Virus record (IMG/VR): IMGVR_UViG_3300038393_003172 | Span: 1-64,000 of that record | Source of the DNA: a virus | Strand: one strand, 5' to 3' | Length of the DNA stretch: 64,000 bases | Shown: positions 1-64,000 of the stretch, in pieces | Position numbering within the stretch: position 1 is the stretch's first letter | Layout: each line of letters begins with the position of its first letter | Program-made: the position numbers and the translations under genes | Notes under the pieces: generated by a model | Seen by the model: the letters and a program-made list of their open reading frames with translations, nothing else | Told to the model about the DNA's origin: nothing | The model's database searches: none

Positions 1-504
1 GTGAGCGAGAAGAATGGTCGGCAGACGCTGAACGTGGACCTGGGCGAGCTGCGCCCGCTGCTTGATGCTGCTGCGAAGAATCAGGGGAAGCGGCCGGCGG
101 CGCTGGTGCGTGATGCGGTGGCGCAGGCGTTGGCAGTGCCGGCGGCGCCGTCCACACGGGCCTCACCGCGGCGCAGGGGAAGGCGCTGGTTGACGGCGAC
201 CTTCCGCCTGTCGGCCGACGAAGCGGATGCGCTGGAGGCTGGGGCGCTGGCCGAAGGCGTATCGAAGGCCGAGCACGTTGGGCGGCTGGCGCTGGCGTTT
301 GACGCGGGCGTCACGCGGCTGCAGGTGCTGGATGCGCTGCACGGGCTGGGTGAGCGGCTGCAGGCGCTGGAATTGGTGCTGCAGCAGCGCCAGCCGGGGC
401 AGGGCACCGTGGCTGCACTGCGCGAGGTCCGGGCGCAGTCGAGGCGGGTATCGGGGATGGTTGAGGCGGTGAGCGCCACGCGGCGCACGGGAGCAAGGCG
501 ATGA
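1..504 (+). CDS. Ribbon-helix-helix protein, MobC-like relaxosome accessory factor (two RHH-like repeats)
   Basis: Two beta-strand/helix patterns (TLNVDLGELRPLLDAAAK...ALVRDAV; TATFRLSADEADALEAGA...SKAEHV); lies upstream of the relaxase; starts at the window edge. Confidence 0.5.
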   Translation: MSEKNGRQTLNVDLGELRPLLDAAAKNQGKRPAALVRDAVAQALAVPAAPSTRASPRRRGRRWLTATFRLSADEADALEAGALAEGVSKAEHVGRLALAFDAGVTRLQVLDALHGLGERLQALELVLQQRQPGQGTVAALREVRAQSRRVSGMVEAVSATRRTGARR

Positions 505-905
505 ACTTCGAATTCGACATGAGCAAGGGCGAGCGCGTGGTCGTTGCAGCTGATGGCTGTGTGGTCCCTGAGCAGATGCTGGAGGCTGCAGCCAAGGCCG
601 CGGGCTTCAAGAAAACGGCGTTCGACAGTGAAGGCGGGTTCTTCGTCAGCGACAACGCCAACATGAACCCGGAGTTCGCGGCGTGGGGGCGATGGAACGT
701 ACACACCGACGACGGCGCCAGCCGTCGCCTGGAGACTGCGCTGAAGATCAGCGTCACGCAGGGCGGCATCGCGGTCTATACGGCAACCCCTTGCGGCATG
801 AGCTTCATGGAGAGCGTCGAAGGCGACCGTGGCGCGGCCACTCGGCTTGCTGTGCTGCGTGCGGCGGCGGCCATGGGTGGCTACCGTGAGCCGGTCGGAG
901 ACTGA
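501..905 (+). CDS. Phage hypothetical protein (LE.AAKAAG...WN..TDDG...ATR.A..RAAA family)
   Basis: ATGA overlap with the upstream gene; motif common in proteobacterial phage small proteins. Confidence 0.6.
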   Translation: MNFEFDMSKGERVVVAADGCVVPEQMLEAAAKAAGFKKTAFDSEGGFFVSDNANMNPEFAAWGRWNVHTDDGASRRLETALKISVTQGGIAVYTATPCGMSFMESVEGDRGAATRLAVLRAAAAMGGYREPVGD

Positions 906-1830
906 TGCCGCGCTGGCCGCCTGGTACGAGCGGCTGTTCTACCCGCGGGCCAAGCGCGGCAAGGCGGCCGAAGACCCGAATCTGCCGAAGCCAAAGGCCA
1001 GCCCGGCAGAGATTCGCGCCCACATCAAGCGTGTGGTGCGCGGCACGCCTGCGGCGGTGGTGAAGATCACAGGCACGCCCACGGGTATGCGTGGCATCCG
1101 GGCGCACCTGCGATACATCACCGAGCGCGGCGAGGCGCTCCACGATGAACTGGGCCGGGAGTACCGAACACCCGACGAGGTACGGACCTTTGGCGACCAC
1201 TTCCGCTATGCCGGCTCGCCTATCCCGCTGGACGGCGACCGGCGCGAGGCGTTCCAGATCGCACTGGACATACCCGCAGGCGACCCGGCAGCGGTGCAGG
1301 CTGCGGCGGTGGAGCTCGCCCAGCGCGAGTTTGACGGCCACCGCTGGGCTTGGGCCTTCCACAGCCACCAGGGGCACCCGCACGTTCACCTGATCGTGCG
1401 GGTGGAGGGCCGGCGCGGGCGGCGGCTGGACCCGCGCAAGGCTGATCTGCACCGCTGGCGCGAAGTGTTCGCGCAGGCGCTGCGCGCGCGCGGCGTGGCG
1501 GCCGACGCCACGCACCGGATGGTCCGCGGCACGGTACGAGATACGGAGCCGATCTACGTCACCCGCGCGCGCGCCGCCGGCACGCTGAAGCACGAGCACC
1601 CGCTGCACGGGAGGGTGACGGTCAAAGCAGCCTCGATGGAGCGCGCGGTGCGCGAGTGGGGCCATATCCACGCGGCGCTGGCCGCCTCGCCTGACGCCGC
1701 CGACCGGGCGCTGGCGCAGGAGGTGAGGGCGTTTGTGGAGCGCATGCCCATGGTTGAACACCTGGCGGGGCTGGAGCGGCAGCGCCAGCAGGTGGTGCAG
1801 CAATCCCAGGCGCACGGCCCGGACAGGTAG
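886..1830 (+). CDS. Relaxase/mobilization nuclease, VirD2/MobP type
   Basis: VVKITG, AHLRYI (catalytic Tyr) and HSHQGHPHVHLIV (HUH triad); likely GTG start at 886. Confidence 0.9.
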   Translation: MSRSETDAALAAWYERLFYPRAKRGKAAEDPNLPKPKASPAEIRAHIKRVVRGTPAAVVKITGTPTGMRGIRAHLRYITERGEALHDELGREYRTPDEVRTFGDHFRYAGSPIPLDGDRREAFQIALDIPAGDPAAVQAAAVELAQREFDGHRWAWAFHSHQGHPHVHLIVRVEGRRGRRLDPRKADLHRWREVFAQALRARGVAADATHRMVRGTVRDTEPIYVTRARAAGTLKHEHPLHGRVTVKAASMERAVREWGHIHAALAASPDAADRALAQEVRAFVERMPMVEHLAGLERQRQQVVQQSQAHGPDR

Positions 1831-1878
1831 CGCCGCGCTACACACTCTGTAGCAAAGTAATGTGTAGCGCGGCGCTAT
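1827..1878. promoter_or_regulatory. Two copies of palindromic operator A (GTAGCGC-N-GCGCTAC)
   Basis: GTAGCGCCGCGCTAC at 1827-1841 and GTAGCGCGGCGCTAT at 1864-1878, upstream of the ORF at 1936. Confidence 0.75.
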
Positions 1879-1935
1879 TTTCGCCCTACATTAAACACAT
1901 GGCGGCACGTTGCCGCCGGCTACCGGAGACACCTG

Positions 1936-2400
1936 ATGCCTGACGCAACCGTAGTCCCAGCCGACCAGACGACTTGGCCTGGCACCACCTACTCGCTGAC
2001 CTACGAGCAGTCTGAACAGCGCGTGGCCACGGCGCTGAAGGTGTTGGCACCGCTGGGCTTCGTGGACGGCAACGAGGAAGGTGAGAGCCCGGGGTTCGTG
2101 ATGCTGCATATCGAGAACCTGCCCGGCATTTACAGGCCGAGCTTTGCCTTCAACGTGTCGGGCTATGCCACGCTGGCCGATGCGCTGGCATCGCTGATGC
2201 CGAAACTGGCCGAGCACTTCCGCGAGCAGGGCCGCGAGGAAATCCGCCAGGGCTTCCGCAATCTCATGCAGTGCGCAGTGCAGCCCGCGAAGCCCTCCCA
2301 GGCTTACCTGCACCAGCAGGCCGAGCAGCAGGAGCGCGAGGAACGCTACCTGGAGGACCGCATGCGGCGCATCGCGCGCGAGGAAGCGCGTAGGGACTGA
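1936..2400 (+). CDS. Hypothetical protein
   Basis: GGAG RBS, 154 aa ORF in operon context. Confidence 0.6.
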   Translation: MPDATVVPADQTTWPGTTYSLTYEQSEQRVATALKVLAPLGFVDGNEEGESPGFVMLHIENLPGIYRPSFAFNVSGYATLADALASLMPKLAEHFREQGREEIRQGFRNLMQCAVQPAKPSQAYLHQQAEQQEREERYLEDRMRRIAREEARRD

Positions 2401-3088
2401 TCAACCAGGCGGCCCCGCGCCGCCTCACCGGAGAACCACGATGCCCACCATGACTCAGACAACCACCGGCTTTGACGCTGCCTGCACCGCGATCCGCGAG
2501 GGGCGTGCCACCCCCTGGGCACTTTGGGCGATCTTGACCAGCGAGCACGAACGCGACGGCTACGCCCTGAAGCCCGCCCCATGGGAAGGCCCTGGCGAGT
2601 ACCAAGCCCTGGCCTACAGCGACGGGCGCATGGCCTTTGTCCGCCTGCCCGACTTCCAGCCTCTACCGAATGTCACGGGAGCCTCCGCATGAAGCTGACC
2701 CTTGACCTCCCCGACGACGAAGCCGCGGCGCTGGCGCTGCTGCTGCGCGCCCTGTCCCCGCCGACGATCCAGAGCCTGGGCCTGACGGTGCCTCAGACCG
2801 ATAAGGCGCTTTCGGGAGTCGTGCGCCTGGGACACGCGCTGGTGCAGCCGGCCTGCGACGAACCGGCGCCAGTCAACTTGAAAGCGTCCACAGCGCTCGT
2901 GCATCGGGCCATGAGCCAACCGACGCTGTGGGCCGTGCGCGCGCGCGGTGGCGCTGAATTCGGCGGATGGATTGCGCTGAACACGCAGGCAGAACTGGAG
3001 CGGCATCTACAGGCGCTGCGCGAGAACCCGACCCTGTGGGAACTGCGCCAGTTCCGCGCGCTGCTGGATGACGGCCAGGAGCGCGGCA

Positions 3089-3328
3089 ATGGCTGACCGC
3101 GCTGCCGTTGGCCTCGCACTGCGCGACGTGCGCGAGTCGGCCGGAATGACGCTGGTGCAGTTGGCCGAAATGCTGGGCATCACCAAGAGTTCGCTGTCTC
3201 GGGCAGAGCTTGGCGAGCGCGACATTGCACTTCAGGAATTCATGGCGCTGGAGGACGTGACGGGCGTCACCTACGCCGACTTTCGCACGCTGGTGGAGCA
3301 CTTCGCCAAGGAGCGCCTCCATGGATGA
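3089..3328 (+). CDS. XRE-family helix-turn-helix protein
   Basis: LRDVRESAGMTLVQLAEMLGITKSSLSRAELGER is a canonical HTH_XRE pattern. Confidence 0.85.
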   Translation: MADRAAVGLALRDVRESAGMTLVQLAEMLGITKSSLSRAELGERDIALQEFMALEDVTGVTYADFRTLVEHFAKERLHG

Positions 3329-3511
3329 CATCGAATCCCTGGCCCGCCGGCTGTACGAGCATGGCACACGCTCGGCGCCGACCTGGGACCAGATCGGCCA
3401 AGGCACGCGCGGAGAGTGGCTGAAGATGGCCCAGCGCCACGCGGCCGGCGACACCGAATGGTGGTCAGTCGTGCCTCGCAAGCCGGTAGAACCGCAGGGG
3501 TCACTTTTCTG

Positions 3512-3766
3512 ATGAACAAAGAACGTAAGCCGTTGCGTGGGCGCCCAAGCCTGCCAGCCGAGAAGCGGCGCGAGTCGGTGCCGGCGCGGCTTCGCAAAGA
3601 ACTGCACGAGCGGTTCAAGGCGCTGGGCGGCGCTGATTGGATGGAGCCGCTGCTGGACGCGGATGTGGAGCCGGCCACCTGGAAAGTGCTGCTGGCGCTG
3701 CCGGCCGACGAACTGCGCCAGCGGCTGGAGCGCATGGTTGATGACGTGAAGGAGTCGAAGGCGTGA
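3512..3766 (+). CDS. Small DNA-binding protein (RGRP + RHH-like)
   Basis: RGRPSLPAEKRRESVPARLRKELHERFKALGG..W pattern. Confidence 0.5.
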   Translation: MNKERKPLRGRPSLPAEKRRESVPARLRKELHERFKALGGADWMEPLLDADVEPATWKVLLALPADELRQRLERMVDDVKESKA

Positions 3767-4317
3767 GGACGAAGGCAATCGGTGGCCCACTGCACGGCCA
3801 GAGCGTTTTCCTGAAGGGCCAGAAGCAGACGCACGAGCACGACGCTGTGTTGTACGTGACGCGCATGTGGGAGGGGGCCGACCGCCGGCTTGTGCCCGTG
3901 CTGGTACTGGCCGACTTGGATATAGGCGAAGCCTTCTCCCAAGCGATGCAGGTGATGGGCGGGAGCGTCACCTAACCCGTTGAGGCGCCTGGGAAACCAG
4001 CGCCAGCAGTGCCGATTCCCAGGAATCGACTGCAGGAAATGCCACACAGATTATTGGCGTTAAGTGAGTACCAAATCCATGAAACACACTGACCTGATAG
4101 AGCGCGCCAAGACCGACAACGGCGCGGCGCTGGAGCTCGCGGCCAAGCTGCGACTGGACATGTGCTGGAACCAGAACGAGGACCCTTGGGAGTTCAATGC
4201 CTGGCCGCAGGGCGGCGGCATGGGCAGCAACGCGGCTCCCGCCGACCACGGCGACGACAACGCGGCGGCAATGCGCAGCGCAATCGTGGAAGCAGCCGAA
4301 CGTGCTGGAGCCGCAGC

Positions 4318-5052
4318 ATGAGCACCACCACCAACACCGCGCCCGCGCTGCTGACGGATGAGCGCCTGATCGCGTGCATCAGGTCCGCTGCTGGGCCTGC
4401 TGTGCCGATGGGCCTGCTGCGTGACCGCGGCCCCTACGAAGTCACCGAGCCGACCTTGTTCGCCCGCAACCTCGCCTCCCTCATCGAGCGCGAAGTGCGC
4501 GCAGCCCTGGCCCAGCAGCAGCCCGCCGCCAGCGGGGCGCAGCCGGACGAGCGCTCAGCTTTCGAGGACTGGGCGATCCGCGCAGGGTTCGCCTTCCGCG
4601 ACGAGCAGCACGGCATCTACTCGCCGGCCGGTGGGCTGGCTCATGCCTGGGAGGCGTGGCAGGCCCGCGCAGCCCTGGCCGCCGCTCCAGCAGCAGCGCC
4701 CTTCGGCTACATGGATCAGCGCACGCTGGACAGCATGAGCAAGCTGTCGCCTCGCGGCTATGTGATGCCGGTTATCACGCGCTCAGCATTCGACGACTGC
4801 ACTGTGCCCGTCTATGCCGGCGCCGCTCCAGCAGCGGCGCAGCCATGGATTTCGGTGAGCGAGCGGCTGCCGGTGCTCAAGCGCGCCGAGCGGACGTACC
4901 TGATCTGGAGCGAACGCTGGTCGCATCCGGTGCAGGCGCGTTTCATGGACGACCAGTGGTGGTTTGCCGGCGAGCAGGTCTACCCGACGCACTGGATGCC
5001 GACGCCCGCCGCTCCTGGCGCTGCGGCGCCGGCCGGGGAGCAGCAGCCGTGA
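4318..5052 (+). CDS. Phage protein with C-terminal DUF551-like domain
   Basis: WISVSERLP...THWMPTPAAP. Confidence 0.7.
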   Translation: MSTTTNTAPALLTDERLIACIRSAAGPAVPMGLLRDRGPYEVTEPTLFARNLASLIEREVRAALAQQQPAASGAQPDERSAFEDWAIRAGFAFRDEQHGIYSPAGGLAHAWEAWQARAALAAAPAAAPFGYMDQRTLDSMSKLSPRGYVMPVITRSAFDDCTVPVYAGAAPAAAQPWISVSERLPVLKRAERTYLIWSERWSHPVQARFMDDQWWFAGEQVYPTHWMPTPAAPGAAAPAGEQQP

Positions 5053-6177
5053 GCGGCGTTCGTGCAGCACGGGCGCTGCTCGCCCTGGATGCCGGCTTGG
5101 CCGAGTGCGTGGAGCTACTGACCGCGCGAGTGCGCCCCAGCAGCCTTGAATGGCGCCCGGCGGTGCTTGCGCTGGTGCGTGAGCGCGTGATGGGTACATG
5201 GACGCTGACGCTGGCAGCAGAGGCGGCGGGCGCAACGGAGCAGCAAGTCGTCGCGGCGCTGCTGTACCTAGAGCCGCTGCGCATCGGCTCCAACTGCGTT
5301 TGCCGCGGAGAGGCCGAGATGCTGTTCGCCGAGCGCGGCTGACGCGATTTGCTAATCCAGATTCTTTTCCTTATTTGGATTATCTGCACAGCCGGGGAGC
5401 ATGGATGAGCATCGAACAAATTCTGGCCGTCATACGTGGCGTGGCGTCGCTTGCGGCGCGCTACGAAGTCAACGGCGAGCCCACGCCTTTCGGCAGGGGC
5501 TTCTCGGTCGCGTGCGGAGAAATTGAGTGGCGCATGCGCGAGCATGTCGGCGCCACCGTGGCTCAGCCCGGCCCAACACATGCAGAAATGATTGCATCCA
5601 TAGAGTCGATCAAGACCGCACCGGCCCTGCTCGCTGCCATATCTGCTTCTGCCGGCGCTACGGCTGCGCATCCAGGCCCGCAAGCGACCATTGCAGCCAT
5701 TCATTGCCGCCTTCAGCACGGAGGTGCGTTGTCCGAAGCTACTCGCCTTGCACTGACTGAGGCATGCGAGGCAGCGGTGCCGGAGCTCAAGGCGCTGCGC
5801 GCCAAGGGCACTGGAGGTGCAGCGTGATGCGCCCGTGGACGTGCGTGCTGCCGCTATTCATCGTGCGCTGGCTGGCGCTGCGGCACGGAGAACGTCTTCA
5901 TGTGGGCGGGAGAACGGTAGTCCTTGGGCCGCCGGGCGTGCTGTTCACCGTGCCTGCCGACGCCCCGTCGTGCAAACTGGATGTGTACGTGATGGCTCCG
6001 AGAATTGACCCACGGCGGCGCAACTGGCATTTGATCAATATGGCGATGCGCGAGCATGAGAAAGTGCATCCCAATCCTGACTCGGGAGTTGATCGTGGCT
6101 AGGTCAGCCTGGGGCCACACGTCGCGCCATTGCCGGTACTGCGGCAAGGTCGGGCCGCGCACGCGGGTGATGCTCGG

Positions 6178-6354
6178 GTGGACCTGCTGACCATAAAGCG
6201 CAGCGCCGGGGAGGCCGAGTACGGCCAGCCGCTGCCGGCGCTCAACGCCTACATTGACGCCGAGCTGGCGCGGCTGGCCGCAGTCAGCCCGCCCCTTCCG
6301 AGAGACACCGACTTCTCGGTGCTGGATAGGCTGCTGTTCGGGACCATCGTTTGA
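6178..6354 (+). pseudogene. C-terminal fragment of a YcgL/RlaP-like nucleotidyltransferase
   Basis: DLLTIKRSAGEAEYGQPLPALNAYIDAELARL...LDRLL resembles the C-terminus of PF10127 proteins; no N-terminal part is present. Confidence 0.5.
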
Positions 6355-8090
6355 CATTGGCCGCGGCGATGCGCGCGCAGTGCTCGCGCACCAGCCGGCG
6401 CGCGTCCGGCTTGCTGGCGAACCAGGCGAACAGCGGGTAGCAGTCGTCTTGCGCCAGCGCGGGCGGCGGCCAGCCGGTCATGGTCAATCGCCTTCCTTGG
6501 AAGCGGTGATCGTCACCAGCGGTGGCGCCTGCCACCCCACCTTGAGCATCCACTTCAGCAAGTCCTCAATTGCTGCCATGGCGTATCCGCTCTCGCTGTC
6601 CTCGTTGTCGGGATCATCGAAGCCGTAGTCGCGCAGCAACTCGCGCGCCTTCATCGCGGGCGGCATCACGCCCTTGCCCAGCAGTTCCCGGGTGCCGTCC
6701 GGCCGCTTGCCGAAGATCTCGCACAGGTCTGCCTCGTCCAACGCGGTAGGCCTTGGCTGCTCGGCGTTCCTGTCGGCTGCGAAGCGGTGATAGGCGGCGC
6801 TCGGGTTGCTGTCCAACAGGTCCAGCGCGGCCTGGCCGCCAAGGTCGCGCACGATGGTCTGCAGGGCGCCCTTGTAATCGCTGTCGTCGGCGAAGTAGAG
6901 CGCGGACACGGCCTCGCCCAATGCGTGTGCGGGGTTCATCAGGCGGTGGCCCCGTGGATCAATGGTTTGATGAGGCCCCACAGCCATGGCACGCCGTAGG
7001 CGAGCGCAAGGCCAATGAGGACGCCGACGACGATCAGGAACACCAACAGCCCCGTGAGGTCGATGTTGTAGTAGCCGCGCTGGCGGTGCTGCGGCCCGAT
7101 GCCGCGTGGCCTGCGAAGCTGGCGCTGCAGCACCTCGCGCAGTCTCTCGTTCGGCTGGCCGAGTTTGCGAAATGGTGCAAGTTTGCGAAATTGCGAAAAA
7201 TCGAAATTTCCGGGCATGTCAGCTCCCCAGCACTTCTTCGCCGACCGCATCCGAGTCGCTGGCACCAGGTGGAGGCGTATTGGGCTTTGGCTTGAGCATC
7301 AGGCCCTCGCGGTTGAGGCGGTCGAGCACGTCGCGGAAGCCGTCAGGCCCCACACCCTTGATCGCATCGAGCCGGTAGACGTCCAGCGCCAGCAGCTCGC
7401 GCAGCGTTTCCACGCCGGCCTTCTTCAGCGGCACGATGACGCGGTAGTCCCACCAGTCCAGCGAGATCAGCAGCCGGTCCAGGCGCCGGTCCTCTGTCTC
7501 GGCTGGCGTCGGCGCGGGCGCACTCGGCAGCGGCTGGCCAGGCTCGCGCGTCGGCTCGGCTCGCTGCTCAAGAATGGCATCGGCCCACTCGTAGCAGAGC
7601 ATCGCCCACACAGCCAAGAATGCGCGCCGGGTGGTGGTGTCGGACAGGTTGACTTCGCCGTCGCCCCACACGGCATGAACCATGAGCAGTTCAACAGGCG
7701 CGCGCATGGCGAACTCGTCGCGCAGTGTGGAGGGGCTGATCGTGTCCATGTCTTATTCCCCCTGCTTGGGTTCGAACTCGGCCCGCAGTGCCTCGTATTG
7801 CCTGCGCCTGGCCGCTTTGCCACTCTCCAGATCCTTGGCGAGATTGGCAGCGCGCAGGTCTGTCAGCTCGCGATGGGTGGCGATGCCGGCGGCTACCAAC
7901 GATGAGTCGCCATAGTCGAGAACGTCGAGCTTCGCGGGCCATATCCCAGCGTCACCGTCGTGGCCGTAGCTGACCTCCAGAGTCGTGAACGTGCCATCCG
8001 TGAACACGATCACGGACTGCTTTGTGTAGGAGCTTCCGGCGTCGATGAACTTGACAGTGCGACCAACGGCCTCGGTTGATGTGACCTCTT

Positions 8091-8528
8091 TCAGCATGGT
8101 TCTTCCTCTTCAGGTGAAAGCCGGCACTGGCGCAGCGCCGGATCGTTGCGTGGCACGCCGTTGGCGACGGCCATGCTGATGTAGCCGGCATGGAGCTCAT
8201 GGCCGCCATCCGTGACGTCGAGCTTGAAGCGCCCGTTGTGCAGGCCCAGCCGCACGCCCAGGTTGTGCGCGGCGCCACGCAGCAGGAAGCCGGCGCAGGT
8301 GGCGGGCTTCTTGGAGCCGGATTCGTGGCAGCCGAATGTTTCCATCGCCATGTCGGCCGCGGTCCCTGCGCTGATGCGGAACGCCTCGGCCGGGAAGTCG
8401 CCTGTGTTGTCCACGCGCCAGGGGCAGCCGCCGCAGGGCTGGCGCCGGTAGCCGCCGCTGCCGCCTTCAACGCGTACCACCTGGTTGTTTTCATCAGCCG
8501 GCGTGACGCTGGTGATGCGTGCATTCAT
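8091..8528 (-). CDS. DUF6283-like Cys/His protein
   Basis: PCGGCPWR...FGCHES...TCAGFL. Confidence 0.6.
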   Translation of the reverse strand: MNARITSVTPADENNQVVRVEGGSGGYRRQPCGGCPWRVDNTGDFPAEAFRISAGTAADMAMETFGCHESGSKKPATCAGFLLRGAAHNLGVRLGLHNGRFKLDVTDGGHELHAGYISMAVANGVPRNDPALRQCRLSPEEEEPC

Positions 8529-9094
8529 CGGCCTGCGCTCCTGATCGTTCGCTGCGCAAGCCTGTTGGCCGTGGCCTCGGAGATGGTGTCGGCGGTGCCG
8601 TTTTCGTCCACGGCCGATCCGAACTGACGCTTGTAGGCATCCCGGCCGGCATAGGTGGCTGCAGTGTGGCCGTCCGTTCCCTTGACCACCACGCGCACGG
8701 CGAGGCCGCGGGCAATCAGGTCGTCGCGCCCGGCTTTGCTGGGCACGTCGCCGTCCCACAGCGGGCCTTTCTCGACCAGGGCCACCAGCGTGTCGATCTC
8801 AGCTCCGGTCAGCGGGATCATGCCGGCTCCTTCGCGGCAGGCCACTGCTGGGCGGCGTGGCGCTGGCCCGCCTCAGTGAGCCGCAGCTTCCCGCCATCGC
8901 CGCAGACCAGCCCGAGTGCTGTCAGGATCACGATGGAGCAGGCGCCGCTGGCCGAGGTCAGTTCCACGTCGCGCCCTGAAGGGCTGGGATCATGGGCCAG
9001 GAGTTGCCCGCGCCCGTTGACACGGCAGGGGCCGTTGCGGTGCAGCTCGGCCAGCACTCGATGCTGGTTCGTTGTCAGCTTCATTGGATGGTCC

Positions 9095-9556
9095 TCAGAA
9101 AAGCTCGGCGGTGCCGGACTTCGCGCGGCGCGTGCGCCATGCGTTCTTGGCGTGCAGCGGCGCGTCGAACGCCAGGTGGTGGCGCTGGCACGCTACTTTC
9201 AGGTTCTCGGGCCGGCAGTCGCTGGGGTCGTGGTTCAGGTGCATCGTGGTCAGCACGATGACGATGGGCTTGGGGCCTTCCTCGCTCTGCGGCCAATCCA
9301 GCTCGGCGGCGTACTGCTGCGCCTCTTTGTAGGTCCAGCGCTTCGTGCCGATCATGGGCAGCAGGCCGCGGCCGGCGTAGCCTTCGACGGGCTGCCACAC
9401 CCAGATGCCGCGCTCCTGGCGCCAGTGCCCCACGGCGTACTGGCAAGCGCCGCAGCCCTCCCACTGGCAGCGCCAGCCGGCGCGCTCCTTGGCCGCGAGG
9501 CTGATGGCGTCCCAATCTGGCGGGTAGAGGGCTTTCTTGTCCTTTGTGATGGGCAT
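9095..9556 (-). CDS. HNH-like phage protein
   Basis: YPPDW...RAGWRC...VLTTMHLNHDPSDCRPENLKVACQRHH. Confidence 0.7.
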   Translation of the reverse strand: MPITKDKKALYPPDWDAISLAAKERAGWRCQWEGCGACQYAVGHWRQERGIWVWQPVEGYAGRGLLPMIGTKRWTYKEAQQYAAELDWPQSEEGPKPIVIVLTTMHLNHDPSDCRPENLKVACQRHHLAFDAPLHAKNAWRTRRAKSGTAELF

Positions 9557-9903
9557 GGCTTACCCCTTGGTCAGTTCATCGCCGGCCATGGCGATGATCG
9601 AAGCTATAGATGCAGATATGGCCTCGGGGCCGATCACTTGCCCGCCTGGCGCCTTGAAAGACACCTCTATGACGCCCCTGTGACCGTCAACGAATACCCG
9701 GCCACCTTTCCAGTTTGCGAAGACGCAGGCGCTGTTTATGTCGGCCACACGCACGACGTGGGTCACCATCGCTGGATTCAAGTCGATCCATTTCACGATG
9801 CGGCCGAAGCGCGGAATGCAGTCGTCGCACAGCTCGGAGCCGTGCTGGCGCTGCAGGAATCCAGACCCGCGGCAGCGAAGGCATCGGTACTCGATGCGGG
9901 CTT

Positions 9904-10296
9904 TCATGGAAGTTCCACCCACACGCCGCACTTGTTCGCCACCACGGCCCGGCACACGGCCTCGGGAAGCGTCAGGCCCATTTCGTTGCTGTGGTGGTGG
10001 CTGACGCGCGCGAGCCAGTGCTTCACGTTGACGGGTTCTCCGTCGAACACGCCGCCGGGATCGCGCGGCTCTACGCGCACGTCGTACTTCGTGATGAGCT
10101 CACCGACGCCAGATAGGTCCGTGGACGGGGCATAGCGGGGCGTGTCGTCCCCGCCGATGTAGCCGGCGAATCCTGTTCGATCCAGAACCCAGCAGTCGCC
10201 ACGCACCGGGTGACGCATGACCTTCAGGCCCTCGGCAACGGCCATGGCCGTGTCCAGCATTGGGCCGGCTGGCAGATCGCTGACGCGGTGCTTCAT
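9904..10296 (-). CDS. NinX/DUF2591-like phage protein
   Basis: LD.A.A.AEG...Y.PSTD...G.TL..A.CRA.V pattern. Confidence 0.6.
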   Translation of the reverse strand: MKHRVSDLPAGPMLDTAMAVAEGLKVMRHPVRGDCWVLDRTGFAGYIGGDDTPRYAPSTDLSGVGELITKYDVRVEPRDPGGVFDGEPVNVKHWLARVSHHHSNEMGLTLPEAVCRAVVANKCGVWVELP

Positions 10297-10298
10297 AG

Positions 10299-11528
10299 TC
10301 AGCCCTTCACGCACACGACCTGCTTGAGCGTGTGAACCACATCCACCAGGTCGGCCTGCGCAGCCATCACGGCGTCTATGTCCTTGTACGCCTGGGGCGT
10401 CTCGTCCAGCACGTCGGCGTCCTTACGGCACTCCACGCCGGCGGTGGCCGCCTCGTGATCGGCCAGCGTGAATCGCTTGCGGGCCTCGTTGCGGCTCATC
10501 GCGCGGCCAGCGCCATGCGAGCAACTGCAGAAGCTCTCGCGGTTGCCCTTGCCGCGCACGATGAAACTGCGGGCGCCCATGCTGCCGGGGATGATCCCGA
10601 GCTGGCTTTCTTGCGCGGACACGGCGCCCTTGCGCGTCACCATCACGTCCGCGCCGAAGTGCTTCTCGCGCGAGACGTAGTTGTGGTGGCAGTTCACCGC
10701 AGAGCAGACGCATGCAAACGGCCTGTGAATCGCACTGGCCATGGCAGACAGGGCCGCTTCCATCATCAGCTCACGGTTAGCGGCGGCAAAGCGTTGCGCC
10801 CAATCGAGCGCCTTCCAGTAGTCGTTGAAAAGCTCAGAGCCCTCGGGGATGTAGGCCAGGTCGTCGTCGGGCAGGTTGATGAACCAGCGACGCATGTCCT
10901 TCTTCGCCAGCTCGATGAAGTGGCTGCCGATGGCGTTGCCGATCCCCCGCGATCCCGAGTGCAGCATGATCCAGACGCGCTGCTCTTCGTCCAGGCAGAC
11001 CTCCACGAAGTGGTTGCCCGTGCCCAGGGTGCCGGCGTGCGAGGCCGCGCGCTGCGCCGCCTGCCGAATTGCCGGGTACTTGTCGCTGATCCAGCAAAGC
11101 TCGGACATGATCGGCTGCATCTTGACAAGCACGTCAGGAGGGGTTGTGCCCCAGGCGCCACGGTCCCCGGAGCGGCCGTTGTTCGTGCGGCCATGCGGGA
11201 TGCGGGCCTCGATGGCGCTGCGCAGCCCGGCCAGGTTGTCGGGCAGATCGCTGGCGGTGAGCGTCGTGCGCTGGGCGATCATCCCGCAGCCGATGTCCAC
11301 ACCCACAGCGGCCGGGATGATGGCGCCCTTGGTCGGTATGACGCTGCCCACCGTGGCGCCTTTGCCGAGGTGAACGTCCGGCATCACAGCCATATGCTTG
11401 TGAATGAACGGCATGCCGGCGATGTTGAGCAGCTGCTTGCGCGCCTCGTCCTCGACCTGCACGCCGCGCGTCCATGCCTTGATCGGCACGCGGGCGCCTT
11501 CCATCACTTCATAGCTGTAGGTGGTCAT
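10299..11528 (-). CDS. rtcB: RtcB-family RNA ligase
   Basis: MPDVHLGKGATVG, VGVDIGCGM, GTLGTGNHFVE, MLHSGSRG, CHHNY, TRKGA, IIPGSMG, SHGAGR, DETPQAYK, KQVVCVKG. Confidence 0.97.
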   Translation of the reverse strand: MTTYSYEVMEGARVPIKAWTRGVQVEDEARKQLLNIAGMPFIHKHMAVMPDVHLGKGATVGSVIPTKGAIIPAAVGVDIGCGMIAQRTTLTASDLPDNLAGLRSAIEARIPHGRTNNGRSGDRGAWGTTPPDVLVKMQPIMSELCWISDKYPAIRQAAQRAASHAGTLGTGNHFVEVCLDEEQRVWIMLHSGSRGIGNAIGSHFIELAKKDMRRWFINLPDDDLAYIPEGSELFNDYWKALDWAQRFAAANRELMMEAALSAMASAIHRPFACVCSAVNCHHNYVSREKHFGADVMVTRKGAVSAQESQLGIIPGSMGARSFIVRGKGNRESFCSCSHGAGRAMSRNEARKRFTLADHEAATAGVECRKDADVLDETPQAYKDIDAVMAAQADLVDVVHTLKQVVCVKG

Positions 11529-11545
11529 CAGTTTTCCTTCTTCCG

Positions 11546-11623
11546 TTGCATAAAACTGGCCGGCTGTCCCATAAAACCGGCCCGGAACTGCATAAAACCG
11601 GGCGCGCGTTGCATAAACACGGG
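11546..11623. repeat. Four direct repeats (core CATAAA) at an exact 21-bp period upstream of rtcB
   Basis: CATAAA begins at 11549, 11570, 11591 and 11612; the first three read CATAAAAC(C/T)GG. Confidence 0.8.
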
Positions 11624-11652
11624 CTTCCGTCCCGCGAATCAGCCCGGCTGTC

Positions 11653-12219
11653 TCACCAGTACGCGTTCGGGTTCTTGTGGTCCGGGTACTGCTGCGCCAG
11701 CCACACAGCAGCCTGCTGGCGCATCGCATCGCGGACTTCGTAGCTGTCGCTTTGCGAAGCCGTGCCGAAGTCCTTCAAGGGCTTGCCGGCGTCCATCACA
11801 GACACGGTGGTCTGTCCCGCCTGCGGCGTGTCGTAACGGCTCTGGACGTAGTAGCGCGGCTCCAAGTTCATGTGCGCGCTGCGGTCGTAGAACGCAGCCT
11901 TGTAGAAGATCGACGCGCGCTTGCGGCCCTGATCGTCGTGCAGGTAGCTCCACATGGCGTGGTCGCTGGCGACCTTCTTCCAGCCCGGCGGCAGCGTGGC
12001 CTTCACGAACAGGTCGTCGGCGTCCTCACCGAACACGATGCCCAGCGCCTCAAGCTGCGCGCGCGTGGTGCCGTGTAGCAGTTCCTTGGGCAGCGTTTCG
12101 GATGCTACGAAGTCGCGCTGGCCGCGCGCCTCCTGGGCCTCGATGCCTCCGGGGGGGGAAGCCACTTTGAAGTTTTCCATGTCGCCCCTCAGAAGGGCGC
12201 CAAAGGCTGCAGGGTTCAT
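11653..12219 (-). CDS. Conserved phage hypothetical protein
   Basis: PGGIEAQEARGQ...LPPGWKK..SDHAMWS...RASIFYKAAFYDR. Confidence 0.7.
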   Translation of the reverse strand: MNPAAFGALLRGDMENFKVASPPGGIEAQEARGQRDFVASETLPKELLHGTTRAQLEALGIVFGEDADDLFVKATLPPGWKKVASDHAMWSYLHDDQGRKRASIFYKAAFYDRSAHMNLEPRYYVQSRYDTPQAGQTTVSVMDAGKPLKDFGTASQSDSYEVRDAMRQQAAVWLAQQYPDHKNPNAYW

Positions 12220-14233
12220 CGGTCAGTCCTCGGGTTAGGCCGCGCGTCGGCGGCGGGTTGGTCATCGGTAATAGACAAGTGCGCTGAATCAGCACCACCA
12301 CAGCACGACGCGCGTCTCGGGCGGTAGCGCCTCCACGAAGCACACCACCGCGTAGTCGATGCCGCCTTGGCCTTGAGCACCAAACAAATGGTGGGCCAGC
12401 CGGTGCGCCGGCATCCATGTCAGCGGCACGTGGTAGGCGTCAGTCTTGCGCTCGGTTTCGCCTTCGTCGTCCCACCAATACACGCCCTCGGGCAGTGGTA
12501 TCGCCTCAGCCTTGATCCGGTCGAATGCTTCGTAGTCCTGCCAGAACAGCCGCAGGCGGTCGTAGGCGATGACAGGCTGGCCTGGCCGATGTTGATACTC
12601 GAACGCCAGGTACAGGTTTGCGCTCATGGGGCCCGACCCTTCATGACTTCGGCCACCTTGGCATCCATCTCCGCAGCGTCCAGAGCGAAGTCCAAGTTCT
12701 GCCAGGTTTCCCCAGGCAGAAGAAACCTGAGCCTATGAATCTCAGCTCTCCCGTCCGCGTGCAAATGGATTTCGGCCCTGAGCTTGTGAATGTTCTGGCA
12801 CAGGAACTCGTAGCGAGCGCGCAGCGTCTCGTAGTCCAGCCGAGGCTGCGCCGGGGTCGTGACGCGCAGCAGCTCGTCCATCATCTCGGGGGCTTGGTTG
12901 GTGGTCATCAGAAAAGCTCCTTTTGTGGCGCCTCGGCCGCGTGCTTGGGGCACAGGTGTTCGTCGGGGCCGATCTGCTTGGCGTGCTCGCTGCAGATGGG
13001 CATGTCGCATGTCTTGCCTTCGTCGCCAACTGGCGCGTCGCACAGGAACGCCGACGCTTTGCAGCAGTGGTGGTACGTGGTGCCCAGGTGCTGCCACTCG
13101 AAAGGCGCCCTGCACGGTGCATCGTGCAGGCGCTTGCCGCCGATCTTGAAATGAACCAGGCCGAGGTTGGGCACCCGGTAGAAGGGCATCACTTCCCTCC
13201 GTTGCGGTCGCGCAGCCAGTTGGCCGCGAGCAGTGCGACGAGAAGGCCCAGCATCCACAGGCCGGTTTCAAGCCCGGTGTCCATGGGCGCCCCTTCGGCA
13301 CTGATGCTGGATGCGAATGCGCAGCGCGAACAGACGGCCCTGCTTGAGCTTTGGACGGACCTTGCCGCCAACGTACAGCCGGCAGCCCCACACGTAGACG
13401 CTGGGCACCATCGGCTCCGTGCGAAGTCGGTGGACCGCCTGCCGCCGCAACACGATCCTGTCGTGCGTGTGGCTGCGCCTTGGGGTGTAGTCCTTCGGGG
13501 TGCGGTAGCCGCTGTGCCTGCCGCGTTTCTCCATGGCCCGCAGGCGCTTGTCCATCATCAGGGTTCTGGAATTGCTCATTCCTCGTCGTCCTCGTCGGTC
13601 TTCAAGAACAGCCACAGCACCAGCAGCGAAAGCGCTCCGACGAATAGCCAGTAGCCGGTCATGAACGAGCGGTGATCGCCGAAGCAGAGGCTGTAGTAGG
13701 TGTGGGTCAAGTCCGTTCCTTGCTTGCCCATACCAAGGCCTCGCGCTGCTGCTCCGGGGTGCCGTGCTTGAGCATCACAGCAGCAAGCTGGAGTTGCGTT
13801 TCCGGGTTGCTTGGAACGGGCATCTTGGTGACGGTCGGCGCCTCCGTCACCATAGTTCGGTCGCACGCGTACTTCAGCGCATCGGCGACCACGCCAGAGG
13901 GTTCATCGCCCTGCACGGTGGGCACCTGCTGGCGCTCGTCGTTGGCGTCGTAGAGGTCCACGTGCAGCTCGCCAGCTTTCACCTGCACCACGATCTGCCA
14001 GCCCTCGGGCAACTCACGCTTGGCCTGCTCCAGCCGGTATCCAAGCAGGCTGTCTCCTGGGCCAATCTGCGCAGAGGCTTGCTCATGCACATGGAACGCG
14101 GCCCTCATGAGGTCAACGATCTGACTGCAAGCCTGGTACTGCAAATGCGCGGGCAATGCCTTCGACACTGACGATGGGGACTCGCCGGCCTTGTTGTAAA
14201 CGGCGTGCAGGAACGTCTCCAGCGTGTCGAACT

Positions 14234-15064
14234 TCATGCTTCGCCTTTCCGGCAGCACTCGGCCGGCAGCTTCGGGCAGGAGGCGCAGTCAGGCCCATCA
14301 GGCAGGGCGCGCAGCGGCTGCCAGGACACGGGGCGCACCTGATAGAAGCCGCTGCCGTCCGAGTAGGGCAGGAACCACCCGTCGAAGGATGGCTGTTCCT
14401 CACCGCCGCCGCAGGCGTAGTGCATGGGCTCCAGCAGCTTCCCGTCAGCCGCGCGCCCGCGCACATACGTGCAGTCCTGCGGCGCAGAGCTCAAGGCGTC
14501 CCAGCGCCCTGGGCGCCATTCCACGTCATCGCTCCAGTGCCGGCGGATGCGCCGGTAGGTGTTGATGGCGAACTTGAAGCCAGCCGCAGCGCGGCGAACA
14601 GCGCCGCGCTCCTGTCTGAAGCGCCAGCGCGAGAAGTAAGGCAGCTTCGTGTCGCCATCGAAGTCGCGGTCGATCTCGGTGAGCACCACCTCGTCGGCCA
14701 CGTGCAGCGCCAGCGCGTACACCTGGGCGCCGCCTATGACGTAGATCACTGGCTCACGCAGATGCGTCAGGCGTGCAATGGCGAACTCCAGTGATGGAGC
14801 CAGTTCCTGCGCACCGCATTCCGCTGCAGCCGCAGCGTGTGCCTCTGTGCGCGTCAGCACCACGTTGCGCCGGCCCGGCAGCGGCCGGTGCTGCGCAGGC
14901 AGGCTCTCCCAGGTGCGCCAGCCCATCACCACCGCCGCGCCCATGGTGAGCTTGCGGAAGTGCTCCATGTCTTCGGGGAAGTGTCCCCAGGGCAGGGCAC
15001 CCTTGTGGCCGATCACGCCGTTGCGGGCGACGGCGGCCACCAGCACGACGCGCGGGCGGCTCAC
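14234..15064 (-). CDS. folA: Dihydrofolate reductase with C-terminal extension
   Basis: VAAVARNGVIG..GALPW..PEDMEHFRKLTMG..VVMG.RTWESL...PLPGRRNVVLT...YVIGGAQVY; GTG start. Confidence 0.9.
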   Translation of the reverse strand: MSRPRVVLVAAVARNGVIGHKGALPWGHFPEDMEHFRKLTMGAAVVMGWRTWESLPAQHRPLPGRRNVVLTRTEAHAAAAAECGAQELAPSLEFAIARLTHLREPVIYVIGGAQVYALALHVADEVVLTEIDRDFDGDTKLPYFSRWRFRQERGAVRRAAAGFKFAINTYRRIRRHWSDDVEWRPGRWDALSSAPQDCTYVRGRAADGKLLEPMHYACGGGEEQPSFDGWFLPYSDGSGFYQVRPVSWQPLRALPDGPDCASCPKLPAECCRKGEA

Positions 15065-16333
15065 TGCGCCACCTCGGGCGTGGCCGGCGCGACAGCGAAC
15101 GAGGGATGCGGCGGCAACGGGCACCACACCGGCGGCGGCGTGGCAATGCCGTTTTCCACGGCCTGCGGCGGCAGTTCCTGGTGGTTCATCTGCGCGCACT
15201 CCCAGCGGCCGTAATTCCGCTTGCGGTACGGGCAGAAGGCGCAGGCAGTGATAGGGATGCAGCGGATCACGGCTTTGCTCCTTCGCTGCCCGTCTTTACA
15301 CCTACCGGTATGGCGGCCTGTTCGCCGCGCAGCGGGCTGCCCAGCCCGTGCTGGCGCTGGCACTCCAGAGCCTTCCCGATCACTTCCGTGGCGTCCCGGC
15401 CGCCCCTGACCTTCGACGCGATCATGCGAATGAACATCGCCAGCTCGGCTACAAGCAGTGGCACGTCGCCGAAGCCCAGGCGCTGGTGAGCCTGCTGCGC
15501 AGCAGGCGTGCTCATGTCGGCCATGGACTCCAGCACCGCCAGCACGATGGCCGTGGCGTTGTCGCCTGTGCTGTCGTGGGCAAATGCGGTCAGCGCCTCG
15601 TCCACGCTGGCGAAGCCCACGAGCCGCTCGGCGTCGGCCCAGGTGGCGGGTATGACCGGCGCCGCGGCGGCAGCCGTGTTCACGGCGCTGACGAACTGCT
15701 GCAGCGTCGCGCCGAAATTCTCCTGGGCCTGCTGTGCGTTCTGCAGCCGGGATTCCCTGGCCTCCTGCAGCCGCAGCCGCGCCAGCTCGGCCACATCGCC
15801 TTCAGGAACCATTCGCATGCCTTCCGGCGCCCGGTAAACCGTGCGACTCTCCATGCCGGCGTCCAGCGCCAGCTTGTAGCCGTTGCAGGTGTCCATGAAC
15901 GCCATGAACCGCTGTGCGTCCTCGGACTTGAGCGAAAAGGTCACCGGAGGCTTGCCGTCCTCAAGGTCGATGTTCATCACTGGCATGAGGTTTCCTCCGG
16001 GTTATCGGCCTTGGCCTTGGCTTCCAGCGCCGCTATGTCGTCGGCGCTGGTGATGCCGTAGTGCGGCATGAGCGCGCCGCCTGCGTGCCAGAGGCGCTCC
16101 CATGCTTCCTTCGTGATCCCGCCGCGCTGGCGCTGCGCCAGCAGCATGTAGACTGCCAGGAACAGCTCGCGTTGCTCCGCATCCACCTCGGTTTTCCTTT
16201 CCAACTCGGCACGAACAAGGCCAGTCAATTCCCCGATGGTCCCGGGTTTGCCGTAGGCCATGAATGACAAGTCAACCAGGGCATCTGTGGCGGTTTTGGG
16301 CTTATCGCAGGTAAACAAGGTGCCTCCGTTTTT

Positions 16334-16373
16334 GTAGCGCGGCGCTACATCATATAGAGAATCCTGTGGATAA
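16334..16373. promoter_or_regulatory. Operator A plus a perfect DnaA box
   Basis: GTAGCGCGGCGCTAC at 16334-16348; TGTGGATAA (= TTATCCACA) at 16365-16373; AT-rich intergenic region. Confidence 0.65.
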
Positions 16374-16953
16374 CGCTATTCCCGCAGGGTGGTTGTGTAA
16401 CGCATCGAACTGCTGACCTCACGCCTTGCTGGTCAAATTTGTCAGCGCCTGCGTTACCGCAGCGGCAATGCGTTGCTCCATGTGCTTGCCCAGCGCCAGC
16501 GCAACACGCTGCTCCAGCATCTGCCCTATGTCGTGGTCCAGCCGCTGCTGCAGATTCGCCAGCAGTTCATCGCGCAGCTTGCCCAGGCGCTCGGGCGACA
16601 GGTCCATCCCTTCGGCTATGGCGCGTTTCAGCGCCTCGTCGGCTTCCGTCTGCAGGCTTTCCTTGACCTCTTGGCCTATGGTGATGCGCCGACCCTTTAT
16701 CACGACCCCGGCGCGCGCTATGGCCTCGCTTGCAGCCTGCTCGACCTGCAGCCGGACGCTATTTTGGAAGTCGGGCAGGTTCAGGTCCTTCTGGACGAGC
16801 CGCTTCACGGCCTGGTCGATGACGGCGTTGCGCAGGGCCAATCGAGCTTCAGTGCCCTCAGGGAACAGGGCGGCCAGGGCGGTGTTGTCAAGGGATAGGT
16901 ATATGGACATGGTGTGCAGATCGTTGTGTTGTCAGGCGGTGGTTAGGCAGTGG

Positions 16954-17511
16954 TCAGGCGGCCTCTTTGCGGCGGAACATCCATGGGCGTGTTTCCATGG
17001 TCGGGATAGTTTCGTTATCAACATATGGCTCCAGTGCGATGGAGTGGTCAGATACAGAAGGCCCCTCGAAGAACAGAACCACCGCACCGCGAGAGAAGAA
17101 AATGGAATGCACCTCGTCAGCCTTCATGGAGTAGCACTCGCCTGTGCTGTAGCAGTGGTCTGCGTGGACCCAGCGGCTGACCCCAAGAGGCTCTTTGGAG
17201 TAGTCGCCCATGGCCCCCTTGTAGGAGAGCGACGAAACGCAAAACTGATCTGCTGCCGGATGGTCCGCAGCGGCTCTACGCCACAGCCGGTTGCGCACGT
17301 TCCCGCGCAGCACCCAGCACTGGAAATCAAATCGGTGGCTGTGCGGCGTAATCGCCTCTTGGTGCTCGCGGCTGCAGTGAAAAAGCCGCACGGTGCCGCG
17401 CTCGCTGCGTCCCCCAATGAGGTAGCTGGTCAGGCCCGGGATAACGTAGTTGCTCACGGGAGAATGAGCCATGCTCATCAGCGAATCGACATCAAATAGG
17501 ACCGAGTTCAC
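16954..17511 (-). CDS. Cupin-like phage protein
   Basis: TPHSHRFDF..WVLRG and EVHSI motifs; start uncertain. Confidence 0.45.
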   Translation of the reverse strand: MNSVLFDVDSLMSMAHSPVSNYVIPGLTSYLIGGRSERGTVRLFHCSREHQEAITPHSHRFDFQCWVLRGNVRNRLWRRAAADHPAADQFCVSSLSYKGAMGDYSKEPLGVSRWVHADHCYSTGECYSMKADEVHSIFFSRGAVVLFFEGPSVSDHSIALEPYVDNETIPTMETRPWMFRRKEAA

Positions 17512-17876
17512 GCTTCTTTCTCCTTTTGTGCGTTGTTCCAGGGTTCGGTGACCGTCCAGCCTGCAGCGCGCAGTTCTTCGACCACCTTGCGAACGTGCGG
17601 GCACACGTAGTGAGGGTTCAGCCTCCAGCGCCTGTAGCTGTACGTCACCTCGCCGCGGTCGGCGGGGGCCTTGAGCAGCCCGCGGATGCGTCGGCCGTCT
17701 GTGCCCAGCGCAGTGCGCAGTTCGGTCGTTGTCATGCCTTCCTCGCTGCTGCCGATGAGCGCCAGCACCCGGCGTGTCTCGCTCGTGCTGGCGCCGCTGG
17801 CCTGCAGCGCGGCCGGTATGCGGTTGATGGGTTTGTTCATGGGTCTCCTGATCTGCTGCTGGTCAGCCATGGGCGC

Positions 17877-18293
17877 TTATCCGTTAGTGATGGAATCGAG
17901 TTGTTTGGACAGCCAGGCTTTCTGCTGCCCGATGCCCATGCCGCGCATCGGCACGGTCACGTCAAGGCAGGCCGTCCAGCCCCGGTAGCACCGGCCGGCG
18001 AGCACCTCCAGCGGCTCGGCCAGCAGCCGCGCCGCGCCAAGCTGCGCCAGAACCAGCGCATTCCATGCGGCCAGTCGCTCGCGCGTGGCGTGCGCCAGCG
18101 TGTCGTCGTACGGCTGCAGCACCGTGTCCGGGGCCACCAGCCCGTGCTTGGCCGACAAGATGAACCAGCGGGCACCGCGCAACGCGGCCAGGGAGCGGGC
18201 CTTGCGGAACAGGTCGCCCTGGTAGAGCAGGCGGGCCTCGGCCGGGGCGGCCAGCTTGGCCTTGCTGCAGGCAACGAGGATCACCCGCTCCAT
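17877..18293 (-). CDS. DUF6884-like protein
   Basis: ILVACSKAK...PA..LY.G.LF...WFILSAKHGL...GIGQQ. Confidence 0.7.
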   Translation of the reverse strand: MERVILVACSKAKLAAPAEARLLYQGDLFRKARSLAALRGARWFILSAKHGLVAPDTVLQPYDDTLAHATRERLAAWNALVLAQLGAARLLAEPLEVLAGRCYRGWTACLDVTVPMRGMGIGQQKAWLSKQLDSITNG

Positions 18294-19149
18294 CACAGCG
18301 TCCTCTGCGTCACGGGTACACATGCCAGTTCGGGCGGCACGACGAACCCGCTGGGGCGAACCTCTGCCGGAGCGACGGTCTTGATCGTCCAGGCTTCGCC
18401 GCAGGCGTGGCATTGGTAGTGGCGCGGCGGCAGGTCGATGCCGGCCGGCGACTTGGTGAACTCGTCCAGCGGCGCGTGGTGCCCGCACTTGCACTGGATG
18501 CCGAACCCATCGGCCACAGCCTTCAGGGCCGTGGGCTGCGCTGGCTGCATGAGCTTGTCCATGCGCTCGCGCAGGCGGGCGAACTTCAGCGAAACATCAG
18601 CCATGGATCACTCCTTAGGCCCGGCGGGCTTTTCCGCCCAGGCGATCACGCGGCCCTCCACCGGACGTCCATCGGCTGCCCAATGCCATCCATCGGCGTC
18701 GTGCCACGCATCGAACACTTCGGGCTGGCCCGCGACGGCCAGCAGCACGGTCTTGCAGGACTCGGGCAGGTGGTTGCGCCCGGCCATGCGGTGCCACACC
18801 ACGGTTTCGTGCGCCGTGGCGCGGCCGATCTTGATGCGTGCCTTCGGCGCGGGTGCCGCCAGGTGGGCAAACTCCGCAGCACGCTCGGCCACCACGTACA
18901 GCCCCTTCTGGCGCGGCCCTTTCAGGTTCACCAGCTTCTTGTGCTTCACCAGGTTCCAGACAGTGAACTGGGCGCTGTCGCCCAGTTCGTCCACGATTTC
19001 GTCCATCGTGCGCGGCTCGTTGCAGTAGGCCAGCACCTCCCCAGATGTGCCCATGTTGTAGGAGGCAACGCGCTGGCGCTGTGTGGCCATGAGGTTCACA
19101 GGCAGCGTAACGGGGCCTAGCAGTTGATCGAATGGGCTGGCGTTCATGG

Positions 19150-20964
19150 TCAGGCTCCCTGTGCCACGCTGATCGCCACCGCCACGTTGCGCACCCAGAT
19201 GGGCGCCGCGGAGAGCTGGAACGTCTCGCCGGACCATGCGAGCAGTAGAGTGCGCCCCATCTCGCTGGCTATCGCTTCAGCGGCAGCGGGGGGGACGGCG
19301 TTTCCAATTCTTTCCCTCCAGTCGCTGTCGCTCAGGCCGTCGAGCTCCAACGCTTCCTCCGGCTCCACCAGCGACTGCATGACGGCGCACTCCCAGGTCG
19401 TGAACGGGCGGTGCCAGGTGCCGTCCTCGGCCACGATCAGCGCGTTGATGTTGTCGGTGGCCGCTGGCAGCAGCCGCGGGTCGGCCACGCTCCAGCGCCC
19501 GTTGTCATGGCAGGCCGCCGCGCTCACCGCGCCGCTGGTGCCGTCCCATGGCAGCACACCGTAGTGGCCGCCCGTCAGGTAGGCCGCGCGCTCGGCGTCC
19601 ATGCCGCTGCGCGGGTCGGCCACGGACAGCCAGCCGCCCTGCACACCCTTGCCGCCCGCGATGACCGTGCGCGAGGGCTCGCCCCACTGCCCGACCACCA
19701 GGTTGTTGCCGTGGCGATCCCATTGCGGGCGCGGGTCGGCCAGCGCCAGCCCGCCCGCCGTGGGGCCAGCGCCGCCGGTGATGGCCGGCGAGGTGTCGCC
19801 CATGCGAACCACGCGGAACACGTTGTTGTGCCGCACGCCCTCGGGCCGCGGGTCGGCCACGCTGTAGGTGCCGCCGCCGGGCGCGGACTGCCCGGTGATG
19901 GCGCCGCTGGTTTCATCCCAGCGCCGCACGCCGTACTGCTGGTATTGCTTGGCAGCTTCCGGTGCGCGCGGGTCGGCCACGCTGAAGGCGCCGGTGGCCG
20001 GGCGCGCGTTGCCGGTCACCGTGCCGGCGCTGTCGTCCCAGGCATGCACGCCCAGCGCCGTGTTGCGCATGTCGGGCACGATCAGGTAGTCCCGCAGCAC
20101 TCCGTCCTGCACCGCCAGCCGGTTGAGGCTGCGCCAGTCCTTGCCGGCCTCCACGAACGCGAGGCGCACCCAGGTCTGCCACTGCAGGCGCGGCAGCCGG
20201 TGCATCGGGCCGGCGCGCATGTCGCCCGGCAGGGGGGCACGCGACAGCACGTCGCCAACGGTCAGCAGCCGGTGCTGTTCCGGCTCGTACAGCAGCGGCG
20301 GCACCTTCTCGGTGTGGCGCGCAACCATCAGGAACCGCTTGCGGCTCTGCGGCAGCTTGCCGATCTTGCCGCAGTCGTGCGTCGTTTCGGCCACGGCGTA
20401 GCCGAAGGCGCGCAGCATGGACTGGATCTTGTCGAGCAGTGCCCGGCCGCGCGTGGCGATCATCGGGACGTTCTCGAAAATGATCAGCTCGGGCGGGTCG
20501 TCGCGCCATGCCTCCAGCATCAGCCACATGCCGCGAACCGTCAGCTCGCTCAGTGCGATGTACTTTCCCGTGAGACTCTTTTTCGCGGAGAGCAGGCCCG
20601 AGAAGGCTTTGCACGGCGCGGACAGGAACACGATGTGGGGCCGCTCGCCGCCGGCTGCACGCTTAATGTCCTGGGGGGTTGCCTCGTGCCATCCAGCGGG
20701 CGGCTGCCGGCCCCAGAAGCGCACGTACTGGCTGCGGTCGAACAGGTCCAGCACCGTGCCGGGCACACCGGCCAACCGGCCGAAGTCGCGCACCGCAGCG
20801 GGGTCCACGTCGATGCCGCCGATACAGCGGAAGCGCGCCTCCATGTTCCCGACGCGGGCCTCGCCTTGGTTGAAGCCTTTGGCGCCGCCGCCCAGGCCGG
20901 CGAACAGGTGGAAGTGGCGAATCTCACGCACGTCCGGTGCAAAGGTAATTGCGTCACGTTTCAT
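19150..20964 (-). CDS. DNA cytosine-5 methyltransferase with internal ADPR repeats
   Basis: HLFAGLGG (motif I), SAPCK (IV), FENVP (VI), QSRKR (VIII), IGNAVPP (X); repeated SVADPR units. Confidence 0.92.
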   Translation of the reverse strand: MKRDAITFAPDVREIRHFHLFAGLGGGAKGFNQGEARVGNMEARFRCIGGIDVDPAAVRDFGRLAGVPGTVLDLFDRSQYVRFWGRQPPAGWHEATPQDIKRAAGGERPHIVFLSAPCKAFSGLLSAKKSLTGKYIALSELTVRGMWLMLEAWRDDPPELIIFENVPMIATRGRALLDKIQSMLRAFGYAVAETTHDCGKIGKLPQSRKRFLMVARHTEKVPPLLYEPEQHRLLTVGDVLSRAPLPGDMRAGPMHRLPRLQWQTWVRLAFVEAGKDWRSLNRLAVQDGVLRDYLIVPDMRNTALGVHAWDDSAGTVTGNARPATGAFSVADPRAPEAAKQYQQYGVRRWDETSGAITGQSAPGGGTYSVADPRPEGVRHNNVFRVVRMGDTSPAITGGAGPTAGGLALADPRPQWDRHGNNLVVGQWGEPSRTVIAGGKGVQGGWLSVADPRSGMDAERAAYLTGGHYGVLPWDGTSGAVSAAACHDNGRWSVADPRLLPAATDNINALIVAEDGTWHRPFTTWECAVMQSLVEPEEALELDGLSDSDWRERIGNAVPPAAAEAIASEMGRTLLLAWSGETFQLSAAPIWVRNVAVAISVAQGA

Positions 20965-20978
20965 CGAGCGAATCTCCA

Positions 20979-21028
20979 GGGGGCAAGGTGATGTAGCGCG
21001 GCGCTACATGGCAGGCATCTTGCCCCCC
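20979..21028. promoter_or_regulatory. Operator A nested in a larger inverted repeat upstream of the methyltransferase
   Basis: ATGTAGCGCGGCGCTACAT at 20991-21009, flanked by GGGGGCAAGGTG / CATCTTGCCCCC. Confidence 0.75.
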
Positions 21029-21679
21029 TTTTGGCGTTAACCAAAGGGCCTAGACGTGTGTATGCGCTACCGTTGCGATTGCAACGGAGACTCGCCGTGT
21101 TCCTCGCTCCATGCAGCGCGCATCAGCTCATCGAACTCGGCGCAGTCGTCGCACACCGGAACGCCGAGGTTCTCACCCTTTTCGCAGCACCAGAAGTCGG
21201 CCGGCTGCAGCGCCAGCCGCACCGCCTCCTCCGGCAGGCACTGCGCCGCAGCGACATACGCGATGGCCTTTTCCTGATCGCCGTGGCAACTCCCGTTTAG
21301 AGCGTCATCGACGGCACGCTTGACGCGCTCCCGGGCGACGATGGGTGCCGTCACTTGCGCCACCCTCGCATCGTGTCGGCCGCGATGGCGGCGTCCATGT
21401 GCATGCCGTAGTCCCGGGCCTTGAAGCCGGGGAAGCGCTGCTCGTAGTCCTTGGACAACTGCTCTGCTTCCTTGTCCAAAGCGGCACAGAATTCTTCAGC
21501 AGTGAACACGCCCTTCCCAACGAGCATCGCCACCAAGGCCGAAACCTCGGCGCGCAGCAGGATGGTCAGCTCGCGGTGGTCGCGCACCGCATCACTCTCC
21601 GGGTCGCCCTTGGGGCGGGTGCCCAACTGCCAGCCGGCGAACACGGCTCGCCACTTGCACAGGCGCTGCAGGGCCGCAC

Positions 21680-22630
21680 TCACTTCCGGCCGCCTTTCTT
21701 GGTAGCGGGCTTGGTAGCCACTGGCTTGGCCTTCGCGCTGGGCTTGAGCGCTGGCTTGGCCTTGTCCTGCACGGCCTCGGAGGCCGCATCGGATTCGCCC
21801 GGCGCCGCATCGGAATTCTGGTTTTCTGCATCGTGCTGGGCGTTTTCTGCATCAACCGCAGCCTGCAGTGCCTCAATCGGGGTCTGCGGCGCATTGGCTG
21901 GCGGCGTTGCTGCCTCGGGCACGGCGTCGATCTGCACGCGCGGCTGTGCGCCAGCGTGCCAGTCCGTCCAGCCCTGCGTCCACTGGAACACCAACTCGTG
22001 TCGCACGCTCGGGCAGGCTTCCTTGGGCAACTCGCGCTCGGCGGCGACCCAGCCGTCTCGGTATGCCTGGTCAAGCTCGGTCTGCAGCGGCATGTGCGGC
22101 AGCGCCGGCACTTCCTTGAATTCCGCGTCGATCACATCGCCTGGCTGGTAGGCGCCCTCCATGCCCTTGCCGTCGCCGTTCGGGTCGTACTCGTGGCCGA
22201 GGTCCATCGCGCGCTGGTCGGGTTCGCCCTTCACACCCTCGGTGTCGCCCATGTGATCCGTGGCTGATGCGACGATGACCAGCACCTCCTGGCCTTGCGA
22301 GTCGAACAGCTCGTGGCGGGCCGGGCAGGTCTTGCTGAACACGAGGCTGCCCTTGATGCCGCTCTTGGTGTTTGCGAAGTTCTCCAGCACCGCCGGAACC
22401 GCTGTGCGGTTGTTGCTGGCGATCAAGTGAACGGCCATCGTGACGGCGGCCTCCACGGCGGTGCGCAGGCGGCCAATGACGTCGTCCTGCTTGTTCTTGG
22501 TCAGCTTGGGCCAAACGTCCGGCAGCATCCGGCACTCCATCACCAGCCGCTCCAGCAGGTCGCGGCCGATGGTGTTGGCCGTCATCTGAAGGGTCTGCTT
22601 CATATCGTCTTGAGAATCACGAGCGCCCAT
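21680..22630 (-). CDS. Phage protein with a C-terminal Rmf/CrpP-like motif
   Basis: LDQAYRDGWVAA...KEACP.....QWTQGW resembles ribosome modulation factor; Lys/Pro/Ala-rich tail. Confidence 0.55.
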   Translation of the reverse strand: MGARDSQDDMKQTLQMTANTIGRDLLERLVMECRMLPDVWPKLTKNKQDDVIGRLRTAVEAAVTMAVHLIASNNRTAVPAVLENFANTKSGIKGSLVFSKTCPARHELFDSQGQEVLVIVASATDHMGDTEGVKGEPDQRAMDLGHEYDPNGDGKGMEGAYQPGDVIDAEFKEVPALPHMPLQTELDQAYRDGWVAAERELPKEACPSVRHELVFQWTQGWTDWHAGAQPRVQIDAVPEAATPPANAPQTPIEALQAAVDAENAQHDAENQNSDAAPGESDAASEAVQDKAKPALKPSAKAKPVATKPATKKGGRK

Positions 22631-23055
22631 CGCGGGCTCCTTTCATCGTTGGTGGGACTGGACGGCGCGTGCTCTATCGGCCGCGCTCGCTGCCCCGGGT
22701 TTCAGCAGTTGCCAGTGAGAAGAAATAGGGCGGCGGCCTAAGCCGCTCGCGCCGAGCAATTCCTGCGGAGTCGTGGAAGCAGGACGGAGGGAGGAAGCGG
22801 CGCTCGGTACGCTGGGATCGCCCAGGAACAGTTACTTGGCCAGTGCGGTCTTGATGACCTGCTTGGCTGTTTGGTAGTGCTTGCCCTCGGGGGCTCCTTC
22901 CGCGTAGCTGGTCATGCGCTTGCTGCCTGGCCAGTAGTGGACGTTGACCGCGCCGCCGATCACCAACACCCGTCCGTCCGGGTATTCGATGAGCTGCAGT
23001 TCTTCCTCGCGGGCGAGGCGGCGCAGTTCCTTGACTTCTGGATGGAGCTTTGCCA

Positions 23056-24387
23056 TCAGGCGCCTCGCGTGCCGCGCTTGGAGGCTGGCGCAGGTGCAGG
23101 GGCTGGCGATGCGTCGCCGATCAGCGAGACTTGGCCACTGGCGCCGGCCTGCCGGTCCTCAACCTCGGCGCGCAGCCGCTGGTACATGCCGGTCAGCATT
23201 TCGCGCGCGTCCTCGTCCTGCACGTCGCGCAGCTCGTCGGCTTTCAGATCCAGGGTGTCGAGGTCGTTCTTGTCGGCCGCGGCCTGCATGCTCTCGGCGA
23301 ACTTGTCAGCGTTGAAGGTCGGGGGCTCGGCCTGCTGGCGCTGCTGCTGCGCCGGGGCCTGCGCGGGCGTCTGCGCCTTGTAGTTCTGCGGCACGGCCAC
23401 CTGCACGCGCTCGGCGCGCTCCTGCATGATCGGCATGTGGCTCACGTCCACCGCCGGGGTCTGCGGCGCCTCCAGCGCGGCCTGCTGATCGTCAGCGTGG
23501 GGGCCGGCGTCGGGTATGTCCGCGTCGCCGCCCACCACGGCGCGCGCTGCATCCGGGTCTTCGAAGGCCCGCATGTCAACGGCGCCCATGTCGGCCCTGT
23601 TGTCAAGCTCAGCGGCCACAGCCAGCGCGTCGCCGCTGGAAATCGGCAGGATCTTGGCGTGCTTCTTGATGGCCGATTTGGCAGCCATGTCATCGAACCA
23701 CATCACCCAGGGCGTTTCGTCCAGCTTCTTGCGGTTGTAGGGCGTGGCGTCCTCTGCCACCTTGCCGGTCAGGCTGACGTAGGTTTCGCTTTTGCTGCGG
23801 ATTTTGTGAATTTCCTCCAGCGGCAGAATGCAGGCGGTTTCCTCGCCCGAGGCCAGCATCACATGCGAGAAGGCGCCGATGGGATCGCCACGGTCGCGCA
23901 TCGTCTTGGCGTAGCGCAGGAAGGTTTCGCTGCCCTGCATGTGCTCGAAGAAATCGTTCGCATGCACCGTTTCGGCGGTCAGGCGCTTGATGTGCGGCGA
24001 GCGGTAGGCCAGCGTCACGAAGCCGCGCGCGCCGATCTGGAATTGGCACTCGTAGTACTCGACCCACTGGTTGCCTACCTTCTTCTTCTTCTTATAGGGA
24101 AGGAGGAAAGCCTGCTGCTGGATGGTGTTGGGCTCCAGCCCCAGCGCGGCCGAGGCCATCATTGCGCCAAGCACCGAGTGCGGGTCGCACTGCAGCAGCA
24201 GCGGCGTTTTTTTCACCGCGTTGATGCACAGGCTCACCATGCGCTCGGGCGTCATGATCTTGCCGGCCACCGCCGCGATGCCCTTCTTGAAGCGGTCGCT
24301 CTGCATCATGTCGAAGATGCCGCGGGGTTGCTGCGGGGCCTGGGCCGCCGCCCCGGTGGCTACGGCTTTCAGTGCTTGTGCGCTCAT
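23056..24387 (-). CDS. recT: RecT-family ssDNA annealing recombinase
   Basis: L.QCDP.SVLGAMM.SA.LGLEP, AFLLPY, CQFQIG.RG...LAYRS, PW..WFDDMA.KS.IK...K.LP. Confidence 0.92.
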   Translation of the reverse strand: MSAQALKAVATGAAAQAPQQPRGIFDMMQSDRFKKGIAAVAGKIMTPERMVSLCINAVKKTPLLLQCDPHSVLGAMMASAALGLEPNTIQQQAFLLPYKKKKKVGNQWVEYYECQFQIGARGFVTLAYRSPHIKRLTAETVHANDFFEHMQGSETFLRYAKTMRDRGDPIGAFSHVMLASGEETACILPLEEIHKIRSKSETYVSLTGKVAEDATPYNRKKLDETPWVMWFDDMAAKSAIKKHAKILPISSGDALAVAAELDNRADMGAVDMRAFEDPDAARAVVGGDADIPDAGPHADDQQAALEAPQTPAVDVSHMPIMQERAERVQVAVPQNYKAQTPAQAPAQQQRQQAEPPTFNADKFAESMQAAADKNDLDTLDLKADELRDVQDEDAREMLTGMYQRLRAEVEDRQAGASGQVSLIGDASPAPAPAPASKRGTRGA

Positions 24388-24389
24388 GT

Positions 24390-25361
24390 TCACAGTCCTT
24401 TGGTGTCGAATGCCTTGAGGGAGAAAACGCGGCTTTCCCAGGTGCGGGTGAATGCCTTGGCAATGTCCGGGTGGGCTTCCTTCAGCCCGGTTTCATCCAA
24501 GTACTTGCCGCTGCGGTGCTTCCAGTCCAGGGCCTTCTTGCCGTTGGGCAGGATCAGCTCGCCGCATTCGCCCATGGCGCGCTTGATGTCGAATTCCAGC
24601 GCCTCGGCCTCGGCCTCGCATGCCTTGGATTGCTGCTGCAGCGCGCGCAGGCGCAGAACCTTGGAGGTCAGGTCGGCATCGGCGAGCAGCGCCGGCACGT
24701 CCGATTGCTTGGCGTACATCCTGGCTATGTCAGCCAGGTCGATTGGCGGCGGAGGCACGCGCGCAAGCACATGGTTGTTCCAGAAGGCCAGGCCGTGCGC
24801 GCGCAGCGCGGCAATAGTTTCGTCATCACCCATCACCGGGTAGGTACGCAGCTCGTCCGCGCCGAAAAGCGCGGCCAGCATCCCTTTACGGCGGCGCGTC
24901 ACGCCCATGCCCCACATCACCTGCGCGGTGTAGTGAATGGGCAGGTCATCGGTGCCCGATTCGCCCCATTCCTTTGTCTTGAATGGGTGGACAGTCTTGA
25001 GTTCCGCGTTCCAGATCTCCGGGTCGCCGTCCAGCCGCAGTTCAAAGTCGATTTCCGAGGCCATGAAGCCGTACTCAGCGTCTTGGTAGCGGCGGTTGCT
25101 CGCCACGATCTCCACGGTGTGGCCTTCGTCTTCCAGGCGCTCCACCAGCATTTCGGCCACCGCGCCTTCCCACCGCTGGCCTCGGCGCAGCGCGCCCTTG
25201 TTCTTAACCTTAGTTTCAGCAGCAGGCGCCGTCTTTTTCTCGTAGAGGGCCATCGGCGTTGTCCACGGGCTGATGCCCATCACCGCGGCTATGTCGCTGC
25301 CGCCCAGCCACTGGCTGCGTTGGGTTTCTGGCGCAAGGAGGGTCAGTTCGCTCATGTCCAT
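24390..25361 (-). CDS. YqaJ-like (lambda Exo family) viral exonuclease
   Basis: LGGSDIAAVMGISPW.TP..LY.KKT; ELKT; P.HY..QV..M; adjacent to recT. Confidence 0.92.
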   Translation of the reverse strand: MDMSELTLLAPETQRSQWLGGSDIAAVMGISPWTTPMALYEKKTAPAAETKVKNKGALRRGQRWEGAVAEMLVERLEDEGHTVEIVASNRRYQDAEYGFMASEIDFELRLDGDPEIWNAELKTVHPFKTKEWGESGTDDLPIHYTAQVMWGMGVTRRRKGMLAALFGADELRTYPVMGDDETIAALRAHGLAFWNNHVLARVPPPPIDLADIARMYAKQSDVPALLADADLTSKVLRLRALQQQSKACEAEAEALEFDIKRAMGECGELILPNGKKALDWKHRSGKYLDETGLKEAHPDIAKAFTRTWESRVFSLKAFDTKGL

Positions 25362-26322
25362 GGTTCAGACCCCCGCCTTCTTCACCAGCTTGAGGTTCTT
25401 GCGCTGGATCTGCGCAGGCCAGTTCCATGCGGGGTGATGCACAACGGTGATGTCGCCGCTCAAGGAAACCACGACGCCCACCAAGCCCGTGAGCGTTTGC
25501 ACCTTGTCTCCCACGCGCAGCGGCTCAAATTCCTGCGCCGCCTCGCTGGGCGAGAGCACGCCGGCCTCGGCCCCAGCCAGGCCCATGGCCTCACGCTCGT
25601 CGTCGCCTTCGGCCGGTTGCAATGCGTCCCGCAGCTCGGCCTGGTTCAGCGTGCGCAGGTTCTCGGGCAACAGCAGCAACCGGTTGCCGTCGACCTCGAC
25701 ATAGACGCCATGGCCGTCCTCGCTGTGGCCGTCAACGCGGCCAATCAAACCTGCCACAGCCTTTGCCAGCTCAAGGGTAAAGGGCCATGGGTCTTGCAAC
25801 CACAGCGCATCGACCATGTCGGTGATGCGAACCATTGCGCCGGGGACGAAGGCCGCCGCGCTGCGCGCTTCTTCGGCCGCGCGCTTGGCGTCCATTTCCG
25901 GCGTGGGCTCGGTCTTGGTAGCGCGCATGCGCTGCAGCACCTGCTGGTTGTGCGTGGGCACCATCTTGGGCACGTACTCCATGCGCCCATCGGGCCCGGT
26001 CTTGAACGTGCCTTGCGGCGTCGTGCGCTGCGTCTGCTCCTTGAGGCGCTGCTGCAGATCGGGCTTGGGCTGGCTCTTGTGGGCGCCGCTGTAGCGGTTG
26101 CCGGTGACGGTTCCGAGGGACATGGCGACTCTCCTGTGCGTGTGGTTGCGGATCAGGCCTTGAAGGCGTCCTTGGCCTTCGTCCACAGCTTCTTGGCGCC
26201 GCCGTAGCGCGCGCCGACCTCGGCGCCGATGGCAAAAATCACCACGGCGGTAAGCAGTTCTCCGAGCATTGGGGCTCCTTTATGGAAAGGGCGGCCTCGG
26301 CCGCCCGATGCGGGTGAAACGC

Positions 26323-26934
26323 TTAGTCGGCGATGGCCTTGAGGACCACTTCGGCGGCGCTGCCGGCGGCCATCAGCTGTTCCATCGTGCAGGTGTCCAC
26401 GATGTCGAACTTGGGCTTGTTGCCCAGCGCATCGCTCAGGTTGTCGTCCAGTTCCTTCAGGAAGGCGCCGGCACCCGCGTCATTGCCGATCTGCACCAGC
26501 AGCAGCGTGAGGTCGTCGTCATTGGCTTGGCTGTTGGCCTGGTCGATGATCACCTTCTTGACCGCGGCCTTGTCGTCGGGTTCGCCGTCGAAGAAGAACA
26601 CGATGAAGTCCTTCTTCTCGCTTTTGCCGGCCAGATTGAACGCGGCCTGCAGCCAAAGGTGCATCGGGGTGGAGCCGCCCGGCTCGGTGTCGAACAGTTC
26701 GGCTACATCGTTCGCGCTGGCGCCGTCCTTGACCACCGGGCTCATGCCCTTGCCGATCACCACGCCCAGCCCGTCGCTGTCGATCTTGGAGAGCGAGTGG
26801 GCGAATCCGAAGGCGGTCTCCTTCATGTAGGCGTTGCGGGTCAGGTCACCGGGGCAGTCGTTGCGCAGCGTGGAAGCGGAAAAGTCGCCGCCCACAACGA
26901 AATCGAACTCTTGCAGTTTGGTGATGTCGCTCAT
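26323..26934 (-). CDS. vWA (MIDAS) domain protein
   Basis: DFSAS (DxSxS), GSTP, FFDGEPDD, LVQIGND. Confidence 0.8.
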   Translation of the reverse strand: MSDITKLQEFDFVVGGDFSASTLRNDCPGDLTRNAYMKETAFGFAHSLSKIDSDGLGVVIGKGMSPVVKDGASANDVAELFDTEPGGSTPMHLWLQAAFNLAGKSEKKDFIVFFFDGEPDDKAAVKKVIIDQANSQANDDDLTLLLVQIGNDAGAGAFLKELDDNLSDALGNKPKFDIVDTCTMEQLMAAGSAAEVVLKAIAD

Positions 26935-28768
26935 CAGGTTCTTTCTCATCTGCCGGCGTGGAATGGGGCCGCCGGCATGCCCCGTTGGGAAATCAGTAGA
27001 GGCTCAGGTACGAGAGGCCAAACAGCGCCACTGCGACAACCGCAGGCCAGAACAGCGCCACCTTGTCCAGATGTTTTTGGGTGATCGCCATTGCTACTTC
27101 CATCTCAGCAGGCCGCGCAGCACGCTCAACAGGTCGCGCAATCCGAAGCCGCCGCCACTGCAGTAGTCGGAAGTCAGCCCACCTTTGCAGCGTCGGCCGC
27201 ACTGGAAGCACGCACCCATCTGAGCCGCGGCAAGACGCGCTTGCTGGGAAGGGCTGGGTTGCAGTCGGATTTCACGCATGGCGGACCTCAGTGGTTCAGT
27301 GGGTCGCGGGCGGGGCAGCCGCTGCCCTGCCGGCATTGCCAGCCGTACTTGCACGGCGGGCAGCCGGGGTCTGACGCAGCTTCCTGTTCCGTTTCGGTGG
27401 CGCACTGGCGCTCGTGGTCTGCCAGTTCGGCGTCCACGCGCGTCGGGTTGATCTCGCGAATAAAGGCCAGGATGCGAATGGCCTTCTGATGCATGGCAGC
27501 GCTCATTCCGGCACCCGCAGGATCGGGTTCACGACCAGGGCCAGCGACGTGCGCGCAGCCTCACTGAGCACCGCCAGTTGCCCGCGCAGCTCGTCGTCAT
27601 CGAGCGAGCTGGCGTCCTCGCCGAGCCGCACCAACGCCAGCGCCAGGGAATGCAGGCTCGGGCTCGCAGCGAAAAGGGCGGCCACTGCCTCCGCATTGAT
27701 GCGGTACTCGCGGTCCTCGCCCAGCAGGCTCACCACCACGCCCAGCAGCGCGTCCTTGGTGCCGAAGCGCCCGCCCACCTCGGCAAACACGGAGCGCCGA
27801 TAAGCCGCGTCCAGCTTGTACGGACCCTCGGGGAAGCGGGCCTGGAACAGTACCGAGGCTCGAGTGTCCTTGGTGTCGTTGACGGCGAGACTGTCAGTGC
27901 AGCGGCGACGGGGCCACGAAAAAAGGGCTGCCATTACTGATGCTCCTTGGGGGTGGTAACGCGCAGGAATACGCGCAGGGCGTACTCCATGTGGTCGCGT
28001 AGTGAGTCGCCTGAGGGCAGGTTTCCGAAGATCGCCTGCAGATGGCTCATGGTCCCGGGCATGGCGGCGACCACAGCGATAGGGGCTAATGCCTTGAGCA
28101 GCGCCTTCTCGCGGTTGCTGAAGGCGTCCGACGCCACGGCCTCGGCCAGCAGTGCGTCGATTTGCAGCGGTGAGGCGTCCATTACGCAGCCCGGCGGTTT
28201 GCGTAGTGCTGCGCATCCAGCGTGCGCTGGTACGTGTCAGCGGCCAGGGATGCGCTGTAGGCGCAGGGGGGGTGCAGCGAGAGGGGTGTGTCGTGCGCGA
28301 CTTGGCTGTCGGCGGCCACGGCCTGGGCCTCCCAGGCGCTCACTTGCTCGGCGCTGAAGGGGGTGCGCTCGCCGATCAGCACCTTGCGGCAGCCGCTGGC
28401 GTCGGGGATGTGGCAGTGGTAGAGCCTGGCGAACGGTGCGCCGTCATCTGTAAAGGTCTGGTACTCGATCCACACCTTTTTGCCGGCGCCCTTGTCGCCG
28501 ATATAGGCTTCCATCAGCCTCCAGCCTGGGGCGCACTGCGGAATTTGCGCTTGTTTTGCGCGCTCCGCATTTTCTATATACCGCTCCAACGAAGCCTCCA
28601 GATATGTCGCGCGTGCCGCGTAATAGGAGGCTTCCGCTTTTTCCGTGCTGCCAGGGAAATCAGCGAGTGATTGAGCCTTGGCATTTTGGCCTGCGGTATG
28701 CGCGCGGGCCATAATTTCTTCAAGTTTGCTCACCACAACCTCCATACGGTATTTCGACCGCATGGATG

Positions 28769-28810
28769 CAGTGTAGCGCCGCGCTACGTGTATAGCAAGC
28801 GCCGCGCTAC
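28769..28810 (-). promoter_or_regulatory. Leftward early promoter (PL-like) overlapped by two operator A copies
   Basis: Minus strand TTGCTA-17 bp-TACACT; operators at 28773-28787 and 28796-28810. Confidence 0.8.
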
Positions 28811-29448
28811 GAAGGCTGGAGTGTTTGAATGAGGGGTGCTGACCCGGGAAAATCCCGAATTCTTTAGAAACTGAGGGTAACGGAAATGCTTCGTCCCACT
28901 ATATGGGACGTTAATTAATTGGCCATTTTGGGGATTAAACCCTTGCTGGCCGCCGCCGGGGCGCGGAAGGCGTCAGGTACGCCTGGAGATGCGTGAGAGC
29001 GTAGGCACGGTGTCCAGCCCGCAGGGGCTGAGGTTGATGAAGTCGGGGGTCAGGTTGCGCGGCGCTGACAGACGTGCCTGGGCCGCAGTACGGCTCATGG
29101 CATCGGGAATGCTTTCTTGCGGAGCCGCGCGCAGCCGCTTCCGCAGGTACTCATCGACCAGACCCTCGATGAATCCGCCGCTTTTTTGCGATCCGCTCTG
29201 GTCGATGAGCGGGTCCACGGTATTGCTCATGTGCATCTGCCCTACTGGTTAAATCACCATGAAGGGCAGTAGTTTGCCCCCATTGGCGAGGGCCGAAGGT
29301 TAGTGCTCAAGCCTACTTATAGCGTCCGGTTACAGCATGCACACAGACGCAAGTGCGAAATCCACCCAGCACACGGAATTTGTGCTTATGAAAGCTCGTT
29401 GCAAGCTTATACAGAGCGCGACACTTGCTGCACGCGGTAAGACTAGGC

Positions 29449-30162
29449 TCAGTCCTTGCGACCAGCTGCTTCCCTGTGGCCAAAGCGCATTCGGCCGACC
29501 AGGTCGTCAACTATCGCCGCTGCTGCGCCAGCTCCTTCTTGCTCTATCTTCCTCTGTACGTGCTCCACTGCGCCAACGACCATGGAGAAGTACTCAGCGA
29601 ACGTTGGTCGTATAGGAGCCTGGTCGCAGTACGCTGCGATGATGCTCGCTATCTCCAGCACCATGGTTGGTGAAAGTTGCTCGTCAGATACACCATTCGA
29701 GTCAATTGGGGAACTTTCCCTCCCCCTGGCTGGGTGCATGTAAGCCGTCAGTTGCTTGCCTGATGCGCTTACTTTGTCGCCTGGTAGGTCGTTGTCGAAC
29801 CATGCGTAGCAAAGACCTGGAACCTTGCTCTCCAGTCGGCGAGCTAAGTCGTCACCGACCTGGGGTATGCGTTTGCCGCCCTCCTTGCGTTTGGATGGCA
29901 ATGGGTTCTCGTTGATGATCTGTCGCAGGTAGGCCTCCGACACTTCGCCCCACTCGGCAACCTTCGGCCGGCTGTGTCGCTCGCATAGCCACACGAGCTT
30001 TCGCTTGCGTCGATCTGCGCTCGTTTCCCAATGAGCCCGTGCCTCCCAATCGGGAGGTTCGCAATGTTCAGTGACGGCTTGGCCGGAGGCTCCGTCTTCC
30101 TCGTCGTCGGCGAGTCTGTGGATGCGACTGATGTAGCCGTGGGCATTGCGGGCACGTTCCAT
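29449..30162 (-). CDS. cI-like phage repressor (HTH, no S24 peptidase domain)
   Basis: RRKRKL...KVAEWGEVSEAYLRQII...VGDDLARRLE...L...WFD pattern; lies between the divergent early operons; start taken at MERAR. Confidence 0.65.
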   Translation of the reverse strand: MERARNAHGYISRIHRLADDEEDGASGQAVTEHCEPPDWEARAHWETSADRRKRKLVWLCERHSRPKVAEWGEVSEAYLRQIINENPLPSKRKEGGKRIPQVGDDLARRLESKVPGLCYAWFDNDLPGDKVSASGKQLTAYMHPARGRESSPIDSNGVSDEQLSPTMVLEIASIIAAYCDQAPIRPTFAEYFSMVVGAVEHVQRKIEQEGAGAAAAIVDDLVGRMRFGHREAAGRKD

Positions 30163-30182
30163 GCCGGCATTGTCCCCTTTCC

Positions 30183-30269
30183 GTAGCGCGGCGCACCCTG
30201 GGAGAAGCGCGGCGCTACGGTCGCTTTTCTGCGGATCGCCTTGCTGCCCTCGTAGCCCGGCGCTACAGT
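30183..30269 (+). promoter_or_regulatory. OR-like region: three degenerate operator A copies and a rightward promoter
   Basis: Sites at 30183-30197, 30204-30218 and 30252-30266; TTGCTG(30241)-17 bp-TACAGT(30264). Confidence 0.8.
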
Positions 30270-30948
30270 GCGCGCCATGCAGTATGTCGCCACCAGCCTC
30301 CATGGCACCATTAAGAACCCAGGGTGTACTACCCTGCAGGTTTTGAATGGTGGCGAGTGCCAGCTGTTTCAGAAATATCGCTTCAGCAGATGTTTCGTCG
30401 AAGCTAGATTTCCCGGGGCTCTTTTTGAATTTCATCGGAGTGAACTGCTTAATTTTTCGGCCGCAAAGGCGGGCTTTGTAAGGCCGGATTGGCAAAGAGC
30501 AGTTGGCATGCCTGCCTACCCGTGGGGACATTGGCCGAGCACATCGTCCCCGCAGTCCCAAGCGGAGGCCATTTCTTATTGGCCTGAAGCGCACGGTACA
30601 CCGGGCGTAATACCCAAAGCAAAGCCAAGCCTTCCCCGGATGTTGGCATTTGCAACCTCATGGCACCGCAGCCGCCCTCACGCCACACGCTGGTGTGGAA
30701 AACATTTTGTTGGGAATACGCCCCCGATGGGGGAGGTAGTTACCACTCGTCTGCACCGGGCCACTACCCGAAAGCAGGCATCCATTGGTTGCGCCCCGCA
30801 ACGGAGGCGCGTTTTTTATGCAGCGGCTAGGCCGCAACCGAAAAGACAGCGTTCCGGGCTGTCCTGCCGCTGCACCCCTTCTGTCCGGAGTCTGTGCGGA
30901 GCAGACATAGATGAAACAGCAGTCAAACACTGCGGATAGGGGGCTCGC

Positions 30949-32076
30949 ATGAGCCGCTTCCGCAAGATCGAGTCCCGCATGTGGTCCGACGACAGGTTTC
31001 GAGCTCTATCCCCCATGCTCCCCAGCGGGCAAGGCTTGTGGGTTTTCCTACTCACCGGCCCCCATACCGGTCCGGTGCCTGGCCTTTTCCGCGCTGGCCG
31101 CGCTGGCATGGCAGAGGAATTGGGCTGGGAGATCGATGACCTCGACAGTGCATTCGCTGAAGTCGCCGCGCAGGGTATGGCGAAGGCCGACTTCAAGGCC
31201 AGGCTCGTATGGCTCCCCAACGGCCTCAAGCACAACAAGCCCGAGAGTCCCAACGTGGTCAGGTCATGGCGCGCGGAGCTTGACTTGCTGCCTGAGTGCG
31301 ACCTGAAGCGGGAGGCGCTGAAGGGGCTGCGTGCGAAGCTGGCCGACTACGGCGTTCCCTATGTCGAAGCGTTCGATGAAGTTGTGCCCAGCCGGTACGC
31401 GGACATATGCGAAACACCTTTGCCAAACACTCACGGTAAACCTTCCGGTAAGGCTTCTGGCAATGCTGGCGAAGCCATCCCGGAAGGCATCCCAGAAGGC
31501 ATGCCCGAATCAGGAGCAGGAGCAGGAACAGGAATTGACGACGACGACCCGGGCGCAGGCGCGCGCACGGGCACGCACGCGAGCGCGCCTGCGTGCGAGG
31601 GCGATCCGCTCGATGACCCGGCCGTGCCGCAGAAGCGCAGCGAGTGGAAAGCGCTGTTCGCCGAGCGCTACCATGAACTGGACATCTCCAGCGAACGTGC
31701 GCTCGACTGCATGAAGGGCTGGAAGAAGGCCGGCGTGACGGCCGGGCAGATGCGCCAGGCGATCCTGCGCGCCGAGGAACGATCCGCTGGCCCGGTGGGC
31801 TGCTGGTCGGCCTACGTCGATACGGTGCTGAACGACCAGCGCGAAGCTGCGGCCCAGGCTGCTGCGAAGGCCAGCGTGCCGCGGGCCGAGCACGGCCCGC
31901 CACGCAGCGCGGCGCCGCCTATGTGCCCTTCGCCGGATGACCGGCAGACGCAGGAGTACCTGCGCCAGCAGGCGCTTGCGCCCGATGAGAAGGAGCGTGG
32001 TCAGGCCAAGGCCAAGGCAATCCGTCAGCAGCGCGGGCTGGGGAAACCATCCCAGCCCGGAGGAGCACAGGCATGA
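30949..32076 (+). CDS. Phage replication initiator (O-like)
   Basis: SRFRKIE..MW.D..FR.LS...LW.FLLTGPHT...PGLFR; central repeat linker; position after the immunity region. Confidence 0.75.
   Translation: MSRFRKIESRMWSDDRFRALSPMLPSGQGLWVFLLTGPHTGPVPGLFRAGRAGMAEELGWEIDDLDSAFAEVAAQGMAKADFKARLVWLPNGLKHNKPESPNVVRSWRAELDLLPECDLKREALKGLRAKLADYGVPYVEAFDEVVPSRYADICETPLPNTHGKPSGKASGNAGEAIPEGIPEGMPESGAGAGTGIDDDDPGAGARTGTHASAPACEGDPLDDPAVPQKRSEWKALFAERYHELDISSERALDCMKGWKKAGVTAGQMRQAILRAEERSAGPVGCWSAYVDTVLNDQREAAAQAAAKASVPRAEHGPPRSAAPPMCPSPDDRQTQEYLRQQALAPDEKERGQAKAKAIRQQRGLGKPSQPGGAQA
31435..31535. repeat. Degenerate 12-bp repeats (possible iterons/ori) inside the replication gene
   Basis: CATCCCGGAAGG, CATCCCAGAAGG, CATGCCCGAATC, CTTCCGGTAAGG, followed by a (CAGGAG/A)n purine run. 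Confidence 0.45.
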
Positions 32077-32933
32077 GCCGCTACGAATCCGTGCGGGGGG
32101 CCTGCGATGCGGTTGCGCGCCCCATGAGTGGATCCGGCCACCTGATGACACGCCAGTGCCGCACCTGCAAGCTGCTCAAGGCCAGCGGGAAGGACGTGCA
32201 GGGGCGCTCGTGGAGCTTCGACGGGCTGTTTTGGGACTGCCCGGCCTGCACGGCAGCAAAAGCGCCAGCCGCGGCGCCCGCGACCAACCTAAAGCCGGTG
32301 GCGCAGGCCGTTGCGCAGGCGCAGCCCGCCCAGCAGCTCGCCGAGCGCCCGCGCCACATTCACACCCCGGACGACCTGAAGGCCTGGTGCAACGTGGACG
32401 CGCAGTCCGGGTGCTGGCACTGGACGGGCTGCTTCCGCAGTGACGACGGCGTGCCGCTGGTCAGCTACATCGCCGGCGATGGGCGGCACAGGCGCGAGCG
32501 AGGGCGCCGCGCCGCGCTGAACATCGCGCGAAAGCAGCGGGTGCCTGATGGTCACCTGGCCTGGGCCAAGGTCAGGTGCCCGAGCGAGGACTGCGTAAAC
32601 CCAGCGCACGCTATGAGCGGGTCCCGTACCCAGAAGATGAATTTCATGCGCGGGCACGGCATGCTCGATGAGCAGGCGAAAAGGCTGCGCGGGTTCAACA
32701 GCCAGCGCCAACGAATATCCGCTGAGCAGGCTGTCGAACTCAGGCGCGTCATAGAAGCTGGCCACGCCACAGCGGACGAGCTGGCGGCCAAGCTCAACGT
32801 GAGCCCTACGACCGTGGGTGCCGCCAAGCGCGGGGAGCGCAAGTGCGACGTGTCCGCGACCGTCGATGCGCAGCGGCTGGCCAACGTCGCCAGCATCTTT
32901 CGCCTGGGCAAGGTGATCGGTGGTGCTGCATGA
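32073..32933 (+). CDS. Degenerate HNH-like protein with C-terminal HTH
   Basis: GCWHWTG...C...DCVNPAH; ELAAKLNVSPTTV. Confidence 0.55.
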   Translation: MSRYESVRGACDAVARPMSGSGHLMTRQCRTCKLLKASGKDVQGRSWSFDGLFWDCPACTAAKAPAAAPATNLKPVAQAVAQAQPAQQLAERPRHIHTPDDLKAWCNVDAQSGCWHWTGCFRSDDGVPLVSYIAGDGRHRRERGRRAALNIARKQRVPDGHLAWAKVRCPSEDCVNPAHAMSGSRTQKMNFMRGHGMLDEQAKRLRGFNSQRQRISAEQAVELRRVIEAGHATADELAAKLNVSPTTVGAAKRGERKCDVSATVDAQRLANVASIFRLGKVIGGAA

Positions 32934-34685
32934 AGGCCGCCGCCCGCGCGATGAAGCGCCAGCAGGCGCAACGGCCGGTGCTGGCGCTGGTGCCCGCGCC
33001 GGCTCCGCACGCACTGTTGGGGCGGGTGCCTTTTGCCGCCCGCGTTGTAGCGCTGCGCTATGCGCAGCCCCGCCGGTTGCTGCGCCTCCAGATGGCGAAC
33101 TGGTCGCTGAATCGGCGCAAGCTGGTACAGGTGTCGCTGCGCCAGCACGAGGCGCTTGATGCCATCGCAACTGGTCACGGCACTGTGCGTCATGCGCAGG
33201 TGCTCGCGGGCGCCGCCAACATCGCCGTGGTGCTGTGCAATTGGGGCCTTGGCACCGAGCACGAGTTTGCGGTCGTCACCGCGCAGCGCGTGATTCAGGA
33301 ACTGCAGCGTTTCGTGCCGCGCCCAAAGCCAGGGAAGCAGGTGGACCCGCTGGTGCCGCTGGGCAAGCCGGGGGTGTGCCCGCTGGACCGGCTAGGGCTA
33401 GAGGCCGTGGCTGGGCTGCTGCTGGTGCATGACGCGCAGCGCGAGCACGCCGACTGCACGAGAGGCTTGATGGTGCGCGCGGAGCAGGAGGTGCTGCGCC
33501 GCACCTACGTGGACAAGAACATCGTCACGGCCAGCAGCCCGAAGCCTGCGGGCGTCAAGGATGCCAGCGGCAAGACGGTGCTGAAGGCACGCATGGACGG
33601 CGTGGGCCGCATGGTCACCGCCACGCTGCGCCGGCTGCGCACCCTGGTCCAGCCCGAGGACGGCAGCGAACTGGGCCTCGTGATCGCCACCCTGGAGACG
33701 TATTGCTCCGTGGCCGAGGCCGTCATGTCGCAGTGCCCGGCGCAGCTCGTGCGCCAGTGCGCAGAGATGGTTGCGGACGAAGCCGCGAAGGCCGCGGCGC
33801 AAGCAGAAGGAGTTCCTGTATGAGCACAGCAGACCTCGTGGGCGCGATGGTCCACAGCAACGCACTTCAGACCAAGCTCGCGCGCATTGCTGCGGCGACC
33901 TGGCAGGACTACGGATTCGGAGCGCATGCGCTGGTGGCCGCTGATGACCACGAGGTGCTGGTGCTGCTGACCGCGCGTTTTCACGCGCAGGAGCCCGGCA
34001 ACGACCTCTACGTGGTCGACGCCACGGATCGCTGCTACCGGGGCCTGGACAACGCCAAGGCGGCCAGCGTGCGCGATCTGAAGGTGGAGATCGGTCTGCA
34101 ATGAGCTCGTCCTGTCGTGCTGTGGTTATGGTGGTCTCGGCCGCCTTGTTGTCCTACGCCACGCTGCTGGCGACGGACGCCCCCTTTTTACTGTCCGGAG
34201 GGTTGTGATGTGGCTGCCGTGGGTCGATCTGTGCGCCGACTTGTTGGGGCGCTGCTGGTTGTCGTGGGTCTGCTGGGCGCTGCGAGAGCAAAGCAGCGCC
34301 GTGCAGCGCGCCGATGCGCGGTGGTGCGCCCTGATGTTGTCCCAGCAGGTGGTGGCGTGACGCAGGCGCCGCCGCCGCTGCGCGCGCGCTGCAGTGCCGG
34401 CGAGTGGGCCATCGTGACGCGCACGCCTTGGCAGCTTGCTGGCCTGCTGGGGCGTGTGGTGCGCTTGCTGTCTCCCTACGAATCGCAGGGCCGCTTGGCG
34501 TGGTGGTTGGAGAGCGATGTGGCGTTTGTGACCAGCGGCCCCTTCCGTGACAGCGGAGGGCCGGTGCGCGCTGGCGAGAGGATGCGCATCAATGCGATGT
34601 ACGACCAATGGCTGACGCCGCTGCGCGGTGCGCTGGACGTCACGGCCGAGATGCACGAGATGCACCAGATGCAAGGACGGCGCGC

Positions 34686-35204
34686 ATGAGCCAGCACGAC
34701 CCGCTGCAGCCGCAGGTGCTGCGCTTCACGATCTTCGGTGAGGCTTGTTCCAAGGCAAATTCGCGCCAGCAGGTGGACATGCCCAGGAAGGGCGGCGGCA
34801 CGCGCCGCACCAGCATCAAGAGCGAAAAAGCGCTGGCCTTTGAGGCTGATGCGCTGCGCCAGATACCGACCACGGCGCGCAAGCGCCTGACCGGGCCGGT
34901 TCACATCGTCCTGCGCATCTTCTACGCCAGCGAGCGGCCCGACTTGGACGAAAGCCTTGTGCTCGACGTTCTTCAAGACCGCTACACGCTGGTGCCCGCC
35001 GCGGTGGCGCCTGGCGAGAAGCCCAAGAAGAAGCGGCTGCTGATCCAGAACGGCGTCTATTGCAACGACCGCCAGATCAAGCGTCGCGAGGTGCTGTGGG
35101 CACTGGACAAGAAGAACCCGCGCGTGGAGGTCGCGCTGCGGGAAATGCACGACGCCGAGTTGCAGGTCCTGCAGCGCACCGACCTGATGGAGCTTTTCGC
35201 GTGA
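34686..35204 (+). CDS. rusA: RusA-like Holliday junction resolvase
   Basis: G...SKANSR...RPDLD...LD.LQ...VY.NDRQI...DKKNPRVEV. Confidence 0.75.
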   Translation: MSQHDPLQPQVLRFTIFGEACSKANSRQQVDMPRKGGGTRRTSIKSEKALAFEADALRQIPTTARKRLTGPVHIVLRIFYASERPDLDESLVLDVLQDRYTLVPAAVAPGEKPKKKRLLIQNGVYCNDRQIKRREVLWALDKKNPRVEVALREMHDAELQVLQRTDLMELFA

Positions 35205-36760
35205 CCACGCTGCCCAGCACTGCCCACAAATTCGACGAGGACGCGGTGTGCATCCACTGCGGATTCGACGGCGCCGAGTGGTCCCACTGGAAGCGCCACA
35301 CCTATGAGGGCCGCGCAAGCGAAGCCCGACAGCCGCTGTGCGAGCGGCGCCCAACCATGGCCGAGCGCTTGAGCAGGCCCGGTGCATCAGAAACGAATTA
35401 ACTGCGTGCGATTCATTCCAACGAGGCCCCTTCGATGACGAACCCGAACTCAAACCCTCTTGCTGCTCCCTCTGAAATCGGCGAGGTGAAGCAGATGCTC
35501 AAGGCCGTGCTTGAAATGCTGGTGAGGCCCAAGCAGTACCCGGAAATCCCCATCACTCCGCGCGAGTGGGACAAGACGCGTGGGGAGCAGTACCCCGAGA
35601 CCAAGACGCGCCTGACCGCATGGATGGCTCAAAGCCAAAGCGCCGGCCCTGATGCCAAGGTGCCGTTTCCCCCAGACCTGGACCATGCGTACCGCCATGT
35701 CGGCGAGCTGCAGATGGCGCATAGCAACTTCAACGGCGTGTTTGCGCTGGACTTCAATGGCTGCGTGGAGCTGGCGCTGCACATGGTGACCTGGGTGCTG
35801 CAGACCCAGGTGCGCAACCAAGCCGCCGCTCAAGGCCGTCCCGTCGAGGAAGTGTGGGCCGACCTGATGGCGTCCTCCGGTGTTGTCCCGCCTCCGGTCC
35901 CTGTAAGGGGGAATCAGGAAGAACAAGGGCAGCAGGAAACAGCCGCTGGCCAGGACGAAGTGCAGGCCGTCGAAGGGACCGATCCGAACGAAGCGCAGCA
36001 CGTTAATTCGGTTTCAGGGGAGGGCGCGTGAAGCGCATGTTCTGCTTCTCTGGCCGAGAGCTGGCGCTGTTCAGCGTCGCCATCGCACTGATCGCCTCCA
36101 TCAGCGCCAGCCTGATCACATCCATTCGCATCCGCACGTCCGATGAGTGCGTGCCTTTCCCCGATGACAGCTTCGACTTCGAGCCCGTGCGCCGGGCTGG
36201 CTCGATGACGGCATCCATCCACCCCGCGCCGGAGACACTGCAGTGAAGCTCAAGCACTGGATCAAGCACCAGCAGGATTGCCGAGGCAATCCAACACCGG
36301 AGCGCGATAAACGCGCAAAAGAAGTCGCGGCAAGCGACAAGCCATTCGGTGTTCATCTCGACGAAGAAGAAGCCTCCCACTATGTGCAGAGCGTCAGTGA
36401 CACCAGCGACTACGAGGATGCGCTGGCCTGGCACGGCTGGGCGCTGCATGAGGCTTTCCTGGCGGGCATCACCGCCGAGCGTGATCGCGTGCGCATTCAG
36501 GGCGTTATCGACGCCTACATCAACGCCAAGGATGAGCAGGCTTTGAACGATGCCCACGAGGGCATCACCGCATTGGTGAAGGAAAGGTCCGCGTGCATCC
36601 GCCGAACCTTCAACTACGACCGTTCTCGGCGTATCGAGCAATTGATGCGCGCGGCCGGCTTTTCTCTGGACGACACGGACTGGAAGTCGGGGACGTGCTG
36701 GTGGCACAAAAGCAGCGAGAAGCGCACGTTGGTGCTGGCTGACTGGTCAGGAGTTGCCCA

Positions 36761-37531
36761 ATGAACTGGATCGACTCTGCCGCTGCATGGTTCATCGGCG
36801 TGGCGACGTCGCCAGCGGCGCCGTACCTGCTGGTCGCTGCGCTGGTCGTGGTGTTCTTCTCGCTGGTCGCCATCTTCCGTGCATGGCTGGACCTTCAGGA
36901 TGCGAAGAACGCCCTAAATCACAGTGGCCACGTGCCGCCGCGCGCATTGCCCGATCCCCCAGAACGGATCACGGAGCCCCCTTTCGCCGATGCCGTGCTG
37001 CGCACGCTCGGACCTGATGCTGGGCCGCACTTGGCGGGGCGACAGGTATGGGTACGCCGGGCGCCGCCACCACCGGCCAAGGACTGCTGCGGCGCCTGCG
37101 ACGGCACCAAGTGCGGCGACAAGCCGCCGCCCAGCGCCAGCACCATGACGCCCAACGAGCTGCGCAATGCTGCGCTGCGTGCATCGCTGTCGGCCGCGCC
37201 CGGCCGCAACCCTTCGCGCCCGGTGCCCACGCCCAGCCGGCCCGCTGCGCCCGCGCCGGCCGCGCGCCGCCGTGACGATGACGACGACCAGCCCTACCAG
37301 GGCAGCTACTACGGCCAGGCCGCCAGCCGAGCCATCAACGACGATCCGCCGGCGCCAGCGCCGTCTTTCCGCAGCGGCCTGGGTGGCGACTTCGGCGGGG
37401 CCGGCGCGTCCAGCTCGTGGGACGTGCCCAGCAAGTCCTGCGGCTCGTCCACGTCCTCCTATGACAGCGGCTCCAGCAGCAGCGACAACTCCTGCAGCGA
37501 CAGCGGTTCTTCCGGCGGCTCCAGCGACTGA
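36761..37531 (+). CDS. Membrane-anchored protein with Gly/Ser-rich tail
   Basis: N-terminal TM helix; GGDFGGAGASSSWD...SSSD tail. Confidence 0.6.
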   Translation: MNWIDSAAAWFIGVATSPAAPYLLVAALVVVFFSLVAIFRAWLDLQDAKNALNHSGHVPPRALPDPPERITEPPFADAVLRTLGPDAGPHLAGRQVWVRRAPPPPAKDCCGACDGTKCGDKPPPSASTMTPNELRNAALRASLSAAPGRNPSRPVPTPSRPAAPAPAARRRDDDDDQPYQGSYYGQAASRAINDDPPAPAPSFRSGLGGDFGGAGASSSWDVPSKSCGSSTSSYDSGSSSSDNSCSDSGSSGGSSD

Positions 37532-38345
37532 CATGAGCGACATCACTCAATCCATGGCCACCGAGGTCTGCCGCTTCTGCGGTGGCGAAACCGAGCTTCG
37601 GCACGGCAGCTTCGGCGAACGCATCCACAAGCGCCAGCGCCCGCGCGTCGGCACCGCTTGTCCCCACATCCCTGAACTGATCCCGCGCGCGGAGTACGAG
37701 GCGCTGCAGGACGCCAAAGGAGCCGAGTGATGGCTGTTGCATCCACCGCTGCCGCAGTGGCAGCAACCGCCGCTATAGCCGCACGCCGCGCGGAATGTGC
37801 CGTGACGGTCAATGGCTACCAGCACGACAAGGCGACTACGGCAGAGATGCGCCAGTACGCCGACTGCATTGACACGCTGCACCCTGAACAGATTGAGCCC
37901 GGCATCGGCACGCTGGTCGTCTGCACTGTCCTGCTCGCCGGGATGGTGCTTGGAGCGCTTCACGAATGCCTGTGTGAGACGTTCGGTGGGATCTTCGGGC
38001 GCCTCGGCTTCGGAGCGTTCAAGGGGCTCCTTGGCGGCGTCGCGCTCCTGATCGTCGGTGGCCTTGCGCTGCTGGCATGGACTGCATACCTAGGAGTGAC
38101 CGCTTGAACCCCACCCAGCACCGCACCAGCACGCGCGTGCTCGGCGCACCGGCCGGCTGGAACCAGGCCGAGCTGCCCTGCGGCGCCATCGCCATCGCTG
38201 ACCGCGTGGAAGGAACGCTGCGCACTGTCACGACGCACTGGCGCCCCACGGCAGAGGAACTCGCGCTGCTCAATGCCGGCGGGCTTGTGGCTGTCACCAT
38301 GCCTGGCATCACGCTTCCTCCCATGAGGCTGGAGGTCGAATCGCA

Positions 38346-38861
38346 ATGACACCAGCGCGATTGGAAGTGTTGCAAGGTCAACTCACACAGGCAGATCGAA
38401 CGGTGCTCTCCGCAGTGCCTATCGGCGAGGCCTGGACCATGCAGCAGATCCAGCAGGAGCTGGCCCGCCTGGGCCAGGTCAAGGATGTGAGCACGGTCGC
38501 TGGCTGGCTGAACAAGTTGGTGAGCATGCGGCTGGTCAGAGAACCGGCCAGAGGGAAGTTCCAGCGCGCCAAGGTCCGCGAGAAAGAATCCCCCGAGCAG
38601 GCGCCGACACCTCCACAACCCAAGGAGCCCGTGCAAGTGAAAACCACCCCGGCGCCAGCCGCCGAACCAAAGAAGCCTGGACAGCTAGACCGGCTCGCTG
38701 CCATTTCGGCTGACATGCGCAAAGAGGCAGACAGGCTCGTGAAGCTGGCTGACGCCATCGACGCCGCGGCGCTGCTCACCGAAGAAGAAATGGCTGCCGC
38801 TGCCGAGGAAACGAAGAAGCTCAAGAAGCTTGGGGAAATTCTCAAGGAACTAGGCCAATGA
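38346..38861 (+). CDS. Winged-helix-like protein
   Basis: VPIGEAWT..QI...L...V...L..LV...LVREP.RGKFQR. Confidence 0.5.
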   Translation: MTPARLEVLQGQLTQADRTVLSAVPIGEAWTMQQIQQELARLGQVKDVSTVAGWLNKLVSMRLVREPARGKFQRAKVREKESPEQAPTPPQPKEPVQVKTTPAPAAEPKKPGQLDRLAAISADMRKEADRLVKLADAIDAAALLTEEEMAAAAEETKKLKKLGEILKELGQ

Positions 38862-41060
38862 CCACCAAGAATCGCAAAACCTGCTCCACCGACAACGGCC
38901 GCCACTCGTGGAAGTTCGTCGGGAACGTCACGCTCAAAAGCGAAAGCATCGCGTCCTTCAGGATGCGGCATGTCGGCGCACTCCGATGCGTCCACTGCAA
39001 GCTCACCAAGGAAGGCCAGGCGCTGAAGGGCGCGAAGGAACTGACCTTCAAGCAACTGCACCGCGGCAAATCATGAGCGACGCCAACAACATCCCCACGC
39101 ATCCGGTGCAGGTGAAGCGCATCGGCTACGGGCAGCGCGCCCGCGCGCCGCAGGCCGTGACGATGGCGGCTTACGAGGTCTATTGCCACGTCTATGCCCC
39201 GCAAGAAGCGCTTGCGACGGGAGAGTGCCGTGGCGGTTTCGCCGTGAGCGAGCTGATTGCGTTCCTCTACGCGCGCTCCTTTCCGAAAGCGGAGTGGCGT
39301 GCCCGCGTTGACGAGGCATTCAAAGGCATGGAAGGCATCTGATGAGCGACGACACCCTGACCCTGGACGGCTACGGGGCGATCAACTGGCACGGTCAGCC
39401 CCGCATCCTGGCGCACCGTGACCCGATGATGGGCGACATCATCGAGCTGCGCCTTGGCGTGGACACGCCGCAGGGCAGCCGCTATGTCGCGCGCCCCGTG
39501 GTGATGGCGAAGCACGAGCCTGGTCGTCCCATCGCGCCGATGGTGAGCCTCGACATGGGCACCGCTCAGATGCTGATGGACGAGCTCTGGCGCTGCGGCC
39601 TGCGCCCGACCGAGGGCACCGGCTCGGCCGGCGCGCTGGCGGCCACGCAGGCGCACCTGGCCGACATGCGCCGGCTGTGCTTCGAGTTCGTCGGCGTTGA
39701 TGGAAGGAGTGACGATGTTGCTTCGCATCCGTAGAGGCAGCAGTTCCACCGCAGACGTTCCGGGCTTGGCGCTGTTGATCTATGCCGCCTTTCTCGCCGC
39801 CTGCGTCGCGTTCATCTACTTCGCCAACCGAGCCGATGAGAGGCAGACCAGGGAATGCGCCGCACGCAGCGGTCACATCGTCCGCGGGGGGCACATGAAC
39901 CGCAGCCGCTACTGCCTGTTGCCCAATGGAGAACTGACCCGATGAACACCCTTGAGGACATGGCGGCGCAAGCGCAGCGCCACCTCGACGGCAGCCGCGT
40001 GAACACCGACCGCATGGCGAAGAACGTGCTCGTGCTCGTCGAACAGGTCCGAGCGCTTGAGGATCGGCTCTATGCGCTTACGTCCACTGCAGAAACCATC
40101 GCCGAGCCAAAGAACTACAGCAGTGCCCGCGAGGCCATCGACGACATGCTGCGCGGGGCGGGCCTGGGATGAGCGACACACCCGCTGGCGTCGTCGCCAC
40201 CAGCGGCCCCGTGCGCACGCGCGAGGACAACACGCTGCGCCTGCAACTCGCCATCGACCCGGCCCTGGCCAAGATCGCCTTCCGGCTGTTCGGCCAGCGC
40301 GGCACCGCGGTGGCGCTGGCGCTGCTGGGCAAGCCCGAGGTGCCAGCGGTCGAAGCCGCCAGCGCGGCGGTCGAAACCATGGCGAAGGGCGTGATGCGGC
40401 TGTTCGTGGACGTGGAGCCGCGCAATGCCGCCCGTGCCTTCGAGCTGTTCGGAGAGCAGGGCACGCTCATGGCGCTGGCCGCGCTGACGCCCGAGCACCT
40501 GCGCGAGCGCGAGCGCGAGAAGCAGCAGCGCCTGGAAGCGCGCGGCCTGCGCCCGGCCTACCTGGCCGTGCAGTGGTGCAACGACGGCGCCTTCGTGCTC
40601 TGGCTGGCCGGCGCCTACCCGGACGCCTTCCGCTGCGCGCAGGAGTCGAGTCCTGACGGCAAGGGCAGCGATTGGGCTGCTGACTGTATCCGCCAGGTCT
40701 GCGACCTGACGTCACGCGGTCAGCTCGACACCGACGCCGACGCCCGCAGCCGATTCGACCGCAACATCCGCCGCCCCTTCGTGGCCTGGCAACAGGCCCA
40801 AACCACTACCTAAGGAGCCTGACCATGCACCCCATCAAGTTCACCAGCGACATCGAACTGCCCGAGTGGATTGTTGCCGAGCAGATCGTGAGTTTCCGAT
40901 GCGTACCCAACAACTTGACGAGCGTCTATCTCGCAAACGGCAAGTACGTCTTCGTGCGGGAGACGCCGGAAGAAGTGGCGAAGCGCATCACGGATGCGGT
41001 GACGCCGCACGCTAGTCCCAAAGCATCCCTACTGTCGCGCCTTACCCGTGGAGCCTTTGC

Positions 41061-41666
41061 ATGAGCACGTTGATAGTCGTCGCCTTGGTCCTGCTGAACC
41101 TGGGCATCAGCTACTGGAACGCCCGTGTGTGCGGGCAGGTCTGGAACGAGGTCAAGGCCCTTGGCGGCTGGATGCGCGTCGTCGTGTGGAGCGGCGCGGT
41201 GCAGTCGGCCGTGGGCTTCTCGTCGGTGCTGCTGCTGGCGCTGGGCGGCTTGGCCTATGTCACCGGCTACCTGCCAGCCGAGTACGCGCGGCGCATGACA
41301 AGCCTGTGGTACGTGCTGGTGATCATTCCGGCGCTCATGACAGGCTGGGTGCTCACGATCCACTCATGGATCGTGCTCTGGCGCGAGCGGTCGTTGATGG
41401 ACCTCGCAGCGGCAAGCTGGAATACCTTCGCCAGCCTTAAGAACACATACGACGCGGTGCAGCACATGGGCGGCGCGATGGACAGCGCGGGAAGCCTGTT
41501 CGGTGACCTTTTTGACGATGTAGACGACCCCAAGGCAGCGCTGGCGCTGCTGTGCTTGGTGATCGTGGTGTCATCGATCCTCGGCGGCGTGCTGCTAACC
41601 TGGCTCATCATCAGGAAGCACCGCGGCACGCTGGCACTGCCGAAGCTGCAAAGGAGCGCGGCGTGA
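41061..41666 (+). CDS. Multi-pass membrane protein
   Basis: Four hydrophobic segments. Confidence 0.65.
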   Translation: MSTLIVVALVLLNLGISYWNARVCGQVWNEVKALGGWMRVVVWSGAVQSAVGFSSVLLLALGGLAYVTGYLPAEYARRMTSLWYVLVIIPALMTGWVLTIHSWIVLWRERSLMDLAAASWNTFASLKNTYDAVQHMGGAMDSAGSLFGDLFDDVDDPKAALALLCLVIVVSSILGGVLLTWLIIRKHRGTLALPKLQRSAA

Positions 41667-43488
41667 CAGCCGACCTGTTCCCCCAGGCCGCGCCAGCGGC
41701 CTACACCTGCAGCTCCTGCGGCGCCTCGCTGGCTGACGAGGAAGCCGTGCTCATGCACTGCTGCCCGACCCGGCTGCCGCTGATCGCCGAGGCCGCGCGT
41801 CTGAAGCTCGATCCTGGCGACGTGCTGGTGCTGCGCATCGAAGGGCCGCCTCTGTCCAAAGAAGGACACGAATGTGCGAAGCGCTGGCTTGCGGATCAAC
41901 TGCCGCCGGGCATCCACACGCTGATTCTCAGCAGCAGGGAGTCGCTGCAGGTCATCAAGGCGCCTACCGCAGAGGCCGCGCCATGAGCGGATCGAACTGC
42001 CGCCTCACGCGCAAGGCCGTCAACATGAAGCGCTTCCTGCGCCAGCACGCGGCCAAGGCCAAGCGTGCCCAAGAGCGGGCGGAAAGCCTAAACAGGTTTT
42101 TCGAACTCGCGGCCCGTCCGATGCGGATCCAGCCAACACCGCGCCGCTCCTGGCTGTCTCGCCTCACTTTCGGAGTCCTTGGATGAAAACCACCGTTCAA
42201 CGCGCGCTGTGGGCCTTCAAGCTCAAGGTCACCGTGCTGCGCCACCCTCTGCCGCCGGCCCCGGCCCTGGCGCCTGAGTCACAACACGAACCCAAGCCAG
42301 CCACGCGCGCTGATTTCAAGGTGCTGGTCAACGGTCGGCCTGTCGATGTGGTGACGCGCTGGGAGCCCGTGCCCGGCGGCCCCGAGCACCACAAGCGCCT
42401 CAAGGTGACGATCCCCGAAGGCACGCTGAAGGTGGGCGGTCCGCTGCGGGTGCAGGAGCTGGTGGACGCTTACATCAAGGCTACTGCCGACGAACCCGGC
42501 GAGTTGGATCACCTGGCTGCTTTCCAGCGGTTCCACCTGGGCGAGCCGTACCCGTACAAGGTCGGCGTGGACCTGGGCTCGGGCGACGACTTCACTTACA
42601 TGTGGACTGAGCCGCGCCATGGCGGCTACGTCAAGCCCGAGTGGTTCAAGAATGGCGGCGAGCACGGCGGCGGCGTGCGCCTGGTAGGCGAATCCGCCCC
42701 TAAGCTGGAGCGCCAGGTGGGCAGGACCAGCCGGCAGATGCTGGACGCGCCCATCGGCGCGGCGTTCCTGTGGCTGCGCGACGAGTTGAGCTACCCGCGC
42801 AACCTGGCCCGCCACCTCGGCCGCACGGACCTCAAGATCGTGGGGCCTTCGTGGCTACAGCACGGCTGGCGCGGCCTGCGCCTGCCCGCGCTGGTGCTGG
42901 ACCACGCCGCGTGGGGGCGGTTGACCCGCATCCAGCACGACATGCTCGACAACGCCATGGACTACATCGGCAGCCGCCCGCACCCCGTGGTGTCGTGGCC
43001 GCGCCGCGCCGGCAAGGCCACGGCACTGCAGGCCCTGGAAGCTGCCCAGCGGGAGCGCTGGTGCCGCGACCTCGACCGCGAAATACGCCTCCCGGCGAGC
43101 TGGAACCTTGATGACCTTGAAGGCAGTTCCTGCGACTGACCGCGTTCAAGAATAATTGAACAAAACGCGCATCTTAGTTCAAACATAGGTGAACAAACAC
43201 CCGATCATGAGCGACACCGTTGCCCCCCAAGCCGAAGCCTCCGTCCCCATAGCCGTGCCGGCGCCAACGCTGTCTGAACTGCGCAGCGCGCGGCAGACGT
43301 TGGAGCTCGACATCCAAGGCGCCATCGCCTGCCTGTTGCGCTCCTTCCACGACCGCACTGGCGTCTCCGTCACCGATGTGGATCTGCGGCTGCAAAAGAT
43401 CTGGCCCACCAACCAGCCGCCGAGGCACACCGTTATCGGCGTGCGCGTTGCGCTCGATATCTGACACTCCAACGGCCCCGGGGAAGTT

Positions 43489-44415
43489 ATGACCGACGCA
43501 GCCGCCGCCAAAGTCACCACAGAGGAACACTATGCCCGCGCCATAGGCGCGCACAGGCTCGTGGTGGACTTCAACGCCATCAGCGCGGTGGACGACCTGA
43601 TCCTGATGGGATGGCTGCGGGCCGGCGCCGTGCAGCGCATGCGCGAACGCCGGCGCGCGCGGCGCAACGGCGAGCCGGTGCCCCGGGCAGCACGAGGTCC
43701 AGCGCCAGCCCTCGGCTCAGACGAACTGCTGAACGCCGCAGCGCAGGTGCCCGAGAACCTGGCACCGCTGCTGTTTCGGCTGGCTGTTGAATGGGGCAAC
43801 GTGCGCGGCACCCACGAGCTGGCCCTGAAGCGCCAGCGCGAGTTGGAGAGCGGCGTCCAACTGCTCGCCAAGGAAATCGGCCGCCAACTGGCGCAGCCGG
43901 GCTACGACAAGGCCGTGGTGGACGATCAGGTCAAGACCATGAAGTCGATACGCGACCAGGCCGAGCGCGAGGCCACCACCGAGGCCCTGCTGATGCTCTC
44001 CGAGCTGCGCACGCTGGCCCCGGCGCGCGAGGCCCTGGGCCGCTGGGCGGCGGTGCAGGCATCGCGGTTTCCGCTCGCGGGGCTGCCGAAGAACGCGACG
44101 CACAAGCAGGTGGTGAACGCGGCCCGTAAGAACAGCATAAGCAACGAGGCTGTCGCGGCGCTGTCCGGCCGCGTGCTCAAGGCGTTCCTCGATCCGCGCT
44201 GCCGCCCGTGCGGCGGCATCGGCACGAAGGGGGGCTATGGCGCTCCGATCCTGAAGTGCGGGGCCTGCCGCGGCAGCGGGCTTGTGCGCGAGTCGCTTGG
44301 CGAGACAGATGCGGAGCGCCGCTTCGCGCGCTTCATGCTCGACAGCATGCAGGAGATGGTGCTGAAGGTGCAGGGCAGCATGAAGGCGCTGCTGTACGCG
44401 GAGCAAACGGCATGA
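43489..44415 (+). CDS. Q-like antitermination protein (Zn finger)
   Basis: DPRCRPCGG.G...CGACRGSG; near the end of the rightward early operon. Confidence 0.6.
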   Translation: MTDAAAAKVTTEEHYARAIGAHRLVVDFNAISAVDDLILMGWLRAGAVQRMRERRRARRNGEPVPRAARGPAPALGSDELLNAAAQVPENLAPLLFRLAVEWGNVRGTHELALKRQRELESGVQLLAKEIGRQLAQPGYDKAVVDDQVKTMKSIRDQAEREATTEALLMLSELRTLAPAREALGRWAAVQASRFPLAGLPKNATHKQVVNAARKNSISNEAVAALSGRVLKAFLDPRCRPCGGIGTKGGYGAPILKCGACRGSGLVRESLGETDAERRFARFMLDSMQEMVLKVQGSMKALLYAEQTA

Positions 44416-44809
44416 GACGTGGCATCGACTGGCCCATGTGGCTCCTGGCTGCCTTCGTGGTCGGCGTGCTGTCGGTTATCGCTGTCGGAGCGCTTAGGAC
44501 GACGCAGGCCCAGCGCCGCGAGTGCCTGGCGCGCGGCGGGGAGTTCGTGGACGGGGGGCGGGCCAGCCCGCTATGCCTAAAACCAGGGTCGGTGCTGCGC
44601 TGAACTGAAATCCCACAGCCCCGCTTCCGGCCATCCTGGGCGCCAGCCCGCGGCCAAAGGGGCTTGCCAGCCGGCGGTGCGAGAAACACCGGCCAAGCCG
44701 CGACGCGCGTGAACAAGCCTCCCGGGTAGTCTCCACCGGGGGGAGGCGGGCGCGGCAGTCGCCCCGGCCCTGGGGCGCACGCTGCGCCGACAGTACCAAC
44801 TGCCGGCAC

Positions 44810-44837
44810 AAGAAAGCCCGCTTGAGCGGGCTTTCTT
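44810..44837. terminator. Bidirectional intrinsic terminator
   Basis: AAGAAAGCCCGC-TTGA-GCGGGCTTTCTT perfect inverted repeat between convergent blocks. Confidence 0.85.
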
Positions 44838-45042
44838 ACTCCACACTCACCCCCCGGTGCAGAGGGGGGAGTGCTTTCAAGTAGTTGCGTGGACTATGGC
44901 ACTGCGGGCATAGACTGCGCCCCACCCCAGGTGAGGTGTGGCAGGTGCGGCGGTGACACCGCGCCGCTGGGTATGGCCCCGAATATCGCGTCGAATAGGG
45001 CAACTGCCACGCAGTGACGCGCCGCCCTCACCGTCTCATTAT

Positions 45043-45642
45043 TCATCGTCGCCAACTGCTGCGGGCGCTGCTGGGCAGCGTGCTGCGGGACCAGGTGGGC
45101 AGCCGAAACGTGCAGCGCAGGCTGAAGCTGGCCCTGGACGGTTGATCATGCTTCTTGCACGCGCCGTGGACTACTTGGTCAGCAATGTTGTCGATGTAGC
45201 GCACGATCCTCAGCGCCCCAAGATCCCGCAACATTTCCACGGCCTCTGTCGCCGCACAGGCGCCGGTGAGCACCGAGTATGGGTCGCCCGGCAAGGGCGT
45301 CCATCGTTTGCGCAGGCGATGTTCGATGACGAAGGTTACGTTCGCATCGGGCAGTGATGGCCCGCGGCGGCGCAGCGCAGAGGTTTCCTTGGGCATTTCT
45401 ACTTCCATGCGCGGCACCAACACAAAGCCCGGGTGCTGGCCCGTCTTGAGTTGAAAGTAAGCCCACCGTACCGGGTCCATCTTTGCTTTCGGAGTTCCGT
45501 CTGGCTTCCTCCGTTCGCAGTTGCTCCAGGTCATTACCTCCTTAATGCTTACTATGTCGCATGCCTGCCCCTGCGATAGATTGGCCCTAAGACGCCCGTT
45601 CCTAACTTCCTCGGGTGTTGGAACAGGCAGGCGCATTTCCAT
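45043..45642 (-). CDS. KorC-like/XRE HTH regulator (copy 2)
   Basis: PTPEEVR..RL.A.LSQ.QA......W...E...W..F.LKTGQHP; lower GC than its neighbours. Confidence 0.55.
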   Translation of the reverse strand: MEMRLPVPTPEEVRNGRLRANLSQGQACDIVSIKEVMTWSNCERRKPDGTPKAKMDPVRWAYFQLKTGQHPGFVLVPRMEVEMPKETSALRRRGPSLPDANVTFVIEHRLRKRWTPLPGDPYSVLTGACAATEAVEMLRDLGALRIVRYIDNIADQVVHGACKKHDQPSRASFSLRCTFRLPTWSRSTLPSSARSSWRR

Positions 45643-46202
45643 TGCCCTGCCTGCAAATCTTTTGGGCTCTTTGTCACAGCAGCCTCCCTTTTCTCTCTCT
45701 TTGGTTGATTACCTCTAAACAAGGGTCTGTTAGTCGCTTAAAAGCACACGGACAACTACCGTAGAAAGGTAATAGCCTTGGTGCGCAAAAAAACAGTCTA
45801 TTGCTTTCGCAATGCGCAATATTCCCTTAAATTAGTTCCTTCAGCTACACGGCTGATATAGTTTTTTCAGCTAGTTCATAAGCCACCCCGACGCGCAACT
45901 ATCGAAGGACGGAAATCATGAGGCGTTGCGCGCAACGGGTCAACGACTAACTCGCAAAAATGAGCGCGATCAAGATGAAACCAAACCCCGCCACGGTGCG
46001 CTCCCGGCGGCTACGAGACGAGCGAGCCAAGGAGGGCATCAAGGAACTGCGAGGTGTCTATGTCCCGCTGGAACTGCACACCGAGGCCAAGGAGGCCATC
46101 AAGGAGTGGCTGCGCTTGAAGCTGGCCGCGGTGAACGGCCGCGCGTAGAGGGAAATGGGTAGCCCGCCTCCCGGCGGGCTTGTGCTGCCAGGCAGCAATG
46201 GG

Positions 46203-46589
46203 TCAGGCGCCGCGTTTTATCCCGCACAGGAACGTCAGAACCTTGCCGGCGCGTGTCCAAACACTGAAGGGGACGTTGTCCTTTGGCTGCAGCAGACCGG
46301 CCCTGTCGATCTGCGCGCGCTTGTCCAGCGCAACATAGAACGGCCTGTCCGTCATGTCCTCGAAGACGGCATCGACAGCGTTGTGCTGGACCTGTGAGCG
46401 CTCGATTGTCACGAAACGGCCAGTCTTCATCTCGCCTATAGAGCTTATCCGGTTGTCGGGCACCAGCAGGCGCAATGCGCCGGCGTTCCCGCTCAAGAAG
46501 AACAGCCCTCGCTGCGCCAATTCGGAGTCCCAATAGTTGGTTTCCGTGATGTCCTGGCCGTTGTTGGCAACCTTAATGAATCCGCTCAT
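46203..46589 (-). CDS. Hypothetical protein (plasmid-type)
   Basis: I.N.GQ.I..TNYWDS..A..G..FLS.NAGA.RLL.PD pattern. Confidence 0.55.
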   Translation of the reverse strand: MSGFIKVANNGQDITETNYWDSELAQRGLFFLSGNAGALRLLVPDNRISSIGEMKTGRFVTIERSQVQHNAVDAVFEDMTDRPFYVALDKRAQIDRAGLLQPKDNVPFSVWTRAGKVLTFLCGIKRGA

Positions 46590-47694
46590 CGTGCATCCCT
46601 CTATTGGTAGTTGTTAATGTTCATAAGCGCGATGGTCCAGCGGGACAGCGGTGTCGGCGATTCGTCTATGTCTAGGGCCATGACGTTCCTGACCGTGAAG
46701 CGGTGCTCAAAAAACATCAACAGCCGCCGCTTCTCGCGGTTGCCATCATCGCGCCCTGTTTGATACGACAGGAACTGGTGCTTGGCCGCCATGTAGGCAT
46801 CGCTGTCGGTCCTGTAGCCATCGATGCCCACACTGAGCGGGTTCCCAATGTCGGGCAGGTGCGCCACAGTGCGGCAGAACTTGAAGAACTGGCCCTCAAT
46901 GGTTGAGTGCTCAAGGGGTAGCTTGTTGCGCCACTGCGTGCCAGGCGCGGCGGCGCGAAGCTCGGCAATCTTGCTGGCCTCAAGGTAGAGCATGCGCGTG
47001 ACGGCCTCGCCGTAGGTTTCTGCCATCCACCAGTACGTCCTGTGCTCAGGGCAATACGGCTGGATCAGCTCGTCACGGATCGCACTGACAACTTCTTGAT
47101 GGCTTGCCATGTTCACCCCCGCTGCGGAAGGAAGGTCAGGGTGCCGTTGTCGATCTCGGCGGATATGCGCTCGCGCACTTCGCGCTCGGGCATGGTCAGT
47201 TCTTCTTCGTGCAGCCAGCCGCGGCGCATGAACCCCACGCTCCTGTAGAGCTCCGCGTCGGGCACGCCGCGGCGGATCGGCCTGTGCTGGTTCCTGCACA
47301 GCACCTTGCCCCAGCCCCACACCACGGCCCGGCCTCCGATCAGCAGCGGCTCGGACCGAAATTCTGAAATCCTGGCGTATTCCCTTTCCTGCACCATCGT
47401 GTCGAGCTTGGTGGCGTGGCCCCAGGCGATGGCGAAGGGCTCCCCGGTGCGGGGATGCAGCCGGACCTCAGCGCTGGTGAACGGGCACTCGTACTCCGGG
47501 TCGCCTTCGTCCGTGTACCACTCGTCAGCCAGCAACTCGTGGGAGGCGTTGGGGTCCAGCAGCAGCGCCAGCACATCGGCGTCCAGCGCCAGCAGGTCTT
47601 GCAAGCCCACGTTGATGCGCTCGGCCATCTTTTTGATCTGCGTCTTCTGTTCTTCGGTCAGGTCCATGGGGTTGGTTCCTTGCGGGGTGAAGTG

Positions 47695-48027
47695 TCAGGA
47701 CAGCAGCCCATCGGCCGCCTGCGCTGCGTCAAGCGGCAGCACCTGCAGCGTCGGGTGGCGCTTGGCGGCCAGCAGCATGAGGGTCCAGCGGGCGTTGGTC
47801 ATCGGGCGGTCGCCGCGCTCTATCTCGCCGATGGCCTGTGCGTCGGTCAGGCCGATCAAGTGGGCCGTCTGTTCAAGCGTCCAGCCCATCGCCAGCCGCA
47901 GCTCGCGCACCTCCAGCCCGCTGGGTGTGGGCAGTTCGGGGAAGATTGCAAGCGGCGGTGCCTTCTTGGGGCCACGCTTCCCGGGCGTGCGCGGGGGTGC
48001 CGCCGCGGTCGTGGTTGCTGTGGACAT
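47695..48027 (-). CDS. KorC-like XRE HTH repressor
   Basis: PSGLEVRELRLAMGWTLEQTAHLIGL...IGEIERGDR....RW.L aligns by eye with IncP KorC (PTGAEIREVLHLAGLTGGQAARILGL). Confidence 0.7.
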   Translation of the reverse strand: MSTATTTAAAPPRTPGKRGPKKAPPLAIFPELPTPSGLEVRELRLAMGWTLEQTAHLIGLTDAQAIGEIERGDRPMTNARWTLMLLAAKRHPTLQVLPLDAAQAADGLLS

Positions 48028-48057
48028 GAGGGAGCCTCCGGGTGGTGGTGTATTCAT

Positions 48058-48086
48058 ATATTAGGTGATTTACCCAAGAGTTTCAT
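48058..48086 (-). promoter_or_regulatory. Promoter with operator B (TTAGGTGATTTACCCAA)
   Basis: Minus strand ATGAAA-17-TAATAT; inverted repeat at 48061-48077. Confidence 0.7.
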
Positions 48087-51000
48087 CCTCCGCAGCCAGG
48101 GGGCGCCGCTTACAGCCGGTGCGCCGGCAGGGGCAGGCCCTGCCGCAAGAAGCCGTGCCGATCCTGCTCGTGCTGGTACACGTCGAAGCGGCCCATGTCG
48201 CACAGCGCCAGCCTGGCGTCCAGCAGGTCTTTGCGGAACCCGCGGGGGGTGTCGGGGCGCTCGCCGCGCTCCACAGCGAACGCCTCGCGGACGAACATCT
48301 GTAGCTCGAGCGCCGTCTTAGGCAGGTGGCTCAAGTCCTCCGGAGGGGGCAGGGGGCGGAACAGCATCATGTGAGGCTCCTTGGTACTTCAGGGGAGTCA
48401 GGGGGCGTGCCCAGCATCACGGTCCATCGCCAGATCGAAGGTGCGGCTGTCAACGGCCAGAGGCACATCCGGGCAGGTGCTGCGCATGTGGGCCGCATAC
48501 CCGCCGTCGTCGCCGGGTGGCAGCGTCAGCCCTGGGTTTGCCATGTCAGCGGCCAGTTCCTCGGCCAGCGCGTCGTCTGCCCAGCCGTCCAGCATCGCCC
48601 GCGTGTGCGTGCGGACCTCATGGCCCAGCACCAGCAGCAGCGCGCCCACAAGGTCGTCGGCCTCGCCCAGCACGTCCACGTCCGCGGTGTCGGGCTCGTC
48701 GCGGCTGGCGCTGGTGATGGTCACCGACAGCGTGACCTCGTACTGCAGCGCGGGCCGACCATCGAGGCCGCCTTTCTTGGTAGGGTGCTGGCGCACCTGA
48801 ATGCCGTAGCAGCCCAGCTCCAGGCCGTCATCGGCGCTGTCGATGCTCACCCGGGCAGGCTTCAGCCCGTCGATGTAGCTGAACGGGCCCGATGAGGGCT
48901 GCCCCTTCAGGAACTCGGCCAGGAAGCGGGCCGCGAAGTCCAGTTGGTCGTCGGTGATGCGGTACATGGTGTGGCTCCTTCAGGGCATGGCGGGGAACAC
49001 GTTGTGGGCAGGCAGGCCCAGTGCCTCGCGCCGGCCGGCTTCTTCAAGAACAGTGCCGATCAGGTCGGACGCGATGTAGGCGGCCTCGGGGGTGTGCATG
49101 CCCCAGGTGAGCCCGTACTGCGCCACCAGCGCCCGGTAAGCGGCCTGCGCCTGTTCGCGCGTGTAGGGGTCCACCCAGGTCAGCGCCAGCCGCGCCAGCA
49201 GTTCCACCTGGTTTCCGGCCTCGTCGTGGTGGAGGCCGCACTTGTCGCCCACACCCGCGCGCGGTGTGAAGGTGAACGTGAACCGCTGGCGCTGGCTGCC
49301 TGGCACCGGATGCTTGGTCATCGTGCCGACCACTGAGCGGTTTGCGCGGACGTACTTCGTGCCGCAGGCGGTCCAAATGTCGAAGGTAGGCATGGCGGTG
49401 TCCTCCGGGTCAGGATTCAGTGGCGGGCTTGGCGGGCATGTTCTCGGTGTTCCAGATGCTGCGCACCAGCGCGCGCACCTGCTTGATGCCGGCTGGCGAC
49501 AGCGCAGCGATGTGCCGTGGGGCCTCGCGCTCAGCCCAGAAGCGCAGGCGCTGCGCCTCCAGCTCGGCCTCGATCTCCTGGGTGATGGGCTGCGCATAGG
49601 ACGAATCCCAGGACGATCCCTGCACCTTGCCGGTGGCGCGCGTCAGCCGGGAGCCTCCATCGCACACCACAACCGTGGGCGTGATGCGCTCAACGGTCAG
49701 TGCGCGCCAGAGGCCCCCTTGCTGCACAGCCAGCCGGTCGCCGGGCTTTACGTCGGGGTTCCAAGTGCTTTTCATGGGGTAGGCCCTCTCGTTGCGGTCA
49801 GGCAGTGCAGGTAGAGGCGGCCATGCGCAGCAGCTTGTCGGCGAGCTTGCGGCTGACCTTCAGGCGCTCGTTGTGGTGGCGCTGCAGCGCGGAGCCCTCG
49901 CCTGCGGCCTTGTAGCCCGCGAGGTCGTAGTTGTCGCTCCGGTTCAGGGCTTCCAGCAGGAACTTGAAGTCGGCGCCTGACAGGGCTTCATCGTCGGCGT
50001 CGGCGGTGGTATGGGTGATGGAGGACACAGTTCGGTTCCTTTTCGTGGGCAGCAGTGAAAGGGCGGTGATGGGTCAGGCGGCGGCGGTGCGGGTATGCAG
50101 CAGCGCGGCCAGCTCGGCGTTGCGCTGGCGCTCGCTGGCCAGGGAGGCGCGCAGCGCGGCGGCCTCGGCCTCGGCCTGCAGCGCGCGCGCGTGCCAGCCG
50201 TGCAGCCCCTGGGTCCACCACTCCTGCCCTGGGGGCACGGCGGTTGGGGCCTGCACCAGCGAAGCAGCGTTGGCGATGGCTGCGCGGGCGCCAGGCAGCC
50301 ATGCCGAGAGAATCAGGCTCCCTTCCTTGTTGGCGATCTCCACGCGGCCCACTGCCGCCTGAAGGGATTCCACAAGATCGCGCACGGCGTCGCGATGTTG
50401 CAAAGAGGTATTCATGGCAGGGCCTCAGACGACAGCGGCACGGGGCACGCTGATGTGGTTGGGGATCGTCCAGCAGTCATCCAGCAGGAACATCAGAACG
50501 GCGTAAGCGGCCTGCGCGCGCTTGACACAGATGGCGTGGTAGGCCATCGCCCGGCTTGGCCGCGCCTCCAGCCATTCCACGTGAGCCAGGCGCAGCGCCT
50601 CCAGCCGCGCGGGCCAGCCGCGGCGCTTCTTCATGCGCTCCACGGTGGGGAGGCGCAGGCCGCCCGGGTCGGCCACGAAGCCGTTCACCTGGCGCACAAA
50701 GGCGTTGCATTCCTCGGCCACCTCCAGCGCGCACGCCGCGTCCTCGCGCTGCCGGCGCTCGGCTTCCTGATCGTCAAGCTGCCTGCGCACCAGGGCCTTG
50801 TATCGGTTCTCTGCCGCTACTCCCATGTCGTTCTCCTTCAGGCGGCGCGCTGTGCGCCGTGCTGCAGTTGGTCGGTGGTCATGCGCTCGATGCGCTGCAG
50901 CTCGTAGCGCAGCACGTTGAGCGCGGTGTCGCAGGCGGGGGCGAAGGGGGAGGCAGTGCCGGCGCTGTGAACGCGCTCCGCAGCACGCTCCCGGGCTGCC

Positions 51001-52059
51001 TGCGCCAGCAGCGCGCGCTCGGATTCGGTAGTGGTGCTCATGCTGGTGCCCCCTGTCACGCGCTGCGGGTGGCCGCGATCCGCAGCTCGGCGCGGCGCAG
51101 CTCGTCGTTGAGAAGGTCGATGGCGGCGCGCGCCGTCAGGTGCTGCCGGATGCCGTCCACCGAGGCGGGGTCGCTGCCGTGCGTGGTGCTGCGGGCGATC
51201 AGCTTGGCGAGCCGGGCGTCTGCGGCTGCGCTGCTGCAGGTGGGGTCGCCAAACTCGGCCTCAACAAGCTGTCGGGCGTTGGCTGCCATGCCCTGCAGCA
51301 GCTTGCGCAGGTGCTCGTCCTGCTCGGCGCGCGTGATGTGCAGCACCGCCAGGTTGGAGATGTGCGAGGCGGTGCGGCTGGCGTCGGTGTTCATGTCAGG
51401 CTCCGGTGTGGAAGGTGCCCAGCAGCGCCAGCGCGGCACGGCCCCGCTTGGCGATGGCGTCGGCGTCGAAGTCGCCGTTGGGCTCGATGGCCCAGGAGGG
51501 CGGTTGCTGCTGCACCCCGTGGCCCGTTGACAACTCTGTGTGGGCCGTCGCCGCGCGCAGCGCATCGGACAGCGCCGGCACGGCATCCGCTATGCGGCAC
51601 AGGCGCTTGAGCTCTGAGGTGGCCTTGGCGCGGCCTTGCACGGTGCCTTTCTCCAGAAGGGTCAGCAGGACGGGCAGCGTGCCCTCCCAAGTCATGCGCA
51701 GGTCGATGGTCTGCTGTGCGGGGGCGGGGGCCGGCGCAGGTGCCGGGATGGGCAGCCGGAACCCCGGGCGGCGCCAGCAGGTGGTCACGGCCTCGCCGCT
51801 GCAGTTCCGGGTGGCGCCTGACGGCATACGCTCGGGGGCGTCGATGCAGTAGCAGGCGGCGTCATAGGTGATGCCCTGGAAGTCGGCACGCAGGTTGTCC
51901 TCGGTATAGGCGGCCGACGCCAAGGAGCCGGTGCCGTAGAACAGGGCAAAGCCGGCGTGTGGCGTTTCGGGGGTGACGGCGGGCAGGGGCATGTCGGGTG
52001 CTCCGTGGTTAGGCGGGGAACGGGGGGAGCCCGGTGCGGGGCTCCCCTTGAGCGGTGCG

Positions 52060-53469
52060 TCAGGCGGTCTTCTTCGCGCCGCGCTTCGCGGGCACCTTCA
52101 CCGGGGCCGCTTCAGCGGCAGGCGCTGCGGCGGCACCCTTGCGCGCCTTCGTGCTGCTGCTGCGCGCGGCCTTGGCAACGGCCTGCTGCACTGCCTGCGC
52201 CACCTCCGGGGTGGGGGCCTGCTCGGGCTGCGCGGCATCCTCGGCCGCGAGCTGCACCGGCTCGGCGCTGACGGCCTGCACCGGGGCCTGTTCCTCGGCC
52301 GCGCCAGCCGTCGCCAGCTCAGGCACGGGGGCCTCCACCGTGGCCTGCTCCGGGGCCGGCTCGGCGGCAGCCGCAGCGGCAGCCAAGTTCAGCGTCACGG
52401 CAACCGCCGAGGGCGCCGTCTCCGACACGCTGGCGCCAGCCTTCGCGCACATCTCGCGCAGCGCCTTCCAGGCGTTCAGCTTGATCGCCTCGCCAGAGCC
52501 AAACCAGGCGCTGTCCAGTCGAGTGCTGTTCGTCTTGCGGCGCTCGTGGTCAACGAACTCGGTCACGCTGTTGAGCAGCGACCATGCGTTGCCCTTGCCG
52601 CACAGGTTGGCGCCGATCAGCTTGCCGTCGAACAGCTCCATCACCCGCTTGTAAGCCTTGCTGCGGCGCACATCGGGCAGCGCCTTACCAGGGGGCAGCG
52701 ACTGTGAGGACAGCAGCACGTCCGCCACCAGCGCGTCGGCCTGCGCCTCGGTCACGTCCACCTGCGCCATCAGCCGGGCCTCGACAAGCCAGCGGTCCCA
52801 GGCGTTCACCACGATCCCCAGGCGCTGGCGCACCTCGTCGGCCTTGAACTTCGTCATGTGCGGCACCCGCACACACTGCACGACAGGCCCTTCCGTGGTG
52901 TCCCGCTCGGTCTGCCTGCTTCCGTTCGCCATGGATGCGCCTGCAGCCATCGTCAGCGTGTTGTTGCACACCACGCGCACCGCGGTGAACTTGGCCGTGG
53001 TGGACATGGAGCCGTCGAAGCTCGTAGCGAGCAGCACATAGGGGCGCACCTGATCGTGGCCCACCACCGGGGCACCGTCGTTCACCCGCGCCAGCCCCCA
53101 GATGCGCTTGCCGTCCAGCAGCGAGCCGGCGGTTTCCAGCGTGAAGCCGCCGGCCTCGGCCAGCTTTCCGAAGAAGTCCAGCACCTCGCCCGGCTGGACC
53201 ACCTTGTAGCGGCTGCCCACGATGCCCAGCTCCGCGCCGGTATCGCTGCGCACCAGCGCGTGGCCGCCGCTGACAGGGTGCAGGGGGCTGTCCTCCCCGC
53301 GCTGGAACATCAGCGCGGCGCGCTCCACGCTCCAGTCCAGCCCCGCCTCGCGGCGCCAGGTTTCGAGGTCGGCGCCAGCCGACAGGCGCTGGCCCAGGCC
53401 GTGCCACGGGGTTTCACCCACGAAGGCGATTGCGTCACGGCCGGTGGTGTTGTCGATCAGGTGAGCCAT
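52060..53469 (-). CDS. DUF932 family protein with Ala/Glu-rich tail
   Basis: ETPWHGLG, VRSDTG..LG.VG..Y..VQP.EVL.FF, LETAGSL..GKRIW.LA, LATS.DGS, RVVCNNTL, AW.LLN.VTE.VDH. Confidence 0.9.
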   Translation of the reverse strand: MAHLIDNTTGRDAIAFVGETPWHGLGQRLSAGADLETWRREAGLDWSVERAALMFQRGEDSPLHPVSGGHALVRSDTGAELGIVGSRYKVVQPGEVLDFFGKLAEAGGFTLETAGSLLDGKRIWGLARVNDGAPVVGHDQVRPYVLLATSFDGSMSTTAKFTAVRVVCNNTLTMAAGASMANGSRQTERDTTEGPVVQCVRVPHMTKFKADEVRQRLGIVVNAWDRWLVEARLMAQVDVTEAQADALVADVLLSSQSLPPGKALPDVRRSKAYKRVMELFDGKLIGANLCGKGNAWSLLNSVTEFVDHERRKTNSTRLDSAWFGSGEAIKLNAWKALREMCAKAGASVSETAPSAVAVTLNLAAAAAAAEPAPEQATVEAPVPELATAGAAEEQAPVQAVSAEPVQLAAEDAAQPEQAPTPEVAQAVQQAVAKAARSSSTKARKGAAAAPAAEAAPVKVPAKRGAKKTA

Positions 53470-53545
53470 TTGTATCTCCAGAGCGCCCGCGTGGGGCAGG
53501 TTGAGGGTCCAATTGGGTAGCGCCTTATTGCGCCGCCGTGAGGTA

Positions 53546-53621
53546 AATTTAGGTGTTGCGCCCAATGGTTGCAAGGTAATTCATCATTCCTTGCCCCCCT
53601 GTTTGGGTAGCGCCGCGCTAC
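53546..53621 (-). promoter_or_regulatory. Promoter with operator B plus upstream operator A
   Basis: TTGCAA-17-TAAATT; TTAGGTGTTGCGCCCAA at 53549-53565; GTAGCGCCGCGCTAC at 53607-53621. Confidence 0.8.
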
Positions 53622-53639
53622 ATGCAGCGCACAGAAAAA

Positions 53640-55325
53640 CTAGGCGGCGCGCTGCGCAGCCAGCAGGGCAACGGACACGCTGGTGCCAGCGAAGGCGTTG
53701 TCGTGCTGGCGCGACCATTCGTGCTGCAGCCCCGGCAACACGTCCTTGCCGCGCATGCCTGCAGGCAGCACGGCCACAAGGCGGCCCTTGGGTGCGAGCA
53801 GTTGTGACGCGGCCTCGATGTGCGCCTGCGCGCGGCCCTGGCTGAAGGGCGGGTTCATCACGATGCGGTCGAACGTGCGGCCCTGCTGGCGCATGGCCTC
53901 GGCCCACTGCAGGAAGTCGGCCTCATGCACTTCCGTAAATCCCTTGGCCTTCAGGATGGTGCAGTGCAGGGGGCTGATTTCCACGCACGTCAGCCGCTCG
54001 CGCGGCAGGTGCTCGGCGATGCCGCCGTGGCCCGCGCTGGGCTCCAGCACGGTGTGGCCTTCGCCGATCTGTGCCATCTCGACGGCCTGCTGCGCCAGCG
54101 CCTCGGGCGTCGGGTAGAACTGGTGGGCCTGCTGGTCCGGGATGCAGCCGCTGGAGACGATCTCAGCCAGCACATCGGCCGGGCAGTAGTCGAACTCAAA
54201 GGCGTCCGGGTCCTTGCCCCGCTGCGTGCCGCCGATGGCCTGCAGCACCGCGCGCGCCTGCTGGCGCACATGCTTGTCGGTGCTGGTGCCGTGCGGGTAG
54301 TACTTCAGCACGCGCGTGTTGTGCAGGCGGTGCCAGCGCTCCGGGTAGCCCCCCGGGTTCGTGCGCTCATGCACCGGCTCGGACGCTTCCAGCAGGCCCA
54401 GCACCGCGAAGGGCAGCGGGCGGCCCATCATCACGAATTCCTTGTGGGGCTTCTTGGGCTTGGTGCGGAACTCGCTCGGTATGGCTGCGGGGTGCAGGTA
54501 GGCCAGCACCTGATTGAGCCGCACGGCCATGTCGGGATGCACCTCCAGATGACCGTTGCCGTTCAGGTACACCCGCAGGCGCAGCGCGCCGCCATCCAGC
54601 GTCAGCCACTTGCCAGGCTGGCGCTTCTGTGCGTTCTCCACGATCTTGTTGGTCGCATAGTGCGGCGGTTCGTCCCGCCCCATGAAGCGCGCGATCACCA
54701 CACGCAGGTCGTTGATGAGCCCGCACCTGCCGCCATAGCTGCCCCATTCGTTGAGCACGTTGGTCAGGATCATTCGCTTGAAGAACCCCTCGGGCCTGTT
54801 CGTGACGTGCTCCCGGGACAGCCCTTGGAAGATGCCGTCCACGCGCTCCGCGAAGAACCGCTCCCGCGAGTGCAGCAGCTCCGCGATGGTAGACAGCACG
54901 GATTCACGCTCGAAGGCCGGCGTGGCGTGCGTCCTGATGGCCTCGTGCCATTCGTCCCGGCGTGCCTTGGGCATGTGGTTGAGCACGTCCGTCAGGCTGA
55001 TGGCCTCCTGCCAGAAGTAGGCGTTGAGCGCTGCCATGGCGCCAGCGGGGGCGAACAGCTCCTTCACCGTGGCGCTGATGCTGTGGCGCCGGTCCTTGTC
55101 GGTGTTGCCGTCCACGAAGTAGCTGAACACGCCCCCCAGCTCCCCCTCCATGGTTTCGGCCAGCCGAACGATGCGCAGGCGCGCGGCCTCGTACCGGCCG
55201 AACAGGGAATCCAGTGCCCCCGTGGGTGCTGGGGCGAAGAACTGCGGCGCGTCGTCATCGACCACCTCGCAATGGGCTGGCGCTGCTGCAGCGGCCACGT
55301 CGAAATCCAGCGTGTCTTGTGTCAT
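53640..55325 (-). CDS. DUF4942-domain N6-adenine-type DNA methyltransferase
   Basis: FYPTP, VLEPSAGHG, DF, IVMNPPF, LVAVLP; N-terminal FF.ERVDGIF.GLS..H.TN.P.GF and Y.NGNGHLEVHP. Confidence 0.88.
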   Translation of the reverse strand: MTQDTLDFDVAAAAAPAHCEVVDDDAPQFFAPAPTGALDSLFGRYEAARLRIVRLAETMEGELGGVFSYFVDGNTDKDRRHSISATVKELFAPAGAMAALNAYFWQEAISLTDVLNHMPKARRDEWHEAIRTHATPAFERESVLSTIAELLHSRERFFAERVDGIFQGLSREHVTNRPEGFFKRMILTNVLNEWGSYGGRCGLINDLRVVIARFMGRDEPPHYATNKIVENAQKRQPGKWLTLDGGALRLRVYLNGNGHLEVHPDMAVRLNQVLAYLHPAAIPSEFRTKPKKPHKEFVMMGRPLPFAVLGLLEASEPVHERTNPGGYPERWHRLHNTRVLKYYPHGTSTDKHVRQQARAVLQAIGGTQRGKDPDAFEFDYCPADVLAEIVSSGCIPDQQAHQFYPTPEALAQQAVEMAQIGEGHTVLEPSAGHGGIAEHLPRERLTCVEISPLHCTILKAKGFTEVHEADFLQWAEAMRQQGRTFDRIVMNPPFSQGRAQAHIEAASQLLAPKGRLVAVLPAGMRGKDVLPGLQHEWSRQHDNAFAGTSVSVALLAAQRAA

Positions 55326-55364
55326 GGTCAGGGCTCCTGTCGTTGGTAGGTGTGCAGGGGAAGG

Positions 55365-56036
55365 TCAGGCAGCGAGGGGCACGGCAGGTGCAGCGGTGCC
55401 AGCCGCGCGCGTCACTGCAGCCTGTGCCTCGGGCGGGAGGTCGGCCACGGGCACGCAGTCGCCGGTCTGGTCGTAGAAGTAGAGCTCCATCTGCCCCACG
55501 TCCGCGCCTGCCGCATAGCCCAGCGGCTGCAGCACCTCGGACAGCCGCGCCGCGGTGCCCAGCAGGTCCAGTTCCTCGCGCACGTTCTCCACCACCTGGT
55601 CAAAGTCGTCCTCGCGGTTCCTCTGCACCATGTCCACGGCCTTGCCCGTGGCTGCCTGCAGCGCGGCGGCATCGTCGGCCGCAGCAGGGTGGAGGGGCTG
55701 GCGCAGCCGAATGTCGAAGTACTCGGCCAGCGTCACGGTCGGCGTGTTGGTGGCCGTGTCGGCCAGCGTGAAGAACCCGGGCATGTCGTAGAAGCGCCGG
55801 GCGCGCTGCAGCACCGGCTCCGCGTCGACGCCAGCCAGCACGGGCAGCTTGGCCTCATGCCTGCCCGTGACCATCAGCACGCCGCTCGCGGGGTCGTACA
55901 CGGCAGCAGTGATTTCCTCGCTGGGCATCCAGCCTTGCACCTCGGCGGTCAGGTCGTGGAAGGGGGCGCTGCAGTGCGCCAGCGCGAACGAGGCGGTGGG
56001 GCAATCGGCAAGCGTGAAGTCGGCCTTTTTCGACAT
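55365..56036 (-). CDS. Hypothetical protein
   Basis: AGGAG RBS; directly downstream of an operator-B promoter. Confidence 0.65.
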   Translation of the reverse strand: MSKKADFTLADCPTASFALAHCSAPFHDLTAEVQGWMPSEEITAAVYDPASGVLMVTGRHEAKLPVLAGVDAEPVLQRARRFYDMPGFFTLADTATNTPTVTLAEYFDIRLRQPLHPAAADDAAALQAATGKAVDMVQRNREDDFDQVVENVREELDLLGTAARLSEVLQPLGYAAGADVGQMELYFYDQTGDCVPVADLPPEAQAAVTRAAGTAAPAVPLAA

Positions 56037-56093
56037 GGTGTGCTCCTGTGCCAGCAGGCGGGTTGCGGGTTTGGTTCGTGCTGGCATGTCGTG

Positions 56094-56197
56094 ACATTAG
56101 GCGTGACACCAAAATGATTGAATCAGAAACACGGATTTCTTACCCCCTCATCGCGGGATGCGTTGTCGTTGAATCTTTTTGGTGTAGCACCTAATGT
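56094..56197. promoter_or_regulatory. Divergent promoter pair, each with operator B
   Basis: Minus: TTCAAT-17-TAATGT with inverted repeat at 56097-56113. Plus: TTGAAT(56169)-17-TAATGT(56192) with inverted repeat at 56178-56194. Confidence 0.8.
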
Positions 56198-56240
56198 TGT
56201 CGCATGCAAACGCGCAACGCAACCTGAAAGGAGCGACGGC

Positions 56241-57068
56241 ATGCAGGTCAAATTGATCGTGGGCGCGACCCACGCCTATGTGTGCATCACGAAGGAAAAC
56301 GGCGGGTCGCTGGACTGGCGCCTGGACGGCGGGTGCGGCCCCGTGGCCGACCTGCGGCGCCAGATCGAGCGCGAGCGCGCAGACATCGCGCGCCGCGAGG
56401 CGCGGCTCGCCACGCTGGCCGAGGCCGCCGCGGTGCTGGAACTCAGCGGCCATCGGTGAGGGTGCAGCCATGCAAGCCCCTGACACCAAGCCCGGCGCCT
56501 ACTTCGTCAGCGTGCAGGACGGTGACCGCTTCGCTGCCGCCCTCGGCCCGTTCGTGGACGACCACGCGGCTGCGCTGGCGCAGATCGAGGCCGTGCGCGC
56601 GCTGGCGCAGCGGCTGCAGCCCCGCGCCGCGTTCTACGCCTTCGGCACCTGCCGCCTGGACCACGACCACCCGCAGGCGCAGCGGCCCGGCACGCTGAAC
56701 GACTACTTCCCGGCGCTGGCGCTGCCAAGCCGTGCCGCCTGGGTGCAGCAGCAGGGAGCAGCCGCGTGAACGCGCGCGCTGTGTACCGGGCCGTCATGCG
56801 GTGCTACCGCATCGCGCGGCGCGACCCGATGAACGTGGCAGGGTTCGTGGCCGCCACCGGCGCTGTGCGCGAGCTGACGGGCGTTTGGGACGTGCCCATG
56901 CCCCCCACGCCGCAGCAGCGCGCCGGGTGGGAACGGCCGCCGCGCTCGCGCTTCGTGCCTGCCGACTTCGGAGGCCCCGAGCGCGAGGTGCTGACGCAGC
57001 CGGGCCGCCTGTGCGTGTGGCGGTCCATGACGCTGTTCTGCAGGCGCACGCGCGCCGCCCCCCGCTGA
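56241..57068 (+). other. Three-gene rightward mini-operon (56241-56459, 56470-56769, 56766-57068), all hypothetical
   Basis: RBS AAGGAG; closely spaced or overlapping ORFs after the plus-strand promoter. Confidence 0.6.
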
Positions 57069-57537
57069 CGCCTGCGGCTGCCTGCCGCAGCACCCGCCCG
57101 GCCAGCGCCGGGCGTTGCCGTTTGTGCGCCTGGCTGCCCGGTGCCTGCGCACCTGCAGCGCCAGCGCGCGGCGCCAATGCGAACGGGGGCCGAAGCCCCC
57201 CGAGGTGTTGTGTGTGCGCGGCTCGGTCAGGGAGCCGCGAGGTGCTCGTAGAGCTCCGGGTGGCGCCGCTGCATTTCGTCGGTGGCGATCTGCAGCGCCT
57301 GGGCCTCGTCTGCGGGCAGGCTGCGCACATAGTCGCCCTCGTACCGGAGGGTCAGGCGTCCGTTGCGCACCCGCACGGTCAGGAACCCGTCGCCATCGGC
57401 GCACCATGCGCGCGCCTGCGGGTAGAAGGTCCAGACGATTGCGCCGGCGCGTTGCGTGCGCAGCGCAGCGGGCGGGGCAGAGGGGGCTGGCATGACTGGC
57501 TCCTGTGCGGGTAGCAGGGAAACGGGGGATGGCTCCA

Positions 57538-58185
57538 TCACCACAGGTGGCAGTTGTCGCCATAGTCGCCGTCCTCCAGCGCCTGCACGCTGGGCATCAG
57601 TTCCACGACGGACTTGTCGGGCTCATCAATGCTCTGCGCCCACACCAGAGCGACCTTCCCGTTGGGCAGGTACACCCGCACGTAAGGCCCACCGCCGCGG
57701 TCCTCGTCGTACTCGACCCGGATGGGGGGCGCCTCCTGCGCCTGCGTTGGCGCGGCTGCAGGTGGGGCCGCAGGTGCTGGCGCTGGGGCAGGTGCTGGCG
57801 CAGCGAAGCAGGCGAGGGCCGTGCGCCGGGCAGCACTGAAGCTGCCGTAGGCGTTGCCCAGCAGCGCCAGTGCCGCGTCCTGCGTGATGGCCTCGCTGAT
57901 GTTCTCGATGCCCGCGGGACCGCCGCTCCAGCGCGCGCGGTTGCCCTCCAGCGCCATCACCAACTGCTCGCGCGCTTCGTCGTCGGTCTTGGTGGGGTCG
58001 CTGGCCTGCGCGCGCAGCACGTCACGGGTGGCTTCCTCCAGCGCGCCGAGCGCCGCGAGCAGTTGCGCGCGCGCCTCGCACTGGCGCTGTCGCGCTGCCT
58101 GGTGCTGCTGCCGCACCGCAGCCAGCGCCGCGGGGTGCGGCTGCGCCGGCGTTTCCGTGGCAGGGGGGGAGATCACGTTGCTCAT
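57538..58185 (-). CDS. Hypothetical protein, LPNGK-domain paralog 1
   Basis: C-terminal PYVRVYLPNGKVALVW...VVELMPSV. Confidence 0.65.
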   Translation of the reverse strand: MSNVISPPATETPAQPHPAALAAVRQQHQAARQRQCEARAQLLAALGALEEATRDVLRAQASDPTKTDDEAREQLVMALEGNRARWSGGPAGIENISEAITQDAALALLGNAYGSFSAARRTALACFAAPAPAPAPAPAAPPAAAPTQAQEAPPIRVEYDEDRGGGPYVRVYLPNGKVALVWAQSIDEPDKSVVELMPSVQALEDGDYGDNCHLW

Positions 58186-61145
58186 GTGGGGCTCCTTGGG
58201 GGTGTGCGTGAAAGGGGGGTGAGGGGCGTCAGATGCGGGGCGGCATCTGCGCCAGCACCAGCGTGAAGGCGGCGTTCCACAGCGCGGTTTCGGCGTCGTG
58301 CTCCGCTTCGCTGCGCCGGCCTTCCTCAACGTCGCTCGGCAGCACCGGCTCGCGCCCGTGCAGGTCTTCGAACGCGGCAGCCATGAGCATGTTCGTGTCC
58401 AGCGGCGCCTCTGCGGTGCCGGCCAGCACCTGCGCCAGCACATCGGGCAGCAGGTACTCGCGCAGGAGCTGCACGTAGCGCCCGGCCAGTTCCAGCGGGG
58501 TGCAGAGGGGGGCGACGGGGGCGGGGGCAAGGGTCAGGGCTTCCATGTGCGGCTCCGGGTAGGCGGGAAACGGGGGGGCTCAGAACGCGTTGCGCCACAT
58601 GCGGCGGTCGGCCTCGACGCAGGCGAGCGTGTCGTACAGGTTCGCCAGCCGCTGCTCGGCACGGTGCAGGGGAACGCCGGCCTCAAGCCGCGCATAGGCT
58701 GCCTTCAGTCGGCGCGCACTGAATGCCTGCTCAACGCGCCGGATGCGCCGATACATCAGCGCCTCGGCGCACTCCCAGGGTGCGGTGCGCTGCAGCCGGG
58801 CGAGCAGCCCCTGCTCGTGCTCCCGGTTCTGCCGCAGGTATTCGCCGACGCTGCGCCGTTCCTCGCGGCGGTTGCGCCCGTAGAACAGGGGCTCCTTCGG
58901 CTGCAGCGGCGCACCGGGCTTGCGCCGCTGCTGGCGCTGCACGGCACGGGCGATGTTCTGGCGACGGCGGATCAGGGGGGTGATGGCGGTCATGGCTGCG
59001 TCCTCATCCCTGCGCTTCGTTGGCCTGCTGCGCTGCACGCGCTGCCTGCTCCTGCATCAGCCGGTGCATCTGCAGCACACCGGGCAGGCGCCACTTGAGG
59101 AACTGCAGCGCCTGCTCCCGCAGGTCCTGCTCCTGCGCGTTGCGGGCGAGGCAGCGGGCCTCCCCCTGCCACGTTGCGCTGGCGCTGCTGGCGATGGTCA
59201 CCAGATCCGCGCGCGCCGCCTGCTCATTCGGTGCGGCGCACACCGTGGCGATCAGCATGGCCTCGTTGGCGTCGTGCATGGCCTGCGCGGCGCACTCGAA
59301 GGCTTTCAGCGCGGCACGCTGGGCGTCCACGGCCTGCAGCCGGGCTTCGGTTTCGGGGGTCATGGTCGTTGCTCCTTTGGGGGTAGGCGGGAAATGGGGC
59401 AGGGGTCAGAACGGGATGTCCTCGAAAGCTGGCAGCGGCAGTGCATCGGCCGCCTCCTGTGCGGCGCGCAGGGAGTCGGCGTCGTCCCACCAGCGGATCG
59501 GCGGCATCACCTCCACCGTGTCCACGCCAGCGCGGCGCGAGGCCCACGCGATGGACGTGGCGCTGCACTCGTCCGTTGCGCAGGTGAGCACCACCAGGTC
59601 GTCGGTCTGCGCCAGCGCGCGCCGCGCCATGCAGACGGCCAGCGCGGCGGTTTCGTAGCAGTAGCCGTGGATCGGCTGGCTGATGAACGCGCCGTTGTCG
59701 TCAACCGGGTGGAAGGCGTGGATGGTGAACATGGCAGGTGCTCCGGGTAGGCGGGGAAGCGGGGTACGGTCAGTCGCGGGATTCGAGGAAACGGGCCACG
59801 TCGCGGCGCGTGCGCAGCTTCACGGGTCGGTATTCGGTGCGCTGGGGCAGGCCACCGCCGGTGACCAGCACCGGGTCCAGCGCCTGCACCGCACCGCAGG
59901 GCAGCAGCTCGCAGTCGTATCCGTTGCTGTGCAGCCACTGCAGCATTTCGTCCTGCTCGGCCGTGGCGCCTGCGGGCAGCACGAGGTCCAGCGCGAGGAC
60001 GGTGCAGCGGTGGTAGGTGTCGCTCACCTGCTGCACAGCGTGTTCCGGGTCGGCTGCCTGCACGCGCGCGGTGCCGCAGGTGCCAGTGGGGTTGTCCCAG
60101 TCCTCGGGGAAGCAGTAGAGGGCGTCGTAGGCGGGCATGGTGGTGCTCCGGGTAGGCGGGCAGGGAGGGTCAGTGCAGGTAGGGGGCAGCCGCAGCGTGG
60201 GCCTCGGTCAGCCGGTAGGCGGCAGCCAGCAGCGCGTCGTCGCTGCGCAGCAGCAGCGCGCACTCGCGGGCATGTTGTGAGGCCTCGCGGTGCGCCGGGC
60301 CACGCACGCAGTCGGGCACGTCAGCCAGCGCAGCGCGCACGCGCGCCAGCTCGGTGGTCAGGTGCTGGCGCAGGCCAGCAGCGGAGGCAGGGTTCAGCGT
60401 CATGGTGGTGCTCCTGTGGGTAGGCGGGCAGGGGTGTCAGGTGCGGTGTGCGCGTGGGCGGATGGCGTCGGCCACGCGCCGCGCGCGCAGCCACGGGTCC
60501 GTGTGGTAGGCGCGGCAGTAGCCCCGCTCCAGCGCATAGGCCCATGCAGCCTCGTGCGTTTCGAACTGCAGGCCGTCCGCGTCCAGCCGCTTGAAGCGCC
60601 CCTTGCCGCCCCACTGGTTCGTGAGGTCCGGGTACAGGCGCGCGACCTTCAGCGTGTGGACCGTGCCGCCCCCGTGATGCACGGAAACGCACACGGGGGG
60701 TTGGCTGGCGGTCACGGGCTCCTGGGTGCAGGTGAGGCGGCGGTTGGTCATGGCTGGCTCCGGTGTGCGGGTAGGCGGGTCACAGCAGGCCGAGGCGCCG
60801 CGCGTGTGCGTGCAGCTTCTGGCGGGTGTTGGTCAGGTCAGCCGCTACGTGCCGGGCCTTGCCCTCCTGCACCAGCAGTTCGATCACCTCCAGCCGCAGG
60901 TCCGTGTCCGGGTCAACGACCGGGGGGGCGGCGTTCTGCACCCGGCGCAGGCGGTCGGCTTCCTCCTGTGCCTGCTGCGCCTGCCGCTGCGCGCGCTGCT
61001 CCGGGGTTTCCGGCGGCAGGGGGGGCATGGACAGCAGCTTCTGCACAACCCGCAGCAGGCGGGCATCGACGCTGGACAGCGGCAGCAGGGGCGGGGTGGC
61101 GGGCATGGCGGGGCTCCGGGGGGTGTGCGTACAGGGGGGCGGGTT

Positions 61146-61478
61146 TCAGAAGCGCACGTACTGCGCGCCGCTGTCGGTGGGGTCGGTGTCGGCGGTGGGC
61201 AGCAGCACCACCGCGCACAGGTCGCCTTCCTCGGCCATGGCGTCCGGGTACACATGCAGCGCCTTTCCGCCCGGGAGGGTGATGTGCAGGTACGGGCAGG
61301 TCACATCGCCCTCCCGCTGCACCTGCACACCCGTGATGGGTTCGAAGGGCTCGGCATAGGCCATGTCCGCGCGCTGCTGCTGCCTGTACGCCTCCTCCTT
61401 CCAGCGGGCGGCTTCTTCGCGCGCCGCCTGCAGTTCGGCCAGCAGTTCATTCCGTTCGTGGTCAGGCATCAGTTCCAT
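61146..61478 (-). CDS. Hypothetical protein, LPNGK-domain paralog 2
   Basis: EPITGVQV...PYLHITLPGGKALHVYP...AVVLLP. Confidence 0.65.
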   Translation of the reverse strand: MELMPDHERNELLAELQAAREEAARWKEEAYRQQQRADMAYAEPFEPITGVQVQREGDVTCPYLHITLPGGKALHVYPDAMAEEGDLCAVVLLPTADTDPTDSGAQYVRF

Positions 61479-61532
61479 GGCGGGCTCCGGTGTGCGGGTA
61501 GGCGGTGCGGGGGGGTAGGCGGGGGCAGCGGC

Positions 61533-61907
61533 TCACCACGCCTGCGAATGCGCAGCGGGGGTGCCGGATTCCATGGCGTCCACGCTGGCGTGCAGTTCGA
61601 CCGCGCTGCTGGATTCGTCGTCCGCACTGCGCGGGTACACGCACAGCGCCTTCCCGTTGGGGAGGTAGATCACGAGGAAATCGCCGGCCCCCATATCGCT
61701 GCAGGTGTCCACCTGCACCCCCGGGATCGGTTCGCTGCGCTGCGGGTGCGCCTGCACCGGCTGCGGCTGGCGCAGTTCAGCGGGCACCGGCACACCTGCG
61801 CGGCTGGCTGCGGTCAGCACCGCCTGCTGTGCAGCGGCCAGATCGCGCAGCGCCTGCGCATAGGTTTCGACGGCCTGCAGGTGGGCACGGATGGCGGGGG
61901 TATTCAT
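61533..61907 (-). CDS. Hypothetical protein, LPNGK-domain paralog 3
   Basis: EPIPGVQV...FLVIYLPNGKALCVYP...AVELHASV. Confidence 0.65.
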   Translation of the reverse strand: MNTPAIRAHLQAVETYAQALRDLAAAQQAVLTAASRAGVPVPAELRQPQPVQAHPQRSEPIPGVQVDTCSDMGAGDFLVIYLPNGKALCVYPRSADDESSSAVELHASVDAMESGTPAAHSQAW

Positions 61908-62962
61908 GGCGGGGGTTCCTGTGTGTGCGTGTAGGGGTCAGGCTGCGGCGTGGCAGGAGCGCACCGCGTCGTCCGCGCGCACCAGCAGCGGCAGCACCGC
62001 GTCGGCGCCGCAGCGGTCCAGGGCCTGCACGAAGCGGCGCACCCGGGCCAGCACCGCACGGGTGGGCAGGTGCCCGGTGCGTGCCGCTGCAGCGCCCTCC
62101 CGCGCCATGCGCGCCAGTTCGTGCGCACCGGGCACAGGCAGCCGGGGCAGTTCGGCAGCAGCGGCGTCCAGCACGTCCAGCAGCGCGGCGTCCGGCTGCC
62201 CGGCTGCGGGGGCGGCAGGGGCAGGACGGGCCACGCGCCAGCCGGTGTCCGAGTCCAGCACCACGACCCGGGCGCCATCCAGCCCGCTGCGCTGCGCTGC
62301 TGCCTGCTGGGCAGCCTCCAGCGTGTCGAACGGCGGGGTGTGCATGTCGAACGCGGTCACCTGCACTGCGCCGCTAGGCGGCTGCTTGCGGGTGCGGCGG
62401 GCGGGGGCGGTGGATTGGTAGGCGATGCGGAACATGGCGGTTCTCCTGTGCGGGTAGGCGGGCGGGGGGTGTTCAGCGTGCGTTCGGCACGAACAGGGCA
62501 GCGAAGGCGGCGTCTGCGGGCAGGCCCAGCGCGCGCACCGTCTGCACCGCATCCAGCGGCGCGGCGTTCACCCGGGCAGGCACTGCCGCGACGGCCTGCG
62601 TCTGCGCAGCCGGCACGCCCAGCACCAGCACCACGGCAGCCAGCAGCGCCAGTGCAGCGGTCAGCAGCGCCTGCAGGAGGCCCCGCTGGGCACGGGCAGC
62701 AGCGGCAGCGTCCGCAGCCATGGCGTCAGCGCGCGCATCCCGGGCCTCCTGGCGCGTGCGGTACACGTCCACGGGGGCACCGTCCCGCACCAGCGTCCAG
62801 CCGATTTGCTGGCGCGTGGCACGGCCGGTTTGGGGATTCAGGGCATAGGCGCGCTTCACTTGGTAGGTGTGCATATATGGCTCCGGTTGGCGCACGCACA
62901 GCACCGCGCGCGCGTGGTGCGCTGCGTTTGTGGCGGTGTCTTGTGTGCGGTGCATGGGTGAA

Positions 62963-63026
62963 ACATTAGGCGTAGAACCCAATAGTTGTAGCCCCGCATT
63001 CCTGGGTATATGTAGCGCCGCGCTGG
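62963..63026 (-). promoter_or_regulatory. Head promoter of the small-ORF array: operator B plus degenerate operator A
   Basis: -10 TAATGT; TTAGGCGTAGAACCCAA at 62966-62982; GTAGCGCCGCGCTGG at 63012-63026. Confidence 0.7.
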
Positions 63027-63039
63027 CATATTAAGTGCC

Positions 63040-63520
63040 GCCCTTATATATGCGCCCGGTGCTGCTGATATATATATGCGGCACCGGCTGCCCCGCCTGC
63101 CTGCACCTGCAGCGCTGCCCGGGGCTGCCTGCTGTAGCGCACACCTGCACCGGCTGCCCGGGTGCTGGCCACCTGCTGCCCGTGCTACCGCACGCATGCC
63201 CTGCCCGTGCCTGCCCGGGTGCCTGTGCTGCCCTGCCTGCTGCTGCCGCAGGTGTGCCCGGCTGCCTGCACTGCGCAGCTCCTGCACCGGCTGCACTCCT
63301 GCCCGCCTGCTCCTGCACTGCGCACCGGCTGCCCGTGCTGGTGCTGCCTGCCTGCGTGTGCCCTGCTGCGGCTGCCTGCTGCCCCGGGTGTGCCGTGCCT
63401 GCCCGGGTGTGTGCCTGCCTGCTGCCCGCCTGCTGGGGCGCGCAGCGCCCCGGGGCAGGCTGCACGGGTGCCCGGTGCCGGGTGTGCCGGTGCCTGCGCC
63501 CCTGCCCCCGCCCCGCTGCG
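63040..63520. repeat. Low-complexity TGC/TGCC-rich, A-poor tract
   Basis: GCACCGGCTGC at 63081, 63147, 63284 and 63322; CCGTGCCTGCCCGGGTG at 63205 and 63393; preceded by TATATATGCG twice. Confidence 0.8.
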
Positions 63521-63769
63521 CACGCGCGCCGCAGCTGCGGCCCCACACGGGCCGTTCGCTCGACCAGGTGCCACACCCCCACAGCCAGGCCGAACGTGCA
63601 GACAGCGCCCGCGTCGCGCCCCAGGGGGGGAGGTAAATCGTTGGGGCTTCGAGGGGTCGAAACCGCGGTGGGCCTCAGGCGCAGATTTTTTTCGTCCAAA
63701 AAGGGGTTCCTCGGGCCGCCGCGTGCCTTTTTGCGCTGGCCGCTGCGAAACCACTTGACGGCACGCGCG

Positions 63770-63798
63770 TTGTGTGTCCGATAGCGCGGCGCTACAAT
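63770..63798 (+). promoter_or_regulatory. Rightward promoter overlapped by operator A
   Basis: TTGTGT-17-TACAAT; ATAGCGCGGCGCTAC at 63781-63795. Confidence 0.7.
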
Positions 63799-63912
63799 GC
63801 GCGCACGCCTGGTTCGGTGCTGCCTGCCAGGGGAATTTGCCCACCGCGCCAGCGGTCAACCCGGTTCCGATCCGGGAGCCCAGCGTGGGACAGGTATTTC
63901 CGAAAAAAATCT

Positions 63913-63940
63913 AAGCCCGCCGCAAGCGGGTTTTCCTTTT
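63913..63940 (+). terminator. Intrinsic terminator
   Basis: AAGCCCGC-CGCAA-GCGGGTTTT followed by CCTTTT. Confidence 0.75.
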
Positions 63941-64000
63941 CTGGAGAGGGTTCGCGAGCAGCGGCGGGGTTGGTTGTTGCGCGCGATTTGCCGGGTCACA

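What the first reader, a model, noticed from the sequence alone, without database searches (positions are those of the whole stretch)
1..1878. Conjugative-type relaxase and MobC-like gene embedded in a phage operon
Seen: RHH gene, then a typical phage small gene, then an HUH relaxase, all overlapping. The relaxase stop codon (TAG 1828-1830) lies within phage operator A. No T4SS or coupling protein is visible in the window. Known: VirD2/MobP relaxases mobilise plasmids and are unusual in phages. Inference: a mobilisable phage-plasmid with two transfer routes, or a relaxase co-opted for phage DNA processing. The tight integration argues against a recent plasmid insertion.
Basis: partly seen in the sequence, partly recalled or inferred. 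Interest (0 to 1): 0.7.

Follow-up and report, generated by a model that had tools for sequence, protein, structure and literature searches.

The report
Conjugation relaxase at a prophage's edge
A working-looking plasmid-type DNA-nicking enzyme and its helper gene, copied from a conjugative island of soil Burkholderiales, sit at the cut left edge of an incomplete prophage record, so it is still open whether the phage carries them or merely lies against them.

Summary
Positions 1-504 encode a ribbon-helix-helix relaxosome accessory protein. Positions 501-905 encode a phage-type small protein. Positions 886-1830 encode an intact 314-aa HUH relaxase (Pfam PF03432 above threshold, catalytic Tyr and His motif kept, AlphaFold model matches solved relaxases). 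Its TAG stop lies inside a 15-bp palindrome that recurs only in this phage. No T4SS, coupling protein, ParA or recombinase is in the 73-kb record.

The pair is about 80% identical in DNA to an Azohydromonas element. The family sits in integrative conjugative or mobilisable elements of Sphaerotilaceae, as SSB-DUF932-ParA-ParB-oriT-RHH-relaxase.

An assembly chimera is unlikely, because contigs from four runs bridge the relaxase/phage junction.

The record is a trimmed IMG/VR provirus, 61% complete. Position 1 is exactly the RHH start codon, so the expected oriT (about 55 bp upstream) and the left flank are missing. In one run the phage stands at about 2,700x from position 1662 onward, while 1-1661 stays at 34x or less.

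Two readings stay open: a phage-borne mobilisation pair (0.42), or a neighbouring ICE/IME relaxase that the prophage abuts or has integrated into (0.35). Earlier notes of this scan report phage-relaxase hybrids on other DNA.

The parts
1..504 (+). Relaxosome accessory gene. It has two RHH-like units and a NikA-like fold signal. Its GTG start is the first base of the record.
   Evidence: Pfam RHH_1 16.4 bits and NikA-like 16.3 bits, both below cut-off. It aligns end to end with 30 homologues that precede relaxases. It is 77% identical in DNA to L002 over 13-487. dN/dS against L002 is 0.52.
501..905 (+). Phage-type small gene (134 aa) inserted between the RHH gene and the relaxase gene.
   Evidence: phrog_5086 at E 3e-15. 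The three best ESM Atlas clusters (score 0.93) are 53-69% viral, with NinX and ABA-sandwich families as leads only. Positions 488-909 have no counterpart in L002. No such insert occurs in the 72 of 80 loci where the RHH gene directly precedes the relaxase.
886..1830 (+). HUH relaxase, 314 aa from GTG 886. The frame is open from 829, and GTG 877 was used for searches.
   Evidence: PF03432 38.1 bits, above the 24.6 cut-off. MobP1 75 bits, below 200. Invariant Y80 and the H162/H164/Q165/P168/H169/H171 motif in alignment A1. AlphaFold pLDDT 90.1. The 12 best PDB fold hits are all relaxases. 81% DNA identity to L002 over 910-1801. dN/dS 0.20.
1662..1662 (.). Leftmost base covered at phage-level depth in run X5. 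It is either a mosaic break or a candidate left end of the phage DNA.
   Evidence: X5 pieces cover 1662-1845 (depth 2364), 1816-1875, 1847-1906 and 1877-4548 (depth 2687). The bins over 1-1600 show a depth of 34 or less.
1827..1841 (.). Phage-wide 15-bp palindrome, copy 1. It contains the relaxase stop codon.
   Evidence: Sequence. The core occurs 7 times in the record and 0 times in the 103 other loci held then.
1864..1878 (.). Palindrome copy 2 (14 of 15). With copy 1 it forms a 17-bp stem followed by TTTT.
   Evidence: RNA fold of 1815-1900: -40.7 kcal/mol, z -5.85, 0 of 200 shuffles fold as well.
1936..2400 (+). First gene downstream (154 aa, no family match). It is the start of the rightward block 1936-6354.
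3089..3328 (+). Xre/Cro-type HTH regulator in the same block.
   Evidence: PF01381 48 bits.
4079..4321 (+). Second member of phrog_5086.
   Evidence: E 3e-8. Direct BLASTP against the 501-905 protein is not significant, E 0.047.
4318..5052 (+). DUF551 phage protein.
   Evidence: PF04448 30.4 bits; phrog_924 and phrog_60.

Best explanation
The RHH gene and the relaxase gene form a genuine, intact MOBP-like relaxosome pair. It was captured from an integrative conjugative or mobilisable element of Azohydromonas-type Sphaerotilaceae. It now forms the left-end accessory region of a large temperate, lambda-like tailed phage, and a phage-type gene has been inserted between the two genes.

The most likely working (inferred, not shown) is as follows. 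The RHH protein bends an oriT that should lie about 55 bp upstream of the RHH start codon, just outside the record. The relaxase nicks that oriT with its Tyr and His-triad centre and stays bound to the 5' end. A coupling protein and T4SS of a co-resident ICE of the same host group then export the excised or episomal phage DNA. The phage would be mobilisable in trans as well as transmissible in particles. A strong hairpin made of two phage operator palindromes ends the relaxase transcript and separates it from the repressor-controlled rightward operon.
For: Enzyme intact:
- PF03432 scores above its cut-off.
- Y80 and the H-x-H-Q-x-H-P-H-x-H motif are invariant or nearly invariant in 28 aligned sequences.
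- The AlphaFold model has pLDDT 90.1, and its 12 best PDB fold hits are all relaxases.
- dN/dS against the nearest locus is 0.20.

Origin:
- 81% DNA identity (relaxase) and 77% (RHH gene) to Azohydromonas MAG locus L002.
- 547 of 600 pattern hits in genome contigs encode relatives, nearly all in Burkholderiales.
- Gene families found within about 10 kb of the relaxase among the 80 loci: ParB/KorB in 36, DUF932 in 28, SSB in 27, ParA in 23, AlpA in 8, VirB4 in 7, tyrosine integrases in 7 and 5.

Linkage to the phage:
- The inserted gene 501-905 is phage-type. No such insert separates the two genes in the 72 of 80 related loci where they are adjacent.
- A second phrog_5086 gene and a DUF551 gene lie 2.2-2.5 kb downstream.
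- The stop codon lies in a palindrome found 7 times in this record and never in the 103 other loci.
- Logan contigs bridge the junction with 0 differences in X1 (one 12,480-bp contig covering 1-6000), X2 (21-3571), X7 (1351-1929) and X5 (1662-4548). The search marks X1, X2 and X5 as possible sources of this DNA, so only X7 counts as independent.
- In X1, X2 and X7 the RHH region and the phage region have equal depth.
- Divergence from L002 is the same before and after 1662 (dS 0.66 and 0.67).

Helpers are plausible: homologous relaxases sit beside VirB4 T4SS genes in Azohydromonas loci L002 and L003.

Phage identity of the record: TerL, portal, protease, major capsid, RecT and YqaJ.
Against: - The pair is at the trimmed edge of a provirus record. 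Phage genes are shown only to its right.
- Logan contigs continue 1.6-2.2 kb to the left of position 1, and I could not read that sequence.
- In X5 the phage stands at about 2,300-2,800x from 1662 rightward. Positions 1-1661 reach at most 34x and 401-1000 about 0. The abundant phage there either has a relaxase allele more than 5% different or has no relaxase 5' part at all.
- No relative of this relaxase was found in 50,697 phage records or in IMG/VR contigs (both scans depend on short peptide patterns).
- All 80 contexts retrieved are bacterial genome contigs.
- No oriT-like site lies inside the 73 kb. The oriT model also misses the closest clade, so that test is weak.
- There is no T4CP.
- The overlap with the operator is only 4 bases.
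Confidence: 0.42

Rival explanations
1. The RHH gene and the relaxase gene belong to a neighbouring ICE/IME, or to a plasmid. The prophage abuts the 3' end of the relaxase gene or has integrated into it, and it carries its own copy of the last ~169 bp (56 codons) so that the target gene stays whole. I recall that phage 21 and e14 do this with icd. The record's left boundary is then a software artefact, and the true phage end is near 1662-1830.
For: - IMG/VR classes the record as a provirus. Its first base is exactly a gene start, as expected from boundary trimming.
- In X5 phage-level depth (about 2,300-2,800x) begins at 1662, and positions 1-1661 reach at most 34x. A chromosome of 4 Mb or more at 2,700x would need more than the 6,016 million letters of that run, so 1662 onward is amplified or particle DNA there (my inference).
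- All 80 other contexts of this relaxase family are bacterial genome contigs with ICE/IME genes, and the DNA downstream of the relaxase is variable.
- Tyrosine-recombinase genes lie directly or closely downstream of the relaxase in L053, L017 and L010.
- Our relaxase tail is about 9 residues shorter than that of L002.
- No integrase was found in the left 73 kb.
Against: - A phage-type gene sits inside the RHH-relaxase pair. None of the 72 ICE/IME loci where the two genes are adjacent has such an insert.
- dS against L002 is the same before and after 1662 (0.66 and 0.67), although only 42 synonymous sites lie after it.
- The base before 1662 falls in a Gly codon at a column that varies (G/A/M/T/S/L) among homologues. 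The X5 break is therefore also what a divergent allele would give.
- In X7 identity resumes at 1351, not at 1662.
- No att repeat could be looked for, because the right end is missing.
Confidence: 0.35
2. The pair is phage-borne but is inert cargo. It would be a recent illegitimate capture from an ICE, with no oriT and no role, waiting to decay.
For: - No oriT-like site was detected within the record.
- There is no T4CP.
- The region is variable between samples. X7 lacks 339-1350 at phage depth and X5 lacks 1-1661.
- The RHH gene has a relaxed dN/dS of 0.52.
- The MobC-type NLNQ stretch seen in more distant relatives is missing in this clade (that this motif marks MobC is recalled).
Against: - Both ORFs are full length and the catalytic residues are intact.
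- The genes keep overlapping, translation-coupled junctions even around the inserted gene.
- The expected oriT position is simply outside the record.
Confidence: 0.12
3. The relaxase has been recruited for a phage task other than transfer. Candidates are oriT-specific integration or excision (relaxases such as TrwC can recombine oriT copies; recalled), rolling-circle initiation, or sabotage of resident ICEs by nicking their related oriTs.
For: - No tyrosine recombinase, serine recombinase or DDE recombinase is in the 73 kb of this record, and no tyrosine integrase is in relatives G001 and G002.
- The relaxase sits where lambda-like prophages keep int (my comparison).
- Host-group genomes hold several related relaxase loci. 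At least 4 loci come from A. australica.
Against: - The records are only 30-61% complete, so an integrase may lie in the missing part.
- The phage has its own replication module, with a DnaD-like loader hit.
- Relatives G001 and G002 lack any relaxase.
- There is no direct evidence.
Confidence: 0.05
4. An assembly chimera joins ICE DNA to phage DNA.
For: The source is a metagenome. The pair lies at a contig-slice edge. The family is multi-copy in the host group.
Against: - Independent Logan assemblies of 4 runs cover the junction with 0 differences. One 12,480-bp contig in X1 spans from 1,581 bp left of position 1 to beyond 6000, and depths are matching in X1, X2 and X7.
- X1, X2 and X5 may be source samples and so are not fully independent.
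- X7 is not flagged as a source, and its contig bridges 1351-1929.
Confidence: 0.03

Closest known systems
TraS/VirD2-like relaxases with an upstream MobC/TraR-type accessory gene on PromA-group and Xanthomonas/Paracidovorax plasmids (for example record AJ304453 traS and LC623906 traS/rlx)
   Same: The relaxase domain aligns at 33-43.5% identity over 63-86% of the query. In several records an annotated mobC gene lies directly upstream. The gene order is the same, accessory gene first and relaxase second.
   Different: Only the N-terminal two thirds align. The plasmid records are mostly predicted conjugative (1,979 of 2,285). Here no T4SS, T4CP or replicon genes are seen, and the right-hand neighbours are phage genes.
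The ~320-330-aa relaxase family of Sphaerotilaceae integrative conjugative and mobilisable elements (nearest: Azohydromonas MAG locus L002; P0014 of A. australica)
   Same: The proteins are homologous over their full length, at 54-84% protein identity for the nearest proteins. DNA identity to L002 is 81%. The RHH partner and the catalytic motifs are the same.
   Different: In those elements the pair is preceded by ParA, ParB/KorB and a T-border-like oriT, and T4SS or integrase genes lie nearby. Here a phage-type gene splits the pair, phage DNA follows it, and the upstream side is unseen.
Phage-plasmids and their derivatives that carry mob or oriT (P1-like group; Pfeifer & Rocha 2024, PMC10879196, passages read)
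   Same: This is a precedent for a relaxase or oriT on a phage-derived replicon. [quoted passage not shown]
   Different: Those are Enterobacterial P1-like plasmid prophages with partition and replication genes. This record is classed as an integrated provirus, shows no ParA or plasmid Rep, and belongs to a different phage type.
Integrative mobilisable elements (IMEs)
   Same: A relaxase and its accessory gene without their own mating pore, dependent on a helper T4SS. Some relatives have the minimal form integrase-ParB-RHH-relaxase (L027), and L014 and L050 show similar integrase-bearing forms.
   Different: If the pair is phage-borne, the cargo here would be a whole tailed-phage genome of about 100-120 kb. 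No integrase or oriT has been seen so far.
Solved relaxase domains: MobA of R1162 (2ns6), NES (4ht4), MobM (4lvi and others), TrwC, F TraI
   Same: The HUH relaxase fold. Foldseek gives probability 0.99-1.00, and TM normalised by target length is 0.47-0.57 for MobA, NES and MobM.
   Different: Sequence identity is 9-18%. A profile search of PDB sequences finds only NES, at E 0.47. A helical C-terminal third of about 100 residues has no solved counterpart.

Membership tests
HUH conjugative relaxase (Pfam PF03432, MobA/VirD2-like; MOBP-like) | Domain score above the curated threshold | tested here: met
   38.1 bits against a cut-off of 24.6, E 2.2e-9.
HUH conjugative relaxase (Pfam PF03432, MobA/VirD2-like; MOBP-like) | N-terminal catalytic tyrosine motif | tested here: met
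   Y80 (codon 1114-1116) is invariant in 28 aligned sequences, in the context HLRYITERGE. Its catalytic role is inferred by analogy with VirD2 and TraI (recalled).
HUH conjugative relaxase (Pfam PF03432, MobA/VirD2-like; MOBP-like) | Histidine-triad metal site (H-x-D/H-x3-P-H-x-H) | tested here: met
   The motif reads FHSHQGHPHVH. H162, Q165, P168, H169 and H171 are invariant and H164 is at least 90% conserved. His stands where I recall Asp in the textbook consensus.
HUH conjugative relaxase (Pfam PF03432, MobA/VirD2-like; MOBP-like) | Relaxase fold | tested here: met
   Model pLDDT 90.1 and pTM 0.83. The 12 best PDB hits are all relaxases.
NCBIfam MobP1 subfamily (NF041450) | Whole-protein score above the curated cut-off | tested here: not met
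   75.4 bits against a cut-off of 200. Only residues 76-231 match. I therefore call it MOBP-like and do not file it as MobP1.
Functional mobilisation module (relaxase + accessory protein + cognate oriT) | oriT with a nick site next to the genes | not testable with these tools
   In 50 of 74 relatives a T-border-like motif GTGCAG(A)GATAGGCG lies upstream of the RHH start, mostly 50-67 nt away. That position lies before base 1 of this record. Inside the 73 kb nothing matches beyond chance.
Functional mobilisation module (relaxase + accessory protein + cognate oriT) | Accessory RHH/MobC-type protein encoded directly upstream | tested here: inconclusive
   It is homologous to the partner gene that directly precedes the relaxase in 72 of 80 loci. 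The Pfam RHH_1 and NikA-like scores are below threshold, and no MobC (PF05713) hit appears at E 0.1 or better.
Self-transmissible conjugative element | T4SS ATPase (VirB4) and coupling protein | tested here: not met
   PF03135, PF02534 and PF12696 give 0 matches in the 73 kb. The record is 61% complete.
Tailed temperate phage (Caudoviricetes) | Terminase, portal, protease and major capsid; tail genes; lysogeny control | tested here: inconclusive
   Head and packaging genes are met, and RecT and YqaJ are present. Tail genes are absent because the record stops inside a structural gene whose homologue in L083 is 213 aa long. Relative G001 has a 1,815-aa ORF in the corresponding downstream region.
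Phage-plasmid | Plasmid partition and replication genes on a phage genome, with extrachromosomal maintenance | tested here: not met
   No ParA (PF01656) was found. The only ParB_N-type domain is fused to a methyltransferase. IMG/VR classes the record as a provirus. The unseen upstream DNA could change this.

The most novel reading that the evidence does not exclude
A large lambda-like temperate phage of soil Sphaerotilaceae carries a working MOBP-type relaxosome (oriT just left of the record, RHH protein, relaxase) as part of its packaged genome. It would then spread by two routes: in virions, and as relaxase-piloted single-stranded DNA through the T4SS of the ICEs that are common in its hosts. 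A bolder variant is that the relaxase doubles as the phage's integrase at ICE oriT or relaxase loci, which would explain why no recombinase is seen.
Probability: 0.28. Interest if true: 0.65.

Novelty: new member of a known kind. Interest (0 to 1): 0.4.

Why it matters
If the pair is phage-borne and active, this phage could cross between cells that lack its receptor by riding an ICE's mating pore. That would be a further example of the blurring between phages and conjugative hitchers. The papers I read report this only as rare: mob or oriT in two P1-like phage-plasmids (PMC10879196, passages).

If the prophage instead targets the 3' end of a relaxase gene, it would be a phage that lodges inside conjugative elements and travels with them. 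That is also of interest for how mobile elements nest.

Either way, one look at the 2 kb left of position 1 and at the high-depth run settles it. The relaxase family itself and its T-border-like oriT in Sphaerotilaceae ICEs/IMEs are ordinary.

Tried and rejected
Circular genome. The last ORF (72936-73208) is in frame with ORF 1-504, which suggested one gene across a circular junction. I rejected this. The homologue in L083 is 213 aa and continues differently after residue 91. ORF 1-504 is full length against 30 homologues.

Context of the closest relaxases. The metagenome-contig scan returned only L105, a near-copy of L002.

Relatives among viruses. Two IMG/VR pattern scans and tblastn against 50,697 phage records found none. 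An exact 42-mer from 1936-1977 had no match in IMG/VR.

DNA of 1-6000 against the phage and plasmid collections (megablast) gave no match.

oriT inside the record. Regex searches gave only chance-level hits with 1-2 mismatches (6319, 60726, 27517 and others). An nhmmer model built from 50 oriT regions gave a best E of 1.2. The model also failed on the nine relative loci without a regex hit that I used as controls (L002-L007, L010, L014, L016): it found nothing upstream of their RHH genes, and its single hit lay elsewhere in L014. It is therefore blind to the closest clade. blastn-short of the upstream regions of L002-L005 against the genome gave only short GC-rich matches.

Related prophages in cultured relatives. 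DNA of 1831-6400 against 301 genomes of the family gave only matches of about 25-100 bp, which I take as chance. The major capsid protein found nothing at E 1e-60 or better in 301 genomes. Protein 1936-2400 found nothing in 5 genomes.

Head-gene relatives G001 and G002 (about 55-60% identity) have no relaxase at E 1 or better and no tyrosine integrase. They are only 53% and 30% complete.

Paralogy of the two phrog_5086 genes. Direct BLASTP is not significant (E 0.047). Only the shared profile hit links them.

The consensus promoter scan of 1-7000 found no site.

Literature. Six exact phrases for phage-encoded relaxases returned 0 papers. A broader search listed 396 papers, of which I read passages of five: PMC12282955, PMC7969092, 10.1101/2025.11.07.687105, PMC11389934 and PMC10879196. 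Supplements were not opened. The supplementary tables of PMC7969092 may list phages with CONJscan relaxase hits.

Depth figures from Logan contigs are k-mer means and not copy numbers. The X5 argument is an inference.


Full report
WHAT THE RECORD IS

The window is the first 64,000 bases of a single 73,208-bp virus record. IMG/VR classes the record as a provirus, and CheckV rates it 61% complete. G+C is 60-72%.

The far end of the record (64.2-73.2 kb) encodes a ParB-methyltransferase fusion, a large terminase, a portal, a head protease and an HK97-type major capsid. The interior holds RecT, a YqaJ exonuclease, RtcB, DHFR, several DNA methyltransferases, a DnaD-like loader hit and a RusA hit. 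The record is a large lambda-like temperate phage.

No tail genes are present, because the record stops inside a structural gene. ORF 72936-73208 covers only the first 91 residues of a protein that is 213 aa long in the related IMG/VR contig L083. In that relative a 1,815-aa ORF and about 27 kb more follow.

The left end is cut in a different way. Base 1 is exactly the GTG start of the first gene, as shown by alignment with 30 homologues. That is what software trimming at a gene boundary produces. Logan contigs of three runs continue 1.6-2.2 kb further left.

THE OBSERVATION

All items hold.

- ORF 1-504 has only sub-threshold RHH_1 and NikA-like signals. It is nevertheless the full-length homologue of the gene that directly precedes the relaxase in 72 of 80 related loci, with a gap of -35 to +31 nt in 71 of those 72.
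- ORF 501-905 overlaps the RHH stop (ATGA). It matches phrog_5086 at E 3e-15. All 30 of its nearest ESM Atlas clusters are unnamed hypothetical proteins, and the three best (score 0.93) are 53-69% viral. NinX and ABA-sandwich families are leads only.
- The relaxase frame is open over 829-1830. Comparison of N-termini puts the start at GTG 886, which gives 314 aa.
- The relaxase passes Pfam PF03432 (38.1 against 24.6 bits). It reaches only 75 of the 200 bits needed for NCBIfam MobP1.
- Tyr80 and the motif FHSHQGHPHVH are conserved across 28 aligned sequences.
- A confident AlphaFold model (pLDDT 90.1) has relaxases as its 12 best PDB fold matches: F TraI, MobA, TrwC, NES, MobM and pCU1 TraI.
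- The TAG stop lies in GTAGCGCCGCGCTAC (1827-1841), and a second copy lies at 1864-1878. The core occurs 7 times in the record and never in the 103 other loci held.
- The two copies fold into a 17-bp stem followed by TTTT (-40.7 kcal/mol, z -5.85). They may therefore also end the relaxase transcript.
- No VirB4, coupling protein, ParA, tyrosine recombinase, serine recombinase or DDE recombinase is in the 73 kb.

WHERE THE PAIR COMES FROM

The relaxase belongs to a large family of 320-330-aa proteins. In the protein search, 179 proteins passed E 0.001 among 8,000 scored candidates, and the nearest were 76-84% identical, from metagenomes. Nearly all are Burkholderiales of the Azohydromonas, Roseateles/Pelomonas, Piscinibacter, Methylibium, Rubrivivax and Ideonella group. 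Several copies can occur per genome, and some lie on complete chromosomes.

I clustered the neighbouring genes of the best 80 loci and scanned representatives against Pfam. That gives a typical ICE/IME backbone. The numbers are loci out of 80 with the family within about 10 kb:

| Family | Loci |
|---|---|
| ParB/KorB | 36 |
| DUF932 | 28 |
| SSB | 27 |
| ParA | 23 |
| DUF7673 | 16 |
| AlpA | 8 |
| VirB4 | 7 |
| Tyrosine integrases (two families) | 7 and 5 |

RadC, DUF1173 and LPD7 also occur. The NikA-like RHH gene and the relaxase follow this backbone, and the DNA after the relaxase is variable.

In 50 of 74 loci a conserved motif GTGCAG(A)GATAGGCG, followed by a short palindrome, lies upstream of the RHH start, mostly 50-67 nt away. 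Its reverse complement resembles the RP4 and T-border nick core as I recall it, so I read it as the family's oriT.

The nearest locus with context is L002, from an Azohydromonas MAG. It is 81% identical in DNA over 910-1801 and 77% over 13-487, whereas 488-909 has no counterpart. The phage-type gene is therefore a clean insertion into an otherwise standard pair. dN/dS against L002 is 0.20 for the relaxase and 0.52 for the RHH gene.

On plasmids the best matches are TraS/VirD2-like relaxases, often with an annotated mobC gene upstream. They align at 33-43.5% identity over about two thirds of the protein.

IS IT A CHIMERA?

Probably not. Nine public soil or rhizosphere runs hold at least part of 1-6000, and seven of them hold at least 97% of the sampled words. 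I laid four runs on the stretch:

- X1: one 12,480-bp contig covers 1-6000 with no difference and begins 1,581 bp to the left.
- X2: a contig covers 21-3571.
- X7: a contig covers 1351-1929.
- X5: overlapping pieces cover 1662-4548.

X1, X2 and X5 may be source samples. X7 is not flagged as one.

IS THE PAIR PART OF THE PHAGE?

This is the open point.

For a phage-borne pair:
- A phage-type gene sits inside the pair.
- A second phrog_5086 gene and a DUF551 gene lie just downstream.
- The stop codon is embedded in a phage-specific operator.
- Depth over the RHH region equals depth over the phage region in X1, X2 and X7.
- Synonymous divergence from L002 is equal before and after 1662.

Against it:
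- The pair lies at a trimmed provirus edge.
- Every other context of the family is a bacterial ICE/IME.
- No relative was found in phage collections.
- In X5 the phage stands at about 2,300-2,800x from 1662 rightward, while 1-1661 reaches 34x at most and 401-1000 about 0.

A chromosome could not reach 2,700x in a run of 6,016 million letters. In X5 the DNA from 1662 onward is therefore amplified or particle DNA (my inference). Whatever lies to its left in that run differs from this record.

Two explanations fit that pattern:
- The abundant phage has a divergent relaxase allele. The base before 1662 falls in a codon that varies among homologues, and in X7 identity resumes at 1351.
- The phage genome begins near 1662 and carries only the last 56 codons of a relaxase gene, the gene into which it integrates. 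I recall that phage 21 and e14 do this with icd.

I could not read the alternative path, so I give the phage-borne reading 0.42 and the neighbour or integration-target reading 0.35.

MECHANISM (INFERRED)

If the pair is phage-borne, the working would be as follows. The RHH protein and the relaxase assemble on an oriT about 55 bp left of base 1. Tyr80 nicks and binds the strand. A T4CP and T4SS of a resident ICE export the DNA. Homologous relaxases sit beside VirB4 systems in Azohydromonas loci.

Nothing of this is shown. The oriT is outside the record, and no oriT-like site lies inside it. The oriT model is blind to the closest clade.

COMPARISON AND NOVELTY

The enzyme is an ordinary member of an ICE/IME relaxase family. 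Relaxases or oriTs on phage-derived replicons are reported as rare: all but two P1-like phage-plasmids lack them (PMC10879196, passages). Conjugation domains were only sporadic in a recent phage-plasmid survey (10.1101/2025.11.07.687105, passages). Six literal phrases for phage-encoded relaxases found no paper.

Earlier AI notes of this scan describe at least eight prophage-relaxase hybrids on other DNA, mostly with their own coupling protein. I did not test those notes. This case is weaker than they are, because it has no T4CP, no visible oriT and an uncertain boundary. I therefore rate it as a new member of a known kind, with interest 0.4.

Noticed in passing
window 1827, 1864, 16334, 20993, 28773, 53607, 63781 (15-mers): The palindrome GTAGCGCSGCGCTAC is dispersed in intergenic regions of the whole phage. 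Its 13-nt core occurs 7 times perfectly in this record and never in 103 other loci. In form it recalls the KorB operator of IncP plasmids (recalled). The phage encodes a ParB_N-methyltransferase fusion, which might be its binder.
   Followed up: partly
loci L008-L081, upstream of the RHH start codon (mostly 50-67 nt): A conserved T-border/RP4-nic-like motif GTGCAG(A)GATAGGCG followed by a GGCG..CGCC palindrome occurs in 50 of 74 Sphaerotilaceae ICE/IME loci. It is a likely oriT of this relaxase family. The closest clade (L002-L005) lacks the exact motif. L006 and L007 have GCAGGAT variants about 50 nt upstream.
   Followed up: partly
window 1662-6000 in run X5: The phage reaches a k-mer depth of about 2,300-2,800 in one soil metagenome of 6,016 million letters. 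That is far above what a chromosome could reach, so the phage was replicating or present as particles in that sample.
   Followed up: partly
window 339-1350 in run X7: The flanks 1-338 and 1351-6000 are identical at a depth of about 350-390, but the stretch holding the RHH 3' end, the inserted gene and the relaxase 5' half is not covered. This looks like an allelic or mosaic variant of exactly this module.
   Followed up: no
window 52060-53469 (-), 53640-55325 (-), 19150-20964 (-), and G000 64646-66328 (+): A DUF932 protein (177 bits) and three large DNA methyltransferases, one of them fused to a ParB_N domain. These gene types also mark plasmid and ICE leading regions. The DUF932 of the ICE relatives was not detectably close to the phage one in tblastn at E 1e-5.
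   Followed up: partly
G000 72936-73208 joined to 1-504: The truncated last ORF is in frame with the first ORF and no stop lies between them. This mimics a circular junction but is a coincidence, because the homologue in L083 continues differently.
   Followed up: yes
loci L027, L014, L050; L053, L017, L010: Some relatives look like minimal IMEs (integrase-ParB-RHH-relaxase in L027; similar integrase-bearing forms in L014 and L050). In others XerC/D-like recombinase genes lie directly or closely downstream of the relaxase. The relaxase 3' side may be an insertion hot spot.
   Followed up: no
window 10299-11528 (-), 14234-15064 (-): The phage's leftward operon carries an RtcB RNA ligase (phrog_1075, E 5e-151) and a dihydrofolate reductase.
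   Followed up: no
records G001, G002 and G000: None of the three related provirus records (30-61% complete) shows a tyrosine integrase. How this phage group maintains lysogeny is unknown.
   Followed up: partly

Follow-up and report, generated by a model that had tools for sequence, protein, structure and literature searches.

A repeated 11-mer ahead of the Shine-Dalgarno sequences in a 14-gene array of an uncultured soil phage: a candidate start tag acting in mRNA

Introduction

Which role is played by a short sequence that recurs ahead of nearly every gene in a row of small, mostly unrelated genes? This question is raised by an uncultured soil phage represented by a virus record of 73,208 bp (IMGVR_UViG_3300038393_003172). 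The window analysed here comprises the first 64,000 nucleotides of this record. A preliminary description of the window portrayed a cassette-like array of 14 genes with a conserved spacer, which would serve either as a recombination point or as a shared translation or antitermination signal. The host of this phage is probably a high-G+C proteobacterium. The best explanation, to which we assign a probability of about 0.5, is that the repeated 11-mer is a private start tag of the sense strand, acting in mRNA within a portable leader.

Structure of the array

The minus strand of the region 57227–62874 contains 14 ORFs of the ATG...TGA type, which encode 77–215 aa and run from position 62874 down to 57227; the coordinates and the gene count given initially were thus borne out by the ORF check. 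These minus-strand ORFs are g01 (62874–62473), g02 (62435–61938), g03 (61907–61533), g04 (61478–61146), g05 (61106–60780), g06 (60751–60437), g07 (60403–60170), g08 (60138–59770), g09 (59732–59406), g10 (59363–59004), g11 (58993–58580), g12 (58546–58229), g13 (58185–57538), and g14 (57493–57227). The longest-ORF forms listed for these genes display GC3 values of 0.83–0.92, with GC2 being lower. ATG is the start codon in 13 of 13 array genes versus 57 of 75 genes elsewhere, the latter starts being those of a crude GC3/SD caller, and TGA is the stop codon in 13 of 13 versus 54 of 75.

The array proteins had been described as mostly unrelated unknowns, and this agrees with our results. None of the 14 has a match in PHROG or Pfam, and only g03, g04, and g13 are paralogous, with 35–37% of residues identical over the aligned stretches. 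A modular array, with a single type of homologous spacer linking unrelated small genes, is therefore supported. The g11 product has an arginine-rich N-terminus and a pI of 11.5. The ESM Atlas returned nothing usable for g11 and the C-terminal domain of g13; one atlas row from a cluster named Acb5 (TM 0.51) covers 54 residues and was discarded as too short to be meaningful. The AlphaFold model of the shared LP(N/G)GK domain (pLDDT 79) had no match in PDB or BFVD at E ≤ 0.001. The proposed anti-defence nature of the cargo thus gained no evidence from family, fold, or atlas matches.

A hairpin (GGGGGC-UUCG-GCCCCC; 57185..57200, minus strand), seen both in the sequence and in the fold, is located 27 nt past the last stop codon and likely marks the end of the operon. 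The fold z-score of the respective 66-nt stretch is not significant, and the terminator scan omitted this hairpin because it has no T-run. Upstream of g01, an A+T-rich patch (62950..63085, minus strand) containing ATATATATAT, CATATATAAG, TTAATATG, and TACATATAC can be read in a surrounding region with 70% G+C. It is presumed to be the promoter/operator region, a role that we infer, since the sigma-70 consensus scan gave no site in this patch. The neighbours of the array are a DUF932 gene and two methyltransferase genes, a context that hints at a leading-region-like block.

The repeated element

The 11-mer CCCGCCTACCC (the tag) occurs in eight exact copies on the minus strand and in none on the other strand of the entire 73,208-bp record. 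All exact copies are located within 58.5–62.5 kb; a motif search across the full record, which the preliminary description had called for, located none outside the array. In the plus-strand form, GGGTAGGCGGG, they begin at 58557, 59381, 59745, 60150, 60418, 60769, 61513, and 62452. These eight positions were reproduced, as were the 10/11 copy at 61496 and the variants at 57509 (9/11) and 52007 (10/11). The variants placed near 58204, 61125, and 61925 correspond to minus-strand ACGCACAC, found in spacers at 58202, 61123, and 61923; a fourth copy of this word, at 60804, is inside a gene.

All copies listed here are on the minus strand. Exact tags precede g02 (62452..62462), g06 (60769..60779, beginning right after the g05 TGA), g07 (60418..60428), g08 (60150..60160), g09 (59745..59755), g10 (59381..59391), and g12 (58557..58567); those before g08, g09, and g12 abut GGAG. 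The spacer before g04 harbours a tandem double tag, namely an exact distal copy (61513..61523) and a 10/11 proximal copy (61496..61506). B-variants of the tag, with the ACGCACAC core, precede g03 (61923..61930), g05 (61123..61130), and g13 (58202..58209), while a 9/11 copy (CCCTGCTACCC; 57509..57519) precedes g14. Counting near-copies and the three ACGCACAC variants, the element is present in 12 of 13 internal spacers. All near-copies that flank genes are on the coding strand, like eight of eight exact copies. The only untagged spacer is a 10-nt junction (58994..59003, minus strand), which couples g10 to the arginine-rich g11.

With up to one mismatch allowed on both strands, 12 matches to the tag were obtained versus 1.66 expected, and none of 100 dinucleotide shuffles reached 12. 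The identical 11-mer is shared by 8 of 12 spacers, while the maximum sharing in 2000 composition-preserving spacer shuffles was 3. The edges of the tag are sharp: within the 11-mer, copies differ pairwise by 0.07 on average versus 0.54 and 0.60 in the 12 nt on each side, a contrast inflated by anchoring the measure on the motif. Since the diverged paralogs g03, g04, and g13 all retain the upstream element, the latter has outlived the saturation of coding DNA.

Weaker members of the same leader family were revealed by the spacer profile before three leftward genes. These are an outlier of the type CCCGCCTAACC...GGAG...ATG at 51990..52023 (minus strand; 10/11 copy; nhmmer E 5.7e-4) before the gene 51992–51396, and two weak members, also on the minus strand, at 55323..55360 (E 0.022) before the gene 55325–53640, a DNA methyltransferase according to PHROG, and at 56034..56062 (E 0.12) before the gene 56036–55365. 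The initial failure to notice the motif in the other operons is therefore borne out for the rightward and structural operons but not for these leftward genes.

Alternatively, the tags could mark places in virion DNA where one specific strand is nicked or recognised by a nuclease, like those of phiKMV-like and tf phages. The exact word is indeed one-stranded and clustered toward one side of the packaging genes, and it has a partial likeness to the phiKMV consensus ...CCTA/CTCCGG in the excerpted source (PMC3517423). The published nick sites, however, are not tied to gene starts, whereas every copy here precedes an SD sequence, even the B-variants without the CCTAC core. We consider such a function most improbable.

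Properties of the leaders

The proposed spacer order, tag-GGAG-short gap-ATG, was confirmed in the alignment. The tag is on the 5' side of GGAG at a distance of 0–7 nt, GGAG (GGAA in one spacer) is 6–8 nt from ATG, and the SD-proximal tag copy ends 10–17 nt from ATG. The distance from the upstream stop codon to the tag is variable, being 0–18 nt when computed by script and reaching 24 nt in the alignment. The leaders are 28–54 nt long and rich in C and A: the spacers contain 55% C, 18% G, and 8% T versus 37% C and 34.5% G in the array coding sequence. This strand-asymmetric composition is an RNA-type property and not one expected of a DNA site.

Four spacers were folded, with MFE values of −2.2 to −11.2 kcal/mol. 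The centroid was open in two of them, three were no better than their own shuffles, and no conserved stem-loop was detected among the four. The predicted cost of opening the ribosome site is 6.7 kcal/mol for 13 array genes, 7.8 kcal/mol for 13 other genes of the leftward block, and 10.8 kcal/mol for 46 others (Mann-Whitney p 0.001 and 0.009 for the array and the leftward block, respectively, against the 46), with a possible bias from the starts outside the array, which come from the crude GC3/SD caller. Scans for sigma-70 promoters and terminators identified none in the spacers; the sole promoter-like site in 56000–64000 is on the other strand, at 56091. Also, there is no inverted repeat within the spacers and no Rfam match in the array at gathering thresholds. 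Two further candidates were rejected: a read-through polyprotein (the length is divisible by 3 in 6 of 13 spacers versus about 4 expected) and a G-quadruplex as the common feature (the canonical motif is present in only three tagged spacers).

C-rich, G-poor unstructured spacers resemble Rho-utilisation sites. The spacers could thus be signals at the level of transcription, namely Rho loading sites or antitermination or pause signals. In every spacer C is three times G, the spacers are unstructured, and the arginine-rich N-terminus and high pI of g11 also fit such a role. By contrast, the Pfam matches of the 81 other proteins include no NusG or sigma family, and a Rho site would not require an exact 11-mer. 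Regarding antitermination, as suggested in the preliminary description, no evidence was obtained, and the folded spacers contain no boxB-like hairpin. A transcription-level signal therefore appears very improbable.

A start tag acting in mRNA

Among the functions initially considered for the spacer, that of a shared translation signal fits best: the element is confined to the sense strand, is located near the SD sequence within a G/T-poor unstructured leader, and is accompanied by cheaper predicted opening. By the mechanism we favour, the array is transcribed into one long early or accessory RNA, in which the leader would provide every orphan cistron with a separate, open site for ribosome loading; as computed from the sequence, this site has neither competing start codons nor local structure. 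An unstructured leader needs no exact 11-mer, so this step alone does not explain the conservation. Because the conservation of the 11-mer is sharp-edged, it is probably recognised by a sequence-specific reader, which may be an RNA or an RNA-binding protein, from either the phage or its host. All tagged genes would then be upregulated, shut off, or processed jointly by this reader. Pairing of the tag with 16S rRNA was considered and rejected (−16.2 kcal/mol versus a shuffle mean of −16.5). As a separate observation, the sole hint of an RNA chaperone, a match to Phage_ProQ_C_like, scored below the Pfam cut-off (20.6 bits versus 27).

An RNA reader might be a phage-encoded small RNA carrying the mirror image of the tag. 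The search for such an anti-tag in the 73-kb record was no better than that for shuffled tags: the best non-coding duplex had −31.7 kcal/mol versus a shuffled-tag mean of −33.6, with 22 of 30 shuffles being equal or better, and the best mirror with G:U allowed (10 bp, 27770–27779) is inside a coding frame. In favour of a small RNA, the record may be incomplete, as contigs encoding the same proteins reach 119,573 bp and a contig of 88,188 bp spans the stretch. We view this variant as quite improbable.

If the element were instead an oriented, asymmetric intergenic DNA site of the stoperator type, its copies would be expected on the same strand and at the same places as those of an RNA tag. In that case, a phage repressor monomer bound to asymmetric 11-bp intergenic sites would block elongating RNA polymerase in one orientation and silence potentially toxic early genes in the lysogen. 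The phage looks temperate, given its int-alpA RNA and HTH regulators, and the pattern resembles that of phage L5 and Cluster A: according to the excerpts of PMC9283540, stoperators are asymmetric sites of 11–13 bp, present in short intergenic gaps in many copies, with their orientation following transcription. Stoperators, as described there, double as the early-promoter operator and are spread genome-wide, in both transcription directions. Here, no copy (up to two mismatches, same orientation) is present in the presumed promoter region 62875–63085, and the copies are restricted to one leftward block and missing from the rightward operons. The stoperator repressor, again in the excerpted description, is monomeric and combines an HTH with a second DNA-binding domain. 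HTH_3 proteins are encoded by our phage, but no second DNA-binding domain was recognised in them, nor any cognate repressor. Finally, a DNA site would not need G/T depletion of the whole spacer, and the RNA-type strand bias of the sequence around the tag is unlike stoperators as described in that source. We therefore consider a stoperator-like site unlikely.

As a third step of the start-tag mechanism, statistics within the array suggest that 'tag + SD' was the unit copied during array growth, so that each new ORF would have come with ready-made expression signals. The farther apart two spacers are in the array, the less similar they are (rho −0.41, permutation p 0.003). Exchanges via the RecT/RecE-type system of the phage could, as a by-product, be supported by this recurring homology of 25–35 nt. 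The RecT-like gene (23056–24393) and the RecE/YqaJ-type exonuclease gene (24390–25361) reported initially are indeed present.

The same observations may be read as an evolutionary footprint, with no specific reader. The SD-bearing spacer would then have been copied with each gene added, homogenised by gene conversion, and used as short homology for gain, loss, or exchange of cassettes. The use of the spacer as a recombination point, the other half of the original proposal, has only indirect support: adjacent spacers are more alike than distant ones, one spacer carries the tandem double tag, the homology ends at ATG and TGA, and the recombination genes named above are encoded. Indels of this kind are reported for PeSL (PMC2839356, PMC4122927) and CUP (PMC3490853) repeats in the excerpted sources. 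Against a pure linker, conservation is focused in a discrete 11-mer while the remaining spacer varies in sequence and length, the element is kept beside paralogs with saturated coding DNA, and g03, g04, and g13 differ via swaps inside the genes, not at the tag. Moreover, only the identical array, without any sequence change, was present in four soil and rhizosphere runs; the joints listed for these runs had short sides of 20–32 nt with 80% likeness and were treated as noise, and no RNA run was among those listed for the region. Homologs of g12, g13, and g14 were found on other metagenome contigs (59–85% identity), and the sizes of these contigs suggest that the g12–g13 and g13–g14 adjacencies are kept in relatives. 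A linker without a reader is thus a doubtful explanation.

Occurrence in other DNA

Comparison of the array with GenBank phages by blastn gave no match; even for the closest of these phages, terminase identity does not exceed 54%. Searches for tag plus GGAG in IMG/VR gave single chance matches only, among the matches listed, and two tags spaced 330–360 nt apart were found there in one contig, which is unrelated (46.5% G+C) and was rejected. A longer tag pattern had 20 matches in metagenome contigs, most of them judged to be coding sequence; their contexts were all unlike the array, with no similarity to its proteins or DNA. Of 161 loci, a set including the surroundings of ParB-methyltransferase and terminase homologs, 3 contain a single exact tag. 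A crude search for repeated 10-mers in the collected loci revealed no analogous array, tblastn of the 14 array proteins against 275 loci gave no match, and the neighbourhood of the best DUF932 match consists of ordinary overlapping small genes. The g13 alignment retrieved nothing from IMG/VR and metagenome contigs; its three weak matches in 401 Burkholderiales genomes (E 2e-4 to 1e-3, one with an internal stop) were discounted as an effect of Ala/Pro-rich composition.

In five Burkholderiales genomes, a group to which the host may not belong, the tag has 20 copies in 26.3 Mb versus 29 for a reversed control. Tag plus GGAG was matched in 22 of 401 genomes of one family, without an array; judging by the listed places, no genome has two or more separate sites. 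The tag string appears in the literature in unrelated work, among the matches listed, and a literature search for conserved intergenic early-gene repeats yielded nothing.

Comparison with known systems

The closest known system is the start-associated sequence (SAS) of Cluster K mycobacteriophages, but the tag is outside the Shine-Dalgarno sequence. The SAS, with the consensus GGGATAGGAGCCC, was described by Pope et al. (2011; PMC3203893). Translation control was proposed for it (PMC3203893, PMC12699233), and a 2025 survey, in the excerpts available, still calls for experimental verification of its functional role (PMC12699233). According to the same excerpted sources, the SAS and the tag are both short asymmetric repeats that keep one orientation and immediately precede non-structural genes, show a strong preference for ATG (PMC3203893), and are associated with unrelated gene families; the SAS is also described as rare in host genomes (PMC3203893, PMC12699233). 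The analogy drawn in the preliminary description is thus the nearest one, but it fails in two defining features. As described, the SAS includes the SD sequence (AGGAG), 3–7 bp from the start, whereas the tag is C-rich and 5' of a separate GGAG, and the SAS consensus does not match CCCGCCTACCC. Unlike the SAS system in that description, the tag has no ESAS-type inverted repeat, and its copies are limited to one operon and three weak outliers. The host phylum also differs, being mycobacterial for the SAS and probably a high-G+C proteobacterium for the phage studied here.

The attC sites of integron gene cassettes are imperfect inverted repeats, which fold as a hairpin at each cassette boundary; they were rejected as a model, as the spacers have no inverted repeat and the array no Rfam match. 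CUP (conserved upstream repeat) is a promoter-bearing plasmid repeat. It is described as a regulon control element of IncN plasmids in excerpts of PMC3490853, where recombination between CUP repeats is thought to delete genes. CUP and the tag both precede several genes of a leading-region-like block, but no promoter is detectable in the 28–54-nt spacers, and the proposed CUP analogy was not upheld. The same applies to the PeSL elements of T4-type phages, which combine a sigma-70-type early promoter with a terminator stem-loop (PMC2839356, PMC4122927; excerpts). Both arrangements have repeated regulatory spacers among small non-essential orphan genes, and such repeats can be exchange points; the array spacers, however, contain neither the promoter nor the stem-loop of PeSL, and the array genes are cistrons of one transcript. 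Another likeness is to the C/A-rich (ACA) elements that enhance translation from a position ahead of the SD sequence and are targeted by GcvB (excerpts of PMC3879156). In both cases, C/A-rich single-stranded sequence is immediately 5' of the SD; the GcvB-target elements influence translation, and a trans-acting RNA can mask them. As portrayed there, these motifs are loosely defined and belong to a chromosomal regulon of the host, whereas the tag is an exact 11-mer restricted to a single phage, and no partner RNA was found for it.

Significance

A more far-reaching idea, which we offer as speculative, is that the array forms a first-expressed regulon for counter-defence or host takeover, whose orphan genes, over a dozen in number, are turned on or off in concert by one reader of CCCGCCUACCC. 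Thanks to the portable 'tag + SD' leader, RecT/RecE of the phage could add, drop, or swap ORFs that are expressed at once. Such an array in a temperate phage would capture genes in the manner of an integron, yet be recombinase-free.

The example described here separates a start tag from the Shine-Dalgarno sequence. One 5.6-kb operon contains natural spacing variants (0, 3, 5, and 7 nt), the tag in two sequence subtypes and once in tandem, and an internal control in the untagged g11. It thus represents a compact natural test bed for whether such tags act in RNA or in DNA and for what reads them, and its design lends itself as a model wherever several genes are to be expressed with mutual insulation in high-G+C hosts. 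A reader, if there is one, would control a block of orphan genes adjoining DUF932 and two methyltransferase genes, for which early or establishment functions are plausible.

The array and its tag

The minus-strand operon between 62874 and 57227, here called the array, consists of 14 ORFs (g01 to g14, numbered from the 62874 end), each reading from ATG to TGA and encoding 77–215 amino acids, in agreement with the preliminary description. In their listed longest-ORF forms, GC3 is far above GC2, which is the pattern of real genes. ATG starts and TGA stops were found in 13/13 of the array genes counted, compared with 57/75 and 54/75, respectively, elsewhere. Array genes never overlap; the gaps between them are 28–54 nt long, with one gap of 10 nt. 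By approximate gene calls, 8 of 28 same-strand junctions in other operons do overlap.

The eight exact copies previously claimed for the 11-mer CCCGCCTACCC (the tag) were also recovered, all on the minus strand and all within 58.5–62.5 kb. The opposite strand and the remainder of the 73-kb record contained no exact copy. Allowing up to one mismatch gave 12 matches where 1.66 were expected; in 100 shuffles the count never rose to 12. One identical 11-mer is common to 8 of the 12 spacers, that is, the intergenic gaps ahead of array genes; when the spacers were shuffled 2000 times with their composition preserved, no more than 3 had one in common.

MAFFT alignment revealed a single homologous element in all 12 spacers. 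Here TGA is followed in turn by a stretch rich in C, the tag, in some spacers (GC)ACA(CC), the Shine–Dalgarno (SD) sequence GGAG (GGAA once), 6–8 nt, and ATG. The distance from tag to SD is 0–7 nt, while that from tag to upstream stop codon is more variable. A variant with the core ACGCACAC replaces the tag ahead of g03, g05, and g13; a tandem pair of tags precedes g04; and no tag is present where g10 meets g11, a junction of 10 nt.

The explanation we favour, at about even odds (probability near 0.5), is that the tag is a start tag acting at the mRNA level within a portable leader. Another possibility is that the tag is the target of a phage small RNA that mirrors it. The best mirror in the 73-kb record is a 10-bp match with one G:U pair lying inside a coding frame, and 22 of 30 shuffled tags found partners in non-coding DNA that were as good as or better than those of the tag, so that this reading is quite improbable.

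Spread of the leader beyond the array

A profile HMM built from the spacers recovered all 12 of them and revealed three weaker members of the leader family, each in the sense orientation and ending at an ATG. These precede the gene at 51992–51396 (E 6e-4), the methyltransferase gene at 55325–53640 (E 0.02), and the gene at 56036–55365 (E 0.12). The earlier observation that the motif is missing from other operons holds for the rightward and structural operons, but not for these further leftward genes. According to gene calls made here, almost every leftward gene between approximately 47 and 62.4 kb has a leader with a C fraction of 0.40–0.62 and a G fraction of 0.12–0.33, g11, which is coupled to g10, being the main exception; no C-rich, G-poor leaders were found in operons outside this block. 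Because such leaders run through the block, the array is the most regular portion of a 16-kb leftward block.

This distribution bears on the idea that the tag is a stoperator-like roadblock site on DNA. The stoperator model, as described in PMC9283540, predicts the same orientation and placement. No copy occurs at the presumed promoter and there is no genome-wide spread, and we regard this idea as unlikely. A hairpin, CCCGCC-GGGA-GGCGGG, is located at 46139–46178 on the minus strand, just past the last gene of the block (46203–46589). Since it is followed by CTACCC, it is likely a terminator, which happens to include both halves of the tag.

Properties of the spacers

The spacers are composed of 55% C, 19% A, 18% G, and 8% T; the array coding sequence has 37% C and 34.5% G. 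Nearly every G in the spacers belongs to the SD or to a CG step. Folding was weak in the four spacers examined, and no hairpin was common to these four. The predicted energy for opening positions −16 to +5 averaged 6.7 kcal/mol for 13 array genes and 7.8 kcal/mol for 13 other genes of the leftward block vs 10.8 kcal/mol for 46 other genes (p 0.001 and 0.009, respectively), with starts outside the array taken from a crude caller. For the start-tag reading, these calculations supply the strand-asymmetric composition and the openness of the leader.

The mean pairwise difference was 0.07 inside the 11-mer vs 0.54 and 0.60 in its two 12-nt flanks, a contrast exaggerated by the motif-anchored register. 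As the conservation of the 11-mer is sharp-edged, a specific reader probably recognises it. The reading of the tag as a Rho or antitermination signal appears very unlikely, and nick sites are less probable still.

Several other candidates were not supported. The spacers contain neither a sigma-70-like promoter nor a stem-loop, which speaks against a cassette of the PeSL type (a repeat of T4-type phages), and the absence of inverted repeats speaks against an attC-like site. Enhancer-like pairing with 16S rRNA was discarded on two Burkholderiales 16S sequences, where the best duplex (−16.2 kcal/mol) was no better than those of shuffled tags (−16.5 ± 1.7 kcal/mol). Seven canonical G-quadruplex motifs were present in the 73-kb record, six on the plus strand and one on the other, at 58497–61113 and 51969 of the window. 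Of these, five fall within the array, on its template strand; just three coincide with tags, and the motifs were dismissed as a common feature. The reading of the tag as a host-abundant word was likewise not supported: 20 copies, vs 29 of the reversed control, were counted in 26.3 Mb from five Burkholderiales genomes, which may not represent the order of the host. No tag array was detected in 401 genomes of one family.

Proposed growth of the array, and its relatives

A C-terminal domain is common to the proteins encoded by g03, g04, and g13 (E 6e-17, 9e-8, and 0.002), with only 35–37% identity over the aligned stretches. All three paralogs keep the upstream element at this level of divergence, so the element has survived beyond saturation of the coding DNA. 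Spacer homology stops at start and stop codons. The farther apart two spacers lie in the array, the less alike they tend to be (Spearman −0.41; values this low arose in 16 of 5000 permutations). This distance effect supports the part of the start-tag reading in which tag and SD would have been copied as a unit while the array grew. That the tag is purely an evolutionary footprint or a recombination linker is a possibility to which we give a low probability.

Homologs were found for three array genes. The g12 homologs share 84% identity (5157-bp contig) and 68% identity (7476-bp contig), the g13 homologs 75% (5157-bp contig) and 59% (2288-bp contig), and the g14 homolog 85% (2288-bp contig). 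Because these homologs fall on contigs of matching size (5157 and 2288 bp), the g12–g13 and g13–g14 adjacencies seem to be retained in relatives. The four runs compared contained solely the identical form of the array.

Genomic setting

The virus record comprises 73,208 bp with 66.6% G+C, the window being its first 64,000 bases. To the right of the array and transcribed rightward are genes for a ParB-like/DNA-methyltransferase fusion, the large terminase, portal, prohead protease, and major head protein. The rest of the record encodes RecT-like and RecE-like proteins, an RtcB ligase, two further methyltransferases, a DUF932 protein, and HTH regulators. An int-alpA RNA (Rfam RF02996; 39.1 bits vs a cut-off of 35.8) at 30820–30888 on the plus strand supports an integrative, temperate lifestyle. 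With its packaging and head genes, recombination genes, HTH regulators, and this RNA, the record looks like a temperate tailed phage. Its nearest terminases share at most 64% identity and come mostly from Burkholderiales genomes; none of the GenBank phages compared was close to it.

The sequence originates from soil and rhizosphere metagenomes and was present in eight runs, all of DNA and none of RNA. The record is probably less than the whole element, because an 88,188-bp contig covers the window stretch, with a single difference, and the array proteins recur unchanged on contigs as long as 119,573 bp.

The array is flanked by genes for the DUF932 protein (52060–53574) and a 561-aa DNA methyltransferase (53640–55325), both on the minus strand, and by the ParB-like/methyltransferase fusion on the plus strand (1646–3328 of the adjoining locus). 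Plasmid leading regions typically carry this combination of genes. Matches to a MobA/VirD2 relaxase nuclease domain (PF03432, E 2e-9) and to RlaP (E 1e-4) were each found in one protein encoded within 1–30000, and RtcB is encoded at 10299–11729; plasmid-type and RNA-repair genes thus occur together inside a phage record. Just past the window end and ahead of the ParB-methyltransferase gene is a tRNA-like RNA (genome 64054–64135, or 1054–1135 of the adjoining locus, plus strand), which was detected by Rfam (48 bits, E 4e-7) and not by ARAGORN. A low-complexity stretch of about 450 bp (63085–63540) is situated between the packaging genes and an A+T-rich patch that lies upstream of the array. It is made of GCAGG/GGCAG/GGGCAG words on the minus strand, its plus strand being rich in C. 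The stretch lacks a coding signature, and three GCAGGCGGG words within it are partial mirrors of the tag. A role as a packaging site, a replication site, or a long leader is conceivable.

Cargo proteins

None of the 14 array proteins matched PHROGs or Pfam at E ≤ 0.01, and structural look-alikes in the Atlas were uninformative. The predicted model of the shared LP(N/G)GK domain (pLDDT 79) is small and rich in beta structure, with no match in PDB or BFVD at E ≤ 0.001. Several of the proteins are acidic (pI 4.3–4.9). The product of g11 (58580–58993, minus strand), the sole array gene without its own tag, has 137 aa, a pI of 11.5, and an arginine-rich N-terminus, and could be a nucleic-acid binder. 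A 121-aa protein from the same leftward block (49410–49775, minus strand) has a sub-threshold match to Phage_ProQ_C_like (20.6 bits vs a Pfam cut-off of 27; E 7e-4) and is a weak lead as a candidate RNA-binding partner. An anti-defence role of the cargo is a guess from context.

Relation to start-associated sequences

The closest described counterpart of the tag is the start-associated sequences (SAS) of Cluster K mycobacteriophages (PMC3203893; PMC12699233). Both are asymmetric, occur in one orientation ahead of non-structural, mutually unrelated genes, and show an ATG bias. SAS are described there as rare in hosts; the rarity of the tag was judged from Burkholderiales genomes, perhaps not those of its host. 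The tag differs from SAS in sequence and probably in host phylum. It is also set apart by lying separate from the SD, by the restriction of its exact copies to a single operon, and by the lack of a detectable mirror RNA in the 73-kb record. Unlike SAS, it is not itself the SD and does not lie within 3–7 bp of the start. Because being the SD and lying 3–7 bp from the start both define SAS, the tag is a variant of the SAS-like kind rather than a member of SAS.
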